Below are positions 1 to 55,010 of a DNA stretch of 55,010 nt, in pieces. Made by a program: the position numbers and the translations under genes. The notes beneath the pieces were generated by a model. The model saw only the letters and a list, made by a program, of their open reading frames with translations. It did no database searches and was not told the DNA's origin. Each line of letters starts with the position of its first letter. Position 1 is the stretch's first letter. Origin of the DNA: a virus. Taxonomy: Duplodnaviria; Caudoviricetes. Location of the stretch: the IMG/VR virus record IMGVR_UViG_3300042466_000463, positions 1 to 55,010 of that record. One strand, given 5' to 3'.

Positions 1-86
1 TCCCTTAAATCATTTACCTGAATCCTAGCTATAACAAGGAATACAAGTAAAACAGCCCATAATAAATACCCTGCAATTTTTTTCAT
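1..86 (-). CDS. Small membrane protein, 5' part only (runs off window)
   Basis: ATG at 86; reads MKKIAGYLLWAVLLVFLVIARIQVNDLR, a hydrophobic N-terminal helix; not in the ORF track. Confidence 0.6.
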   Translation of the reverse strand, partial: MKKIAGYLLWAVLLVFLVIARIQVNDLR

Positions 87-105
87 ATGTTATTGATTTA
101 GTTCG

Positions 106-206
106 TAGTCAGGACAGGATTCGAACCTGTATGAAGAGATTTGTTTTTGTGGTGTAAGATTCTCTTCTAACCAACAATTAGCGTCTACCAATTCCGCCAC
201 CTGACT
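106..206 (-). tRNA. tRNA-like gene (Leu-type D arm) with aberrant anticodon arm and enlarged extra arm; probably non-decoding
   Basis: Minus strand: acceptor AGTCAGG/CCTGACT, D arm TGGCGGAATTGGTAGACGC, T arm ACAGG-TTCGAAT-CCTGT; the middle is irregular (CTAA-TTGTTGG-TTAG plus a GAAGAGA/TCTCTTC stem); no encoded CCA. Confidence 0.75.
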
Positions 207-210
207 ATGT

Positions 211-417
211 TGGTTGTTCTGGCACAACCATAAGCCCCTCTGCATTCTTTATGGGGATTATAACTTTCGGATAGATGGAAACCCAATGTCAAGAATGCTG
301 TGTCTACCGCAGCCACGAGGATATAGCACAAGCGTTATGTCCTCCTACTATCCCTATCTCTTATCCCTATACCTAATATGGTAATAGGCTAACATGCATA
401 GTACGTATATTACTATG
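211..417 (-). ncRNA. Candidate structured RNA upstream of the tRNA-like gene
   Basis: ORF-free; stems CATAGTA/TACTATG, GCCTA/TAGGT, GGATAG/CTATCC, ATAATCCCC/GGGGCTTAT, GGTTGT/ACAACC. Confidence 0.4.
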
Positions 418-420
418 ACA

Positions 421-627
421 TCAAATATTATTGTCTTGGGTAACTTCATTTTCTATATTTTCTTCGTATGACATAATCTTGAATGACCTTTTGTTTAACT
501 TTAAGGCGTCATTCATAAACAGTTGGAACTTCTTGTATATGTCGTCGTTATACCATAGGTAGTGGTATAGCCTAGCCATTTCCATTTGTCTTTCTAGTGG
601 CGTTAAGTCTTGAAATTTATTTTCCAT
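421..627 (-). CDS. Hypothetical protein
   Basis: 68-aa ORF in the tightly packed leftward operon. Confidence 0.7.
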   Translation of the reverse strand: MENKFQDLTPLERQMEMARLYHYLWYNDDIYKKFQLFMNDALKLNKRSFKIMSYEENIENEVTQDNNI

Positions 628-916
628 TGTTTTTATTTTTAATAGTGTAAGATATAATAGATATAGATAATATGTATGTCATCTTCTCATTGAATTGATA
701 ATCAGCCTCTTCTACGGTTATATGTTTTAATAATTCAGAATTTTTACCAGATAATATATTCCTCAACTCAATACAATAATCAATCTCATACTTATCAAAG
801 TAATGCTCTCTCGCAAAATCAAATACGTGATTGAAGAAATTATCTTTTACCCAATCATCATATACGTAATCAGCGTCTATCATATCCTCTTGTGGCCCAT
901 CATATAACTTACTCAT
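617..916 (-). CDS. Hypothetical acidic protein
   Basis: 99-aa ORF overlapping the next gene by 11 nt. Confidence 0.7.
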   Translation of the reverse strand: MSKLYDGPQEDMIDADYVYDDWVKDNFFNHVFDFAREHYFDKYEIDYCIELRNILSGKNSELLKHITVEEADYQFNEKMTYILSISIISYTIKNKNNGK

Positions 917-956
917 AAAATTAAATATTAATTGCTAAATAGCAATGTTTTAAATG

Positions 957-1583
957 TTAAAATTTTCCCCATTGTTGAGCGATAGCTTTTGCTATGCCTG
1001 GAAATGTCTTACTTCTTAATGTTCTTCTTTCTGCCGCTGTCTTGGCGTTCGCTAATGCATCTGCATACCATTTAGGATGCGATTTGCCGGACTTAAATAT
1101 AGTTCGCTCACCTTTTCCTACAACATTTGTAGGCTCTAATTTTGGTAGGTTTTTGAGCCAAAGACATGTGGTCTTGGTTGCCTCATCTCCGAACATCCAT
1201 GGCTGTATGATTTGGTCAGGCTTTCTAATTAGTGTAGATATAACTGACACCGGATTCTCTATGGCTATCCTAGGTATGTTGACATGCATTAAATCACTTA
1301 CGAAACCTATTGCTAAATCTCTCTGCTTATATCTATCTCTATTAGCAGTACCGTCTTTATTATACAGCCACCTAGCACCACTTACTGAAAGGTATGTGCA
1401 TGGCGGATGAGCAATCATTAAATCCCAATCCCTATCCACAAAATTAAAAACGTCTCCTTTAAGATGCCATTCAGGATGTCCGCCACTACAATCAAGTATG
1501 TCGCATGAGTACGCCTCATGACCTAGTGCCCTAAATTCTTTTGTTATTGTTTGGCTCTCTTCACAAGCCACAAGTACTCTCAT
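957..1583 (-). CDS. DNA cytosine-C5 methyltransferase (short phage type)
   Basis: N-terminal SAM-binding-type motif VLVACEESQ, catalytic HPPC, ENPV motif, C-terminal TFPGIAKAIAQQW. Confidence 0.85.
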   Translation of the reverse strand: MRVLVACEESQTITKEFRALGHEAYSCDILDCSGGHPEWHLKGDVFNFVDRDWDLMIAHPPCTYLSVSGARWLYNKDGTANRDRYKQRDLAIGFVSDLMHVNIPRIAIENPVSVISTLIRKPDQIIQPWMFGDEATKTTCLWLKNLPKLEPTNVVGKGERTIFKSGKSHPKWYADALANAKTAAERRTLRSKTFPGIAKAIAQQWGKF

Positions 1584-1586
1584 ATA

Positions 1587-1826
1587 TTAATGTATTGTTG
1601 GTAAGACCCCATTGGAGCCGTAAAATAGTACACCACCATCATTGCCTTCATCATCCATTGATAGCATACAAGACGTTCCGTCATCTAGAAAAAAGCATAG
1701 CGACCTACTACCCCAACCCATCATCTCCATTTCTTCATCGTTAAGGTATCTAGCCTCTACTATCTTTCTTCCTACTAATACTTCTTTGGCTTTCGTGTTC
1801 CAGGTTGATACGTAATCTTTACTCAT
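1587..1826 (-). CDS. Hypothetical phage protein
   Basis: 79-aa ORF with a DDEGNDGG motif; operon packing. Confidence 0.7.
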   Translation of the reverse strand: MSKDYVSTWNTKAKEVLVGRKIVEARYLNDEEMEMMGWGSRSLCFFLDDGTSCMLSMDDEGNDGGVLFYGSNGVLPTIH

Positions 1827-1836
1827 GGTAATAATT

Positions 1837-2016
1837 TTATTTATTAAAAAATTCAGCCTCTACTAAATCAAATTCCCATTTGCTTTCAGGAAGCTCCCCG
1901 TTATCTTCTCTTTCATTATTGTGCCTACGAAACCATTCATCAAAGGCTTTTGGAGAGTCAACAATAGCCTCTATACTGTTATCTTCTTTGTAAATAATCG
2001 CATACATTGTTTTCAT
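1837..2016 (-). CDS. Hypothetical 59-aa acidic protein (not in ORF track)
   Basis: ATG 2016 to TAA 1837; MKTMYAIIYKEDNSIEAIVDSPKAFDEWF...; fills the gap between its neighbours. Confidence 0.7.
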   Translation of the reverse strand: MKTMYAIIYKEDNSIEAIVDSPKAFDEWFRRHNNEREDNGELPESKWEFDLVEAEFFNK

Positions 2017-2018
2017 AT

Positions 2019-2543
2019 CTATGAATTTTGTTTTAAGATTAGCTGTCTCATGTCAGACTTAAAATTATTCGTACTTACTATATCTTCTAATGATTCAAAT
2101 TTGCCACCATAATACATATATTCATACGACGTATCAAGTTTTGCTATACTGTTTATATTGCTATCAAAATAAATCTTATCAGATTTTTGACGGCACGATA
2201 TATCAACATGCTCAGTAGTCTCTATATAGTATCTTTTGAATTGCTTTAATGTTGTTATACGAATATTAGAAGTCCATTTTTTATATGCTACCAAATCATA
2301 TTTAACTAAATCATCATTTATCCTTTTAATATCCTTGTCTACGTTATCGAGAAATATCTTTGTGTTTATAGTATTCTGCAATTCAATCTCGCTCCTTCTA
2401 ATCTTATCTGCATTCAGTTCCTTAATGAGTGTACTTAAATCTATAAGCCCACCTTCGTATGTCTTGTAATCATCATTAATCTTATTGAACTCATTAGTGA
2501 TTTGAGTTATAATATCTTGCTGGTTTTGTGTTAATTGATTCAT
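2019..2543 (-). CDS. Hypothetical protein
   Basis: 174-aa ORF with 2-nt spacing to its neighbours. Confidence 0.7.
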   Translation of the reverse strand: MNQLTQNQQDIITQITNEFNKINDDYKTYEGGLIDLSTLIKELNADKIRRSEIELQNTINTKIFLDNVDKDIKRINDDLVKYDLVAYKKWTSNIRITTLKQFKRYYIETTEHVDISCRQKSDKIYFDSNINSIAKLDTSYEYMYYGGKFESLEDIVSTNNFKSDMRQLILKQNS

Positions 2544-2545
2544 AA

Positions 2546-2821
2546 CTATTTTATTTTGTTTGTGTAAACTAATTTATCTTTATCTTCTGAATGTATTTCG
2601 CAAGTTGGCTCACCACCATTATCCTCGGGGTCCATACCTTCAAGCGTTTCATATAGATACTCCCAATCTAAATCATCATCATAACTTAGATTTTGCCGTG
2701 GGTCTGATTCTATTTGCTTGATTTTCTCCAATGCCTGCTCATAGCTTTCAGCCTCGATGCTGAACTTTAATCTTAACCATATTGTATTTTTCTCATCTTT
2801 GTAGAAGTCAAAAGTTTTCAT
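2546..2821 (-). CDS. Hypothetical acidic protein
   Basis: 91-aa ORF with an IEAESYEQA motif common in small phage early proteins. Confidence 0.7.
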   Translation of the reverse strand: MKTFDFYKDEKNTIWLRLKFSIEAESYEQALEKIKQIESDPRQNLSYDDDLDWEYLYETLEGMDPEDNGGEPTCEIHSEDKDKLVYTNKIK

Positions 2822-2823
2822 GT

Positions 2824-3033
2824 TTATTTATTTATATTATTAGAAAATTGCATATCCATTTGCACAACTTCATTTGACACCATCCAATTAGCATTGGATA
2901 GGTCTATGTACATATAACTTGTGGCGTACTCATCAACAGATGATATATCGCCCATGTCTTCCCAGCCGACCGGTAGCTTGTACTGTTTGACAGTTTTTTC
3001 TTCGTGGTCCATTACTACTAAATAATACTGCAT
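2824..3033 (-). CDS. Hypothetical protein
   Basis: 69-aa ORF; operon packing. Confidence 0.65.
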   Translation of the reverse strand: MQYYLVVMDHEEKTVKQYKLPVGWEDMGDISSVDEYATSYMYIDLSNANWMVSNEVVQMDMQFSNNINK

Positions 3034-3035
3034 AC

Positions 3036-3233
3036 TTAATCCGTTTTAGTGTTTTCAATTATAGAATAATATTTATCATATAGGTCATTGAATATATCCT
3101 GTGCCTCATCGGTATACTCTAACACATCTGCATTATCATCTTTATATATCTTTATAGAGTTCTCCCAATCTTGATGAAGCTTTTCACTAGCTAACTCACT
3201 AGCTAATTCTATTATGTTTATTGTTACGTTCAT
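3036..3233 (-). CDS. Hypothetical acidic protein
   Basis: 65-aa ORF; operon packing. Confidence 0.7.
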   Translation of the reverse strand: MNVTINIIELASELASEKLHQDWENSIKIYKDDNADVLEYTDEAQDIFNDLYDKYYSIIENTKTD

Positions 3234-3235
3234 AA

Positions 3236-4312
3236 TTAATTTAGTTGCTTTTGATTATTAGTAATATGCTTTTGAGCCGTATACATATCGTTCTCGTATA
3301 TGTCGAAGCATGATTTACATACTATCGCATCGAAGTCTTGCAAGTATTCGGCCTCTCCTACTTTTGATATGTTATTACAATCCTCGCATAAGAACTCATC
3401 ATCTTTTAGGTATGCCTTCTTCTTTGTGTCGAGCCCTAGCCAGTTATCGTATGAATCCCAATCGTATGAGTCATACTTTTTATCATTGGCGGTAGTGCTG
3501 CTCCACTTATTGTATCCACCATATCCACCATAATATCCTGTGCCATACCCATATGACCTATCTGCCTTATGCTTGTAAGTATCAGTCATAGTAGTCATAA
3601 TCTCATACACCATGAGCATACAGTTATTGACATCATCGAATACAACAATCTCATCATCGCTATGTGGATTGTAGTAACCGCAACTCATATTAGCAACCGA
3701 TACACCAACGCCATCGAGAGCAAGTTGGTAAACATCTGTCATGCCGCCATCGGAAAACTCATAGCCATAACGCTTGATGATAGTGAGCACATCATTAGAG
3801 AAGTCGGAACTCTGCAAGTCCAAGCCAAAGATGTTATTGACAAAATCTTTGTTACCCTTCCTATCACACTGCAATATAAATCTAACATCATCGAAGAATT
3901 CTAGCATGGCATCACTACTACCAACGCAACCCACCTCCTCATCACGAAAGAATACAACCTTTACATTGTCCAGGTGTTTGAGCATAGTAAGGCACACGAA
4001 TATACCTACCTTATCATCGCCACCGCAACCACTAGGCATATTAAGCCCTCTATCGAAACCCATTGCACAATAGTCATCGTGCATAATCTTGAACCTATCT
4101 TGCGGTATAATCTTGTGCACTGTATCCATGTGAGAAACTATGCATGGGTATGAATCTGCCACACCTTTTGATGCATAGATATTTCCGTTATCCATAACGT
4201 AATCTATATTCATTTCATCAAGTCTATCCATGATGAAGTTCTCCATGTCAACAGAGTTGTAAGTTTCTGACTGAACGGATAGTATGTCTATTAGTAGTTG
4301 CTTGTTAAACAT
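3236..4312 (-). CDS. Zn-dependent M20/M28-type peptidase with C-terminal Zn ribbon
   Basis: SHMDTVH, GGDDKVG, DEEVGCVGS, CDRKG and GYYNPHS metal/catalytic motifs; Tyr/Gly linker; CEDC...CKSC. Confidence 0.85.
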   Translation of the reverse strand: MFNKQLLIDILSVQSETYNSVDMENFIMDRLDEMNIDYVMDNGNIYASKGVADSYPCIVSHMDTVHKIIPQDRFKIMHDDYCAMGFDRGLNMPSGCGGDDKVGIFVCLTMLKHLDNVKVVFFRDEEVGCVGSSDAMLEFFDDVRFILQCDRKGNKDFVNNIFGLDLQSSDFSNDVLTIIKRYGYEFSDGGMTDVYQLALDGVGVSVANMSCGYYNPHSDDEIVVFDDVNNCMLMVYEIMTTMTDTYKHKADRSYGYGTGYYGGYGGYNKWSSTTANDKKYDSYDWDSYDNWLGLDTKKKAYLKDDEFLCEDCNNISKVGEAEYLQDFDAIVCKSCFDIYENDMYTAQKHITNNQKQLN

Positions 4313-5939
4313 TTTCTTCTTCTTTTAATTGTTCTAAATATTCTTCAACGAAATCATTGTGTACCCAAACATATACCTCAACCTCTGTCATGCTCTCTCT
4401 GTGATACGTGCGGCCAGTATGAGCACACTCTTCTGCATCATCTTCGTGAATAGTATCTCCGTCATATGTTTCTTCTGTATCATCTACCCTGAAATACTCT
4501 CCTCTCGAATCAACATACACAATACTATCCGAACCTTCTGCATAATAGTCGAAGCCTACATTAATAGCATCTCTCTCTAATATCCTATATCCGTCTGCTG
4601 ACATTACCGTGTTGTCTATATGCGTAGTGCCACTCCAACTTACTTCATCAGTGCAATAGGATAAATAAACCGAATCCTCTTCACAAATAGTACGGTCGTC
4701 TAATTCATCGTACACGCCATTCTCTTCATAACCTCCGTCAGTACATCTTAATGTATGGGTATAGTCATAATCTCTATTAGATAATAACTTGTTGTTTTGA
4801 TTAAGGTACATCATCGTGTCCATGTACGGATACTCCGAGAAGTCAGCATCGTGTAACTTTACAACAGCCTCCCAATCGCTACAACTACCACCGGCATACA
4901 TATCGAACTCGTGATGATGGCATGACTGCTGGGACTTGTAATAGTAATCATTATCAATAGCCCACTTGACAAACACTTGCCTAACTCTGTCAGGAGAATA
5001 GATAGTATCCATTGCCTTCCTACCATTAGTACACTCCCATAACAAAGCCCTGCCTACAATCTTACCAAACGTATCTTTGGCTACTAACATCTTGATATTG
5101 TTTTCTACATATATGTCAAAGTAATCCTGACACGAGCCATACCGCATACACGAGCCCCATAAGTTACTGCCGCTATCTGCAAGTTCGCTGTAATTATTCT
5201 CATGATACCCCTTGCGTATGTCTTCGCCTGACAATACCTCTATGGATAGCGTTCTACCTTCTCCGTCTTCATCGCCATTGATACCTATGTATGACCTTAC
5301 CATATTACCGAACTGCTCGAAGTCCTTATCTGTCAGCGTAATCTTATGATACAACTCATCTCTTATCTCATCATCTTCATGTAGTATTTTTCTAGCTATC
5401 TTGCCTGGCTTCATCTCTTGTCTACCTTCACGTGCCCATCTGCCGCTATCATTAACAACGTGCGGCTTACCCTTTGGCAGATAAGAAAACATCTCTCCAC
5501 GCATAGTTACATAGTCGCAAAATAAATTCTTGTCAGAATAGTTAAGCATTAAGCTGGCTACTATACTATGATTCTCCAACTCCCTTAACATAAAGCGTGT
5601 TGATTCGCTGAATGTAACGAGCCTCTTCTCTCTAATCCTATACAACTCACGAACCCTAGCACGCTTATCCTCTTCCTTCTGCTCTTCGATAATCTCTTGA
5701 ATACGTTGAGCGTGCCTATGCTCTTCCGTATACTTATCATACAGTTCATTCCAATACTCGTGACCTTGTGGGGTATGACTCCAACGCATAGTCATAGTAA
5801 TAGCTTGGGCCATTGATATGAATGTATCGCTCTCTTCATATATATTAGAATGAGAGCATCTACCACTACTTACATTTTCCAGGGCCTGAGTCCTATACGG
5901 CTCAGGTAGTTCATTGAACCATTCTACATAAGTCTTCAT
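4305..5939 (-). CDS. SCM-motif protein (possibly PcfJ-related) with acidic C-terminal repeats
   Basis: GSCMRY, GRALLW, MDTIY and YPYMDT motifs; N-terminal W..TPQG.EYW module; overlaps the peptidase start. Confidence 0.65.
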   Translation of the reverse strand: MKTYVEWFNELPEPYRTQALENVSSGRCSHSNIYEESDTFISMAQAITMTMRWSHTPQGHEYWNELYDKYTEEHRHAQRIQEIIEEQKEEDKRARVRELYRIREKRLVTFSESTRFMLRELENHSIVASLMLNYSDKNLFCDYVTMRGEMFSYLPKGKPHVVNDSGRWAREGRQEMKPGKIARKILHEDDEIRDELYHKITLTDKDFEQFGNMVRSYIGINGDEDGEGRTLSIEVLSGEDIRKGYHENNYSELADSGSNLWGSCMRYGSCQDYFDIYVENNIKMLVAKDTFGKIVGRALLWECTNGRKAMDTIYSPDRVRQVFVKWAIDNDYYYKSQQSCHHHEFDMYAGGSCSDWEAVVKLHDADFSEYPYMDTMMYLNQNNKLLSNRDYDYTHTLRCTDGGYEENGVYDELDDRTICEEDSVYLSYCTDEVSWSGTTHIDNTVMSADGYRILERDAINVGFDYYAEGSDSIVYVDSRGEYFRVDDTEETYDGDTIHEDDAEECAHTGRTYHRESMTEVEVYVWVHNDFVEEYLEQLKEEENV

Positions 5940-5973
5940 AACATTTGATTTATAGGTTTAGAAATTTAAGTGA

Positions 5974-6312
5974 TTAATTTATTGTTACATCGGTAGGAAG
6001 TTCAGGATATTTGTAATCCTCCCACCACTCCGCACCGTCATACTCTCTTCTATCTAACCAAACTCCATTTGTTAGCCACACTACACCAAACAAACCCTGA
6101 ATACCGTATCCATTTTGATATTCAAAATCAAGCTTGGATAAGAAGAAATCAAACTCTTCATCTATATAACCCTGTTTTAATTCAAAGCGTTCTTCTCCAA
6201 GGCTTACACTGGCAGCACTACCAAAGTAAATACTAGCACATAATACTTCTGCATTATGTTTCTTCTTAACATCGTTTAGCACTTCCAATAACTCTTCCTT
6301 TGCATTTATCAT
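5974..6312 (-). CDS. Hypothetical phage protein
   Basis: 112 aa; GYG...G.VW...G.W..R.EYDG.EWW pattern. Confidence 0.75.
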   Translation of the reverse strand: MINAKEELLEVLNDVKKKHNAEVLCASIYFGSAASVSLGEERFELKQGYIDEEFDFFLSKLDFEYQNGYGIQGLFGVVWLTNGVWLDRREYDGAEWWEDYKYPELPTDVTIN

Positions 6313-6318
6313 AGCTTT

Positions 6319-6627
6319 TTATTTAGAGGTTTTAGATTTTAATTTACTTGAATACAATCTTCCGTCTACCATGTCTTCTTTATTAATTCCGTTAGCGAGT
6401 TCCAATCCTTTCTTGTATCTATCTATCTCTTCATTAAGCTCATTTACTACAAACTCCTTAGCCTCCTCAAAACTTCTCAGGTACTTGCAATCGTCTTCGT
6501 AATAATCTAAATCAAACTTATATTCATCCTCATCTTTTATATGCACTTCTATTATTGCATATTTTAGTTTATCGTAACTTCCATAATCTTCATTAAAGGT
6601 TACTTCGTATGCTAATACTTTTTTCAT
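6319..6627 (-). CDS. Hypothetical acidic protein
   Basis: 102-aa ORF. Confidence 0.7.
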   Translation of the reverse strand: MKKVLAYEVTFNEDYGSYDKLKYAIIEVHIKDEDEYKFDLDYYEDDCKYLRSFEEAKEFVVNELNEEIDRYKKGLELANGINKEDMVDGRLYSSKLKSKTSK

Positions 6628-6637
6628 AGCTTTTTAT

Positions 6638-6742
6638 TTAGAGGTTTAGAAATTTATCCGTGTATCCCGTTTCGCTTTTTCTTGCGTCTCTTACTATCAG
6701 TATGGCAAACACTACTGACATGATGGGTATTACTACTAGCAT
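6638..6742 (-). CDS. 34-aa single-TM peptide (not in ORF track)
   Basis: MLVVIPIMSVVFAILIVRDARKSETGYTDKFLNL; start overlaps the upstream stop. Confidence 0.5.
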   Translation of the reverse strand: MLVVIPIMSVVFAILIVRDARKSETGYTDKFLNL

Positions 6743-6855
6743 GTTACTTTCTTTTTAGTGAATAAAGATTTTACCGCAGCGCCTACAATGAACAGACCTA
6801 ACCCAATAAATAAAGTAAACAGCGTATCGTGTACGATGTGCAATAGATTTGACAT
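6736..6855 (-). CDS. 39-aa single-TM peptide (not in ORF track)
   Basis: MSNLLHIVHDTLFTLFIGLGLFIVGAAVKSLFTKKKVTC; starts 3 nt after the upstream stop. Confidence 0.55.
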   Translation of the reverse strand: MSNLLHIVHDTLFTLFIGLGLFIVGAAVKSLFTKKKVTC

Positions 6856-6858
6856 AGC

Positions 6859-7062
6859 TTAATTGTTATTGATGATAAAATTTAATTCTTCTTTTAACCG
6901 CTTGACACATAGCTTTTTAGTAAAGTATGCCTTATCTCCTGGCTGACCGTCTATTTTGTATTCCCATATAGTACCCCTATGAGTTCTATGGCTACTTACA
7001 GAAATAAAAAAGCCGGATACTATTGTTGTATAGTTGCCGGCTCCAACCCTTCTAAATATCAT
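6859..7062 (-). CDS. Hypothetical basic protein
   Basis: 67-aa ORF. Confidence 0.6.
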   Translation of the reverse strand: MIFRRVGAGNYTTIVSGFFISVSSHRTHRGTIWEYKIDGQPGDKAYFTKKLCVKRLKEELNFIINNN

Positions 7063-7073
7063 GTGCTTACATT

Positions 7074-7280
7074 TTAGAATCTTTTAAGTTTATTTTTCCT
7101 TACATCTTTATAGCTGTAATAATAAAGCGCACTTGATAAGTAGCCTAATATAGATGCCATTGTAATTACTCCAAAGCTAACTGCTCCGACCTCCAATGTT
7201 GCAAATAATAATAGGATAATAAATGTAGTAACTATTGCCAATGCAACAGATACTAATAAGTAAGATTGACTTTCCTTCAT
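7074..7280 (-). CDS. Two-TM membrane protein (likely start MKESQ at 7280)
   Basis: Two hydrophobic helices; AT-rich leader; the longer ORF-track start lies inside the terminator. Confidence 0.65.
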   Translation of the reverse strand: MKESQSYLLVSVALAIVTTFIILLLFATLEVGAVSFGVITMASILGYLSSALYYYSYKDVRKNKLKRF

Positions 7281-7351
7281 GTGTTTAATTTTAATGATTA
7301 AATAAAATAGCGCCATACTATAATTGAATATCACGGCTTTACCGGCATGGC

Positions 7352-7392
7352 TATAAAAAGAAAGGAGCAAAGAAATTAATCTTTGCCCCTTC
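7352..7392 (-). terminator. Intrinsic terminator (leftward)
   Basis: Minus strand AAGGGGCAAAGA-TTAATT-TCTTTGCTCCTT followed by TCTTTTT. Confidence 0.75.
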
Positions 7393-7397
7393 TAATA

Positions 7398-7806
7398 TAT
7401 GTTTATGTTTGTTTATAGTCGACTCATATATTTTGCTATCAATATTGACCTTCGACTCGTATACCTTCACGCGTCTACACTCCTAATGTAGCCGATGCTT
7501 GACTTATATACAATTACGAACTCCCCTACATATATGTATATGTAGCGTAATGATTCAGGCACTAATGAAATACCTAAAAAAGTATTTCGGTTAATTAGTG
7601 TTTATCCTAATTGGATTCACTTTGCTAAATTGCAAAGTAAAGGGACAATAATTTCAAAGATTCAATAAAATTTATAGGCTTATGCTATCTATGTGCAGCG
7701 GCTATAAACATACGGCAATTTTTAGAGCGAAATTGCATAAACTATTGGGGGGTATATAAATATCCGATATTTGCAGCGGTCTATTTGCAACCGCTTAATA
7801 TACCCC
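7398..7806 (+). ncRNA. Large multi-hairpin structured non-coding element (RNA or ssDNA)
   Basis: Closing stem 7410-7421/7699-7710; hairpins at 7471-7498, 7513-7551, 7557-7603, 7604-7616, 7619-7638 and 7715-7736; three-way junction 7749-7806; wobbles are G-T on the + strand. Confidence 0.7.
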
Positions 7807-7817
7807 GAAAAAACGCC

Positions 7818-8243
7818 TTAATTGTTACATAATTCGGCAAAGGTTAGACGCTTATTTGCAGCGTCTTTATATGCTTGTTTTATAGCACTAATCTTAGGTA
7901 AATTTTGCATATCTAACCCTTCAACTTCGGGCGCAAATTGTACCCGAATAGCTTTAAAGATAGCTTTTGCCGTGCTTACTGAATCGCTTTTCATTATTTC
8001 GCTACCTTCAACAAGTACCGACCCCGATTCGTTTGTAACGCTCATAGCCCACTCAATAGGTTGACCCTTTGCGATACCCTTAAACATACTACCAACTAAT
8101 TGGCTAAATAAAGGAGTGAGCCCTTTGCCCCATGTGTCCGCATCGTTTACTGAAATTTCTGCGTGTCTAGTTAAGCCTGAAAAATTTGCACCTTTAAGAT
8201 TAACAAATGGTGCTGCATCGATTGTGAAATTTACTTTTGTCAT
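7818..8243 (-). CDS. Hypothetical protein, first gene of the leftward unit
   Basis: 141-aa ORF between the repeat region and the structured element. Confidence 0.75.
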   Translation of the reverse strand: MTKVNFTIDAAPFVNLKGANFSGLTRHAEISVNDADTWGKGLTPLFSQLVGSMFKGIAKGQPIEWAMSVTNESGSVLVEGSEIMKSDSVSTAKAIFKAIRVQFAPEVEGLDMQNLPKISAIKQAYKDAANKRLTFAELCNN

Positions 8244-8329
8244 AAAACATAATTTTTGTGCTCGTTAAAATTTTTGAGCGGTGAATGAATAGGGGCGCAA
8301 TGTACGTCGGGCAATAAATATAAGTCAAG

Positions 8330-8560
8330 GTTATTATGATGAGCGGTAAAAAAGACATGATGAGCGGTAAAAATATTTTAATAGAAGGTAAAAATTGCAT
8401 GGCAAAGTAAAAAAATAAGGTAGTAATATAATGATGAAATAAGGGTATAAAATGGAGCGAATAAAGTAACAATATAAGGGTATAAAGTAGCTGCAAAAAA
8501 TAGGGGTATAAAGTGGTAAGTATAAGGGTATGAAATTGGGGTATATGTGTAGGGGTTAGA
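8330..8560 (+). repeat. Iteron-like direct repeats in a purine-skewed non-coding tract
   Basis: atgatgagcggtaaaaa at 8336 and 8357; ggtaaaaa at 8345, 8366 and 8387 (21-nt period); gggtat cores at 8443, 8478, 8504, 8526 and 8539. Confidence 0.8.
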
Positions 8561-9196
8561 CGCGGTAACGCAGCCAACAATTTACCAGTTGAAATGCTAA
8601 AAAAATTAGTAAAGTTTACCCAAAATTGTTAGTACTAAAAAATTTAGCAGCCATACTAAAAAAACTGGCTAATTTCGTATGAAATAAAATTACCATATAT
8701 AAAGAAACGCCATCAAATTACAAAAAATTCGTATGTGTAGGGTACACGGGTAGCGAAACGCAATTACCCGAGGGGATAGCCTGGGCCGGTGTAAAAAGTT
8801 AACCCCACTCGGTCATACATTTCACATTTTTTCAACAACCAAAATCGCCCATATTTTACATTTTAGGGGGTACTCTATTTTACGAAATCTGTAACAAAAT
8901 TTGCCAAAATACGTAACAAAACAGGTCCAAATTCGGAAGTGATACTACCAATTATGTACAAGAATACGTACAATGTTTGCTATTTAGCAATACTCCGCAA
9001 TGAAATGAAACAGTTAAATAGGGTCATACTAGAAACCTATATCTTTTTGAGGTCATTTTAGAGCTTAAATTAGGTACTGTTTTAAGTCTCTATTTATTAG
9101 AAAAGTAACTATTAATATACATTAAGAAGGAAATGTTATAACTCATTGATTATTAACACTAGTATAGAAAAATTTTTTTCTTTAAAAGAAAGAATT

Positions 9197-9204
9197 TACG
9201 TTTG
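9197..9204 (+). promoter_or_regulatory. Bacteroidota sigma-A -7 element
   Basis: TACGTTTG ends 5 nt before the RepL-like ATG. Confidence 0.6.
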
Positions 9205-9209
9205 TAGAT

Positions 9210-9683
9210 ATGAAACAGAAAGAATACCTACAAAATCCATTTAAGCCTACAGGCATAGAGTTGAAAGAGTATATGACCTCAGATAGTGAGACAATAACGA
9301 TTGACCCTAACACAGGAGAACTCTACTCTATGAAGAAGCTTCCTAAAAATAAAAAGGTGCTTCACGATTCAAAGATATATATAAAACTGTTTCAGGACAA
9401 ATCAGACGTCTTGATGAATCTTCCATACCAAAGCATGAGAATCTTCTTTTACATATGCTCTAGAGTACGACCCATGAGAGACTATGTATTTCTCAATAAA
9501 GATGATATTACGGCTGTTTTAGGTAATATGTCTGAGCCAACATTCAGACTTGCTATTAATGGTCTTATTGAGGCTAATGTGGTTGCTAGGAAGATGGGTT
9601 CAAGTTTAGAGTATTGGTTGAATCCTGATATCATGTTTAATGGAAGTAGACTCAAGCTAGTGGAAAATCACAAAATGATTTAA
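9210..9683 (+). CDS. repL: RepL-like winged-HTH replication/regulatory protein
   Basis: HTH region followed by YWLNPDIMFNG, matching the RepL-family Y..NP..F.G end; crAss-like phages carry RepL near the terminase. Confidence 0.65.
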   Translation: MKQKEYLQNPFKPTGIELKEYMTSDSETITIDPNTGELYSMKKLPKNKKVLHDSKIYIKLFQDKSDVLMNLPYQSMRIFFYICSRVRPMRDYVFLNKDDITAVLGNMSEPTFRLAINGLIEANVVARKMGSSLEYWLNPDIMFNGSRLKLVENHKMI

Positions 9684-9714
9684 AGCATATCTTTGCATAC
9701 AGAATAAAGTAAAA

Positions 9715-9885
9715 ATGAAAAGTACTGTAAACAAAGCCGGCAACTATACTAAGCCAACTATGAGAAAAGGCTTGTTTGAGAAAATCAAAGCAGGTACTAA
9801 AGGCGGTAACGCTGGAGAGTGGTCTGCAAGAAAAGCTCAAATGTTAGCAAAGGAGTATAAAGCTAAGGGAGGAGGATATAAATAG
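9715..9885 (+). CDS. 56-aa basic protein, DUF5872-like N-terminal half (not in ORF track)
   Basis: ...GGNAGEWSARKAQMLAKEYKAKGGGYK; TATCTTTG promoter at 9688-9695. Confidence 0.75.
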   Translation: MKSTVNKAGNYTKPTMRKGLFEKIKAGTKGGNAGEWSARKAQMLAKEYKAKGGGYK

Positions 9886-9886
9886 T

Positions 9887-10129
9887 ATGGCAAAGAAGGA
9901 AACGCAACAAAGTTTAGATAGGTGGACTAATCAGAAATGGACTACAGCGTCAGGAAAGCCATCTAGCAAAACAGGAGAGGTCTATGCTCCGGCAAAGACA
10001 ATATCAAAGTTGAAGAGTACTGATGAAGGTAGAAGGAAACTTGCAGCAGCCAATGCTACAAAAAGAGCAGCAACTAAAGCAGGTAAGCAATTCGCGAATC
10101 ACGGATTACATAAAGGTAAAAAAAGATAA
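9887..10129 (+). CDS. Basic protein, DUF5872-like C-terminal half
   Basis: SLDRWTNQKWTTASGKPS..TGEVYAP motif. Confidence 0.7.
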   Translation: MAKKETQQSLDRWTNQKWTTASGKPSSKTGEVYAPAKTISKLKSTDEGRRKLAAANATKRAATKAGKQFANHGLHKGKKR

Positions 10130-10130
10130 C

Positions 10131-10439
10131 ATGCAAGAAAAAGAAAAAAGACCTAACAACAGAAAAGTTGGCGAAACAGGTAAGGCTAGTATGGCTAGCA
10201 AGTTTGAAGAAGCTATGCAGAAGGAAAGAGATACCGTACTGAATAGAGCTAAAAAAAGAGAAGCAGCAGAAAAAGCTAAAACTCCTAGCGTAAACATTAA
10301 TAGAGTAACTGAGATTCTTAAAAAGAAAGGAGCAGCTCTAAAATCTGCACCTATGAAAGAAGCGATAAAAAAGTCAATAAAAGAAGGTAACTCTGAAAAC
10401 TCTATGATGAAAGCTTTAATTAACAGATTTAAAAGCTAG
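10131..10439 (+). CDS. Lys-rich hypothetical protein (likely start MQEKE)
   Basis: ATG 1 nt after the upstream stop; basic composition. Confidence 0.6.
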   Translation: MQEKEKRPNNRKVGETGKASMASKFEEAMQKERDTVLNRAKKREAAEKAKTPSVNINRVTEILKKKGAALKSAPMKEAIKKSIKEGNSENSMMKALINRFKS

Positions 10440-10442
10440 TAA

Positions 10443-11498
10443 ATGGCAGACACTAACCCTAAACCAAGTCCTAGACCATCGTTATTAAGACAGCTTTTTG
10501 AAGGTGGAGCATTCGTACCTTCGCCAGGCGGCCTTTATACTACCATTAAAAAAATGGGAAAGCAGATTACAAGCAATATAGCTAGTAATATAGAGCCAAG
10601 GGGATATACTGACGGAAGGTCTACAGCTAAGAGTCAAACTATGCAAGACATAGAGAATACTATAAGGTCAGCAAAAAAGTTTACTAAGGCAGGTATATTA
10701 AACGAAGTGAGTCCGTATAGAATGGCTACAGATGAGCTTATAAAAAATAGCGAAGGTTCTACCGACCCATTTGTCAATAGTATTGCAGGGGAAGCTAAAG
10801 AAAGAGTAGACCTAGTTAATATGTGGGCAGGTAAGCCTCAGAAATATGGAACTGTTTTTAAATCAGAATACAAGCCAACTATAGGCGCAGAAGAGGGGAT
10901 ACAATACTATAAGCTCCCAGGTGTTGAAAAGGAATTATTTTCAAACATAATGCGAAACGGTATAATGGAAGGTAAGTTTAATCAGCCAGTAAAAACAAAG
11001 CAAGATTTAGAAAATGCACTAGGGATTGCAAAATCAGGTATTTTCACGGAAGTTAAAGATGACTCAGGTAAAAGAGTTGGATACATGGGTACTATACGTT
11101 CTTTAGGAGAAGGTACTGTTAGTGTAGGAGAAGACGAAAAGGGTCCTTACATAAGTTATTATGATAAATGGGATATAAATCCTTTAGCAGGAGCTTCATC
11201 TGCAATGCCAAGTTGGGTTCCTGATATTATTACTAAAGGAATCGACAAGGTAGTTACAGGTGTTCCGGAGAAAATGGGAATCACAAGTGCTCCAAGAGTA
11301 TATGGAAGAATATACTTTGATAGAAAAACAGGAAAGCCTATTGGTAAAGAGTTTGAAGATATTTTCAACAAACTAAAATCTGAATCTCAAGGCGTTGAAC
11401 AACCTGTAGAGGAAGGGAAAAAGAGCTCTGGTTCTACTGGTAGTTTTTCCGGATTGATTAAGAAGGGTTCTCCTAGCTCTGTAGGAAAGAAAAAATAA
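10443..11498 (+). CDS. Hypothetical (possibly virion) protein
   Basis: 351 aa with a GPYISYYDKWDINP motif. Confidence 0.7.
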   Translation: MADTNPKPSPRPSLLRQLFEGGAFVPSPGGLYTTIKKMGKQITSNIASNIEPRGYTDGRSTAKSQTMQDIENTIRSAKKFTKAGILNEVSPYRMATDELIKNSEGSTDPFVNSIAGEAKERVDLVNMWAGKPQKYGTVFKSEYKPTIGAEEGIQYYKLPGVEKELFSNIMRNGIMEGKFNQPVKTKQDLENALGIAKSGIFTEVKDDSGKRVGYMGTIRSLGEGTVSVGEDEKGPYISYYDKWDINPLAGASSAMPSWVPDIITKGIDKVVTGVPEKMGITSAPRVYGRIYFDRKTGKPIGKEFEDIFNKLKSESQGVEQPVEEGKKSSGSTGSFSGLIKKGSPSSVGKKK

Positions 11499-11666
11499 GT
11501 ACAGTGTATGAGCTGGCCATATGAAGCAGAATACTAGGACATTTATTTCATTATAAGTTAGTCCTGTTAGTTCTCCGATATAATTCATTATATCAACACA
11601 TATCCAGAATAGTTCATCTACTGTTTCTTGTTGGAAAGGAAGGAATCCTACGATTTCTTGTGACAT
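11373..11666 (-). CDS. Small membrane protein inverted within the late block
   Basis: CVDIM...TGLTYNEINVLVFCFIWP pattern; AT-rich leader; 3' end overlaps the convergent gene. Confidence 0.6.
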   Translation of the reverse strand: MSQEIVGFLPFQQETVDELFWICVDIMNYIGELTGLTYNEINVLVFCFIWPAHTLYLFFLSYRARRTLLNQSGKTTSRTRALFPFLYRLFNALRFRF

Positions 11667-11766
11667 TGTAAATAGTTTTTAGTTTTATAAATAGCTTATA
11701 GAACAATATTAAAGAATGAATTTGAAATAAATAGTAATTTTAATAAACTTTAACAAACTTTAACAA

Positions 11767-11889
11767 ATGGCGAAGGTAAAAGGCGATAGCGTAAAAACGA
11801 ATTTTGGTAAGAGAAAGGGAGGTTCTGCAAAGAAATCCTATAATAAACATTCACCTAAGCCAAAGCAATATAGGGGACAAGGAAGATGA
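11767..11889 (+). CDS. 40-aa basic protein ending YRGQGR (not in ORF track)
   Basis: MAKVKGDSVKTNFGKRKGGSAKKSYNKHSPKPKQYRGQGR; ATGA overlap with the next gene. Confidence 0.75.
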   Translation: MAKVKGDSVKTNFGKRKGGSAKKSYNKHSPKPKQYRGQGR

Positions 11890-12212
11890 TAAACCTAGAT
11901 AGACTAACTAAACTAAAGAAGAGGTACGGATTCACTGAATTCAACAAACCCAAGCCATCTGACGATAGTACACATAAGAGAATGGTACTAGCTAAAGAAG
12001 GTGACAAGGTTAAACTTGTTAGATATGGTGCTAAAGGATATTCTTCAAACTATTCAGACGAAGCTAGACAACAATATAGAAAGCGCCACGCTAAAGAAGC
12101 TAACTCATCAAAGTTAACAGCAGGTTGGTGGGCATTCCATGACCTATGGTCTAAAGGCTCTAAAGTTTATAGAGACGGCAAAACTTCTGGTAAAGGAGAG
12201 CGTTTCAAGTAA
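11886..12212 (+). CDS. Basic protein, DUF5754-like
   Basis: KLVRYGAKGY...R..YRKRH...TAGWWA..LW pattern. Confidence 0.65.
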   Translation: MINLDRLTKLKKRYGFTEFNKPKPSDDSTHKRMVLAKEGDKVKLVRYGAKGYSSNYSDEARQQYRKRHAKEANSSKLTAGWWAFHDLWSKGSKVYRDGKTSGKGERFK

Positions 12213-12243
12213 ATATATTCATATCTTTGCTATAAATCAAAGT

Positions 12244-12543
12244 ATGAAGCAAGATAAATTAAACGAGGCTGTTATTGCCTCTATAGAGTATATGCTTAAG
12301 CCATACGGTATCAGCATGTTACATATCTCACAAAATCCAATAATAGAAGGTAAGCATTGGTTTCATTATTATACATTCAAATCCAAAGAGCAGTTCGAGG
12401 ATTGGAGAGAGCAAACTATTGCCATATTCAGAAAGCACGCCAAAGTATCAAAATCAGCAGCAAAGAAATATTTTAACCAATTAAACATGCAATATGGACT
12501 CAAAGAAGATTACTCTACAGAGCCTGAAACCACTGAGGGGTAA
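12244..12543 (+). CDS. Hypothetical protein (likely start MKQDK)
   Basis: TATCTTTG promoter at 12222-12229 precedes ATG 12244. Confidence 0.65.
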   Translation: MKQDKLNEAVIASIEYMLKPYGISMLHISQNPIIEGKHWFHYYTFKSKEQFEDWREQTIAIFRKHAKVSKSAAKKYFNQLNMQYGLKEDYSTEPETTEG

Positions 12544-13117
12544 GGTACTCGTAGGTGTCAACTACGATGAGAAGAAGGAACATAAACTAGCAGATGGAAC
12601 ATCTATTCAAGTTGAACGTCAGTTTGACTGGGATGGTAAGATGTCTCAAAACACATTCGGAATCATTATGCATGATTATGAGAATGTAAAGAGCGGAACT
12701 ATGATTGTCATAAATCACAACGCTTGTATCAAAGAAACTTGCCTTCCTGTTAAATACGGGAAGTATGATATATACTCTATTGATGCGGCTCAAGTATACG
12801 CATATGTAATAGACGGAGTGCCACATCCTTTTGATGGATACTTCTTAGTAGACAGGCTAGAAGAGGTAAAAGAAAAATCTGTTATCTATACCGAACATAC
12901 CGAGAAAAAACATATTCATAATAAGTTCCTGGTTAAAGAGATAGGTGTTAACGAAGATATCAAAGAAGGAGATATAGCCGTCTGTTATACAATGTCTGAT
13001 TATGAACTTCCGTATAACAATAACGGAAGATTAGAGTATCTAATAAGAGTAAAGGTTAGAGATGTTGTAGCAATAGAGAATTTTGATAAAACAAAGTATG
13101 CAATCTATGAAAAGTGA
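12494..13117 (+). CDS. Tandem GroES-like co-chaperonin-fold protein
   Basis: LKPLRGKVLV resembles the GroES N-terminus; second unit HPFDGYFLV...IKEGDIAV; position upstream of the terminase. Confidence 0.65.
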   Translation: MDSKKITLQSLKPLRGKVLVGVNYDEKKEHKLADGTSIQVERQFDWDGKMSQNTFGIIMHDYENVKSGTMIVINHNACIKETCLPVKYGKYDIYSIDAAQVYAYVIDGVPHPFDGYFLVDRLEEVKEKSVIYTEHTEKKHIHNKFLVKEIGVNEDIKEGDIAVCYTMSDYELPYNNNGRLEYLIRVKVRDVVAIENFDKTKYAIYEK

Positions 13118-13415
13118 TAAGGATAGTTTAAAAGAGATAATAGAGATTATAGAAAAAGACCACATCATTGGTTCTTACTATCAGCTTCAAAAGAAGCTAA
13201 TGGAGATTAATAAGCTATTAGACGTAACTGACTTATCTCAAATAAACCTAGATAACAAAGATGATGGAACATGGGAAAGAATCATGAAGCTGTTTAGCTC
13301 AATAGGTGACATTAACGATGTTCTAAAAAAACTAAGAATAGATAATGGACTTACAGGAAACAAAGAAGAAGACATCAAAAAAAGCAAATCCATCATCGAA
13401 AGATTTGCTCAATAG
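13107..13415 (+). CDS. Helical protein, candidate terminase small subunit
   Basis: Position upstream of TerL; helical pattern; ends SIIERFAQ. Confidence 0.45.
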   Translation: MKSDKDSLKEIIEIIEKDHIIGSYYQLQKKLMEINKLLDVTDLSQINLDNKDDGTWERIMKLFSSIGDINDVLKKLRIDNGLTGNKEEDIKKSKSIIERFAQ

Positions 13416-13863
13416 ATTAGAGCACTTTAAAGCTAAATCTTCTGAACTTTCTAAAAAGTTAAGTCTATTGAAACTAGACCAAAAGAGGTTAGTGGAAAGG
13501 AGTGCAGGATACAGGAAGGAGGCTAGGATAAAGAAATTCGCTCCTATTAATGTTACGCATGACGCAAAGACTATTTCTAGGTATATGCTGTTTACTCGTA
13601 ACTTAGAGAAAGCAACGGGTGTAAGCATATATAACATGGGAATATTAATATGGGCATCTTGCTATGAGAGATTCTGTTATTCAGATTATATGAAAGACGG
13701 AATAGCTAATAGCAATTCTTATTTTATATTTATCAGATACGCTATGGAGAATAATTACATCGGAAAACATAAGAATATAGAGAACGCTAAAACATACTTT
13801 ATAACACCTCTTGGTACAAAGACAGCAAACTCTTTTATTAAGTATATGAAAAAGAACGTATGA
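13345..13863 (+). CDS. Putative winged-helix DNA-binding protein (start uncertain)
   Basis: C-terminal YFITPLG wing motif; ATGA overlap with terL. Confidence 0.55.
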   Translation: MDLQETKKKTSKKANPSSKDLLNRLEHFKAKSSELSKKLSLLKLDQKRLVERSAGYRKEARIKKFAPINVTHDAKTISRYMLFTRNLEKATGVSIYNMGILIWASCYERFCYSDYMKDGIANSNSYFIFIRYAMENNYIGKHKNIENAKTYFITPLGTKTANSFIKYMKKNV

Positions 13864-15869
13864 TAGAAGAGATATATGGCATAAAATACGAACTACCTGA
13901 AAAGCCTAAACTAATAGAAATAGGTAACAGCGAATTGGATAAAGAGGACCAATACTTCAGGCTAACACAACTACCCGACTATTTAAGAGATGTAGAATTT
14001 GATGATAATGGTAACGCCATATATAACGAACAACAAGAGGGGTTTATTGTAAAGGAAATCAAAAGAATAAATGAGGGTTATTGGTTTTTTAATTACGGTG
14101 AGCCAACATACATAACAGGACTTCATTATTTCTACTTAAACTATTGGACACTAGAAGATGGAAGTAAGCCGGATTATAGAGAGGTAGATAGAAGATGGTT
14201 TTACTATCAAGACCACTGCGAAACATTAAATCACTGCTTTGGCATTGTCAGAATAAAGAAGCGTAGAGAGGGTGCCACATCACAGGCTACATGTTATCTT
14301 GTATGGAAATCAATTACCAAGAAGAAATCATTTTGTGGTATAGTTTCTAAAACAGGTAAAGATGCGAGCGACGCATTTATCTACATGGTAATGAACGGAT
14401 ACAGGAGCCTTCCTGTTTATCTTAAACCAAGAGCAGAAGATGAAGACACAAAGACCGAACTTGTATTTAGGGAAAAGAAAAGCAGAAAGATAAAAGTAAG
14501 AGAGAAGGGTCAAATGTTTGATGATGACATTGGTATTGAATCAAAAATAAATTGGAAGAATACCGCACTTAACTCTTATGACTCTGGAAGGGTAACCGCT
14601 CTACTAGTAGATGAGGGTGGTAAGTATCCTGCAGAGGTTCCTATCAATCAGTATTGGCCTATCGTTAAGAAGACCCTAGGGAAGGGTGCGTTTAGAGTAG
14701 GTTTCTGTTTGATGCCATCTACTGCCAACGATTCTAAATCAGGTGGTGAGCCATATAAGAAATTATTTGACGAATCTAATCACTTTGAAAATGAATATAC
14801 GGCTACGGGTCTTTATAGATACTTCTGTCCTGCTTATGATGGGTACGAAGGTTTTATAGATAGGTACGGCAAATCAATAATAGAAAATCCTACACCTGAG
14901 CAAAAAAAGTACATCAAGGAAAAGCTAGGCATGAATATAGATTGCGGAGCTAAAGATTTCTTAATGAGACAAAGGTCATTAATATCTGACCCTACATTAT
15001 TAGCGGAAGAGATAAGAATGAATCCATTCACAGAAGAAGAGGCATTCATGATTGACCAAAAGAGATGCTACTTTAACTCCGAGAAGATATATAATCAAAT
15101 AGAAAGAATAGAACAGGATAGAGTTATTCCAAGAAGAATAAGGTTATACTGGAAGTCAGAAGGAGTTGTGGATTGGTCAGATGATAAAGAAGGAATGTGG
15201 TCTGTTTACGAGATACCTGAAAAGGAACTTCAAAATAAGAAACTAGACGACAGGAAGATTCCGGCAAACACGCACATATTCTGTAATGGTATTGACCCGT
15301 ATCGTTCTACGATAATATCAGGAAAGGGGTCTATGGCAGCAGCTTATGTATTTAAGAGATTAGACCCAAATGACCCAGAGAATACCGGAATGGCTGTTGC
15401 AGAATTCTATGGTAGACCGAGACAAAAGTCAATGCTACATGAGGAAATGTTAAAGGCATGTGTTCTATGGGGAATGAAAGCGAATTATGAGAATGACGTA
15501 GGTGATGACTATGTTGACTATTTCAGGGATAGAGGATACTCTGAGTATCTATCTAAAACCCCACAAGCTGCGATAGACAGGAACAAGAAGAGGACAGGAA
15601 ATGTAACATACGGAGTAGCTTCTAGGGACCCGTTTGCCTTGGCTAGGCAATTAGAGACGTGTATCAACTACATTGAAACTCATTGCCATAAGATATTTTA
15701 CAGGGAATTGCTAGAGGAATTATTGAACTATGACCACGAGAATAGAACGCCTTTCGATAAGACTGTTGCTTTTATGATTTCCTTACTAGCAGGGGTTTCT
15801 ATAGAAATGAGAAAAGAAGAGATTAAGGTTCGCAAAGTGCCTATAAAATCTTATAAACTAAACCTTTAA
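13860..15869 (+). CDS. terL: Terminase large subunit
   Basis: YITGLHYFYLNY, Walker A-like KKRREGAT, Walker B LLVDEGGK, STAN, nuclease GIDPY, C-terminal FDKTVA. Confidence 0.9.
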   Translation: MIEEIYGIKYELPEKPKLIEIGNSELDKEDQYFRLTQLPDYLRDVEFDDNGNAIYNEQQEGFIVKEIKRINEGYWFFNYGEPTYITGLHYFYLNYWTLEDGSKPDYREVDRRWFYYQDHCETLNHCFGIVRIKKRREGATSQATCYLVWKSITKKKSFCGIVSKTGKDASDAFIYMVMNGYRSLPVYLKPRAEDEDTKTELVFREKKSRKIKVREKGQMFDDDIGIESKINWKNTALNSYDSGRVTALLVDEGGKYPAEVPINQYWPIVKKTLGKGAFRVGFCLMPSTANDSKSGGEPYKKLFDESNHFENEYTATGLYRYFCPAYDGYEGFIDRYGKSIIENPTPEQKKYIKEKLGMNIDCGAKDFLMRQRSLISDPTLLAEEIRMNPFTEEEAFMIDQKRCYFNSEKIYNQIERIEQDRVIPRRIRLYWKSEGVVDWSDDKEGMWSVYEIPEKELQNKKLDDRKIPANTHIFCNGIDPYRSTIISGKGSMAAAYVFKRLDPNDPENTGMAVAEFYGRPRQKSMLHEEMLKACVLWGMKANYENDVGDDYVDYFRDRGYSEYLSKTPQAAIDRNKKRTGNVTYGVASRDPFALARQLETCINYIETHCHKIFYRELLEELLNYDHENRTPFDKTVAFMISLLAGVSIEMRKEEIKVRKVPIKSYKLNL

Positions 15870-15889
15870 CTTTGCACAAATACATTTTA

Positions 15890-18256
15890 ATGAACTTAGA
15901 CGATAAAAAGATTCTAAACTTCCATTTGACTAATGGCGCATTGAAGCGTGAGGCCTCTGAAGGACTCAAGGTTGCAAAGATATTAGAAAAGGCATTTAAC
16001 GAGGGATTCTTCTCTAGAAGGAATAAAAAGTTCATCAAGAACAGAGCTTTCTCTCGTGGCCGTCAGCCAATGAAAGAATACCTTGACTACCTAAACATTG
16101 ATGGTAAAGAGGCTTTCGTTAACCTAGATATGAAGGCTCCGGCTATCGCTCCTAAGTTCATTCAGGTAATGATAGGTGGATTCATGAAGAGAGAAGAGAA
16201 GGTGAGAGCATCTGCCGTAGACCCTGTTTCTACAGAAAGAAAAAAGATAGAAAGAGATAATGCAGAGTTCAGAATGAATCAGGGAGCCGAGGTGGCTCAA
16301 ATGGAGCAGCAGTTCCAAATGGAATTAATGCCTAAAGGATTTACCCCTGAAGATGAAGATGAGTTAGAATTATTCTTCTCCGACTATCAGACTCCAGAAG
16401 AAATTATGTTTGAGCAAGGTGTAAGCTTTGTTCTACATCAGAATACATGGCCCGTAATTAAAAGGAAGCTACTTGAAGATTTAATTGAAGTGGGTATAGC
16501 AGGTACTAAAACGTATGTTGCTCCTAATGGTCAAGTAAAGATTAAGAGAGTTGTTCCTGAGAATATGATTTACTCATTTTCTGAATATGATGATTTTAGA
16601 GACCTGTCTTTCATAGGAGAGGTTGTTTCTAAAAAGATTGTAGAAATCAGAAACGAGTATCCTAATATGAGTGAAGACGAATTATTCAAACTAGCTAAAA
16701 GCGGTAAGAATAGAAACTCTTCTTTAGGTTGGCAAGAAAGATATAGATACGAAGTAGACAGACCTTATGATGATTGGACTGTTGAAGTTATCGACTTTGA
16801 GATTAGAACTATTGATTCTTTAATGTATCAAGCTAAAACCAATAAGTTTGGTAACCTAATCGTAGAAAGAAAAGAAAAAAGACCTACAAAGGTTTCTGAG
16901 AATAAAGAATTGATTACCAAGGATATGTTCGTTATATACCATGGCGTATATGTACTAGGTATGGATAAGATGTTACATTGGGGTATTCAAAAGAATATGA
17001 TTAAGCCTTCTGTTGTTAAAGAAATGGCAGACGCTTATTTCAGTTATTCTCTTTACATGTATGAGAATCTTGATTTAGAGAATATGCCAATACCTGAAAG
17101 AATGGAAACTTCTATTCGTCAGATGACATTGGCTCACTTGAAGATTCAGCAATTAGTTGCTAAGATGAGGCCTCCAGGAGTGGCTGTTGATGTAGATGCT
17201 TTAACAGATATGGATTTAGGTCAAGGTAAGAGTTCAACCCCATTAGATGCTCAAGCGGTATATGACCAAACAGGTGTATTATACTATAAGAGTAAGAACG
17301 AGGAAGGAGAAAGGTCAAATGGTCTTCCATTCCAAGAACTTCCAAATAGCGGTGGTGCTGCTCAATTACAACAATTACAAGCTACTTATAATTTCTATTT
17401 AGATAGGCTTAGAGCAGAGATAGGATTGAACGAGGTTGCAGAAGGAGCTTCATTAAACCCAAGAATGGGCGTAGGTGTGGCACAAGCTCAAATAGCTGTA
17501 TCTAATAACGCAACGGATTTCATATACGAAGGTTACTTATCTATATTTAATCAGACAGCATTTAAAGCAAGTCTTTTAATCTATGATGCTACAATGTACG
17601 GTGGAGAGCAGTACAGAGAGTATATGGGAGAATCTGTTAAGGATAAGAAGTTTGATATTAAGATTCAAGTTCTTCCTGATGAAAAAGATAAGCAGTATTT
17701 AGAAGCTATGATTCAGACCGCTTTATCTGCTCAACAAATAGAATTTGAAGATGCATTTAAAATAAGACACATAGAGAATGTTAAGTTAGCTGAAATGTAC
17801 CTAACTAAGTCTAAGAAAAGAAGACAAAGAGAGCAGATGGAAATAGCTCAACAAAACTCTCAAATGAACGCAGAAGCTCAACAAAAGTCTATTGAGGCTA
17901 AGGGTCAATCTGACGCTCAATTACAGCAAATGCAATCTCAATCAAAGGCTAGCCTTATTCAGATAGAGATGTCTATGAAAGCTGAAATGGCAGAGCAAGA
18001 GTTCGTTCAAAATATATTACTAAAATCATTTGAAACAGGAAGCACATTGAGTCCTGAATTAAGAATGATTGTTGATTCTTATATGGCTAAAAAACAAGCT
18101 AAAGAACAAGCTATTCAGCAGCAACAAATGCAGCAGATGCAGGAAATGCAAGCTCAACAAATGCAAGAGCAAGGAATGGAAGGAGAGATGCAAGGAGGTG
18201 AAATGGGAGAAGAGATGGAAGGAGAAGAGCAGATGAATGAAGGAATGGCTGAATAG
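15890..18256 (+). CDS. Portal protein (crAss-like)
   Basis: About 790 aa directly after TerL; Q/M-rich coiled-coil tail; TAACTTTG at 15867 supports ATG 15890. Confidence 0.85.
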   Translation: MNLDDKKILNFHLTNGALKREASEGLKVAKILEKAFNEGFFSRRNKKFIKNRAFSRGRQPMKEYLDYLNIDGKEAFVNLDMKAPAIAPKFIQVMIGGFMKREEKVRASAVDPVSTERKKIERDNAEFRMNQGAEVAQMEQQFQMELMPKGFTPEDEDELELFFSDYQTPEEIMFEQGVSFVLHQNTWPVIKRKLLEDLIEVGIAGTKTYVAPNGQVKIKRVVPENMIYSFSEYDDFRDLSFIGEVVSKKIVEIRNEYPNMSEDELFKLAKSGKNRNSSLGWQERYRYEVDRPYDDWTVEVIDFEIRTIDSLMYQAKTNKFGNLIVERKEKRPTKVSENKELITKDMFVIYHGVYVLGMDKMLHWGIQKNMIKPSVVKEMADAYFSYSLYMYENLDLENMPIPERMETSIRQMTLAHLKIQQLVAKMRPPGVAVDVDALTDMDLGQGKSSTPLDAQAVYDQTGVLYYKSKNEEGERSNGLPFQELPNSGGAAQLQQLQATYNFYLDRLRAEIGLNEVAEGASLNPRMGVGVAQAQIAVSNNATDFIYEGYLSIFNQTAFKASLLIYDATMYGGEQYREYMGESVKDKKFDIKIQVLPDEKDKQYLEAMIQTALSAQQIEFEDAFKIRHIENVKLAEMYLTKSKKRRQREQMEIAQQNSQMNAEAQQKSIEAKGQSDAQLQQMQSQSKASLIQIEMSMKAEMAEQEFVQNILLKSFETGSTLSPELRMIVDSYMAKKQAKEQAIQQQQMQQMQEMQAQQMQEQGMEGEMQGGEMGEEMEGEEQMNEGMAE

Positions 18257-18258
18257 TT

Positions 18259-18279
18259 ATACCTTTGCTAAAACAAAAG
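18259..18279 (+). promoter_or_regulatory. Promoter/leader duplicated exactly at 21555-21575
   Basis: atacctttgctaaaacaaaag contains TACCTTTG. Confidence 0.75.
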
Positions 18280-18283
18280 TAAC

Positions 18284-19429
18284 ATGGATAAAAACATCTT
18301 TGACATTGATGGCTATTCTAGTGAGCCTATGTCAGCAGAATCTATAACAGATAATGCTGAAGGTATTCAAGACACTAGTGGCACATCACAAGACCAAGCA
18401 CAAGGCGAAGGGGAAGGAAATCAAACCGCATCAACTGAAGGGCAATCATTAGAAGGTCAGACCTCTGATGGACAAGAAGGCTCTACGAGCACAGAAGGCG
18501 ATTCAGGAAGTTCGGTTGATTTTGAAACTAAGTCTTTTGATTTTGAATGGGACAATGAAGAATCTAAAGTCATTTATGAGAGTCTTATAAATGGCGATTA
18601 CGGTTCAGTATCAGATATGCTTTATGAGCAGAAGCTGTTATCTAGTTTATCAGAAATGAATGATTCAGATGCAGTGATGATGTCTCTAGCATATCAGTAT
18701 CCGGATTTAACTGCAGAAGAAATTCATGAAGAGTTTGAATCTAGATACGGTGTTCCTAAAGAGGACACGGAATATATGAGCGAAGACGAGCTTTCTGCTT
18801 ACAATAAAAAAGTAGAGAAGGAAACTAAGCGAATAGAAAGAGAACTTAAAAAAGATGCTAGAGTTGCTAAAGAAACACTTTCTTCATATAAGAAAGAAAT
18901 TAGCTTCCCTGACATTCTATCGAAGGCAAAAGAGTTTGCTTCGGTAGTGGACCCAAAGGAGTATGTAAATCAATATATTCAATCTGAGCAAACTAAGTCA
19001 GAACAGACTGCGAAAGCTGAGAGAGAAAAGTACCTATCACAAGTTGATAAAGGGCTAAACGAGTTTAATGGATTTGAAGTTAAGTACAAAGACGAGGAAG
19101 TCTCTATTGACGCCAAATTCTCTATCCCTGATGAGGATAAGACTGCATTAAAGCAGGAGTTAAACGACTTTGACCTTGTTGACTATTTCGGTAACAGATA
19201 CGTCAAGGATGACCAATATGATACCAGACAGATTGCAGAAGATAAATACTTCTTGCAAAATAGAGATAAGATAATTAACTCTCTTGTAACACAGGCTGTA
19301 TCTAAAGCTAAGTTAGATTGGTTAAAATCAATAAAAGGAATAGACTTATCGTCTAAGCCTAGCATTGGAGCTAGCCCAGCAGCGAATGATGAAGTGAGAA
19401 ATGCGTCTCAAAAAATCTTTAATTTTTAA
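18284..19429 (+). CDS. Capsid scaffolding-type protein
   Basis: Very acidic, disordered N-terminus and helical C-terminus; lies between portal and MCP. Confidence 0.7.
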   Translation: MDKNIFDIDGYSSEPMSAESITDNAEGIQDTSGTSQDQAQGEGEGNQTASTEGQSLEGQTSDGQEGSTSTEGDSGSSVDFETKSFDFEWDNEESKVIYESLINGDYGSVSDMLYEQKLLSSLSEMNDSDAVMMSLAYQYPDLTAEEIHEEFESRYGVPKEDTEYMSEDELSAYNKKVEKETKRIERELKKDARVAKETLSSYKKEISFPDILSKAKEFASVVDPKEYVNQYIQSEQTKSEQTAKAEREKYLSQVDKGLNEFNGFEVKYKDEEVSIDAKFSIPDEDKTALKQELNDFDLVDYFGNRYVKDDQYDTRQIAEDKYFLQNRDKIINSLVTQAVSKAKLDWLKSIKGIDLSSKPSIGASPAANDEVRNASQKIFNF

Positions 19430-19447
19430 TAAATAAAATAATTTAAA

Positions 19448-20836
19448 ATGCCAGTACAACAACCAGGTGGAGTAGTTCCTCAAGGTGGAGCAGTATCGCA
19501 AGCGTTCGTAACCGCATTGTCTTTATTGAAACCACAGAACTATGACCAATTTATTGAGGCTTATGGTGCTCAATCTTACACTCAAATCCTAGAAATGCTA
19601 GGTAACAAACAAGTAGTACAAGCTACAGAATTCGGTCACTATGAAAGTCGTGGTAAGCGTCATTTCGCTGTACAGACTACAGGTGCTCCGGCAGAAACTG
19701 CAGCTTATTCTGATGCAGATACTACTATCGAAGCAGGTGAAGGTGTTACAATCACCATTACTGCAGCTTCTCACTTCCCTAACACATCAGGTGGAGAATC
19801 TCCAATCCGTGTAGGTGAAGTTTATGAAATCGCAGCAACAGGTATTTTAGTAAAATGCGTAGCTGTTAATAAGGGTACTGCAGGTGCTCACACTATGACA
19901 GTTGTTCCTTTACAAAGCACTTACGTTCTTAACGCAACTAATTTACCTTCAGGTAGCTGGTTATTAGGCCGTGGCGCATCTCTTTCTGGTGAGGCTTCAA
20001 CTAAAGTTGATTCTCAAACAGAATTAGTGAATCGTTACACTAACACGACTACTATGATTCGTGAAGATTTCGAAATCACTGACAAGGCTATGATGCAAGA
20101 GCTTTGGGTTAGCTTTGATGGCGAAGCGAAATATACTCGTAAAGGTGCTAAAGAAGCGGTTAATCGTTTCTTAAACAACAAAGAGTTTACTTTACTTTTC
20201 GGTGTTCAAGCAACTAATAGCCGTGCAGGCGATAACGGTACTAGCGGTCTTATCCCTACTATCGAGTCTCGTGGTCAAACTCATCAGTGGAATTCTGATA
20301 GCGTATTCGATATCGAAGATTTCCACGCAATCAGCCGTTTAGTAGACTTCAACGGTGGTGCTTCTGAGTATCACTTCTTGATGGATAGCTACTTACGTAG
20401 CAAGATTGACGATGCATTATTCGCTAAATACCAAAATGGTGCAATCCAGTGGGCTGCAGTAGGTGGTAGCAATGATGTAGCTGTTAAGTATGGTTTTGAT
20501 AGCATCAAGATTGATGGTATTACTTACCACCTTAAGAAGTTCTTAGGATTCAACGCTGAGGCTGTATACGGTGTAGCTCCTGCTACAGAGAAGTACAAGA
20601 ACTTCGGTATCTTGGCTCCTATGAAGTCTAACAGAGACGCTCGTACAGGCGACAACATCCCTAGCTTACAAGTTGTTTACAACGAAATCGAGCCAGGTAA
20701 AGAGTTGAAAGTATGGGAAACTGGTGGTCTTGCTAAAGTTCCAACTTCTGATAAGTTGAACTTAGTTATCAGCCACGCTTGCTCTGCAGGTCTTCGTACA
20801 TTCGCAGCTAACCAATTCGTAGTTGTGAAGCCATAA
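19448..20836 (+). CDS. Major capsid protein
   Basis: 462 aa; strongly biased high-expression codon usage; position; followed by a terminator. Confidence 0.88.
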   Translation: MPVQQPGGVVPQGGAVSQAFVTALSLLKPQNYDQFIEAYGAQSYTQILEMLGNKQVVQATEFGHYESRGKRHFAVQTTGAPAETAAYSDADTTIEAGEGVTITITAASHFPNTSGGESPIRVGEVYEIAATGILVKCVAVNKGTAGAHTMTVVPLQSTYVLNATNLPSGSWLLGRGASLSGEASTKVDSQTELVNRYTNTTTMIREDFEITDKAMMQELWVSFDGEAKYTRKGAKEAVNRFLNNKEFTLLFGVQATNSRAGDNGTSGLIPTIESRGQTHQWNSDSVFDIEDFHAISRLVDFNGGASEYHFLMDSYLRSKIDDALFAKYQNGAIQWAAVGGSNDVAVKYGFDSIKIDGITYHLKKFLGFNAEAVYGVAPATEKYKNFGILAPMKSNRDARTGDNIPSLQVVYNEIEPGKELKVWETGGLAKVPTSDKLNLVISHACSAGLRTFAANQFVVVKP

Positions 20837-20863
20837 TTGATTACTAATCAATAGGTTAAATAT

Positions 20864-20896
20864 AAGGGCTCTAGTTAATTCTAGGGCCCTTTTTTT
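20864..20896 (+). terminator. Intrinsic terminator
   Basis: agggctctag-ttaatt-ctagggccct followed by a T-run. Confidence 0.85.
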
Positions 20897-20923
20897 GTTC
20901 ATAAATTTGCTGAAATAGTAGCT

Positions 20924-21544
20924 ATGAGAAAAGTGTTAAGCAAGTTTAAGGATAAGAATAGTATAAATTTCATAGAAGAAGTGATAGCTACTTGTAAGCT
21001 GTATGGGGTAAAGTGTAGTATAAGAGATGTATCGTACGTAAAGCTAGGCGGATTCAAATGCGGAGGTTGGTTTGACGGAGAAGATAGAGAGTTAGTATGT
21101 AGTATGAAGCACGATAAAGGACTAGCTTTATTAGCTCATGAATTCTCACACTTTCATCAGTGGGCAGAAAATAGCGATATATGGGATTTAGCTTCAAGAA
21201 AGAACTCTCATTCGGCAATGCACGAATGGATAGAAGGGAAGCAAATTAGAGACATTAAAAAGCATATAGCAATATGTAGAGACCTTGAGGTTGATGCCGA
21301 AAAAAGGGCCGTTAAAATGATAAAGAAGTACAATCTTCCTATAGACATAGACGAGTATATTAAAGGAGCTAATGCTTACATATATTTCTACAACTACATA
21401 CTTAATATCAGGAGGTGGACTTCTCCAAAAAACAGCCCGTATAGAAATAAAGTATTGATAGCTAGTATGCCAAAGACCTTTATGAAGGACTACTCTGTTC
21501 TACCTGATAGGCTGCTCAAGGTATATCAAGAACAAGGTATATAG
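20924..21544 (+). CDS. HEXXH zinc metallopeptidase
   Basis: LAHEFSHFHQW plus downstream EVDAE; own TAAATTTG promoter at 20902. Confidence 0.75.
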   Translation: MRKVLSKFKDKNSINFIEEVIATCKLYGVKCSIRDVSYVKLGGFKCGGWFDGEDRELVCSMKHDKGLALLAHEFSHFHQWAENSDIWDLASRKNSHSAMHEWIEGKQIRDIKKHIAICRDLEVDAEKRAVKMIKKYNLPIDIDEYIKGANAYIYFYNYILNIRRWTSPKNSPYRNKVLIASMPKTFMKDYSVLPDRLLKVYQEQGI

Positions 21545-21582
21545 TACAAAATACATACCTTTGCTAAAACAAAAGAAATAAA

Positions 21583-22461
21583 ATGGCAAAAGCTAAAAGT
21601 ATTCTATCTGAAGATGGTGAAATCATCGAAGTAGAACAGCCTGTTGTTAAACAAGAGGTTAAGAAAAAAAGACAACCTTCGGAGTATGTATTCCAGTTGT
21701 TAGTAAATTTCAGAAATCAAGACGGAACCTTATCATTCCCCCCAACATTTGCTCTTAGAAATAAAAGCGTAGTGTTTGATGAGGAAACAGGTAGAGAAAG
21801 AGCTACAAGATACCTTGAGGGTATTTCTACTATCTGGCAAGATGAGCAGGATTCTTTACCTGAAAGCATTCAAAACAGAAGACCTAACATTCAGTTTAAA
21901 GATGGATTCTTGAGAGTTCCTTCTACAAAGCCAACATTGGTAGAGTTCTTATTAAAGAATGACCAATACGACAAGAAGAAGAACAAAATGGACAAGTTTG
22001 CTCCTGCAACCTACACAATGATTAATTATGAGGAAGCGGAAGAAGAGCAACTTAAGAAGTCTGAAAACAAGCTAGAAGCAATGAAAGTTGCAATGAACGC
22101 TAGTGAAGAAGAGATGTTAGCTCACGCTAAATTCTTGAATGTTAAGTTTAGTTATGAAACAGGAGAGTCAAGGTCTGAAAGTGCAATTAGGTCTGATTAT
22201 GTGACTAAAGCACAGAACAACCCTGATTTATTCTTAAAGACTGTAAATAATCCTGTAGTAAAAGCTAAGTACATGGTAACTAAGGCTATGGAGAATAACC
22301 TTATTACTATTGCACATATCAAGGGTCAAGCACATTGGAGACAAACAAAGCTCCTTATTGCCCAGATTCCTGACGGAGCAGATGCAGCTAAATTCCTATC
22401 AGAATTTGCCCTTACAGAAAAGGGAGCAGAGTTCTATAACAAATTGAAAGAGTTATCTTAA
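21583..22461 (+). CDS. Conserved crAss-like morphogenesis protein
   Basis: 292 aa between MCP and ring genes; RATRY...I.F.DGFL.V pattern. Confidence 0.6.
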   Translation: MAKAKSILSEDGEIIEVEQPVVKQEVKKKRQPSEYVFQLLVNFRNQDGTLSFPPTFALRNKSVVFDEETGRERATRYLEGISTIWQDEQDSLPESIQNRRPNIQFKDGFLRVPSTKPTLVEFLLKNDQYDKKKNKMDKFAPATYTMINYEEAEEEQLKKSENKLEAMKVAMNASEEEMLAHAKFLNVKFSYETGESRSESAIRSDYVTKAQNNPDLFLKTVNNPVVKAKYMVTKAMENNLITIAHIKGQAHWRQTKLLIAQIPDGADAAKFLSEFALTEKGAEFYNKLKELS

Positions 22462-22493
22462 AATAGGTTTTTGTTTCATTTGCTTTTGGTTTA

Positions 22494-22529
22494 CCCCTCT
22501 ACTATTCTTAGTTGGAGGGGTTTCTTTTT
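22494..22529 (+). terminator. Intrinsic terminator
   Basis: cccctct...ggagggg followed by tttcttttt. Confidence 0.7.
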
Positions 22530-22558
22530 ATATGCTTAACTTTGTACAAATTTGACAC

Positions 22559-23221
22559 GTGAATATAAATGACTGCTTTAAAATTGTAGCCTATCTAGTA
22601 GATAAGTATCAAGGAACAGGCGTATCTCCGGAGGACTTTAATAGGATATTTCCTATGGCAGAAAGGTCTTATTTTGATATGCTTGCAGGTGGTGTTGAGG
22701 ATTTTCAACCAGGAAGACCAATATCTAGAATAGGTATAGGAATGGGTAATAATGTAAATGAGGCATTAGCTGCATTTATACAGACATCTACCCTAACCAT
22801 AACTTCAGGAAGTGCTAACGTTCCTGCTAATTTGTTTAAATCTATAGCACTAAGAACAACCGGTAATGTTGATATACCTAGAATAGACCATGCAAAACTT
22901 GCTAGTAAATTAAATAGCTCAATAGATGCTCCAACTTTAACAAGGCCATGCTTTAATGAGGTTGGTTCTACTTATAGATTCTACCCTACAACATTAACAA
23001 CAGCTAATCTAACATTTCTTAGATTACCAAATCCTCCTGTTTGGGGATATACAACAGTAGCCGGAAGGCCTGTTTATGATGCTGGAACTAGTACTCAGTC
23101 GGAGTGGAATGACGCAGATTTAAACAAGATAATAATGAGAGCTGTTGGTCTAATTGGCGTAAGTATTAATGACCAATTAATTATACAAGCTGCAAATCAA
23201 GTTAAAGACAAAGGAGAATAA
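22559..23221 (+). CDS. Tail ring/adaptor protein 1
   Basis: Position; F.R.P..P.W.Y motif typical of tubular/adaptor rings; TAACTTTG at 22537. Confidence 0.7.
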   Translation: MNINDCFKIVAYLVDKYQGTGVSPEDFNRIFPMAERSYFDMLAGGVEDFQPGRPISRIGIGMGNNVNEALAAFIQTSTLTITSGSANVPANLFKSIALRTTGNVDIPRIDHAKLASKLNSSIDAPTLTRPCFNEVGSTYRFYPTTLTTANLTFLRLPNPPVWGYTTVAGRPVYDAGTSTQSEWNDADLNKIIMRAVGLIGVSINDQLIIQAANQVKDKGE

Positions 23222-23224
23222 CGA

Positions 23225-23830
23225 ATGAATAGAAGTCAATTTATAGAATTAGTAAGAAGGAATTACTACAATGGTATTCCTAGTTCTGATGCAGAATTAA
23301 CATCAGAAGAAGTTGATTTGTATGTAGATGCTGCGGTAGGTAGAGCTGTTACAATAAACTATAGAGAAGCTATCGAGTTAGATGGAATTGAAACTATTGG
23401 AGATGTATTCTATTCTACATTCAAAGGTTTTACAATAGCTAAAGATAACGATACAGGATATTATTATTTTGATTTACCTCAAGCGCCATTAGCGTCAAAA
23501 AGAGGTTATAATATAGCGACATTGACTTTTCCTGTTAGTTCAGGATTAGCTAAAGCTCCAATACAAATATCTGTTAAAGAACTTGATTATATGGACCAAT
23601 TACCTATACCGCCAAGTAAGATATTCTTCTGGCCTGAAGGTAAAAGATTATACATGAAGAGCTACATTAACTTAATAGGCAGAACTCCTATTGTAAGAAT
23701 GGTTAGCCCTAAAATAGATGAGATACCAGAAGATTACATTGCTTCATCTATAGATTGGATTATGGGTCAATTAAGAATTAAAAAACAAACACCTCAAGAC
23801 TTATCTAATGATGGTGTTGATAAAGCGTAA
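23225..23830 (+). CDS. Tail ring protein 2
   Basis: Size and synteny. Confidence 0.6.
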   Translation: MNRSQFIELVRRNYYNGIPSSDAELTSEEVDLYVDAAVGRAVTINYREAIELDGIETIGDVFYSTFKGFTIAKDNDTGYYYFDLPQAPLASKRGYNIATLTFPVSSGLAKAPIQISVKELDYMDQLPIPPSKIFFWPEGKRLYMKSYINLIGRTPIVRMVSPKIDEIPEDYIASSIDWIMGQLRIKKQTPQDLSNDGVDKA

Positions 23831-23836
23831 TAAATT

Positions 23837-24607
23837 ATGAGTAAAGCAACAGCACAATGGGTTCCGTTAGCAGAGGTTATATATAACTATATAGACCAGG
23901 CTCATCTAACTAGTGCAGAGTTTAGAAGACTTTGGGCTCTAGGAATTAGAGGTGTTAATGAGTTGGGAATGGATGTGTTCTATACTCCTAAAACAGAAAA
24001 GTTAGTAGTTAAGCCAAACAAGACTGTTGATTTACCTGCCGATTATTTAGCATACACTAAAATAGGCGTACTGAATGCAGATGGCGAAGTTGCCACCTTG
24101 AAAAGAAATCCGAATAAAACGGCTTACAAGATAGCTGACGCAGATAGAACTAGCAATAACACAGATGACGGAATAGGTGATGCTTATGATAGCAGATTCT
24201 GGAGTTATGTAAACTATTACAGTGGAGCAGGTTATGTTAACTTGTTCGGCAATGGTTCTATGCTAAATGATGCAGGAGAATTCAATATAGACGAGGAGCA
24301 AGGTTTTATATATTTAGATAACGACTTTGCTTACGATTATATCATACTAGAGTATCTATCAGATGCTTCTAATGACACTGATTTTAAAATACCAATTCAG
24401 ATAGTAGAAGCTACTATTGCATTTTTAGCATGGAAAGACATAGAGTTTCTTGCTTCTTCTAGAAAAGTTAATATGGGAGAAAAGCAGTTAAGAAAAAGTA
24501 ACTACTATAATCAGAAGAGATTAGCTAAACAAAGAGTTAACCCAATAAGACTTTGGGAGGCTAATAGCACTATAAGAGCAGGACAGAAATTGGTTGTTAA
24601 AGGATAA
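23837..24607 (+). CDS. Tail tubular/ring protein 3
   Basis: VDLPADY and IILEYLSD motifs; synteny. Confidence 0.65.
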   Translation: MSKATAQWVPLAEVIYNYIDQAHLTSAEFRRLWALGIRGVNELGMDVFYTPKTEKLVVKPNKTVDLPADYLAYTKIGVLNADGEVATLKRNPNKTAYKIADADRTSNNTDDGIGDAYDSRFWSYVNYYSGAGYVNLFGNGSMLNDAGEFNIDEEQGFIYLDNDFAYDYIILEYLSDASNDTDFKIPIQIVEATIAFLAWKDIEFLASSRKVNMGEKQLRKSNYYNQKRLAKQRVNPIRLWEANSTIRAGQKLVVKG

Positions 24608-24619
24608 AAAAAATAATAA

Positions 24620-27600
24620 ATGCCTCAAGAGAAAAAGCAGTTTCAGGGTATACTAAATCTACAAGATTCAGAAGATATTATACAGTCTGGTCATCACATA
24701 GATGCCATGAATATAACCTTCAGAAATGGAATAGCTGAAAATATACTTGGCAACAGAGAGTTAGGTAGCTTGTCGTTACTACTCCCTAGCACAGGAACCA
24801 ACGTATGTATATGTGCTTATAATGATGAATTAAGAGGTAAGTTGATTATATTCAACGCCAACTCTTTAGGATTTGATGGGATATACAAAATGTCTACATT
24901 AGACTCTGCGGCAGCAACTAGAATATATCAAGCAGGAACTGCATCTTACCCAAATATATTAAATTTTAACACAGCTAATAAGATACACTCTGTAAATATT
25001 CTTTACGGAGAAACAGAGGCTGATGATATTTTATTATTTGTAGATAGTCTAGGAAGACCTACGAAAATGAAGATGTCTAGATTCATAGCTAATGAATACT
25101 CTGCATCTGAAATAAATAGAACATATATTGATGTTCATGTTAATCCACCAATGTCTCCTATTAAATGCACCTATGAGCACGATAATGCTGTTACTGCAAA
25201 TAACGTAAGAGACTCATTATTCCAATTTAGATATAGATTCGTATATGATGATAACGAGAGAAGTACATGGTCTCAGGCTAGTATAACTCCACTTCCTTTT
25301 GACTACCTAAAACAACAGGGAACAAAGAATAATTCAAGAATTGCATTATTTATGTCAACTGGCGGAAGCAACGTAAAGAAGATAGAAATCGCAGCAAAGG
25401 AAACAAAGGGAGAAGTTACTTCTGATTATTTCTTAGTTGACTCTATAGATAAAGCGATATTATCATTATCAGATAATTCTGTTTATAAATACAACTTCTA
25501 CAATAATGGCGTTTATGAGTTTTTAGACCAAAGAGAAATAGACTTAATATTTGATAAGGTTCCAGATGAAGCTAATACTCAAGAGTTATTGAATGGTAAT
25601 GTAATTATATATGGCGGTATTAAGGAAGGATATGATAACCCAACTGTAACAGGTTCATTATCATCTGAATTAAATAACTACTTAACTCAGCCAAATGGTC
25701 TTTTATTTGTAGCTTCTTCAAGAGGAGAAGATAGTTCTAATACTGCAGGAAGTATAGTCCTAACTATTGCCGGAACAGGAACGTTAGACGTAAATAACAC
25801 TACATCTATTTTAGATTCTGTTAATGCAACAGGTCATACATATATAATAAATATGGTTGACTCTTTAGGAGCTCCCGTTAATATCACGTATGATGCAACA
25901 TCACAAACAGTGGACACAATACTAGCAGGCATAGGAACCGCTGCTACAGGATTAGGATTTACGGTTTCAGCAATATCAAATCACTCGATTACTATATCTA
26001 AATCAGGTGTTAAATTATTAAGCTCTTCATTTAGAGCAAATAATCAGAACATACTATCTGACTCATTTAATGTTTATAGTGAATTAGCTAAAAACTCATT
26101 CTACTCTTTCGGCTTAGTTTACTTTGATGTAAAGGGGAAAACAAATGGAGCAGTGTATCCTATTCAAGCATTTGATAAGAGCACTAGCGAATATGCATCG
26201 TTTCCTCCACTTATGTACGACTACATAGTAAATTATATAAAACTATCAATAACTAGCAGACCGCCATCATGGGCTGTAAAATATTCTGTTGTAAGGAGTG
26301 ATAATAAAACCATAGATAAGCAGATAACTTGGGTTACCAATGACGTAGCGACAGGTTCGTCAGACTCTGCTATTTCAGCAGATGCGTTAGTAACCTATGT
26401 TGGAATACAGAACATGGGTGTATATAACGAGATACTTAATTCAGAAAGCGGAATTAACTACGACTTTGTAGAAGGAGATAGAGTTAAGTTCGTATCAAGA
26501 TATCAAACAGGTACATTTAATGACCTTAAGATTACGTATCCTTCCGGAACATACGATTACGAAATAATAGGAACAGAAATTAATCCTAAAATAGGTGGAA
26601 AAGCTAGAGATGGTAAATATTTAAAATTAAGATACTCTGACCTATCTAGTGATATATCAGCTCAATTCAAAGTTGATGGTAGCATGTTTTTTGGTAACTA
26701 CTTGATTGTAATCTATAGACAAAAGAAAAGGTCTTCAAGTGATAAAACATTCTTTTATGAATTTGGGCCTAGTTTAGGAATAGGAGATGCAGGACTTGCA
26801 ACAAGATATCATATTGGTAATGGTCAGGCATCTGATGATAATAATGGAAATCAGTCAACAAACTTGACGCATCCTGCATTAGTAAGATTCCATACAGGAG
26901 ATTGTTATACTAAATACAGGAATAATATACCTATTGTACTAGGTAAATACGAGGGCTCATTAACTTCATATAGTCATAATGTAAGTGCTGGAGATAAATA
27001 CTCCACAATGAAGATGAGTATGCCTAGCCAAGACAATACATCATTTAGAGTAAGTTCTCAAACAGAGCAATTATCTAATGGATATGGATTAGGGGATTAT
27101 CCATTATACGCAAACGATGCAGGATTCTTCTTTTTTAATAAATCAACAACGGAAGAACTTAAGATAAGGATTACAGGAACATTTAGGGCTTACGGAACTA
27201 AAACTTCATACATGAAACTTGTTCTTAAAAAAGTTCCTTCACTAGCTCCCCTTACTGTTACTACAACAGACCTGACAGGAGTTGTGGATATATCAAATGC
27301 CCCTGTTGCTTCAGGAAGCCCAGGAGCTCCTGTTGAAGTTCAATTTGATAAGGTGATATCTGTTAGACAAACAGACAAAATTTCATTGATGGCAGAGGGT
27401 ACTACTTTTTCTCAATCTGTTGTTTTATTCTCTGAATTCAATATTGAGGTTTATAGAAATGTAGAAAAAATACATGTTACCGAGGAACTAGTATCAGATT
27501 CTAGTAGGCTATACTTCAGTGGAAATGGTAGACCGTTTCTTTTTGATAGAACCGCAAAAAGAGGATACTATGGCAATCTTGTTAGATATAGCCAAAACTA

Positions 27601-28618
27601 CTTAGCAGGAAGTTCGATAAATGATACGAATAGATTCTACGATAGCAACCAAGACGAGTATGACCTTCAGCATGGAGATATTGAAAGATTCAAATCTAGA
27701 GATAAGTCTCTTAGAGTATTCCAGCAAAGAAATACAGGAACAGTTCCTATCTTTCAATCCTTAATTCAGGACACATCAGGTTCTAGTCTTATAGCTCAAA
27801 GCGACAGGATATTGAACAAAATTCAGTATTACTCCGGCAATTACGGGATAGGTAATCAGCCATGCTCATTAGCGTCATCTTCTTTCGTTGACTACTTTGT
27901 AGATACTGTAAATGGAGCTATAGTAAGAGTTAGCTTAGATGGTATTACCGCATTAAGTAAGACATACAAACTAGACGATTGGGCTGTTAGTAAGTTATCT
28001 AAATACTATAAGTTCGGATATAAGGATGTGATATTTGGAGCGTACGATAAGTTAAATAATAACTATGTAGTACACCTTCAGTCCGTTGCTAATATAGAGC
28101 CGGATTTAGCTATTACAGACACATATACACTTGCTTTCAACGAGCAAACAAACTCATTTGTTAGTTTCTATAGCTACTATCCAGAAGCAATGGTTTTCTC
28201 TAATGGAGGATTCTATAGCATGAAATCAGGCAAGGCATATATACACGATGTTGCTACAGCAGGCTCAAGAGCTAGGTTCTATGGAGTTGCAGGCGCTTGT
28301 TATATACAATGCGTATTCAACTCTTCAAGAGATGCTAAAAAGAGATTTAATGCATTAACCTACCTTGGAGATGGAGTTTGGGAAGTAGTTTCCAATACGT
28401 CTATAGGACAAGATAGTAACTTGATAGAGGCTGACTTTAGCAATGTAGAAGATAAGAAGCACGCAACAATGCTAAGGGACTCGAATAGCCCAGGAGGGTT
28501 AATTAATGGAGATGTATTGAAGGGTGATTGGATTAAGGTAAAACTATCAGCGAAATCACCGCAAAATAAAGTAAATTTGCATTTAGTAGAAGTAAACTTG
28601 TTAATACAAAATAGATAA
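24620..28618 (+). CDS. Tail muzzle/stabilization protein (P22 gp10-like)
   Basis: 1332 aa, beta-rich; FRYRFVY.DNE.S, YGIG..P.S and SFYSY.PE motifs. Confidence 0.8.
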   Translation: MPQEKKQFQGILNLQDSEDIIQSGHHIDAMNITFRNGIAENILGNRELGSLSLLLPSTGTNVCICAYNDELRGKLIIFNANSLGFDGIYKMSTLDSAAATRIYQAGTASYPNILNFNTANKIHSVNILYGETEADDILLFVDSLGRPTKMKMSRFIANEYSASEINRTYIDVHVNPPMSPIKCTYEHDNAVTANNVRDSLFQFRYRFVYDDNERSTWSQASITPLPFDYLKQQGTKNNSRIALFMSTGGSNVKKIEIAAKETKGEVTSDYFLVDSIDKAILSLSDNSVYKYNFYNNGVYEFLDQREIDLIFDKVPDEANTQELLNGNVIIYGGIKEGYDNPTVTGSLSSELNNYLTQPNGLLFVASSRGEDSSNTAGSIVLTIAGTGTLDVNNTTSILDSVNATGHTYIINMVDSLGAPVNITYDATSQTVDTILAGIGTAATGLGFTVSAISNHSITISKSGVKLLSSSFRANNQNILSDSFNVYSELAKNSFYSFGLVYFDVKGKTNGAVYPIQAFDKSTSEYASFPPLMYDYIVNYIKLSITSRPPSWAVKYSVVRSDNKTIDKQITWVTNDVATGSSDSAISADALVTYVGIQNMGVYNEILNSESGINYDFVEGDRVKFVSRYQTGTFNDLKITYPSGTYDYEIIGTEINPKIGGKARDGKYLKLRYSDLSSDISAQFKVDGSMFFGNYLIVIYRQKKRSSSDKTFFYEFGPSLGIGDAGLATRYHIGNGQASDDNNGNQSTNLTHPALVRFHTGDCYTKYRNNIPIVLGKYEGSLTSYSHNVSAGDKYSTMKMSMPSQDNTSFRVSSQTEQLSNGYGLGDYPLYANDAGFFFFNKSTTEELKIRITGTFRAYGTKTSYMKLVLKKVPSLAPLTVTTTDLTGVVDISNAPVASGSPGAPVEVQFDKVISVRQTDKISLMAEGTTFSQSVVLFSEFNIEVYRNVEKIHVTEELVSDSSRLYFSGNGRPFLFDRTAKRGYYGNLVRYSQNYLAGSSINDTNRFYDSNQDEYDLQHGDIERFKSRDKSLRVFQQRNTGTVPIFQSLIQDTSGSSLIAQSDRILNKIQYYSGNYGIGNQPCSLASSSFVDYFVDTVNGAIVRVSLDGITALSKTYKLDDWAVSKLSKYYKFGYKDVIFGAYDKLNNNYVVHLQSVANIEPDLAITDTYTLAFNEQTNSFVSFYSYYPEAMVFSNGGFYSMKSGKAYIHDVATAGSRARFYGVAGACYIQCVFNSSRDAKKRFNALTYLGDGVWEVVSNTSIGQDSNLIEADFSNVEDKKHATMLRDSNSPGGLINGDVLKGDWIKVKLSAKSPQNKVNLHLVEVNLLIQNR

Positions 28619-28620
28619 TC

Positions 28621-29199
28621 ATGGCAATAGGACCAGCAATAGGAACAGCGATAGGCTTAGGAACCGCAATTTATGGTGGCATATCAGCAGGGAAAGTAAG
28701 AAAAGGATTAGAAAGAGAGATGGCTAATAGACCAGGCCTGTCTACTCCAGCTGCACTATCTAAACTAGTATCAACAGCAGAAGATAGAGAAAGAATGGGG
28801 CTATCTGATGCCGCAAAAAATCTAGCTCAAACAACTGCCGCACAGGGCATGTCTACCGGAATTTCTGCTTTAACTAGGGCAGGTAGAGGTGGTATTATGT
28901 CAGGAGCAAGTAATCTTATTAGAACTCAACAAGAAGCAGCTAATCAATTAGCTGTTCAGGATGAAAATGCTAGATTAAGAAATCAAGCTGCGGCACAACA
29001 GGCTAGAGGCATGATGGCTCAGAACCAAATGGCAATACAAAAAGATAGACAAGAAGCATATCAAGAAAAACTATCTTTCTTGAATCAGAGATATAATCAA
29101 ATGCAAGGGTTAGCTAGTCAAGGATTAGGTGTGGCGGCATCATCTGCAGCAAAAATTGAGAAAAATCCATTTGCAGGATTATTTAAGAAAAACCCATAA
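28621..29199 (+). CDS. Ejection/cargo protein (small, Gly/Ala/Gln-rich)
   Basis: N-terminal GxxxG hydrophobic helix; lies after the muzzle gene. Confidence 0.65.
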   Translation: MAIGPAIGTAIGLGTAIYGGISAGKVRKGLEREMANRPGLSTPAALSKLVSTAEDRERMGLSDAAKNLAQTTAAQGMSTGISALTRAGRGGIMSGASNLIRTQQEAANQLAVQDENARLRNQAAAQQARGMMAQNQMAIQKDRQEAYQEKLSFLNQRYNQMQGLASQGLGVAASSAAKIEKNPFAGLFKKNP

Positions 29200-29208
29200 A
29201 CCAAAACA

Positions 29209-30531
29209 ATGGCAGCATTTAAGTTTAATTTACAACAACTCGATTTAACAGGAGCTTATGATAGGTACCTTAAAGAGTTAGAGGAGCAAAAGAAGCAGGA
29301 GATATATGATAACAAGCTTGTAGAGCAGGAGGTTAATGATTTTACCAAATACTACAATATAAAGAATATCAGGGATATAGATGCTAACTTGTTAAAGGCT
29401 TCATTTGGTGAATATAGAGATGCTGCAAATAAATTTAATAAAGCTACTAGAAGAGGCAATGTAGATGAGGCAAACGCTAATAGAGAAAAGATGCAGAAAG
29501 CGACTGTTGATATGGGTGATATCTACAGGAGGTCTTCTTCAGCAAAGACTGTTCTTGCAGACTTAGCTGTCATGAAGAAAAAAGAAATAAATGGAGAGAT
29601 TGTGATAGACGATGATGAGTATAATAAGAAATTTACATTATTCAAGACAGGTAACCTAGATGATATAACAACTAATTATGGTACTGAAGATACATGGGGA
29701 GACGTGGTGAATTCCGTATCTCTTAATAATAACAAGTATAATCAAGGTCTTGCTAAATCTATAAATGCGTTCCAGCTTCCTTCTGTTTCAATAGATAAGA
29801 ATCAGAATTTCATAAAAACGGGAACTCCTGTTAGTTATGAGGTTAGGAAATTAGCTAATGGAGATGAAGTGAAATACCCTGTGTATGAGTATAAACCGGA
29901 CTATCAAAAGGCTTTAGTTCAAGCTAGCCTTCAGCCAGAGTCTTATAAAAAGAAGACAATGAGCGATATTAATGCAACCATAGCTCAAGGTGGAGTTAAT
30001 GGAGATGTGGCAAAACAGATACTTCAGAAAGCAGCAACAGCGTTTGGTAAGGCTCCTGAATCAGTTACAGCAGACGAGTTGCTTGCATACAAAATAGCTG
30101 GAGAAACTAGAAAGGATATAGACGAGAAAGAGGGTATGAGTATCTATGAGCTTAATATAAAGAATGCTCAGATTAAATACAAGAAAGAGCTTGATGATAA
30201 GAAACTGCAAATTGCAAAAGCTAGGGCAGCTAATAAAGGCAAGGGAGGTTCAGGCAAAATAACAGGACTAGAAATTACTGCCATAAAGAATTATTATGAT
30301 GCATCAAAAGGAGATTTTACTGACAATGCCACAGGTGAAATTAAACCAGGTAAAGAGGCTATTTTTCAAGCATGGCTAAATGGGTTAACGGAATCCGACG
30401 GAACTACTAATAAGGTTATTCAATTTTTCCATAAAGTAGCTCCTAAAACCAAGACAGACCCTAAAGAAATGAATAGGGTGCTTCAAGGGTACATGAAAAA
30501 TCCACAGAGCCTATACGGAGCAATGCAATAA
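29209..30531 (+). CDS. Ejection/cargo protein
   Basis: 440 aa, helical; synteny. Confidence 0.55.
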   Translation: MAAFKFNLQQLDLTGAYDRYLKELEEQKKQEIYDNKLVEQEVNDFTKYYNIKNIRDIDANLLKASFGEYRDAANKFNKATRRGNVDEANANREKMQKATVDMGDIYRRSSSAKTVLADLAVMKKKEINGEIVIDDDEYNKKFTLFKTGNLDDITTNYGTEDTWGDVVNSVSLNNNKYNQGLAKSINAFQLPSVSIDKNQNFIKTGTPVSYEVRKLANGDEVKYPVYEYKPDYQKALVQASLQPESYKKKTMSDINATIAQGGVNGDVAKQILQKAATAFGKAPESVTADELLAYKIAGETRKDIDEKEGMSIYELNIKNAQIKYKKELDDKKLQIAKARAANKGKGGSGKITGLEITAIKNYYDASKGDFTDNATGEIKPGKEAIFQAWLNGLTESDGTTNKVIQFFHKVAPKTKTDPKEMNRVLQGYMKNPQSLYGAMQ

Positions 30532-30558
30532 TAGCGGAACTCCTTAGTATAAAATTGG

Positions 30559-30592
30559 TTAGCTTTGCATATTACTGTAAAGCTAATTTTTT
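30559..30592 (+). terminator. Terminator-like hairpin containing a TAGCTTTG -7 element
   Basis: ttagctttgca-tattac-tgtaaagctaa, then tttttt, then ATG 30593. Confidence 0.6.
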
Positions 30593-33500
30593 ATGGAAGA
30601 TATCCAAAACGATAATCAACAAGAGCCTAAAAACGGAGGCTCTCCAAAAAACGGAGGCTCTTCAATAGGACCACCGAAACCAATAACGCTTCCAAATACT
30701 GGAATACTAAGACGTATTTTCGAAAAAGGAATTCAAGATGGAACTATCCAGCCAGGACCCATTAGTCCTGCTAAAAAAGTTGAAAGATTATTCATAGGTA
30801 ATACCTCAGAGGCTCAACCTAAACCTATCTCTATGCAAGGTGCCGGAATGGGAAAGCTTCCTAGAATAAAAGAACAACCTAAGCCTACATTAATTGGTCA
30901 GTTAGAGAAAGGTAAGCCAGTGGTAATAAGCAGTGATGATATTAATAAAATACAGAGCCTTGGTGACATACAGTCGTTTATTCCTAAAAGAATAATAACG
31001 GAAAAAGAGATAGAGGCTAATAGAACTAAATACCTTCCTGAAGCTATTACAAATACTATTGAAATAGCTAGAAATAGCGCACAGAATAAAGACTTATTTG
31101 ATAAAACCGTAGCTCCAAATCTTAGGAAAACATTACAAGAAGATTTTAATTCAGGAGAACTTAGTGTTAAATTAAATAAGGATAGATACCCTGTTATGAC
31201 TAGGGTAGTAGATGGATTTATTGAAAATATATTCAATGGAGTAATAGATAAGAAAAATATAATAGCATACGCTGATGAACATGATAGGCTAAGTGATGAA
31301 GAAAGAATACAGTTCTATTCAGGTAAAAGTACATTTAGGGTTCCTGTGCTATCTCAGGTAGGCTCTCCAACAAAAGACATTTATTCAGAAAGACCTAATC
31401 AAGAATATCAAGGTGCCGTTCCTACTGAAAGAGGAAAGGTAGGTGAAATAGCATACTCTATTGGTGGCGTACTTCCTGACCTTGGTACAGGTGTAATAAC
31501 CGCTCCACTAAACTTAGTAGTTCCAGGATATAGTATAGCTGCAGTTGGTGCTGTTCAAGGAAGAGTAAGCGGAATCAATGCAGCGCAAGAAGCATTTCAG
31601 GTTGCAAAACAGAATGGACTATCTGATGAAGAGGCTTTACAGGTAGCTAAAAATGCAGAGAAAAGAGGAGCTGTTACAGGAGCTTTAGAAGGTGCTGCTA
31701 GTCAGTACTTTGGTACTAAAATATTCAAAGCATTCTCTAATCCTGCGACTAAAACAGCATTAACAGGATTTGCAAATCAAGCTAAAAGCTTTTTTAAGAA
31801 CGCTGTAACTAAAACAGGTAAGACCGCAGGAGCATTAGCATCCGATATGGGTGTAGCTGGTTTTATGGAAGCTGTTAGACAGCAAGGGTTAGCTGACGAG
31901 GGATTAATAAATCCAAACGCAAGCAAGCAGATTATATCAAACATTGAGATGGAAGGTTTGGTTGGACTTATATTTGCCATTGCCGGTAAGGCTGTTAAAG
32001 TATCTAAGAACTTAAATTCTTATGCAACATCAGTATTGGCTACAATGGACCCTGATGATATGGTTGACTATGCAACTGAATTAGAGTTAACTGGACAAGT
32101 AGAACCCGGATTTGCGAATACTGTTAGAGATGAAGTTAATAAATATAAGGAAGCCAAAAAAGCAGCAGGTGACAATGTTGATGTTGAAATTGAACCCACT
32201 GTCGTTGGTTTGATAATGAAGAAGAAGAATCTTCAAGAAAAACTAAAAGCTGCTGATGAAACAATTAAGCCTCAGATACAAGCAGAAATAGACGAATTAA
32301 ATACAAGAATTACTACTACACTTGATACGAAAGTTCCTCAAGAAGTAGATGATAAAACACAATCTAAAATAGAACAAGATGCCACTAAAGAAATCGAGCA
32401 AGTCCCTACCGTACAAGAAGGCGGTACAACAGAACCTACGGGAACTCTTCCTGGACAACAAGAAGTCGGGCAAGGAGAAGGGGGCCAACGGCAAACCACG
32501 CAGCAAGGAGCAAATATTGGCGATAGCAATATCGGCAGCCAAGCGCAAGTAACAGAAGCGCAACCAACAGAAACAGGTAAGGAGAAAACTAAAAAAGCTG
32601 GGGATGCTATTAGGGCTTTCAAAATAAAACAAACTCCAAATACACTAGACACTAATGTGTTCGGTATACCTATAGCAATGTATAATACAGTTCTAGATGT
32701 TGCTGCAAATGCCGCTGATTTAGGAGCCGATGTTGTAGAAGCTGTTAGGACATACCTATCCGAACAGAACCCTGAAGATATAGCCGGCATTGATGAAAAT
32801 GCTTTAATTGAAGATGTTAAGTCTAAAATCCCTAAGCAAGAAGCTGCTACTATTGAGCAAACCAAAAAAGCATCCTTAAAGGAATCCATGGATGCAAACT
32901 CTGATAAAAGAGTTCAAGAAGAAAAGAAAGCCGCTAGAACCGTAAACAAAACAGCATGGAGAAAACTTTTAAAGGCTGTTGATGATAATCAGGTTAACGT
33001 AATAAAGGAATTAAGAAAGACAGGTAGATTTTCTGATTTATTAGTTTCGGCATTAGAGGCTACTAGACATACGTCTACAGATTCAAATCAAAGAATATCA
33101 GATTTCGATAACAATGTTTATAATGGATTAAGCGAAAAGCCTAGTATTGAAATAGAAGGTTCTTTATATAGCGAAAAAGATTTGCTAAATAAGGTTATAA
33201 TGGCTAAGAGAATTATAGAGATTCAAAAAATGCTTGGAGACAAGTTTGGTAGATTCCAGTCATTAGACGCAGAATACAATGCAGCATTAGAAGCGTATGC
33301 AGCAATAGATGAAGCAACAGCCAAGAACAAGAAGAAGTTTGATAAAGTTGCTGATAAAATAAAAGACTTAAACAGACAAATAGTAGAAGCTAATTTAGAT
33401 GAAAACAATCAAGAAGGATTCGACAAATTAGTTGATGCTGTTAGAGTGCAGCACGATAAGGCAGATGCTATACTAGCTGAGATGGAGTCGTTTTCTGAAG

Positions 33501-36409
33501 AAACTAAACAGGCTGTTGCTAGAGTTAGAGAATCAAGAAACAAAAGACAAGACGCCTTAGAGTATATAGCAGATAGAGGTGTTTTAATACGAAATGAAGA
33601 TGGAAGCTACTCTTTAGGAAAATATAAAATGGGAACCGTTGAGGGAGGAACTCCTTATACTATAGATAACGCTAATGATGTTTTAGGAGCAATATCTCAA
33701 ACTGAAGCGTTTTCTGATATAGATGCAAGGTCTGAAGCTGCTTTCGAAGGATTTAAAAAAATTCTAGATGAGCAGTACGAGGCTGGATTGATTCCTCAAG
33801 CTGTATATGATGACTTATCTAAATACAAGTATGTTCCTATTAGATATATATCAAGTGTATTAATGGATGGCAATAGCGCTTTCATGAAGAGTAAAGGAGG
33901 GGCTAATATAAAAGCACTAACAGGCGGCTCTGATGGCTCTGTTATAACAGACTATTCTACGCTATTCAATATATACTCAACAACCGCTCTAAAGAATATA
34001 GCTACAAATAAGGTTTTACAAATGCTAGAGAGTGCTATTAAGTCTGACCTTCCTCAGATGAAAGCTACTAACATGTACAACCAAAACATGGCTGTTGAAT
34101 TAGCGGAGACTGAAAAGAATAGAGATGGTACAGATAAGGTAGATAAATTCGGCAACAAGGTTTATAAAAAACCTAAAGCAGGATATACCAACATGAAAGT
34201 TCATAATAAAGACGGAATAACAATGTTATCCGCTCCTACATGGTTTGCAGATGAGTTTTATGGTAACTCTGAATACAATAAGGGGTTAAGTATGCTATCT
34301 TCAGCACTTGGAGTTAACTTGCTTAGAAAATCTGTTACTATTGCAAACCCAGCTTTTGGTATAGCACAGTTAGTAACACTAGACCCTATCCAAGCGATAC
34401 TAACAGCTAAAGGATTTAATCCGATACTTCCCGTTGCTTACGCTGAGGTGGTAGCTCAATGGCCTTCTGTAGCAAAGAGTATATTTAAAAAAGATGCTCT
34501 TTATAACGAAGCTGTTAAGAATGGTGTGTTTGGCGATATGGCAGCAAGGTCTGGCATAGATAAGTTCTATGATAACACGATATTTACAGGAATAAAAGAT
34601 ATAGATGATAATGTTGCTGATAAAAGCATATTTGAAAAAGTTTTATTTGGAGCTGATATATCTAATATTCCAGGAATAAAACAAGCTATTCAATTCGGAG
34701 AATCAACAGTAGGCGCATCAGAGAAGATGACAAGACTTATAGTTTATAAAAAGTCTAAGAAGTATTTCATTGATAAAGGTTTCTCTTCAGAAGAGGCAGG
34801 TCAATTAGCAGCATCTGAAGCTAGAAATACTGCAAACTTCTCTAGAGCTGGAGATGTTATAAAACAAGCTAACCATGTAATACCATACCTATCTGCAGCA
34901 TACGCTACTAAAAGAGCTGTTGTTAAGTCAATAAAGAGAGACCCTGCAAAAGCAACTTTCGTAATTTCACAAATGGCATTAGGTGGTATGGCTGTTACTT
35001 TATGGTCTATCGGTGCATTCTCTGATGATGAAAAAGAAAAAGAGTATTGGGGTGAAATGTACAAGGCACTTCCTGATTATTACAAGAAGAATTACGTTGT
35101 AATAAGAAACCCTTCTCACAATATAGGAGATGATATTACAAATGCATTTATTAGAATTCCTCTACCTTTTGGAGCAAAAGAAATGTACACAGGAGTTATA
35201 AGCGCTAAAATGGGAGAGTACATGGATGAAGCAACAACTCCAAGAGAAGCCGCTATATCTTCGATATTATCAGCTCTTGATATGGTAGGATTAGAAGATG
35301 TTTCATTACCTCCTCTTGCAAATGCCTTGGTTAAGTATAAATTAAATATAGACCCGTATACCGGCAATAAGATAGTTTATGATGAATCTACAGGAGAATA
35401 TAGCTATACAGAAGAAAAGCAGGGAACATTACCTATGATTCAAGCTGCAGCACAAAAAACTAAAGCATTCTCTGCTCCTAGATTGCAGGCTGCTATAGAA
35501 TCATATACAGGAAAGTTTGAAAGAAACCCTTTCACTCAGATAGTAGTTAATTCATTGAACTCTATGTACGAGTTTGCTGCAGGCAAAGAAAACTCTGTTA
35601 TTAAATCTATAAAAGATGACCCTAATAAACTCATAGAGAGCCCATTAGCATCTGTATCTGGAAGATTCTTCGCAACCCCTACAAAGTACTATAAGAATAA
35701 GTTTAATCAAATACTTATGGATTATATGTACTCTAAGATTAATAATAATTTTCATGAAGCTCTTGTAGCCTTATCGAATAAAAGAATGGCAAAGATTGGC
35801 ATATCAAATATGACATCTAACGAGCAGATGGAATTCTTTGTTAAAGATGCTGAAAAATTCTTAAAAGACGTAGAAAGGGATTTAGGTAAAAAAGAGGCTT
35901 TAAAATACGAGAAGAAATTAAGAGACGCAAGAGTTGGAGAACTAAAAGATATACTTAAGTTGCAGATAATTGAGGATGATTCTTTGAAGAGACTATCAAA
36001 AGAGACCAATCCTGTTATTAAAGGAAGGGCAGCTTATGATATATTAAAGGATGCCTCCGACAATGAAAATAGAAAGTTTTTTATAGCTACAGCATTGGAA
36101 TCTACCGAAGAGTGGAAAAATGTTGGAATGAAAGAAGCGTATATAGAAAGAATGCTTGAGGATAAGTTTGGAACAGAGTATAGAGATAAATTCAAAAATA
36201 CATTAAAAGGTAATAGAACTGCTGCAGTAGAGAGTATGTATAGGTCCTCTAAACAGTTTAATTCTGACTCACAAGAGGTAAGAGATGAGAAGTTAGGTAT
36301 ACTTGGTGTAATGGATTTCTATATAGATAGTAAGAACTATGACAGAACAACAAGAAAAGGAGACAATATAACTAAAAGGTTGTTCGGGTTCGACTACCCT
36401 CGGAAGTAA
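30593..36409 (+). CDS. Large ejection/polyvalent protein with LPD38-like C-terminal region
   Basis: 1938 aa; Gly/Ala hydrophobic segments and coiled coils; NFSRAG...IPYL.A...RIPLPFG...N.DPYTG.KIV pattern at about 34820-35620. Confidence 0.7.
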   Translation: MEDIQNDNQQEPKNGGSPKNGGSSIGPPKPITLPNTGILRRIFEKGIQDGTIQPGPISPAKKVERLFIGNTSEAQPKPISMQGAGMGKLPRIKEQPKPTLIGQLEKGKPVVISSDDINKIQSLGDIQSFIPKRIITEKEIEANRTKYLPEAITNTIEIARNSAQNKDLFDKTVAPNLRKTLQEDFNSGELSVKLNKDRYPVMTRVVDGFIENIFNGVIDKKNIIAYADEHDRLSDEERIQFYSGKSTFRVPVLSQVGSPTKDIYSERPNQEYQGAVPTERGKVGEIAYSIGGVLPDLGTGVITAPLNLVVPGYSIAAVGAVQGRVSGINAAQEAFQVAKQNGLSDEEALQVAKNAEKRGAVTGALEGAASQYFGTKIFKAFSNPATKTALTGFANQAKSFFKNAVTKTGKTAGALASDMGVAGFMEAVRQQGLADEGLINPNASKQIISNIEMEGLVGLIFAIAGKAVKVSKNLNSYATSVLATMDPDDMVDYATELELTGQVEPGFANTVRDEVNKYKEAKKAAGDNVDVEIEPTVVGLIMKKKNLQEKLKAADETIKPQIQAEIDELNTRITTTLDTKVPQEVDDKTQSKIEQDATKEIEQVPTVQEGGTTEPTGTLPGQQEVGQGEGGQRQTTQQGANIGDSNIGSQAQVTEAQPTETGKEKTKKAGDAIRAFKIKQTPNTLDTNVFGIPIAMYNTVLDVAANAADLGADVVEAVRTYLSEQNPEDIAGIDENALIEDVKSKIPKQEAATIEQTKKASLKESMDANSDKRVQEEKKAARTVNKTAWRKLLKAVDDNQVNVIKELRKTGRFSDLLVSALEATRHTSTDSNQRISDFDNNVYNGLSEKPSIEIEGSLYSEKDLLNKVIMAKRIIEIQKMLGDKFGRFQSLDAEYNAALEAYAAIDEATAKNKKKFDKVADKIKDLNRQIVEANLDENNQEGFDKLVDAVRVQHDKADAILAEMESFSEETKQAVARVRESRNKRQDALEYIADRGVLIRNEDGSYSLGKYKMGTVEGGTPYTIDNANDVLGAISQTEAFSDIDARSEAAFEGFKKILDEQYEAGLIPQAVYDDLSKYKYVPIRYISSVLMDGNSAFMKSKGGANIKALTGGSDGSVITDYSTLFNIYSTTALKNIATNKVLQMLESAIKSDLPQMKATNMYNQNMAVELAETEKNRDGTDKVDKFGNKVYKKPKAGYTNMKVHNKDGITMLSAPTWFADEFYGNSEYNKGLSMLSSALGVNLLRKSVTIANPAFGIAQLVTLDPIQAILTAKGFNPILPVAYAEVVAQWPSVAKSIFKKDALYNEAVKNGVFGDMAARSGIDKFYDNTIFTGIKDIDDNVADKSIFEKVLFGADISNIPGIKQAIQFGESTVGASEKMTRLIVYKKSKKYFIDKGFSSEEAGQLAASEARNTANFSRAGDVIKQANHVIPYLSAAYATKRAVVKSIKRDPAKATFVISQMALGGMAVTLWSIGAFSDDEKEKEYWGEMYKALPDYYKKNYVVIRNPSHNIGDDITNAFIRIPLPFGAKEMYTGVISAKMGEYMDEATTPREAAISSILSALDMVGLEDVSLPPLANALVKYKLNIDPYTGNKIVYDESTGEYSYTEEKQGTLPMIQAAAQKTKAFSAPRLQAAIESYTGKFERNPFTQIVVNSLNSMYEFAAGKENSVIKSIKDDPNKLIESPLASVSGRFFATPTKYYKNKFNQILMDYMYSKINNNFHEALVALSNKRMAKIGISNMTSNEQMEFFVKDAEKFLKDVERDLGKKEALKYEKKLRDARVGELKDILKLQIIEDDSLKRLSKETNPVIKGRAAYDILKDASDNENRKFFIATALESTEEWKNVGMKEAYIERMLEDKFGTEYRDKFKNTLKGNRTAAVESMYRSSKQFNSDSQEVRDEKLGILGVMDFYIDSKNYDRTTRKGDNITKRLFGFDYPRK

Positions 36410-36441
36410 AAATAGCTTAAATTTGCATAAAATAATAACTT

Positions 36442-36972
36442 ATGCCTTTTGAAGCAATAATAACACCGTCTCAAGGCTCAAACTGTGCTAGATTTACGGT
36501 TGCCGATACTTCTACATACACAGTAGAAGCAAAGGGGACATTTACGTCTAGAAGATTAACCTTACAGAAGTCTGACGGCTCTTATGTAACCGTAGGCACT
36601 ACTGTCTATAATAATTATGTATGGCCATATGCTGCCGGAGATTCTATTGAGATTACAGGTCTTACGTGGGACCTAGCTATTACAGCTATACTTCAATTAA
36701 CATCAAGCTCTCCTCAATCAGGAAGCGTATATAATGACACTCAAGTATTTAGCTTAACTTGTTTTACTAATTCAGCATACTTTAGCAATACTAGCCTTAT
36801 GGCTACTAACCAATCATTAGAGAAGAACCCTAAGTTTGTAAGAGACGTGATTAGGCTTTTCATAGAGCAATCTGCTGCCGTAAAAGCTGCTGCAGAAGGT
36901 AATATGTCTAGTGCACAAGCGTCTTTAGATAGAGCTGAATACATAACGAATGACCTTAAAACAGGGTACTAA
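36442..36972 (+). CDS. Virion structural protein (tail hub/collar candidate)
   Basis: 176 aa; TAAATTTG promoter at 36418. Confidence 0.55.
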   Translation: MPFEAIITPSQGSNCARFTVADTSTYTVEAKGTFTSRRLTLQKSDGSYVTVGTTVYNNYVWPYAAGDSIEITGLTWDLAITAILQLTSSSPQSGSVYNDTQVFSLTCFTNSAYFSNTSLMATNQSLEKNPKFVRDVIRLFIEQSAAVKAAAEGNMSSAQASLDRAEYITNDLKTGY

Positions 36973-37664
36973 TGGGATATACTTTAACTCAAATTAATAC
37001 AGTTTTATCTAAGGCTGATAGGTCTATCCATATCCTTGGTAGCGTAGCTTACAATAAAAAGTTTGCCGAGCTAGATGAAACGTATTGGTATGATAGAGAT
37101 ATTATCTTCATATATAAGACGGCTGTAGAATGGGGTAAGGTAAACGACAGAGTAGGAGACCCTAGAATGGACTTTATCGTAGAAAGATTAGAGGCTATGA
37201 TGGAGATATACGACTACGGTACCCTAACTCCAATTTATAGTCAGGTAGCTGCTGTTTTCGGCATTACGACAATAAACTACATTACAGAAGAGGAAGACCC
37301 AACGGTTCCTCAATACGTTAAAAACATAACAGAAAGCAATATTACTCATTGGGAGTCTGCTTATGACGAGAAAATCAACTCTGGTTCTGTTTCAACTCCA
37401 ACAGGAGTTAACCAAAAGACGCTGATACTTAATCAGCAAAATGGAGATACGATTAACATAACGTGGACCGACACTAATTATGTACATGACCAACAAGTTG
37501 CATCAGCCACTTGGGTTATCAACCATAATTTAGGTAAATTTGCATCAATTCATATTGTAGATACGGCAGGGGATGAAATAATAGGAGAGGTTAGGTATAA
37601 CAGTATAAATCAAATGACAGTAACATTCACATCACTAGTAAGTGGTAAAGCATATATAAACTAA
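36972..37664 (+). CDS. Tail fibre attachment/structural protein
   Basis: C-terminal W.INHNLG...SGKAYIN beta domain. Confidence 0.6.
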   Translation: MGYTLTQINTVLSKADRSIHILGSVAYNKKFAELDETYWYDRDIIFIYKTAVEWGKVNDRVGDPRMDFIVERLEAMMEIYDYGTLTPIYSQVAAVFGITTINYITEEEDPTVPQYVKNITESNITHWESAYDEKINSGSVSTPTGVNQKTLILNQQNGDTINITWTDTNYVHDQQVASATWVINHNLGKFASIHIVDTAGDEIIGEVRYNSINQMTVTFTSLVSGKAYIN

Positions 37665-37669
37665 TTACA

Positions 37670-38764
37670 ATGGCTAAAAAAATGTTGGTCAATTTAGACC
37701 TCTCAAAAAATCAGATACTTAACGTAGCGTTACAGAATCTTAGTTCACCTCCAGGTTCACCTGTTCAGGGTCAAATCTACTATAACACAGGAGACAAGGC
37801 TATCTACTATTGGGATGGTACTGCTTGGATTAATGTGTCAGGAGATATTAGTGCTGTATTAGCAGGAGCAGGTCTTACAGGTGGCGGAACTAGTGGTTCT
37901 GTTACTTTAGATGTGAATGTAGATAACGCAACTATCGAGATTGATAACGATATAGTTCGTGTTAAAGATTTAGGTATCACTACCGGAAAGTTGAATGATG
38001 GTGCTGTAACTACAATTAAGATTGGAGCAAATCAGGTAACCCTAGCAAAACTTGCTCAGATTGCTAATAACACTGTTATAGGTAATACATCTGGCGGTAC
38101 AGCGACCCCTTCTGAAGTTACAATCATAACTGATTTAGCTAGTGCTAGTTCTACTACACTTGCTACATCTAGCGCTATCAAAACATATATTGACGCACAG
38201 GTTGGTGGACTAGGTAACCTAGAAGGTGCATGGAATGCTTCAAGTGGAACTTTCCCTGTCGGTTCATCTCCTACTGCAGGTACAAAAGCAGGTGATTATT
38301 GGTACGTAAGTGTAGCCGGAACTACAGGCGGTGTTGCGTTTAATGTTGGTGATGTAATCATCGCTAAGGTAAACTCAGCGTCAACTACTTTAGCTTCTGA
38401 TTGGATTCAGTTAGAGGTTAATAGAGACCAAGCTACAGAAACAGTTTTAGGTTTAGCTGAAATCGCTACTCAAGCAGAAACTGACACAGGAACAGACGAC
38501 CAAAGAATCGTTACCCCATTAAAACTAAAAACATTACTAGATAATAGAACAGGCGGATACGCTGCTAATGTCGGTAATGGAAGTGCTACTTCTTATGTTG
38601 TTACACATAGCTTAGGAACAGTTGATGTGATTGTAATGTTGAAAGATAACTCTACTCTTGAAGAGGTGATTGCAGATGTGGTTATAACTGATGCTAATAA
38701 CGTAACAGTTAGTTTTGCTAGTGCACCTGCTTTAAATGCGTATAGAGTTATCATAAAGAAATAA
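37670..38764 (+). CDS. Tail fibre-like protein
   Basis: GQIYYN, AGAGLTGGG, ATET..G..EIAT and VTHSLGT motifs. Confidence 0.7.
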   Translation: MAKKMLVNLDLSKNQILNVALQNLSSPPGSPVQGQIYYNTGDKAIYYWDGTAWINVSGDISAVLAGAGLTGGGTSGSVTLDVNVDNATIEIDNDIVRVKDLGITTGKLNDGAVTTIKIGANQVTLAKLAQIANNTVIGNTSGGTATPSEVTIITDLASASSTTLATSSAIKTYIDAQVGGLGNLEGAWNASSGTFPVGSSPTAGTKAGDYWYVSVAGTTGGVAFNVGDVIIAKVNSASTTLASDWIQLEVNRDQATETVLGLAEIATQAETDTGTDDQRIVTPLKLKTLLDNRTGGYAANVGNGSATSYVVTHSLGTVDVIVMLKDNSTLEEVIADVVITDANNVTVSFASAPALNAYRVIIKK

Positions 38765-38769
38765 AGTAA

Positions 38770-41700
38770 ATGAAAGTACTATCTAATTTATCCTTATACG
38801 GAACATTAGGACTAAACTCAGTAGTTGATGCTAATACTGATACTGACAAGTTTCTTGTCATAGATTCTAATGGTATAGTAAAATATAGAACTGGTCAAGA
38901 GTTATATAATGATATTGGGGCAGGAGGAGCTGCGGCTTATACATCTGTACTTCAGCATGAAGTTAAAGCAGGTGTAGCTCTTACTAAAGGTCAGGCTGTT
39001 TATGTTACTAGTGCAGATGGTACTAATATGATTGTGGGTAAAGCTTCAAACGCATCAGAAGCTACATCAAGCAAAACACTAGGACTATTAGTTCAAAACC
39101 TTGCTATTAATGATATAGGTTTTGTTGTAACAGAGGGTTTGCTTGCAGGTCTAGATACTAGCACCGCATTGGCAGGAGACCCTGTATGGCTAGGAACAGA
39201 TGGTAACTTGATATTTGGTTTATCAAACAAGCCTTATGCTCCAGCCCACTTAGTATTTATTGGTATAGTTACTAGAGTTCAACAAAATAATGGAGAGATT
39301 TTTGTAAAGGTTCAAAACGGGTTTGAGTTAAATGAGATTCATAATGTTCAAATCACATCTACTCCTTCTGATAATACAGTTCTAGCGTACGAGACTTCTA
39401 CATCTTTATACAAGATGAAGTCGATTCCTACATTATTAGGATATACTCCTACAACAAACGCTAGAACATTAACTATAAATGGAACTTCTTATGATTTAAG
39501 TGCGGATAGAAGTTGGTCAGTAGGTACGCATACAGGAAATTTAACTACGGGATATGTCCCTAAAGCTACAGGAGCTACAACATTAACAGATAGTATAATA
39601 TATGATAATGGTAGCGGTATAGGTATTAATACAGCTTCTCCTTATGACTCAGCTAACTTTAAGTTAGATGTTAATGGAGGTGTTATTATTAAAAATACTT
39701 CAGGTACTCTTGCACAATTAATTTTAATAAACTCTAATCCTGCAACAGGCGGCAATAATGGTTTCGTGCAATTTACGGCAGGTGGCAACACTGCCACAGC
39801 ATTCGCAGAATTGCAATCATATTATGGACTTTCAGTTGCTTCAGGAGCATTAAGACTTCAACCGGCAGGTGGTCAAGTTTTAATTGGAACAAGAACAGCA
39901 TCAGCATTTACAACTGATATAAATGGTACGTTAAGAGTATCAGGTCAATTAACATTAGGTTCAACAATAAGTAACAATACCTATGTTTATACTATGCCAG
40001 GAGCTTCAGGAACTTTAGCTCTTGTTAGTCAAATACCAAGTTTAAGTGGATACGTTCAAACTTCTAGGACATTAACAATAAACGGAGTTTCTTATGACTT
40101 GTCTGCTGATAGGTCTTGGTCTATTACCGCAGGTGTATCATCAGTTCAAGCAGGTTCAGGTATAAGCGTGTCCACAAGTGGTGGCGTTGCAACTGTATCA
40201 AATACAGGCTTATTATCAGGAACCGCAGGTTCAGGTATCAGCGTAAGTACGTCAGGAGGAACTTTGAGCATTAGTAATACAGGTTTGCTATCAGCGTCTG
40301 CTGGAAGCGGAATTAGTGTAAGTACATCAGGCGGAACACTCAGCATTAGTAATACAGGATTATTATCTGCTTTGGCAGGTAGCGGTATTAGTGTAAGTAC
40401 ATCGGGAGGTTCGCTAAGTATTAGCAACACAGGTATATTATCAATACTAGCAGGTTCTGGAATAAGTGTATCTACAAGTGGCGGAACAACTACTATTACA
40501 AATACAATTACAAACACCAATCAGCTTACCAATGGTGCAGGATATATTACAGGTATCACTAGCTCAATGGTGACAAGTGCACTTGGTTACACACCATACA
40601 ATAGTTCTAATCCTAATGGGTATATAACATCTTCTGCTTTAAGTTCTTACTTACCACTTTCAGGGGGCACAATGAGCGGAATAATAGCATTCTCGAATGT
40701 TACAGGAAATAAAATAGACTTTTATCACACTACTACAGGTAGTGGAGATAGATATGGAATACAAGTCCAAAGCTCTGAATTAAGAATACATTCAGGAGCA
40801 GCGGGGGCATCCACAGGTGGTATTACATTTGGCAAAAGTGACACAACAACATTTACCGAACACTTGAGAATTAGAAATGATGGTATAGTTCAGGTAAATA
40901 GTTATTTAAGAACGTCAGGTGTTACTTCTAATACAGTATTTTTTTCAGCTGGAACAAATTCAGTTGATTTTGGTAATGCCCTTGGGCAAGGTACTTCAAG
41001 TAGAAGTACGTATTTTAGGGGTAATACAGATAATGTTTCTGTATGGTGGGGCGGTGTTGATGGTAACGGAAACAATATTCCTTATGGAGCAATAGATGCA
41101 ACAGCTGGTCAATTTACATTTTGGAGAAATAGTGGTGGAACTGGTGGTGGAGATTGGACAAATATTATGACCATGAACGCTTCTGGTCTTACAATGGTTA
41201 ATGGTAATTTTATAGGCTCCTTAATTGGTAACGCTAGCACTGCAAGCACTGCTACTAATGTAGCTTGGACAGGTGTGTCAGCAGGAATTAGAGAAAACTA
41301 CGACTTACAATTTAGACCTGCTGATAACTCTAGTAGTTATGCTGGATTAAGTTTTGCATCTCCAGGTAATTCTCAGAATGGTGGTTATTTTTTAATTAGA
41401 GGAGGCGCAGACAATGATGTATACACTCAAAATGGAATTACGCTTGTAGCAGATTTAGGTTGGTTGACTCTTGCTCAAAGAACAACAGCTAGCAGAGGTG
41501 TAAGAATAATGACAGGCTCTAGCACTTCTACAGAACGTGCAAGATTTCTTACAGATGGTCAAATACAATTTTTAAATGGAACTGGATTTACTTATAATGG
41601 TAATACTATTTGGCACCAAGGTAATCTAACTAACTTAAACCAACTTACTAACGGCCCAGGATACATAACAGGATATACTGAAACTGATACATTAGCTAGT

Positions 41701-44097
41701 GTTACCGGAAGAGGAGCAAGTACTTCAACATTATCAAACTTTAATGCAGGATTAACTTCTGCAAAGACTTCTAAAACCGCATATAGCATACATATAAAAG
41801 GAGGTTTTTATGGAGCTCCAAGATTACAGTTATATGATTTAGCTGTTGATGGTAACGCATTTGTTGGTTTAGGTGTAGACATGTCTGGTGCAGCGTATGA
41901 ATTTTCAAATTATTTTCCTAGATATGCTGGTAGTGGTAAATGGTCGGTAGGTTCTTGGGCCGGTGATTTTGGAACAGGACAATATGTTTCTGGATACAAT
42001 GAAAAGTTTTGGATAACTGAAAATGCTGCTGCATTTAATATATCTGTAACTGTAAACGGGACAATGCGTTTTACTGATACCACAAATGGTATTTATAAAT
42101 CTGGTGATAGATTAACAATTCGCTCGGAATCTACCGATAACGTAGCAAACTTTGCAAACTATGGTTTATATCTTCCTGTGATGAGCCAAACAGCAGGTTT
42201 GTATGTTGAAAGTCCTATTGAGGCTAGAGGTGGCTTAAGAATGGGTAGTGGTGCTAGTAATGGGACTATAACTGTAGGGGCTGATACTGGAGCAACCGCA
42301 AATAGACTTGTTCAACGTGATGGTGGTGGAGATATATATAGCCGATATTCTTTTGCTATACACTTTAATGCATCTTGTCCTAATAATGAAAACCCATCTA
42401 TTGCTGCTATATGGACAAATAGTGGAGCCGACAACTACTTAAGAAAGTCTACACCTGCTCACCTAATAAGTCAGCTTGGCTTAATTACTACGTCTAATAT
42501 TGGTTCTCAATCTGTAAATAACTCATCTCAACTTAATGGTTTAAGCAAAATACAGCTTTGGAATAATAGTGGACAAAATCATGAGGCATACCAATCTTTT
42601 GCAGCAATACCAAACTTTGGTGTTTGGTTTATGCAGAACTCTTCACCTTCTGATACTCCGCAATCTGCTTCACAATACTATGTTCAAACACAAGGTTTAG
42701 GAAATCAATATCCATATGGTACAGGCACACCTGGTGCTTATGCTTTAATGACTGCGGTAGCAAGAGACCATGCTCTTAAATATACTTATTACAGAACTCT
42801 TGAAAATGGTAATTGGGGAAGTTGGACAAAAGCTGCTGCAGGATATGCTGATACAGCAGGTTCATTATCAAGCATGAACATATCTCAGTTTACTAATAAC
42901 TCAGGATATGTTACAACGAGTGGTTTATCAACAGATACCGATTCTGAGCAACAAGCTGGATTAAGATATCTTAATTGGAATGAAGGTATTAGGAGAATGA
43001 ACACTGACCCAAGGTGGAATGAAAGTGGATACGATGGTGATTTAGGATGTTTACATATTTGGGCTTTTACATCCGGTGGCGTACCTTACGGAAGAGCTGG
43101 CATAGCTCTTTATAATGGTTCTGATTATCAATATTTAACAACAAAAGCATCTACATCAGGTATTTTCGTAAATAATAGTTTAATATTAACAACTGGCAAT
43201 TATAACTCTTATGCATTACCACTATCTGGTGGAAGCTTAAGTGGTGACTTAGGAATGGGAGGAAGTAGAATCACATACTCAACTTATAATGCCCCTAACA
43301 TGATTGTAGCAGGTAGTGGTGATAATAACTGGACATTTGGGTCTTTCCATGATGGTGGTTCTCAATATTGGATGCAAGTTAAATTTTATGGAACTGGTGA
43401 TGATAGTAGAGGCTTTAGAATTTTAGATGTAAATGGAGGAACTGTTAGATTTAGAGTAAACGGTGCTGGTAATGCTTATGCAAATAATAATCTTATATTA
43501 ACAACAGCTAATTACTCTTCATATGCTTTAACAACTGGAGGAGGTACTGTAACGGGAACTATTCTTTCTAGTTTTGATAATAGTTGGGCATTAAGAATAA
43601 ATAGAAGTAGTACAAGTAATTATTTAGGTATTACCTACGCTACAGGTGGAGCGCTTCAATGGTATTTAGGCCCAAGAGAAGACGGAACTCATACATATAG
43701 ATTTTATAATTTTGCTACAACGTTAAATACTTGGAGTATAGATGTAAATGGTAATTGTACAGCTAGTGGAGACATAACAGCTTTTTCTGATGCTCGTGTT
43801 AAAACAAACGTTAAGACTATTGAAAATGCACTTAATAAAGTGCTCGGTTTGAGAGGGGTTTCTTACAATAGAACAGATTCTCAAGATAAGAAAACTAAAA
43901 TTGGTGTGATTGCGCAGGAAACACTCCCTATAGTTCCGGAAGTTGTTAATCAAGAAAATGATGGAATGTATAGTGTTTCTTACGGAAACTTTGGTGGATT
44001 ATTTATTGAGGCATTCAAAGAGCAGCAACAACAGATAAAGGCTCAAGCAGAACAGATTAGTGAACTTAAATCTATAATTAATGCCCTTACCAAGTAG
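38770..44097 (+). CDS. Long tail fibre with C-terminal intramolecular chaperone (peptidase S74)
   Basis: Gly/Ser/Thr-rich; SDARVKTNV...GVIAQE...PEVV...VSY plus terminal coiled coil from about 43786. Confidence 0.88.
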   Translation: MKVLSNLSLYGTLGLNSVVDANTDTDKFLVIDSNGIVKYRTGQELYNDIGAGGAAAYTSVLQHEVKAGVALTKGQAVYVTSADGTNMIVGKASNASEATSSKTLGLLVQNLAINDIGFVVTEGLLAGLDTSTALAGDPVWLGTDGNLIFGLSNKPYAPAHLVFIGIVTRVQQNNGEIFVKVQNGFELNEIHNVQITSTPSDNTVLAYETSTSLYKMKSIPTLLGYTPTTNARTLTINGTSYDLSADRSWSVGTHTGNLTTGYVPKATGATTLTDSIIYDNGSGIGINTASPYDSANFKLDVNGGVIIKNTSGTLAQLILINSNPATGGNNGFVQFTAGGNTATAFAELQSYYGLSVASGALRLQPAGGQVLIGTRTASAFTTDINGTLRVSGQLTLGSTISNNTYVYTMPGASGTLALVSQIPSLSGYVQTSRTLTINGVSYDLSADRSWSITAGVSSVQAGSGISVSTSGGVATVSNTGLLSGTAGSGISVSTSGGTLSISNTGLLSASAGSGISVSTSGGTLSISNTGLLSALAGSGISVSTSGGSLSISNTGILSILAGSGISVSTSGGTTTITNTITNTNQLTNGAGYITGITSSMVTSALGYTPYNSSNPNGYITSSALSSYLPLSGGTMSGIIAFSNVTGNKIDFYHTTTGSGDRYGIQVQSSELRIHSGAAGASTGGITFGKSDTTTFTEHLRIRNDGIVQVNSYLRTSGVTSNTVFFSAGTNSVDFGNALGQGTSSRSTYFRGNTDNVSVWWGGVDGNGNNIPYGAIDATAGQFTFWRNSGGTGGGDWTNIMTMNASGLTMVNGNFIGSLIGNASTASTATNVAWTGVSAGIRENYDLQFRPADNSSSYAGLSFASPGNSQNGGYFLIRGGADNDVYTQNGITLVADLGWLTLAQRTTASRGVRIMTGSSTSTERARFLTDGQIQFLNGTGFTYNGNTIWHQGNLTNLNQLTNGPGYITGYTETDTLASVTGRGASTSTLSNFNAGLTSAKTSKTAYSIHIKGGFYGAPRLQLYDLAVDGNAFVGLGVDMSGAAYEFSNYFPRYAGSGKWSVGSWAGDFGTGQYVSGYNEKFWITENAAAFNISVTVNGTMRFTDTTNGIYKSGDRLTIRSESTDNVANFANYGLYLPVMSQTAGLYVESPIEARGGLRMGSGASNGTITVGADTGATANRLVQRDGGGDIYSRYSFAIHFNASCPNNENPSIAAIWTNSGADNYLRKSTPAHLISQLGLITTSNIGSQSVNNSSQLNGLSKIQLWNNSGQNHEAYQSFAAIPNFGVWFMQNSSPSDTPQSASQYYVQTQGLGNQYPYGTGTPGAYALMTAVARDHALKYTYYRTLENGNWGSWTKAAAGYADTAGSLSSMNISQFTNNSGYVTTSGLSTDTDSEQQAGLRYLNWNEGIRRMNTDPRWNESGYDGDLGCLHIWAFTSGGVPYGRAGIALYNGSDYQYLTTKASTSGIFVNNSLILTTGNYNSYALPLSGGSLSGDLGMGGSRITYSTYNAPNMIVAGSGDNNWTFGSFHDGGSQYWMQVKFYGTGDDSRGFRILDVNGGTVRFRVNGAGNAYANNNLILTTANYSSYALTTGGGTVTGTILSSFDNSWALRINRSSTSNYLGITYATGGALQWYLGPREDGTHTYRFYNFATTLNTWSIDVNGNCTASGDITAFSDARVKTNVKTIENALNKVLGLRGVSYNRTDSQDKKTKIGVIAQETLPIVPEVVNQENDGMYSVSYGNFGGLFIEAFKEQQQQIKAQAEQISELKSIINALTK
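40150..40500 (+). repeat. 75-nt (25-aa) tandem repeat, 5 copies, in the tail fibre
   Basis: AGSGISVSTSGG begins at 40150, 40225, 40300, 40375 and 40450. Confidence 0.9.
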
Positions 44098-44914
44098 TGG
44101 AGCTTTAGGTATTGGAGCTATACGCACAGAACTAGGAAGTGGTTCAGGTAGCTTAAGAACACTCAGCTCTTTAGTTGGGTTTAGTACTCCTGATGCCATT
44201 AGTGAGTTCTACGGGTACGATACAGACCTTCTTCTTCATTTAAGGGCAAACAACTCAAGTTCATACCCAGGAAGTGGCACAACATGGTTTGATATTAGTG
44301 GTAAGGGAAATCATGGTACTCTTACTAATAGGTCTGCAATCAATCCTGTATGGAATGGTTCTAGCTTTGAGTTTCAGGGGTCAAATCCTTTTGGTACTTA
44401 TCAAAATGGTAGATATGTAAGCTTTCCCAACTACGAATTCCCTGAACCAAGCGGTAAAAATAGGGTAACACTTAATGTATGGTTTTACCCTACAGAATCT
44501 TCTTATCCTATGATTTTGGCGGGCACTAACTTTAATGGCTCAACAACATTTCAGGGGTATCAGTTATGGATAAATGGGACAACTCTGTATGGTAGGATTT
44601 CAGGCAGCGGCACTACTTTTGTAGACTTAGCATACGGATTCTCATTGAACACTTGGATAAATGCTACATTGACATATGACGGCTCAACGGCAAGACTATA
44701 TGTAAATGGCTCTTTAATAACATCTTCTTTTCTAGGGGTAACTATGAACTATGCTGCTCCTGGGCTATTTCTTATTGGCGCTCAGTATAACGCAACAGGG
44801 GCTACTAATATAGCAGAATTCTATACAGGTAGGATATCTGTGGTGAGACTCTATTCTAGGGCCCTTTCGGGGTCTGAAGTAACCGCAATATATAATCAAG
44901 ACGTTGCGAGTTAA
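44081..44914 (+). CDS. LamG/concanavalin A-like lectin receptor-binding protein
   Basis: SYPGSGTTWFDISG.GN, W...TLTYDG...LYVNG, G.IS.VRLY.RALS. Confidence 0.85.
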   Translation: MPLPSSGALGIGAIRTELGSGSGSLRTLSSLVGFSTPDAISEFYGYDTDLLLHLRANNSSSYPGSGTTWFDISGKGNHGTLTNRSAINPVWNGSSFEFQGSNPFGTYQNGRYVSFPNYEFPEPSGKNRVTLNVWFYPTESSYPMILAGTNFNGSTTFQGYQLWINGTTLYGRISGSGTTFVDLAYGFSLNTWINATLTYDGSTARLYVNGSLITSSFLGVTMNYAAPGLFLIGAQYNATGATNIAEFYTGRISVVRLYSRALSGSEVTAIYNQDVAS

Positions 44915-44946
44915 TATAATAATTACCTTTGTAAAATAATAGAAAA

Positions 44947-45132
44947 ATGGAAACAATCGTAGATACATCGTACAACCTCAACAACTTTGAATTCGTAATT
45001 AAGCCTGTTCAGAACTTTTCAAGTGCTGATAACAGCCTGTTATTAATGGGGTGCGTTGCACTCATTTTACTTGTAAGTGTTGCAAGGTGCGAATTAATAG
45101 GATATAATAAGTATATTTGTAAATTAAAATAA
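44947..45132 (+). CDS. Small single-TM protein
   Basis: 61 aa; TACCTTTG promoter at 44924. Confidence 0.5.
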   Translation: METIVDTSYNLNNFEFVIKPVQNFSSADNSLLLMGCVALILLVSVARCELIGYNKYICKLK

Positions 45133-45137
45133 TAAAA

Positions 45138-45425
45138 ATGAAAACAATTTATGTAGAGCCGGCAAGCATTGAAATTAATGGCTCGTCAATCGGAACTGTT
45201 ACCAAAGTAACCCTTAGCGGTAATTGCGAATTGTTCGCAACTCAGGTTAATGTATGGGTAAACATGATTTCAACTTCAACTAGCTTTGCTAATAAGTCTC
45301 TTGTTGTTACCGAAGGTATCACACCGGCAGGCGTTAATTGGGCAGCAGTAGAAGCTGATGTTCTTGAGCAACTAGGATTAACTAAGTCTGAAAATCAGAC
45401 TGAACCAGCTCCTGTAGCTCCATAA
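45138..45425 (+). CDS. Hypothetical (possibly fibre-associated) protein
   Basis: 95 aa; TATATTTG promoter at 45112. Confidence 0.65.
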   Translation: MKTIYVEPASIEINGSSIGTVTKVTLSGNCELFATQVNVWVNMISTSTSFANKSLVVTEGITPAGVNWAAVEADVLEQLGLTKSENQTEPAPVAP

Positions 45426-45461
45426 TCAAAAGCAGCATATTTGTAACATAAACCAAAAATA

Positions 45462-45914
45462 ATGGCAAAAGTAAAAAAGAAGTACCAAGAGCTACTTAAC
45501 GTAGTTAGAGCTATCAATGTTCTTGCTAATAATAAAGAGCATGCTGACGCAAACACTAAAGGCGTTAAGAAATTAGCTAAAATTGGTGAAAAGATGAAAT
45601 CTCATCTAGAAGCCTATAATGATAAGCTAGATGATATCCGTTTAGAATGTGCTAATACAGACAAAGATGGTTCTTTGTTATTAGATGAGAATGGTGGATA
45701 CAAGTACACAAAAGAGCAGTTAAAAGAACTTAACAAGAAGGTTAAGGTTTTATTAGCTGAAGAGTTTGAATTCTATCAGTTCACATTCTCTACAGAAGGC
45801 CTTGAAAAGTATGGCTTTTTAGATGGATTTGTAGAAGGATTAGAGTTCCCTGAACTAGCGGAAACCGAAGATGATGAGGATACTGCTGAAGCTCAGGTTG
45901 TAGAAATGGTATAG
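45462..45914 (+). CDS. Hypothetical protein (possible tail assembly chaperone)
   Basis: 150 aa; DKDG.L..DENG motif. Confidence 0.6.
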   Translation: MAKVKKKYQELLNVVRAINVLANNKEHADANTKGVKKLAKIGEKMKSHLEAYNDKLDDIRLECANTDKDGSLLLDENGGYKYTKEQLKELNKKVKVLLAEEFEFYQFTFSTEGLEKYGFLDGFVEGLEFPELAETEDDEDTAEAQVVEMV

Positions 45915-45935
45915 TAAAATAAACTATAATATTAT

Positions 45936-45963
45936 AAGGGTGGCCAATAGGCTACCCTTTTTT
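45936..45963 (+). terminator. Intrinsic terminator
   Basis: aagggtggcc-aata-ggctaccctt followed by a T-run. Confidence 0.85.
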
Positions 45964-46005
45964 ATTGACTTAATTATAATTAAGTAATTTTGTATAAAAT
46001 TGGTT

Positions 46006-46272
46006 ATGAAGAAGTTATTCACATGGATGGGAGGATTCTTTTCCTCTGAAAGCAATAATTCTAGTAAGAGACTAGTAGGTATAATAGGTGCAGGTTTCCT
46101 TTATTGGACACTTTACACTAACTCTATGTCTGAAGCTCATGTAGTACCTGCTGAATCGCTTGTATGGGCAACTACAGCCCTTATAATGGTTTCTCTAGGT
46201 CTAACTACCATCGAGTCAGTTACCGGTCTTATTAAGGGTTTTAAACAAGATAAAACAGAAGATAATGGCTAA
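46006..46272 (+). CDS. Holin-like two-TM protein
   Basis: SSKRLVG followed by two TM helices; TAATTTTG promoter at 45985. Confidence 0.65.
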   Translation: MKKLFTWMGGFFSSESNNSSKRLVGIIGAGFLYWTLYTNSMSEAHVVPAESLVWATTALIMVSLGLTTIESVTGLIKGFKQDKTEDNG

Positions 46273-46600
46273 AGCAGTAAGAAAGAAAGTTGCAACTAGC
46301 GAAGAGTCTAGTGGACTTAAAATAGGTGCTAATCCACTACCTATTAGTTTTTCTCAATTCTCTAAGAATCCAGTTGTAGGAACTATGTTTTTAGTTATCA
46401 TAGGAATATCTGCCTTATACGTGGACATTAGGACTACTTTCAATAAGCAGATTGATGGTCAAGGCGGAAAGATTGAGAAGTTAGAAGGTAAGGTAGATTT
46501 ATTACAAGATGCTGTTCGCAGATGCGACAGTTCTTTATCATCAGCTACAACTAAACTAAGTACACTAAATCAATTAGGTAAGATAGAAAACATCAAGTAA
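46265..46600 (+). CDS. TM + coiled-coil protein (lysis cassette)
   Basis: One TM helix followed by heptads. Confidence 0.6.
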   Translation: MAKAVRKKVATSEESSGLKIGANPLPISFSQFSKNPVVGTMFLVIIGISALYVDIRTTFNKQIDGQGGKIEKLEGKVDLLQDAVRRCDSSLSSATTKLSTLNQLGKIENIK

Positions 46601-46920
46601 TGAAGTATTTTATTATAGTATTTTTATTTGGATGTCAGGCTGTTAATACTCAAGAGGTAAGTAAAGAGCAAATGAAAGAGTTGGAGTTTGAAAAGCTAAT
46701 GAAAGGCGTTCAAATGACAAATCAACTAAGTAGTCAAGCTCAACAAAAAGCTGCCGAAAAAGAGGTTCAGATTGTATCTAAAGCAGTAAGTACTATAGTA
46801 GACCTAAAACAAGAAGTAAAAGAATTAAAAACAGAACTAAATGAGGTTAAAGCTAAACTTGACTCTGTTAATAATATTGACAATAGCAAGCCATTCTCTA
46901 TTAAGGGCGCAGGTAGTTAA
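46600..46920 (+). CDS. Lipoprotein with coiled coil (spanin-like)
   Basis: MKYFIIVFLFGC lipobox. Confidence 0.6.
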   Translation: MKYFIIVFLFGCQAVNTQEVSKEQMKELEFEKLMKGVQMTNQLSSQAQQKAAEKEVQIVSKAVSTIVDLKQEVKELKTELNEVKAKLDSVNNIDNSKPFSIKGAGS

Positions 46921-47290
46921 AAAGATTGGAAATGACAGTGTTGTTGTTATGACTATTAAGCAAGGGATTGCTATTAATAATCTTATTGACTCTCTTGAGA
47001 ACCAGGTATATAAGAAATCCGACTCTCTATCTTTCTTAAATAAAAGAGTAGATATAGTATTAGATAGCATTATAAGAATAAACCAAAAGCATACTATAGA
47101 AAAAGATACTCTTATTCAATCTAACAAAGTAAAGCTAGATAGCCTTATGGATTATAAAAACAGATACTATAAAAACCTAGCTGTCTATAATCAGTTTGAA
47201 AAAGATGTAAAGTTTGAGCAAAAGCTACACAGATTCAATAGTACATTATTCACATTATTAGTAATATTTTTATACTCTCAAATAAAATAA
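46841..47290 (+). CDS. Signal peptide + coiled coil + C-terminal TM protein (spanin-like)
   Basis: N-terminal signal, C-terminal hydrophobic helix; 80-nt overlap with the upstream gene. Confidence 0.55.
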   Translation: MRLKLNLTLLIILTIASHSLLRAQVVKKIGNDSVVVMTIKQGIAINNLIDSLENQVYKKSDSLSFLNKRVDIVLDSIIRINQKHTIEKDTLIQSNKVKLDSLMDYKNRYYKNLAVYNQFEKDVKFEQKLHRFNSTLFTLLVIFLYSQIK

Positions 47291-47291
47291 C

Positions 47292-47891
47292 ATGAAACTA
47301 GACGCATTAGCTACGAAAATTCCAGCTCAAGTATTGTCAGAAATACCATCAGTAATGGAGAAGTTCTCTATAACAAGCCCACTTAGATTGGCTCATTTTT
47401 TATCTCAGTGTGCTCACGAGAGCGGCAACTTTAAGGCTGTTACCGAGAACCTTAATTATGGGGCAAAAGGATTGCGTTCTATATTTGGGAAATACTTTAA
47501 AGATGATGCATCAGCCAAGGCTTTTGAAAGAAAACCTGAAAAAATAGCTAATAAAGTATATGCTTCTAGAATGGGTAATGGAGACGAAGCTAGTGGAGAT
47601 GGTTGGAAGTTTAGAGGAAGAGGATATATTCAATTAACCGGCAAGGATAATTACAGTCAATTCGACAAGGTTGTAGAAGATGATATCCTAGCTAATCCTG
47701 ATTTGATAGCTACAAAGTATCCATTAATGTCTGCAGCTTTCTTCTTTGAGAAGAATAATCTATGGAAAATATGTGATGGAGGAGCTGATAAAGAAGATGT
47801 AATCGCTGTTACAAAGCGTGTAAATGGCGGTACACATGGGCTTGAGGATAGACTAGCTAAATTCAGCTTATTCAACTCTTTACTCAGCTAG
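47292..47891 (+). CDS. Endolysin, glycoside hydrolase family 19
   Basis: AHFLSQCAHESG, ENLNY, FRGRGYIQLTGKDNY, TKRVNGG.HGLEDR. Confidence 0.92.
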   Translation: MKLDALATKIPAQVLSEIPSVMEKFSITSPLRLAHFLSQCAHESGNFKAVTENLNYGAKGLRSIFGKYFKDDASAKAFERKPEKIANKVYASRMGNGDEASGDGWKFRGRGYIQLTGKDNYSQFDKVVEDDILANPDLIATKYPLMSAAFFFEKNNLWKICDGGADKEDVIAVTKRVNGGTHGLEDRLAKFSLFNSLLS

Positions 47892-47924
47892 TACATATCC
47901 GAATACCTTCATATATTTGCACTA

Positions 47925-48182
47925 ATGAAAGACAACGTAGTAGATAAAGTTAAAGCGTGGCTTATGCCACTTTTACTGAGCGGATTCTGCTATATATTCT
48001 ATAGTGACATAAGAGAAATGAAGTCTGACATTAAAATATTACTAGGGCAGAGTAGAGAATACTCAATAAGAATAACAACAGCGGAAAGAGATATATCAGA
48101 ATTAAAAGGTAAAATAGCAATATATGAAAGATACCCTGCAAAGCATGAGGAGTTTTATGACACCAAAAAGAATCTTAGGTAG
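47925..48182 (+). CDS. TM + coiled-coil protein
   Basis: One TM helix followed by heptads; TATATTTG promoter at 47912. Confidence 0.6.
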   Translation: MKDNVVDKVKAWLMPLLLSGFCYIFYSDIREMKSDIKILLGQSREYSIRITTAERDISELKGKIAIYERYPAKHEEFYDTKKNLR

Positions 48183-48456
48183 TCTAATTGCAGTTGTATT
48201 TATCTTGATGGTCATTTTTGTGAAAAAATCACAAAAAGAAATCAAATTAGACCTAATAAAGTACGATTCAGCCATAAATAGTGCTAAAATTGAGATAAAA
48301 TCTCTAGAATTAGAATCAAAGGAGAAAGAGAAGAAAGTAGCATCTAAAGAATATTCAGTTAAAGAAATATATATTCAGTATGAAAAAGATACTACTTATG
48401 TCAATAGTATGTCTATTGACTCTATCCAAAGCTGGTTCACAGACCGTTACAAATAA
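48157..48456 (+). CDS. N-terminal TM + coiled-coil protein (spanin-like)
   Basis: MTPKRILGSLIAVVFILMVIFV followed by heptads. Confidence 0.6.
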   Translation: MTPKRILGSLIAVVFILMVIFVKKSQKEIKLDLIKYDSAINSAKIEIKSLELESKEKEKKVASKEYSVKEIYIQYEKDTTYVNSMSIDSIQSWFTDRYK

Positions 48457-48778
48457 CGATACAGTAAAAATCCACGTAGACGTAGCAAAGAAGGTTATTA
48501 AAGACCTTTTGTTGTTAGATGGAATAAAGCAACATAATGATACTTTAACGTCGATTTTGATGCTTAAAAACGACATTATCGCTAATAAGGACTTACAGAT
48601 AGAAAACTATAAGAAGATAGGTCTAAATCAAGAGATAAAAGAAGCTATCTATGATAGTGAACTATCCAAGAAGACTATGGAATTGCGCAATGTTAACAGG
48701 AAACTATCCGTACAATCTAAACTTAAGTGGATATATCTAGCTGTTGGAGTAATTACTACCGGACTAATCTTGAAGTAA
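48380..48778 (+). CDS. Signal peptide + coiled coil + C-terminal TM protein (spanin-like)
   Basis: MKKILLMSIVCLLTLSKAGSQ; C-terminal WIYLAVGVITTGLILK; 77-nt overlap. Confidence 0.6.
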   Translation: MKKILLMSIVCLLTLSKAGSQTVTNNDTVKIHVDVAKKVIKDLLLLDGIKQHNDTLTSILMLKNDIIANKDLQIENYKKIGLNQEIKEAIYDSELSKKTMELRNVNRKLSVQSKLKWIYLAVGVITTGLILK

Positions 48779-48952
48779 CTACTTTGATGGCTTTTCTTTT
48801 TTAGAGAAGTCTATCTTAGTATTATCGTACTTGTATACCAACTTTCTTCTTTCCTTAATTCTTGCTTCTATCATTTCAGTTAGTTTATTTATCTCTAATG
48901 TTAGAAGTTCTACTCTTTCATTATCTTGCACTGACTCGTAAAGTGGTATCAT
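48779..48952 (-). CDS. 57-aa hypothetical protein (not in ORF track)
   Basis: MIPLYESVQDNERVELLTLEINKLTEMIEARIKERRK...; stop abuts the convergent gene. Confidence 0.55.
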   Translation of the reverse strand: MIPLYESVQDNERVELLTLEINKLTEMIEARIKERRKLVYKYDNTKIDFSKKEKPSK

Positions 48953-48970
48953 TTTATTAAATATTTAGGG

Positions 48971-49177
48971 ATGCAATATAAAACATATAATCTAATCATG
49001 GAAGGCGAAATTGACAACTCTGAAAAGATTGTTGTTAAATCGTTTATCATATCTAAATCAGATGACTTAGATGATGTTTTGGATATGGCGGAACTAGCCG
49101 GCTCGGTGTCTATAACAAAAAATGGAACGAGCCACGAAAATGACCCGTTCCTTATTAAGACAGTTAGAATGAATTAA
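48971..49177 (+). CDS. Hypothetical protein (start possibly 48998)
   Basis: Short acidic ORF whose stop overlaps the convergent gene. Confidence 0.5.
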   Translation: MQYKTYNLIMEGEIDNSEKIVVKSFIISKSDDLDDVLDMAELAGSVSITKNGTSHENDPFLIKTVRMN

Positions 49178-50214
49178 AATATGTGAACAAATCTTGCTAT
49201 CTGACCATGCAGTTTATGATGCAAGAATCCTTCAACAGCTTTGGGGGCGTGAGTATAACCATTACGGTGATGCCAACTATCTGTTCCTGATGGACTTCTT
49301 AGGGTCTCAACATTAACACCCATATAATCTTTAGAGCGTTTATGATGCAAGTGATGTACATAAAAATACTTGTGCTTGCACTCTGACCAGTCTAATCCGG
49401 CCTCGTGAGCCATTAGCATAGGCAAATCAGATTCTTTTGCTCCGTCTCCGTGCGTTGTACCTATTAGGTTATTATGGTATCTAAAATACTTTCTGTGAGC
49501 TATTGAACAGTTAAACATAACAGCCCTATCTTTTGAGAACCAACTGTTTATCGTATCTGCTAGGAAGAAACCATTCGTATAGTCGTGATTTGATGGGTCA
49601 TACTGAACATATACGTCAGCAATCTCTCTAAGAACTTCTATGATTTCTATATGCATTTGCTTTGCAATCAAGAAGTTATCATACCACATACCATCTGTAT
49701 CCTGTGGAGTACCTGATGTAGTTTGTCTCTTTGGAGTATCTACGTGTAAAATATCGTTGCCTATTACGTAAAGGATTCTATCTTTTTTGAAACCGCTAGA
49801 TTTCTCTATGATTCCATAGACGCCTTCCATAACTCTTTTAACAGCTATATCTACGTTGTAATCCTCTCCTGTCTCAAATGCGCTAGATAATTTACCTATG
49901 TGAATATCTGCTGGGTCAACAACTAACAGATGATAGTCGTCTTGTTTTAGAACTCTGTCTCTTGTTGGGTATTTATACTGAGGGGAGTACTTGGTCATAG
50001 AGTCGATAATCTCGTCTCTAACTTCCATATACCCCTTGCCTCTGTTTGCTACATTAATAGAGAAGTGGTCTCCCTTGAACCAATAATGTTTTACATCTTG
50101 TATGGGGATTCCATTTAACTCGCACTCGTTAGCTAGGGCTTCATGTCTAGTTCTAATGTCTTTTAGAATCTCGAATTCATCTTGCGTAATGCGAGGTCTG
50201 ATTTGGTTGTTCAT
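49174..50214 (-). CDS. Calcineurin-like metallophosphoesterase
   Basis: DIHIG, GNDILH, SNHD, THGD and HHLHH motifs. Confidence 0.85.
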   Translation of the reverse strand: MNNQIRPRITQDEFEILKDIRTRHEALANECELNGIPIQDVKHYWFKGDHFSINVANRGKGYMEVRDEIIDSMTKYSPQYKYPTRDRVLKQDDYHLLVVDPADIHIGKLSSAFETGEDYNVDIAVKRVMEGVYGIIEKSSGFKKDRILYVIGNDILHVDTPKRQTTSGTPQDTDGMWYDNFLIAKQMHIEIIEVLREIADVYVQYDPSNHDYTNGFFLADTINSWFSKDRAVMFNCSIAHRKYFRYHNNLIGTTHGDGAKESDLPMLMAHEAGLDWSECKHKYFYVHHLHHKRSKDYMGVNVETLRSPSGTDSWHHRNGYTHAPKAVEGFLHHKLHGQIARFVHIF

Positions 50215-50235
50215 TGTTTATTTGCTTTATTGGGT

Positions 50236-50646
50236 TTAGTTTTTTCTCCTACCCCTTTTCGCACTTTTCTTTACAGCAGATAGGTCATTGGCTTTTAGCT
50301 TGGCTATCAGCTCTATGCATTCTGTTTGAGATGAAGGGAAGAATATCTCCGGAGTGAACTCTTCCCTAGAAGACAAGAAGTATTTGAATAGCTTCCATCT
50401 TAATTTATTCTCGGGTCTAAAAAAACCCTTGGTATCAACGATGACTGGAAAGTCTTTTGGATACACTACAAAGTCGACTGTTAAAGTCATTTTCCTTAAC
50501 GTCTCACTATTGTATTTTATTTTGTCAAATAGTACATATTCTACCTGGAACTCGAACCTTAACTTACTTTTAACAAGTAGCTCATACATATAGAGCTCTA
50601 GCTTAGAGTCGAATTTAAGTCCATGCTTATGTACCTTTTTTATCAT
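50236..50646 (-). CDS. DUF1064-like PD-(D/E)XK nuclease
   Basis: FDSKLE, VDFV and VDTKG motifs. Confidence 0.75.
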   Translation of the reverse strand: MIKKVHKHGLKFDSKLELYMYELLVKSKLRFEFQVEYVLFDKIKYNSETLRKMTLTVDFVVYPKDFPVIVDTKGFFRPENKLRWKLFKYFLSSREEFTPEIFFPSSQTECIELIAKLKANDLSAVKKSAKRGRRKN

Positions 50647-50912
50647 TTCTTGCCTCTAGCTCTTTTGTCTCCAGGTTGGTCTGACTTTGAGCCACGGTTA
50701 GCTGATTGAGATTTAACCTTTAAGCCTGACTTGGTATGAGCCATATCTTTCTTGTCTCCGTTACCATATGTACCGGCTTTTCTATTGGCTTTATTAAGTT
50801 CAGTACGCTTTTCTACTTGCTCTTTCTTCTTATTGAAAGCCTTGTCGTAGTCAGCCTTTTTCTTTTTAGCTTCAGGGTTCTTGTCGTAGAACTCTTGTGT
50901 TTTACCTTTCAT
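50643..50912 (-). CDS. Small basic protein with a truncated HNH-like motif
   Basis: GDKKDMAH...SANRG. Confidence 0.55.
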   Translation of the reverse strand: MKGKTQEFYDKNPEAKKKKADYDKAFNKKKEQVEKRTELNKANRKAGTYGNGDKKDMAHTKSGLKVKSQSANRGSKSDQPGDKRARGKK

Positions 50913-50913
50913 A

Positions 50914-51315
50914 TTATAATTTTTCTATTTCAGATTTAAGATATGATAATGAACTTCTAAGTATCTCCACTTGATAGTGCATCTCTTTGATTAACAGTTC
51001 CATTACTTCATCATAAAAAAGCACATCTCCCATCTCTGCATTGAGTATATATTTCTTCTCATTTGCATTCTTACCACTCTCTTGGTCTAACAAAGGTAGC
51101 TTTTGTAGTGCATATTTGTTGCATAAATATGTAAAAGATGCTTTTGTATGGGCAGCTAGGGCCTGAACGGACTGAATACACTCCATCTGTTTTAATACAG
51201 CTACGGGATTATCCATCTCTATCTTATTGGCTATAACCTTACGAACCGCTTCGTAGTTATTAACAGTTGCTTCAAATTTTCTATTGAGCAAATCATCTTT
51301 AAAAATCTCTCTCAT
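50914..51315 (-). CDS. Hypothetical helical protein
   Basis: 133 aa; ends LRSSLSYLKSE. Confidence 0.65.
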   Translation of the reverse strand: MREIFKDDLLNRKFEATVNNYEAVRKVIANKIEMDNPVAVLKQMECIQSVQALAAHTKASFTYLCNKYALQKLPLLDQESGKNANEKKYILNAEMGDVLFYDEVMELLIKEMHYQVEILRSSLSYLKSEIEKL

Positions 51316-51318
51316 ATA

Positions 51319-51681
51319 TTATTGTTTAAATAGTTCGTGTATTGGTATTAAAAAGCCCTTAGATGTATCGTTGTCTCCGCCATTCATTAAGTATCTACCT
51401 TCCTTATGAAACTTCCTTAGTTTATCTTTAAGGATAGTAACATCTAGTATAATGGCTGATTTAGATTCATCTATAATGTATATCCAATAATGAGCGTCTG
51501 ATGTAGATACTCCCGAAGGCTTTCCTCTTGACTCGTATTCTATAAATACATTGCCTGTTTTGTGAGCCATCCTATCGGTCTTTACTTCTACTTTCTTACC
51601 ACTAGTAAATATATCATTTACCCAATCCTCTCCAACAGTCCCAAAGTCTAAGTCGTGCGTGAAACTAGATGAGTATTTCAT
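51319..51681 (-). CDS. PD-(D/E)XK-like nuclease
   Basis: GE...EVKTD...TGNVFIE...SG...GGD. Confidence 0.7.
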   Translation of the reverse strand: MKYSSSFTHDLDFGTVGEDWVNDIFTSGKKVEVKTDRMAHKTGNVFIEYESRGKPSGVSTSDAHYWIYIIDESKSAIILDVTILKDKLRKFHKEGRYLMNGGDNDTSKGFLIPIHELFKQ

Positions 51682-51935
51682 TTTTTACTTTCTTTTAAAT
51701 ACTTCTCGTAATCAATGTGCCTTATTACGTAAGGCTTACCATTCTTGTCTGTTATTCTGCCATTTCCTCTTAGCTTTGAGTAAGAGAATTTACCTTGACT
51801 TGCTCCTAAAAATTTTAAGCAATCAGTTACTCTCTTAAATACTATTTTATTCTTTGGCCTCTCCTCTATTGGAAGTGTTAAATCATATAGAGCAATGGGG
51901 GTGCTCTCGAAAACATTTTCAATATTTACTTTCAT
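51678..51935 (-). CDS. Small putative DNA-binding protein
   Basis: FKRVTDCLKFLG resembles a NUMOD1/HTH start. Confidence 0.5.
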   Translation of the reverse strand: MKVNIENVFESTPIALYDLTLPIEERPKNKIVFKRVTDCLKFLGASQGKFSYSKLRGNGRITDKNGKPYVIRHIDYEKYLKESKK

Positions 51936-51937
51936 AC

Positions 51938-53740
51938 TTAGAACGGGATATTTTTTGATGTTGGTTTAGGAATTCTTTTAATAGGCGTGTCTCCATATAA
52001 GTCAACGAACTCAACTCCACCTCTTAATTTTAAGATGATAGGATTCTTTGACTGCGTAGGATTACCGCCAGTGTCTTTGTTTCTAATCTTGTGCACGTAG
52101 ATTTCCGTGTTCATCCATGTAGCTGCATCATATATATTTCTATGAATAGTTATGAAGTTATCCGTCTTGTTCATTAAGACAGAACCACCCTCAGCATCTG
52201 CTGCCCTTGGTGGAAGTTGGTTACCATCTTTGTCAACAGTCCTCTGTGCATTAGTATTAGTATGAACAGATAGGAATGTGCTGATGTTATGCTTTTTAGT
52301 GAATAGTAGTATCTCTGAATATGCTCTAACATTGTAATCATATTGCGTTGCTCTGCCTAACTCCATACTTAGTGAGTTGTATGGGTCTATAAGCAATCCT
52401 TTTATTGAACGATATTTAGCTGTGGTAATGACGTTATTTAATATGTCTTTATATGTTACCATGTCTAGATTATTCATAATAAAAAACCTATCATTTACCC
52501 ACTTCATAGCGACTTCAAAAATATCTTGTGGTACATCTTTAATCTTGTATCCTGTATAATATTCTATGAGCCTCATCTTTATTGATGCGGTCTTGTTCTC
52601 TCCTGAGAATATAAACCAACCCCAATCGTATTTATGTGCAGCAAGAAACGCCAACCATAAGTTGATAGTTGTCTTACCGGTATTAGCGTGAGAAAGTATT
52701 CCATAGAACTCTCCTTCTTTTAGAAGTAAGTGTTCATCTAGGTCTTTGTATCCATAAGGCATACCCATTGGAATCATGCCATGCTTAAACTTGTAGATGT
52801 AATCTTCGTCAGCTATATTGTCTGAAAGAAACGATAACTCCTGGTCTATAATACCAAGGTCATGTTCTACATTTAACAGTTCAGAATTAACCTCTGTTAA
52901 AGGTCTTGTCATACCGAATCTTAAACCATCTTCGATAGTTTTCTTTGCTAACGATATATCATCTACATTTCTTTTTGAAATCTCATGTATCAGTGTTTCC
53001 CTAGCCACATCATACTCCATAATTCCGGCAGAAACATATCCGCCCATAAGATTTGATGCAGACAATAAAACTTTATGCTTTTCCCCGTCAGGAGCCTTCC
53101 TAATCATACGAGCAGCTACATCTAGCTTTCTATAATCAGTAGATATTTGCGATAGGTTTATTGCGTCTCCAAAAGAAACAGTTTCTTCTTGTTCTAATTC
53201 GTAAAAAGGAACAGCAATCTCATTGATGTAAATGTCAGGGTCATACGATAGGAATAAGATACGACTCTCGTTTTGTGCAGTAGTATCTAAGAATGGAAAC
53301 TTCTTGCATAGTGCTCTATAATGCTCTCTATGTTTGTTTCCGTCAGATATTCTAACTAGACCGTGAAGTCCTCTGCCTGATGATGATGTCCACAATGCGT
53401 ATACATAAGGCTCGTGCATTAATGCCTCCTTTAACTCTTCCACATTATCTATGGAATCAACATCAATAGGAACTAATGAGCTGTGTTTTGTAAGCGACCT
53501 ATCATTTCTATACGACTCTCTTCCAGAGTCAGCTATGGGTCTTCTAAACTCTCCTGCGAAGCATACACATGGTAACTCCTTTTTGAGTTCTGTTCTCTCG
53601 GATTTGTCTTCCGAGTTCCTAATCTTATTTATAAGTTCTAAATTCTTGCCACCTGTCTTGATGGAATGTAATACGTTATCCACGGATGTGTAAATTGGAT
53701 TACCTACATCCGAGTAATGTTTGAATACTGTGACGTTCAT
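51938..53740 (-). CDS. Primase-helicase fusion (BT4734/VirE-N-like primase + DnaB-like SF4 helicase)
   Basis: KKELP...F.G.F, PIDVD, SSSGRGLH, R..FLSYDP; helicase HANTGKTT, IDPYN, SVH, K.R. Confidence 0.8.
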   Translation of the reverse strand: MNVTVFKHYSDVGNPIYTSVDNVLHSIKTGGKNLELINKIRNSEDKSERTELKKELPCVCFAGEFRRPIADSGRESYRNDRSLTKHSSLVPIDVDSIDNVEELKEALMHEPYVYALWTSSSGRGLHGLVRISDGNKHREHYRALCKKFPFLDTTAQNESRILFLSYDPDIYINEIAVPFYELEQEETVSFGDAINLSQISTDYRKLDVAARMIRKAPDGEKHKVLLSASNLMGGYVSAGIMEYDVARETLIHEISKRNVDDISLAKKTIEDGLRFGMTRPLTEVNSELLNVEHDLGIIDQELSFLSDNIADEDYIYKFKHGMIPMGMPYGYKDLDEHLLLKEGEFYGILSHANTGKTTINLWLAFLAAHKYDWGWFIFSGENKTASIKMRLIEYYTGYKIKDVPQDIFEVAMKWVNDRFFIMNNLDMVTYKDILNNVITTAKYRSIKGLLIDPYNSLSMELGRATQYDYNVRAYSEILLFTKKHNISTFLSVHTNTNAQRTVDKDGNQLPPRAADAEGGSVLMNKTDNFITIHRNIYDAATWMNTEIYVHKIRNKDTGGNPTQSKNPIILKLRGGVEFVDLYGDTPIKRIPKPTSKNIPF

Positions 53741-53756
53741 AGCTTAAAGTTGAGAG

Positions 53757-53823
53757 AATCCGGTATTGGAATCGAACCAATATCTTATCCGTACGAATAG
53801 TTTTACCATTAAACTAACCGGAT
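53757..53823 (-). tRNA. tRNA-like gene with shrunken anticodon loop
   Basis: Acceptor ATCCGGT/ACCGGAT, D arm GTTT-AATGGTA-AAAC, T arm ATTGG-TTCGATT-CCAAT; anticodon stem TATTC/GGATA closes only GTAC. Confidence 0.7.
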
Positions 53824-53828
53824 TACCA

Positions 53829-53905
53829 ACTAGATGCAGTTCCCATTAAATAATTCGCGATGATTAATTTAGTTAATTTTACTTTGATTATTTACTGCAA
53901 CTAGT
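53829..53905 (-). ncRNA. Candidate stem-loop RNA just upstream of the tRNA-like gene
   Basis: actagatgcagt (53829-53840) and actgcaactagt (53894-53905) form an 11/12 inverted repeat. Confidence 0.45.
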
Positions 53906-53917
53906 GTGGTCTTTTTT

Positions 53918-54187
53918 CTAGAATGGTAGGTCGTCATCTGCTTCCTTAACAGGAACTCTTTCCTGAGTTGCAGACTTTGTTGGAACCCATGTATCTTGAA
54001 CAGCGAACATGTTAGAGCCGAACTTATCCGGACTCTTTCTATTCTTTAATTCAACTTTTACAGAGCCCTTCTCATCTTGAAGTTTAGCTAACTCTTCGGT
54101 TAACAACTTAACATCAATAAGGAACTTAACGCCATACTGACTAGACTTGGCAAACTTGATGCCATTAATGTAATTGGTTTGTGACAT
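53918..54187 (-). CDS. Small SSB-like protein
   Basis: Beta-rich core with acidic DDDLPF C-terminus. Confidence 0.6.
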   Translation of the reverse strand: MSQTNYINGIKFAKSSQYGVKFLIDVKLLTEELAKLQDEKGSVKVELKNRKSPDKFGSNMFAVQDTWVPTKSATQERVPVKEADDDLPF

Positions 54188-54198
54188 TTGCTTTTGGT

Positions 54199-54435
54199 TT
54201 ACTTTTTTGTTACATTGATTTGAATATCGTATCCTAGTTGGTCGAATACATCTAATACAGCCCCTATGGATACTGTTCTTGGTTTACCCTTCACATCTTT
54301 ATATTTCCCTGAATAGTTGGCAAAGAACCAGTAGAAGTGTGACTTATGGTTTTTAGGTATTTCTTCTAACTGCTCTGCTAAACTTGGGAATGATTTTTGT
54401 AATTTGCTTTTGTTTATATATTTGAGGCGACTCAT
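54199..54435 (-). CDS. Hypothetical protein (possible HTH)
   Basis: 78 aa; ends LDVFDQLGYDI. Confidence 0.55.
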   Translation of the reverse strand: MSRLKYINKSKLQKSFPSLAEQLEEIPKNHKSHFYWFFANYSGKYKDVKGKPRTVSIGAVLDVFDQLGYDIQINVTKK

Positions 54436-54767
54436 TTAACCCTCCTTACGTGCTTTACTTTCCCAAACACTATTTTTACATCATATACAAATGGTTCATT
54501 GTTGTGGAATGTGTACATTCTAATATCCTTATCCCCGTTGTATCTTTTAGTACCCAAAGGAACGGCCTCCATCTTTTTAGAGAAGAGGCCATCCTCATCG
54601 GTATTATCTACTAATTGGAACTCATAATCTTCGTATGTTACATTGCCATCTCTCACGGTAAATTCTAGCCACTCTCTGTCTAGGTCGTGAGTTTGGAATA
54701 TCAGGCCCCTTTGAGTTGTCTCAGGAAGCTCATCCATCCATTTAATTATGTCGAATCTTTTTGACAT
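54432..54767 (-). CDS. Hypothetical protein
   Basis: 111 aa; minus-strand TATATTTG promoter at 54783-54790. Confidence 0.65.
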   Translation of the reverse strand: MSKRFDIIKWMDELPETTQRGLIFQTHDLDREWLEFTVRDGNVTYEDYEFQLVDNTDEDGLFSKKMEAVPLGTKRYNGDKDIRMYTFHNNEPFVYDVKIVFGKVKHVRRVK

Positions 54768-54814
54768 TGAATATATTTATTGCAAATATACAATGTTTTT
54801 TAGCAATTTATCCA

Positions 54815-55009
54815 CTACTTATTAACTTTTGTCATCCAACCTGGAAGAGAGAGGGTATTTTCATTGTTTACCTTCCAATCTATTCCAATATTGAAACCAT
54901 CTGCTATCATACAGCCTAAGAAGTCATTAGCAGTCTTTTTAACGGCATATTTACCTAACTCGATAAACTCTTGGTCAGGAATCATGAATCCAAAATCAAA
55001 TACAGAACC
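54815..55009 (-). CDS. C-terminus of a RecE/ExoVIII-like (DUF3799-type) exonuclease, partial
   Basis: ...EFIELGKYAVKK...C...G...LSLPGWMTKVNK; open to the window edge. Confidence 0.5.
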   Translation of the reverse strand, partial: GSVFDFGFMIPDQEFIELGKYAVKKTANDFLGCMIADGFNIGIDWKVNNENTLSLPGWMTKVNK

Positions 55010-55010
55010 T

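Follow-up and report, generated by a model that had tools for sequence, protein, structure and literature searches.

The locus analysed here raises the question of what fills the gap between the first leftward gene of an uncultured phage and the terminator that follows it, and whether that element acts as RNA or as DNA. The window, i.e., the whole stretch of DNA under study, consists of 55,010 bases of one uncultured virus record, with an estimated completeness of 79% and a G+C content of about 36%. Its genes point leftward below about 8243 and rightward from 9210 on. The interval 8244-9209 is a non-coding region of about 965 nt, rich in short direct repeats and located beside a RepL-like gene, that is the presumed replication origin; the GC skew changes sign near 8000. 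The phage genes include a primase/helicase, a classical large terminase and a portal. For the large terminase, matches were obtained in 91 cultured phage records at identities that all stay below 60% (the best at 29-31%), and nearly all of these phages infect Flavobacteriia (68 Flavobacterium, 15 Cellulophaga, two Tenacibaculum and one Maribacter). The sequence TAnnTTTG is the consensus of the Bacteroidota -7 box. It shows no overall enrichment in the window (61 matches vs. 66 expected) and is found 15-30 nt upstream of at least eight rightward start codons, for instance, at 20902 before 20924 and at 30560 before 30593. The terminase matches, together with this placement, suggest that the host is probably a member of the Bacteroidota.

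A preliminary description, made from the letters of the sequence, had presented 7398-7806 as a densely folded, ORF-free and novel element. The sequences on which it relied are located where it placed them (tgtttatagtcg at 7410-7421, cggctataaaca at 7699-7710, the Y-junction at 7749-7806, tccc at 7522-7525 and ggga at 7642-7645). No ORF of at least 40 aa (translation table 11) is present in the gap, which is overlapped by only four ORFs of 30-39 aa each. Alternative codes (TAG=Q, table 4) do not open any long frame there either, the longest stop-to-stop stretch being 90 aa. The dense folding was confirmed by folding-energy z-scores, since both strands fold about four standard deviations better than shuffles (Table 1).

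The claim of novelty is also supported. No Rfam 15 family, including GOLLD, ROOL, phage pRNA, tRNA, tmRNA, RNase P, riboswitches and ribozymes, reaches its gathering score on the element. A search of 7250-7900 with E values up to 10 gave 11 matches, all far below gathering score and regarded as noise, the best of which (24.7 bits, when 55.8 are needed) sits on the terminator. Over the whole window, Rfam 15 gives only two tRNA matches, both outside the element. At the level of titles and abstracts, the literature yielded neither a description of this element nor any paper on a non-coding RNA of a Flavobacterium phage. This lack of Rfam matches, together with the strong covariation described below, supports the proposal of a new structured phage element.

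Table 1. Coordinates of the folded stretch, its predicted modules (gene sense) and the flanking features, in window positions.
Feature	Positions	Strand	Description and basis
orf141 (141 aa), first leftward gene	7818-8243	-	ORF list; TAA 11 nt before the 3WJ
517-nt unit	7300-7816	+	MFE -127.5 kcal/mol, z -4.18
517-nt unit	7300-7816	-	MFE -137.4 kcal/mol, z -4.37
409-nt core	7398-7806	+	MFE -103.2 kcal/mol, z -4.64; 0/100 shuffles as good
409-nt core	7398-7806	-	MFE -104.6 kcal/mol, z -4.08; 0/100 shuffles as good
5' three-way junction (3WJ)	7749-7806	-	outer stem of 9 bp; MFE -20.5 kcal/mol
3WJ arm 1	within 7749-7806	-	6 bp; conserved 9-nt loop UGMAAAUAG
3WJ arm 2	within 7749-7806	-	6 bp; loop CGR
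Hairpin B (GCAATTT/AAATTGC), then conserved CCGTAYG	7715-7736	-	local fold
Hairpin C (GTTTATAG pairs with CTATAAAT)	7670-7709	-	local fold; competes with the 12-bp long-range stem
Hairpin D (TTTACTTTGC/GCAAAGTGAA)	7616-7641	-	consensus and local folds
Long-form middle domain	7458-7614	-	consensus folds, long and short forms
Hairpin F	7560-7600	-	middle domain
Hairpin G	7513-7551	-	middle domain
Hairpin H	7458-7512	-	middle domain
Helix Y enclosing hairpin Z, loop GAUAGCAA	7417-7457	-	loop kept, stems differ
Intrinsic terminator (13-bp stem at 7361-7392, U run)	7352-7392	-	terminator scan
Mini tRNA-like junction, 43 nt	7309-7351	-	behind the terminator; the next ATG, at 7281, follows after 27 nt

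Base pairing among related loci

Related loci were collected through the neighbouring protein, in the viral contigs L002, L003 and L067 and the metagenome contigs L064 and L066, and the truncated locus L061 was added by means of a DNA pattern. A covariance model of the 3WJ, called R1, was used to screen 80 loci from a permissive scan of more than 119 stretches. A final broadened scan gave 13 stretches, 10 of which were screened with R1, the other three being contigs already known. The R1 screens added L211, L212, L215, L221, L222 and L223. Three further candidates that reached only 15-17 bits (L214, L220 and L219) were treated as chance, and L217 gave no match to R1. Among the 57 stretches of a 15-mer scan, only two, both from already-known contigs, were real, and the rest were attributed to chance.

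The element was found in 13 loci only, 12 of them with the 3WJ. All belong to one uncultured phage group, as indicated by the terminases of the five newly found contigs tested, all of which are 46-68% identical to that of the window. Searches of 50,697 phage records (blastn and tblastn), of four cultured Flavobacteriia phages (models R1 and R2) and of 185,579 bacterial and archaeal genomes (tRNA-like pattern and protein profile) gave no match. The window carries the element once, as do three related contigs, and in this respect the element does not behave as a dispersed palindromic repeat (REP or MITE).

Among the related contigs, the stems are kept by means of compensating changes. In six close loci, 105 cells of the 3WJ are 100% paired and 15 of the 21 pairs are changed on both sides. 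In all 12 loci (11 distinct sequences), whose alignment was fitted to the model and leans towards structure, 98.3% of 229 cells are paired, and 15 of the 21 pairs, representing 62 cells, are changed on both sides. None of 500 shuffles showed covariation as high as that of the 12 loci, and slid controls were only 28-60% paired. Arm 1 combines at least six unrelated stem sequences with the single loop UGMAAAUAG; the independent stem variants number only about six, many of the loci being near relatives. Base pairing in the element is under selection. The position of the 3WJ is also constant: in all 12 loci it starts 5-11 nt past the TAA of a same-strand ORF of 129-167 aa, and it is followed by about 300-840 nt without any ORF of at least 50 aa.

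The proteins encoded upstream of the 3WJ belong to at least three groups, i.e., orf141 (six loci), a lysine-rich family B (five loci) and one singleton, and none of these groups has a Pfam or PHROG match, orf141 itself included. The branches of family B share 25-28% identity with each other, and a profile comparison between orf141 and family B gave a probability of 0.1%. For orf141 there are 13 clusters at 90% identity; among 1.84 billion, only two real representatives were present. An AF2 model of orf141 (pLDDT 84) retrieved nothing with Foldseek at E <= 0.001. The best VIA-align matches of the model were the siRNA binder p19, a viral dsRNA binder (Z 5.7), and polymerase little-finger domains (about 5.5). 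These scores are all inside the noise range, and RNA binding by orf141 is not claimed.

Judged by sequence comparison, the locus is a fast-changing mosaic and the most variable part of neighbourhoods that are otherwise 99% identical. For instance, the RepL side is 99% identical in three comparisons in which orf141 is 77-85% and the modules 54-100% identical. The middle domain of the window is 97.3% identical to that of L002 but only 54-58% identical to those of L064 and L003 (with 66-67 gap columns), and in the same comparison with L002 the tRNA-like junction falls to 60% as against 97% for the middle domain. The downstream gene also differs between loci.

Strand and modular organization

The preliminary description had placed the fold on the strand opposite to that of the operon because the wobbles in its stems appeared to point to the plus strand. 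This interpretation was not maintained. The cells of the 3WJ in gene sense (11 distinct sequences) comprise 217 Watson-Crick pairs, eight G.U, no A.C and four others at the terminal pair. Seven of seven alignment sets, which overlap (two are subsets of two others), give the lower consensus energy in gene sense. The MFE of the whole unit is lower in gene sense in all six close loci and in nine of the 12 loci, and slightly lower in antisense in the remaining three (L211, L215 and L221). The terminator segment is more stable in gene sense in 7/7 loci, and the segment formed by helix Y and hairpin Z in 6/7, L003 being the exception. The tRNA-like module has -12.0 kcal/mol in gene sense vs. -5.4 in antisense (z +0.57 on the plus strand). 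Part of the element agrees with the preliminary description, since the segment of hairpins B, C and X is more stable in antisense in five of six loci. By energy, the two strands of the 409-nt core are indistinguishable; by z-score, the plus strand has a slight advantage. Two C.A cells, which the opposite strand would turn into G.U, are present, one in hairpin Z of L003 and another in the short form. Since the eight wobbles against none, the leftward terminator, the energies of the tRNA-like module and most whole-unit energies favour gene sense, the element is probably a gene-sense RNA (minus strand of the window).

The leftward terminator is real, as had been proposed: 13 pairs at 7392-7361 are followed by the T run CTTTTTAT. 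It is the only strong (13-pair) terminator in 1-14000; the whole scan gave six terminators vs. 6.9 expected. L002 and L061 carry another stem sequence at the same position, and in L067 the U run of the terminator is weak. A CCCTTT segment is complementary to the 5' arm of the terminator over 9-14 aligned positions in four loci that share one terminator. An anti-terminator based on this segment was rejected, since in L002, which has another terminator, only 6 bp can form.

With respect to promoters, no conserved TAnnTTTG box is present on the minus strand in 7180-9370, and none was seen ahead of the 3WJ in the other clades, whose sequences were read by eye. The absence of a -7 box preceding the 3WJ fits co-transcription with the upstream gene. 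One metatranscriptome run, which shared 9% of the words, yielded six short contigs. These come from relatives and cover the gene and portions of the element and its terminator, without information on strand, start or end; they may be DNA carry-over and were excluded as evidence of transcription.

In gene sense, the element can be described as a chain of local modules that extends past the terminator to the junction at 7309-7351. The preliminary description had instead enclosed five hairpins within a 12-bp long-range stem. This stem has 11 Watson-Crick pairs and one A.C in the window, but it decays in relatives, with 10 Watson-Crick pairs, one G.U and one mismatch in L002 and nine Watson-Crick pairs, one or two A.C and one or two mismatches in three short-form loci. 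Hairpin C, which competes with it (TTTATAG/CTATAAA), is kept in 5/5 loci and is changed on both sides in L002, this being the only compensating change that discriminates between the two structures. The decay of the enclosing stem and the conservation of hairpin C support the reading as local modules.

The stem of hairpin B is identical in five close loci and is not clearly present in L067. The CCGTAYG motif that follows it is present in 7/12 loci, as is another conserved motif, TCNTTGAAAT, located ahead of hairpin D at about 7652-7661. The middle domain is swapped wholesale: three loci carry an unrelated, shorter version and L067 yet another. The tccc/ggga site, for which a pseudoknot had been suggested, is invariant in the three loci that have the corresponding hairpin, which is absent from the other forms. 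In the short form, seven of the 57 pairs predicted for the middle and 3' part are changed on both sides, and two cells are C.A. In 7/7 loci the loop of hairpin Z, GAUAGCAA, is kept on differing stems. A loop-loop contact between UUGCAAAUA and UAGCAA was considered and set aside, both loops being invariant. The sequence TTGCTAA, considered as a repeated protein site, showed no enrichment (22 matches vs. 16.9 expected). Two analyses do not enter these counts: a strand-neutral stem census, which was swamped by chance long-range stems, and the MAFFT alignment A7, which was inconsistent with structure.

The tRNA-like junction behind the terminator is built from a 7-bp stem and two hairpins of 3 bp each, one with a loop of 5 nt and the other with the loop UUCRAU. 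The T-loop motif is a five-nucleotide U-turn loop of the UUCRA type, in which positions 1 and 5 form a reverse-Hoogsteen pair. In the junction, the loop sequence TTCRAT is invariant but for R in 7/7 loci. Over these loci, 94.5% of 91 cells are paired and seven of 13 pairs are changed on both sides. None of 500 shuffles attained the covariation score, but 113 of 500 attained the count of further pair types. The unpaired cells all belong to L067, in which the 3' strand is one column off and which, folded by itself, takes the same shape. The junction is limited to the orf141 clade and absent from the other clades. It is not a tRNA gene in the usual sense, since the 7-bp stem and two 3-bp hairpins are all that is present of a cloverleaf with anticodon, D and T arms; ARAGORN found no tRNA genes in the window, and the Rfam tRNA model gave no match at 7309-7351. 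The same phage has two other aberrant tRNA-like genes, at 53757-53823 and 106-206, each located 17-20 nt before a start codon. Since both are also placed just before start codons, the idea that such folds serve as processing or 5'-end signals gains a little.

Possible functions of the proposed 3' tail

Selection on pairing, the wobble bias, the fixed position past the stop codon and the leftward terminator all support the view that the element is the 3' tail of a transcript. The favoured explanation, to which we give a little less than an even chance, is that a new modular structured RNA forms the 3' tail of the orf141 transcript and has a role in cis control or processing. It would be transcribed together with orf141. 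The folded tail would act in cis where orf141 gives way to the leftward genes downstream of it, and a partner, which could be a phage or host protein or RNA polymerase, may bind the conserved loops of the tail. This binding would set the share of polymerases that stop at the terminator or pass it. In transcripts that read through, the tRNA-like junction could mark the downstream message for cleavage or define its 5' end. Such a mechanism of cis control at the terminator is put forward tentatively, as somewhat less probable than not.

A role in trans, in itself rather doubtful, is nearly as likely as one in cis. The gene-sense RNA would then remain in a stable, abundant and folded form, either free or together with a protein such as that of the upstream gene. 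Its target would be the host or the programme of the phage, and it could serve as a decoy, a sponge, a scaffold or an anti-defence RNA. Its size, its modular and ornate build, its conserved loops on covarying stems and a 3' end guarded by the terminator hairpin are all in line with this role. The hypervariable and mosaic nature of the locus amid 99% identical neighbourhoods also fits, as this is expected of arms-race loci, and the upstream genes code for orphan proteins of at least three unrelated families. However, an RNA acting in trans does not need a fixed place 5-11 nt past a stop codon, and the best fold match of the orf141 model, a viral dsRNA binder (Z 5.7), is within noise.

The remaining explanations are each less likely than an RNA acting in cis or in trans. 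One of them, which we regard as unlikely, is that hairpins of the minus strand form a single-stranded DNA signal near the presumed origin at 8244-9209, such as a priming or helicase-loading site or a DNA-entry signal; the preliminary description had likewise mentioned priming and a T5-like injection stop. Known signals of this sort, i.e., the single-strand initiation sites of plasmids and phages and the injection-stop signal of T5, are DNA hairpins specific to one strand, which recruit primase or PriA or halt the entry of DNA. The element is indeed only about 0.5-1 kb from the repeat-rich region beside the RepL-like gene and close to the change of sign of the GC skew, the phage encodes its own primase/helicase, DNA hairpins tolerate G.T wobbles too, and the minus strand would be the lagging-strand template for a leftward fork. 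However, a U run directly after a hairpin, and a UUCRA loop, belong to the RNA level, the constant start 5-11 nt past a stop codon fits a transcript better, no likeness to a known priming signal was seen, and stepwise DNA entry is without evidence in this phage group.

It is less probable still that the hairpins have no collective function, being independent terminators, nuclease barriers or recombination joints gathered in a mosaic spacer. Modules are exchanged independently between near-identical phages, the middle domain is wholly different between forms and the downstream gene varies, all of which speak for such a spacer. Against this, the 3WJ and its loops are kept across terminase identities of 46-68% and follow genes of three unrelated kinds. 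Moreover, hairpin Z retains its loop although the stems below it are unrelated, the modules always come in the same order, and there is a single copy per genome. The least probable explanation, a very slight one, is an independent rightward non-coding RNA on the plus strand, antisense to the leftward operon: although the z-score of the plus-strand core (-4.64), the stability of the B-C-X segment on that strand in 5/6 loci and a promoter-like TTTG-18 nt-TATGTTTG at 7382-7411 speak for it, the promoter was rejected as not conserved (it is missing in the short-form loci and L067, and its -33 part in L002), the eight G.U cells of the 3WJ would become A.C mismatches with none the reverse, no terminator or T run lies past the element on the plus strand, and the tRNA-like module is unfolded there (-5.4 kcal/mol, z +0.57).

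Taking up again the reading as a folded gene-sense tail, a broader and more speculative picture, fairly unlikely in its entirety, can be drawn. The element would represent a new RNA class, in which a 3WJ head with two invariant loops is joined to exchangeable domains. In one uncultured group of phages, about 68 kb in size, it would always come directly after the first early gene, whichever of three unrelated orphan proteins this gene encodes. RNA and protein together would constitute an early control or counter-defence cassette, and the tRNA-like folds would be the processing punctuation of leftward transcripts.

Large ornate non-coding RNAs are rare and most are without known function, so that a covarying new class is an entry point for RNA work. 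This element is unusual for its fixed place 5-11 nt past the stop codon of the first early gene and for the union of a conserved 3WJ with exchangeable domains. Moreover, it sits in the most variable region, the usual home of takeover, immunity or counter-defence functions. Gene regulation in phages of Bacteroidota-type hosts is poorly known, and the element suggests that folded RNA and tRNA-like punctuation occur in their early transcripts. If it merely stabilises or terminates a message, its interest would be local.

Comparison with known RNA systems

The pRNA of phi29 is an early-transcribed packaging RNA with a 3WJ core and conserved loops, and constitutes an Rfam family. Like it, the element would be an early phage RNA organised around a 3WJ whose loops are conserved. 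However, the element has no Rfam match, its phage has a classical large terminase and portal, and its loops lack complementarity of the pRNA type.

Bacterial small RNAs derived from 3'-UTRs are usually 50-150 nt long and have a seed region and a terminator of the Hfq type. The element is similar to them in that a structure is located between a stop codon and an intrinsic terminator on the sense strand, but it is three to eight times longer and ornate.

In lambdoid phages, termination in early operons is controlled by systems such as N/nut/tL1 of lambda and the put RNAs of HK022. The latter make RNA polymerase pass downstream terminators without protein factors. The likeness to these systems consists in a first leftward early gene followed by a terminator, a folded RNA located upstream of the terminator on the same transcript, and a region that is the most mosaic part of similar genomes. 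However, the nut and put RNAs consist of just one or two small hairpins, located close to the promoter and before the first gene, while here a multi-domain fold of about 400 nt comes after the gene. There is no sequence similarity between them, and the likeness to put is one of layout only.

The mascRNA behind MALAT1 is a tRNA-like processing element. So are, reportedly, the t-elements of plant mitochondrial mRNAs (PMC1920247). The mini junction shares with both a 7-bp acceptor-like stem, the UUCRA loop and a place between an upstream RNA and the start of the next gene. It differs in that it is only about 40 nt long, with 3-bp arms and no anticodon arm, and goes undetected by ARAGORN and the Rfam tRNA model.

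GOLLD and ROOL are large ornate RNAs of phages and prophages (PMC12286853) and are Rfam families. The element is smaller (about 0.4-0.5 kb), has no match to an Rfam model even at E values up to 10, is fixed behind the stop codon of a protein gene and ends in a terminator. In common with these RNAs, it is of unknown function, several hundred nt long, many-helix and modular in build, carried by phages and close to tRNA-like genes.

Mosaic locus of the structured element

The window positions 6800-9400 were compared by identity with the related contigs L002, L003 and L064. Identity is 99% on the RepL side, 77-85% in orf141 (the leftward gene that precedes the element) and 54-100% in the single RNA modules. 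Among these sequences, the locus of the element is a recombination mosaic, and no other part of its neighbourhood changes as fast.

A partial match to R1, the covariance model of the three-way junction at the 5' end of the element, lies within the final codons of orf141 (see the table); its hairpin loop is almost identical to the loop of arm 1 of the junction. In relatives, synonymous changes convert pairs of this hairpin to G.U in the gene sense (minus strand), and the hairpin is not present in the related contig L067.

The junction loci of other clades (L211, L215, L221, L222 and L223) carry 480-720-nt non-coding tails, in which an additional conserved motif, TAAGCGGGTWCG...CGCTG, is situated 257-376 nt 3' of the junction. 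This motif is missing from the clade of the window.

Features on and around the leftward genes and at the window ends
Feature	Coordinates	Strand	Details
Hairpin GACGC-UGCAAAUAA-GCGUC	7846-7866	-	R1 partial match, 16.1 bits
Non-coding region	8244-9209		About 965 nt, between divergent gene sets
G+C-rich segment	8725-8825	-	Part of the large intergenic region, kept in L002
Rfam tRNA match	53757-53823	-	48.7 bits
Second Rfam tRNA match	106-206	-	38.3 bits, 101 nt

The intergenic region and its repeats

The large non-coding region adjoins a RepL-like gene (9210-9683) and is dense in short direct repeats, including TTTTTACC, TATACCCYTAT and ATGATGAGCGGTAAAAA (the last one twice). The sign of the GC skew switches here, and comparable regions exist in L002 and L067. 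This region is likely an origin and/or an early promoter region. It also contains a 14-nt palindrome, TTGCTAAATAGCAA (8977-8990), almost identical to the sequence of hairpin D, a module of the element, at 7622-7636; both form the inverted-repeat pair I3 (93% complementary). The motif TTGCTAA is not enriched across the whole window.

On the minus strand the G+C-rich segment, which has a T run at its end, folds at -31.4 kcal/mol (z -2.43); the plus strand folds less well (z -0.48). The segment has no Rfam match and may be a second small RNA.

tRNA-like matches

At neither Rfam tRNA match was a tRNA called by ARAGORN. In the higher-scoring match the acceptor, D and T arms are normal, but there is no anticodon, because the 'anticodon' arm is capped by a loop of only 4 nt; the ATG of the primase/helicase gene lies 17 nt past the end of this match on the same strand. 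The second match is likewise followed on its own strand by an ATG, about 17-20 nt beyond; its 47-nt middle is unusual, and its acceptor, D and T arms resemble those of tRNA-Leu.
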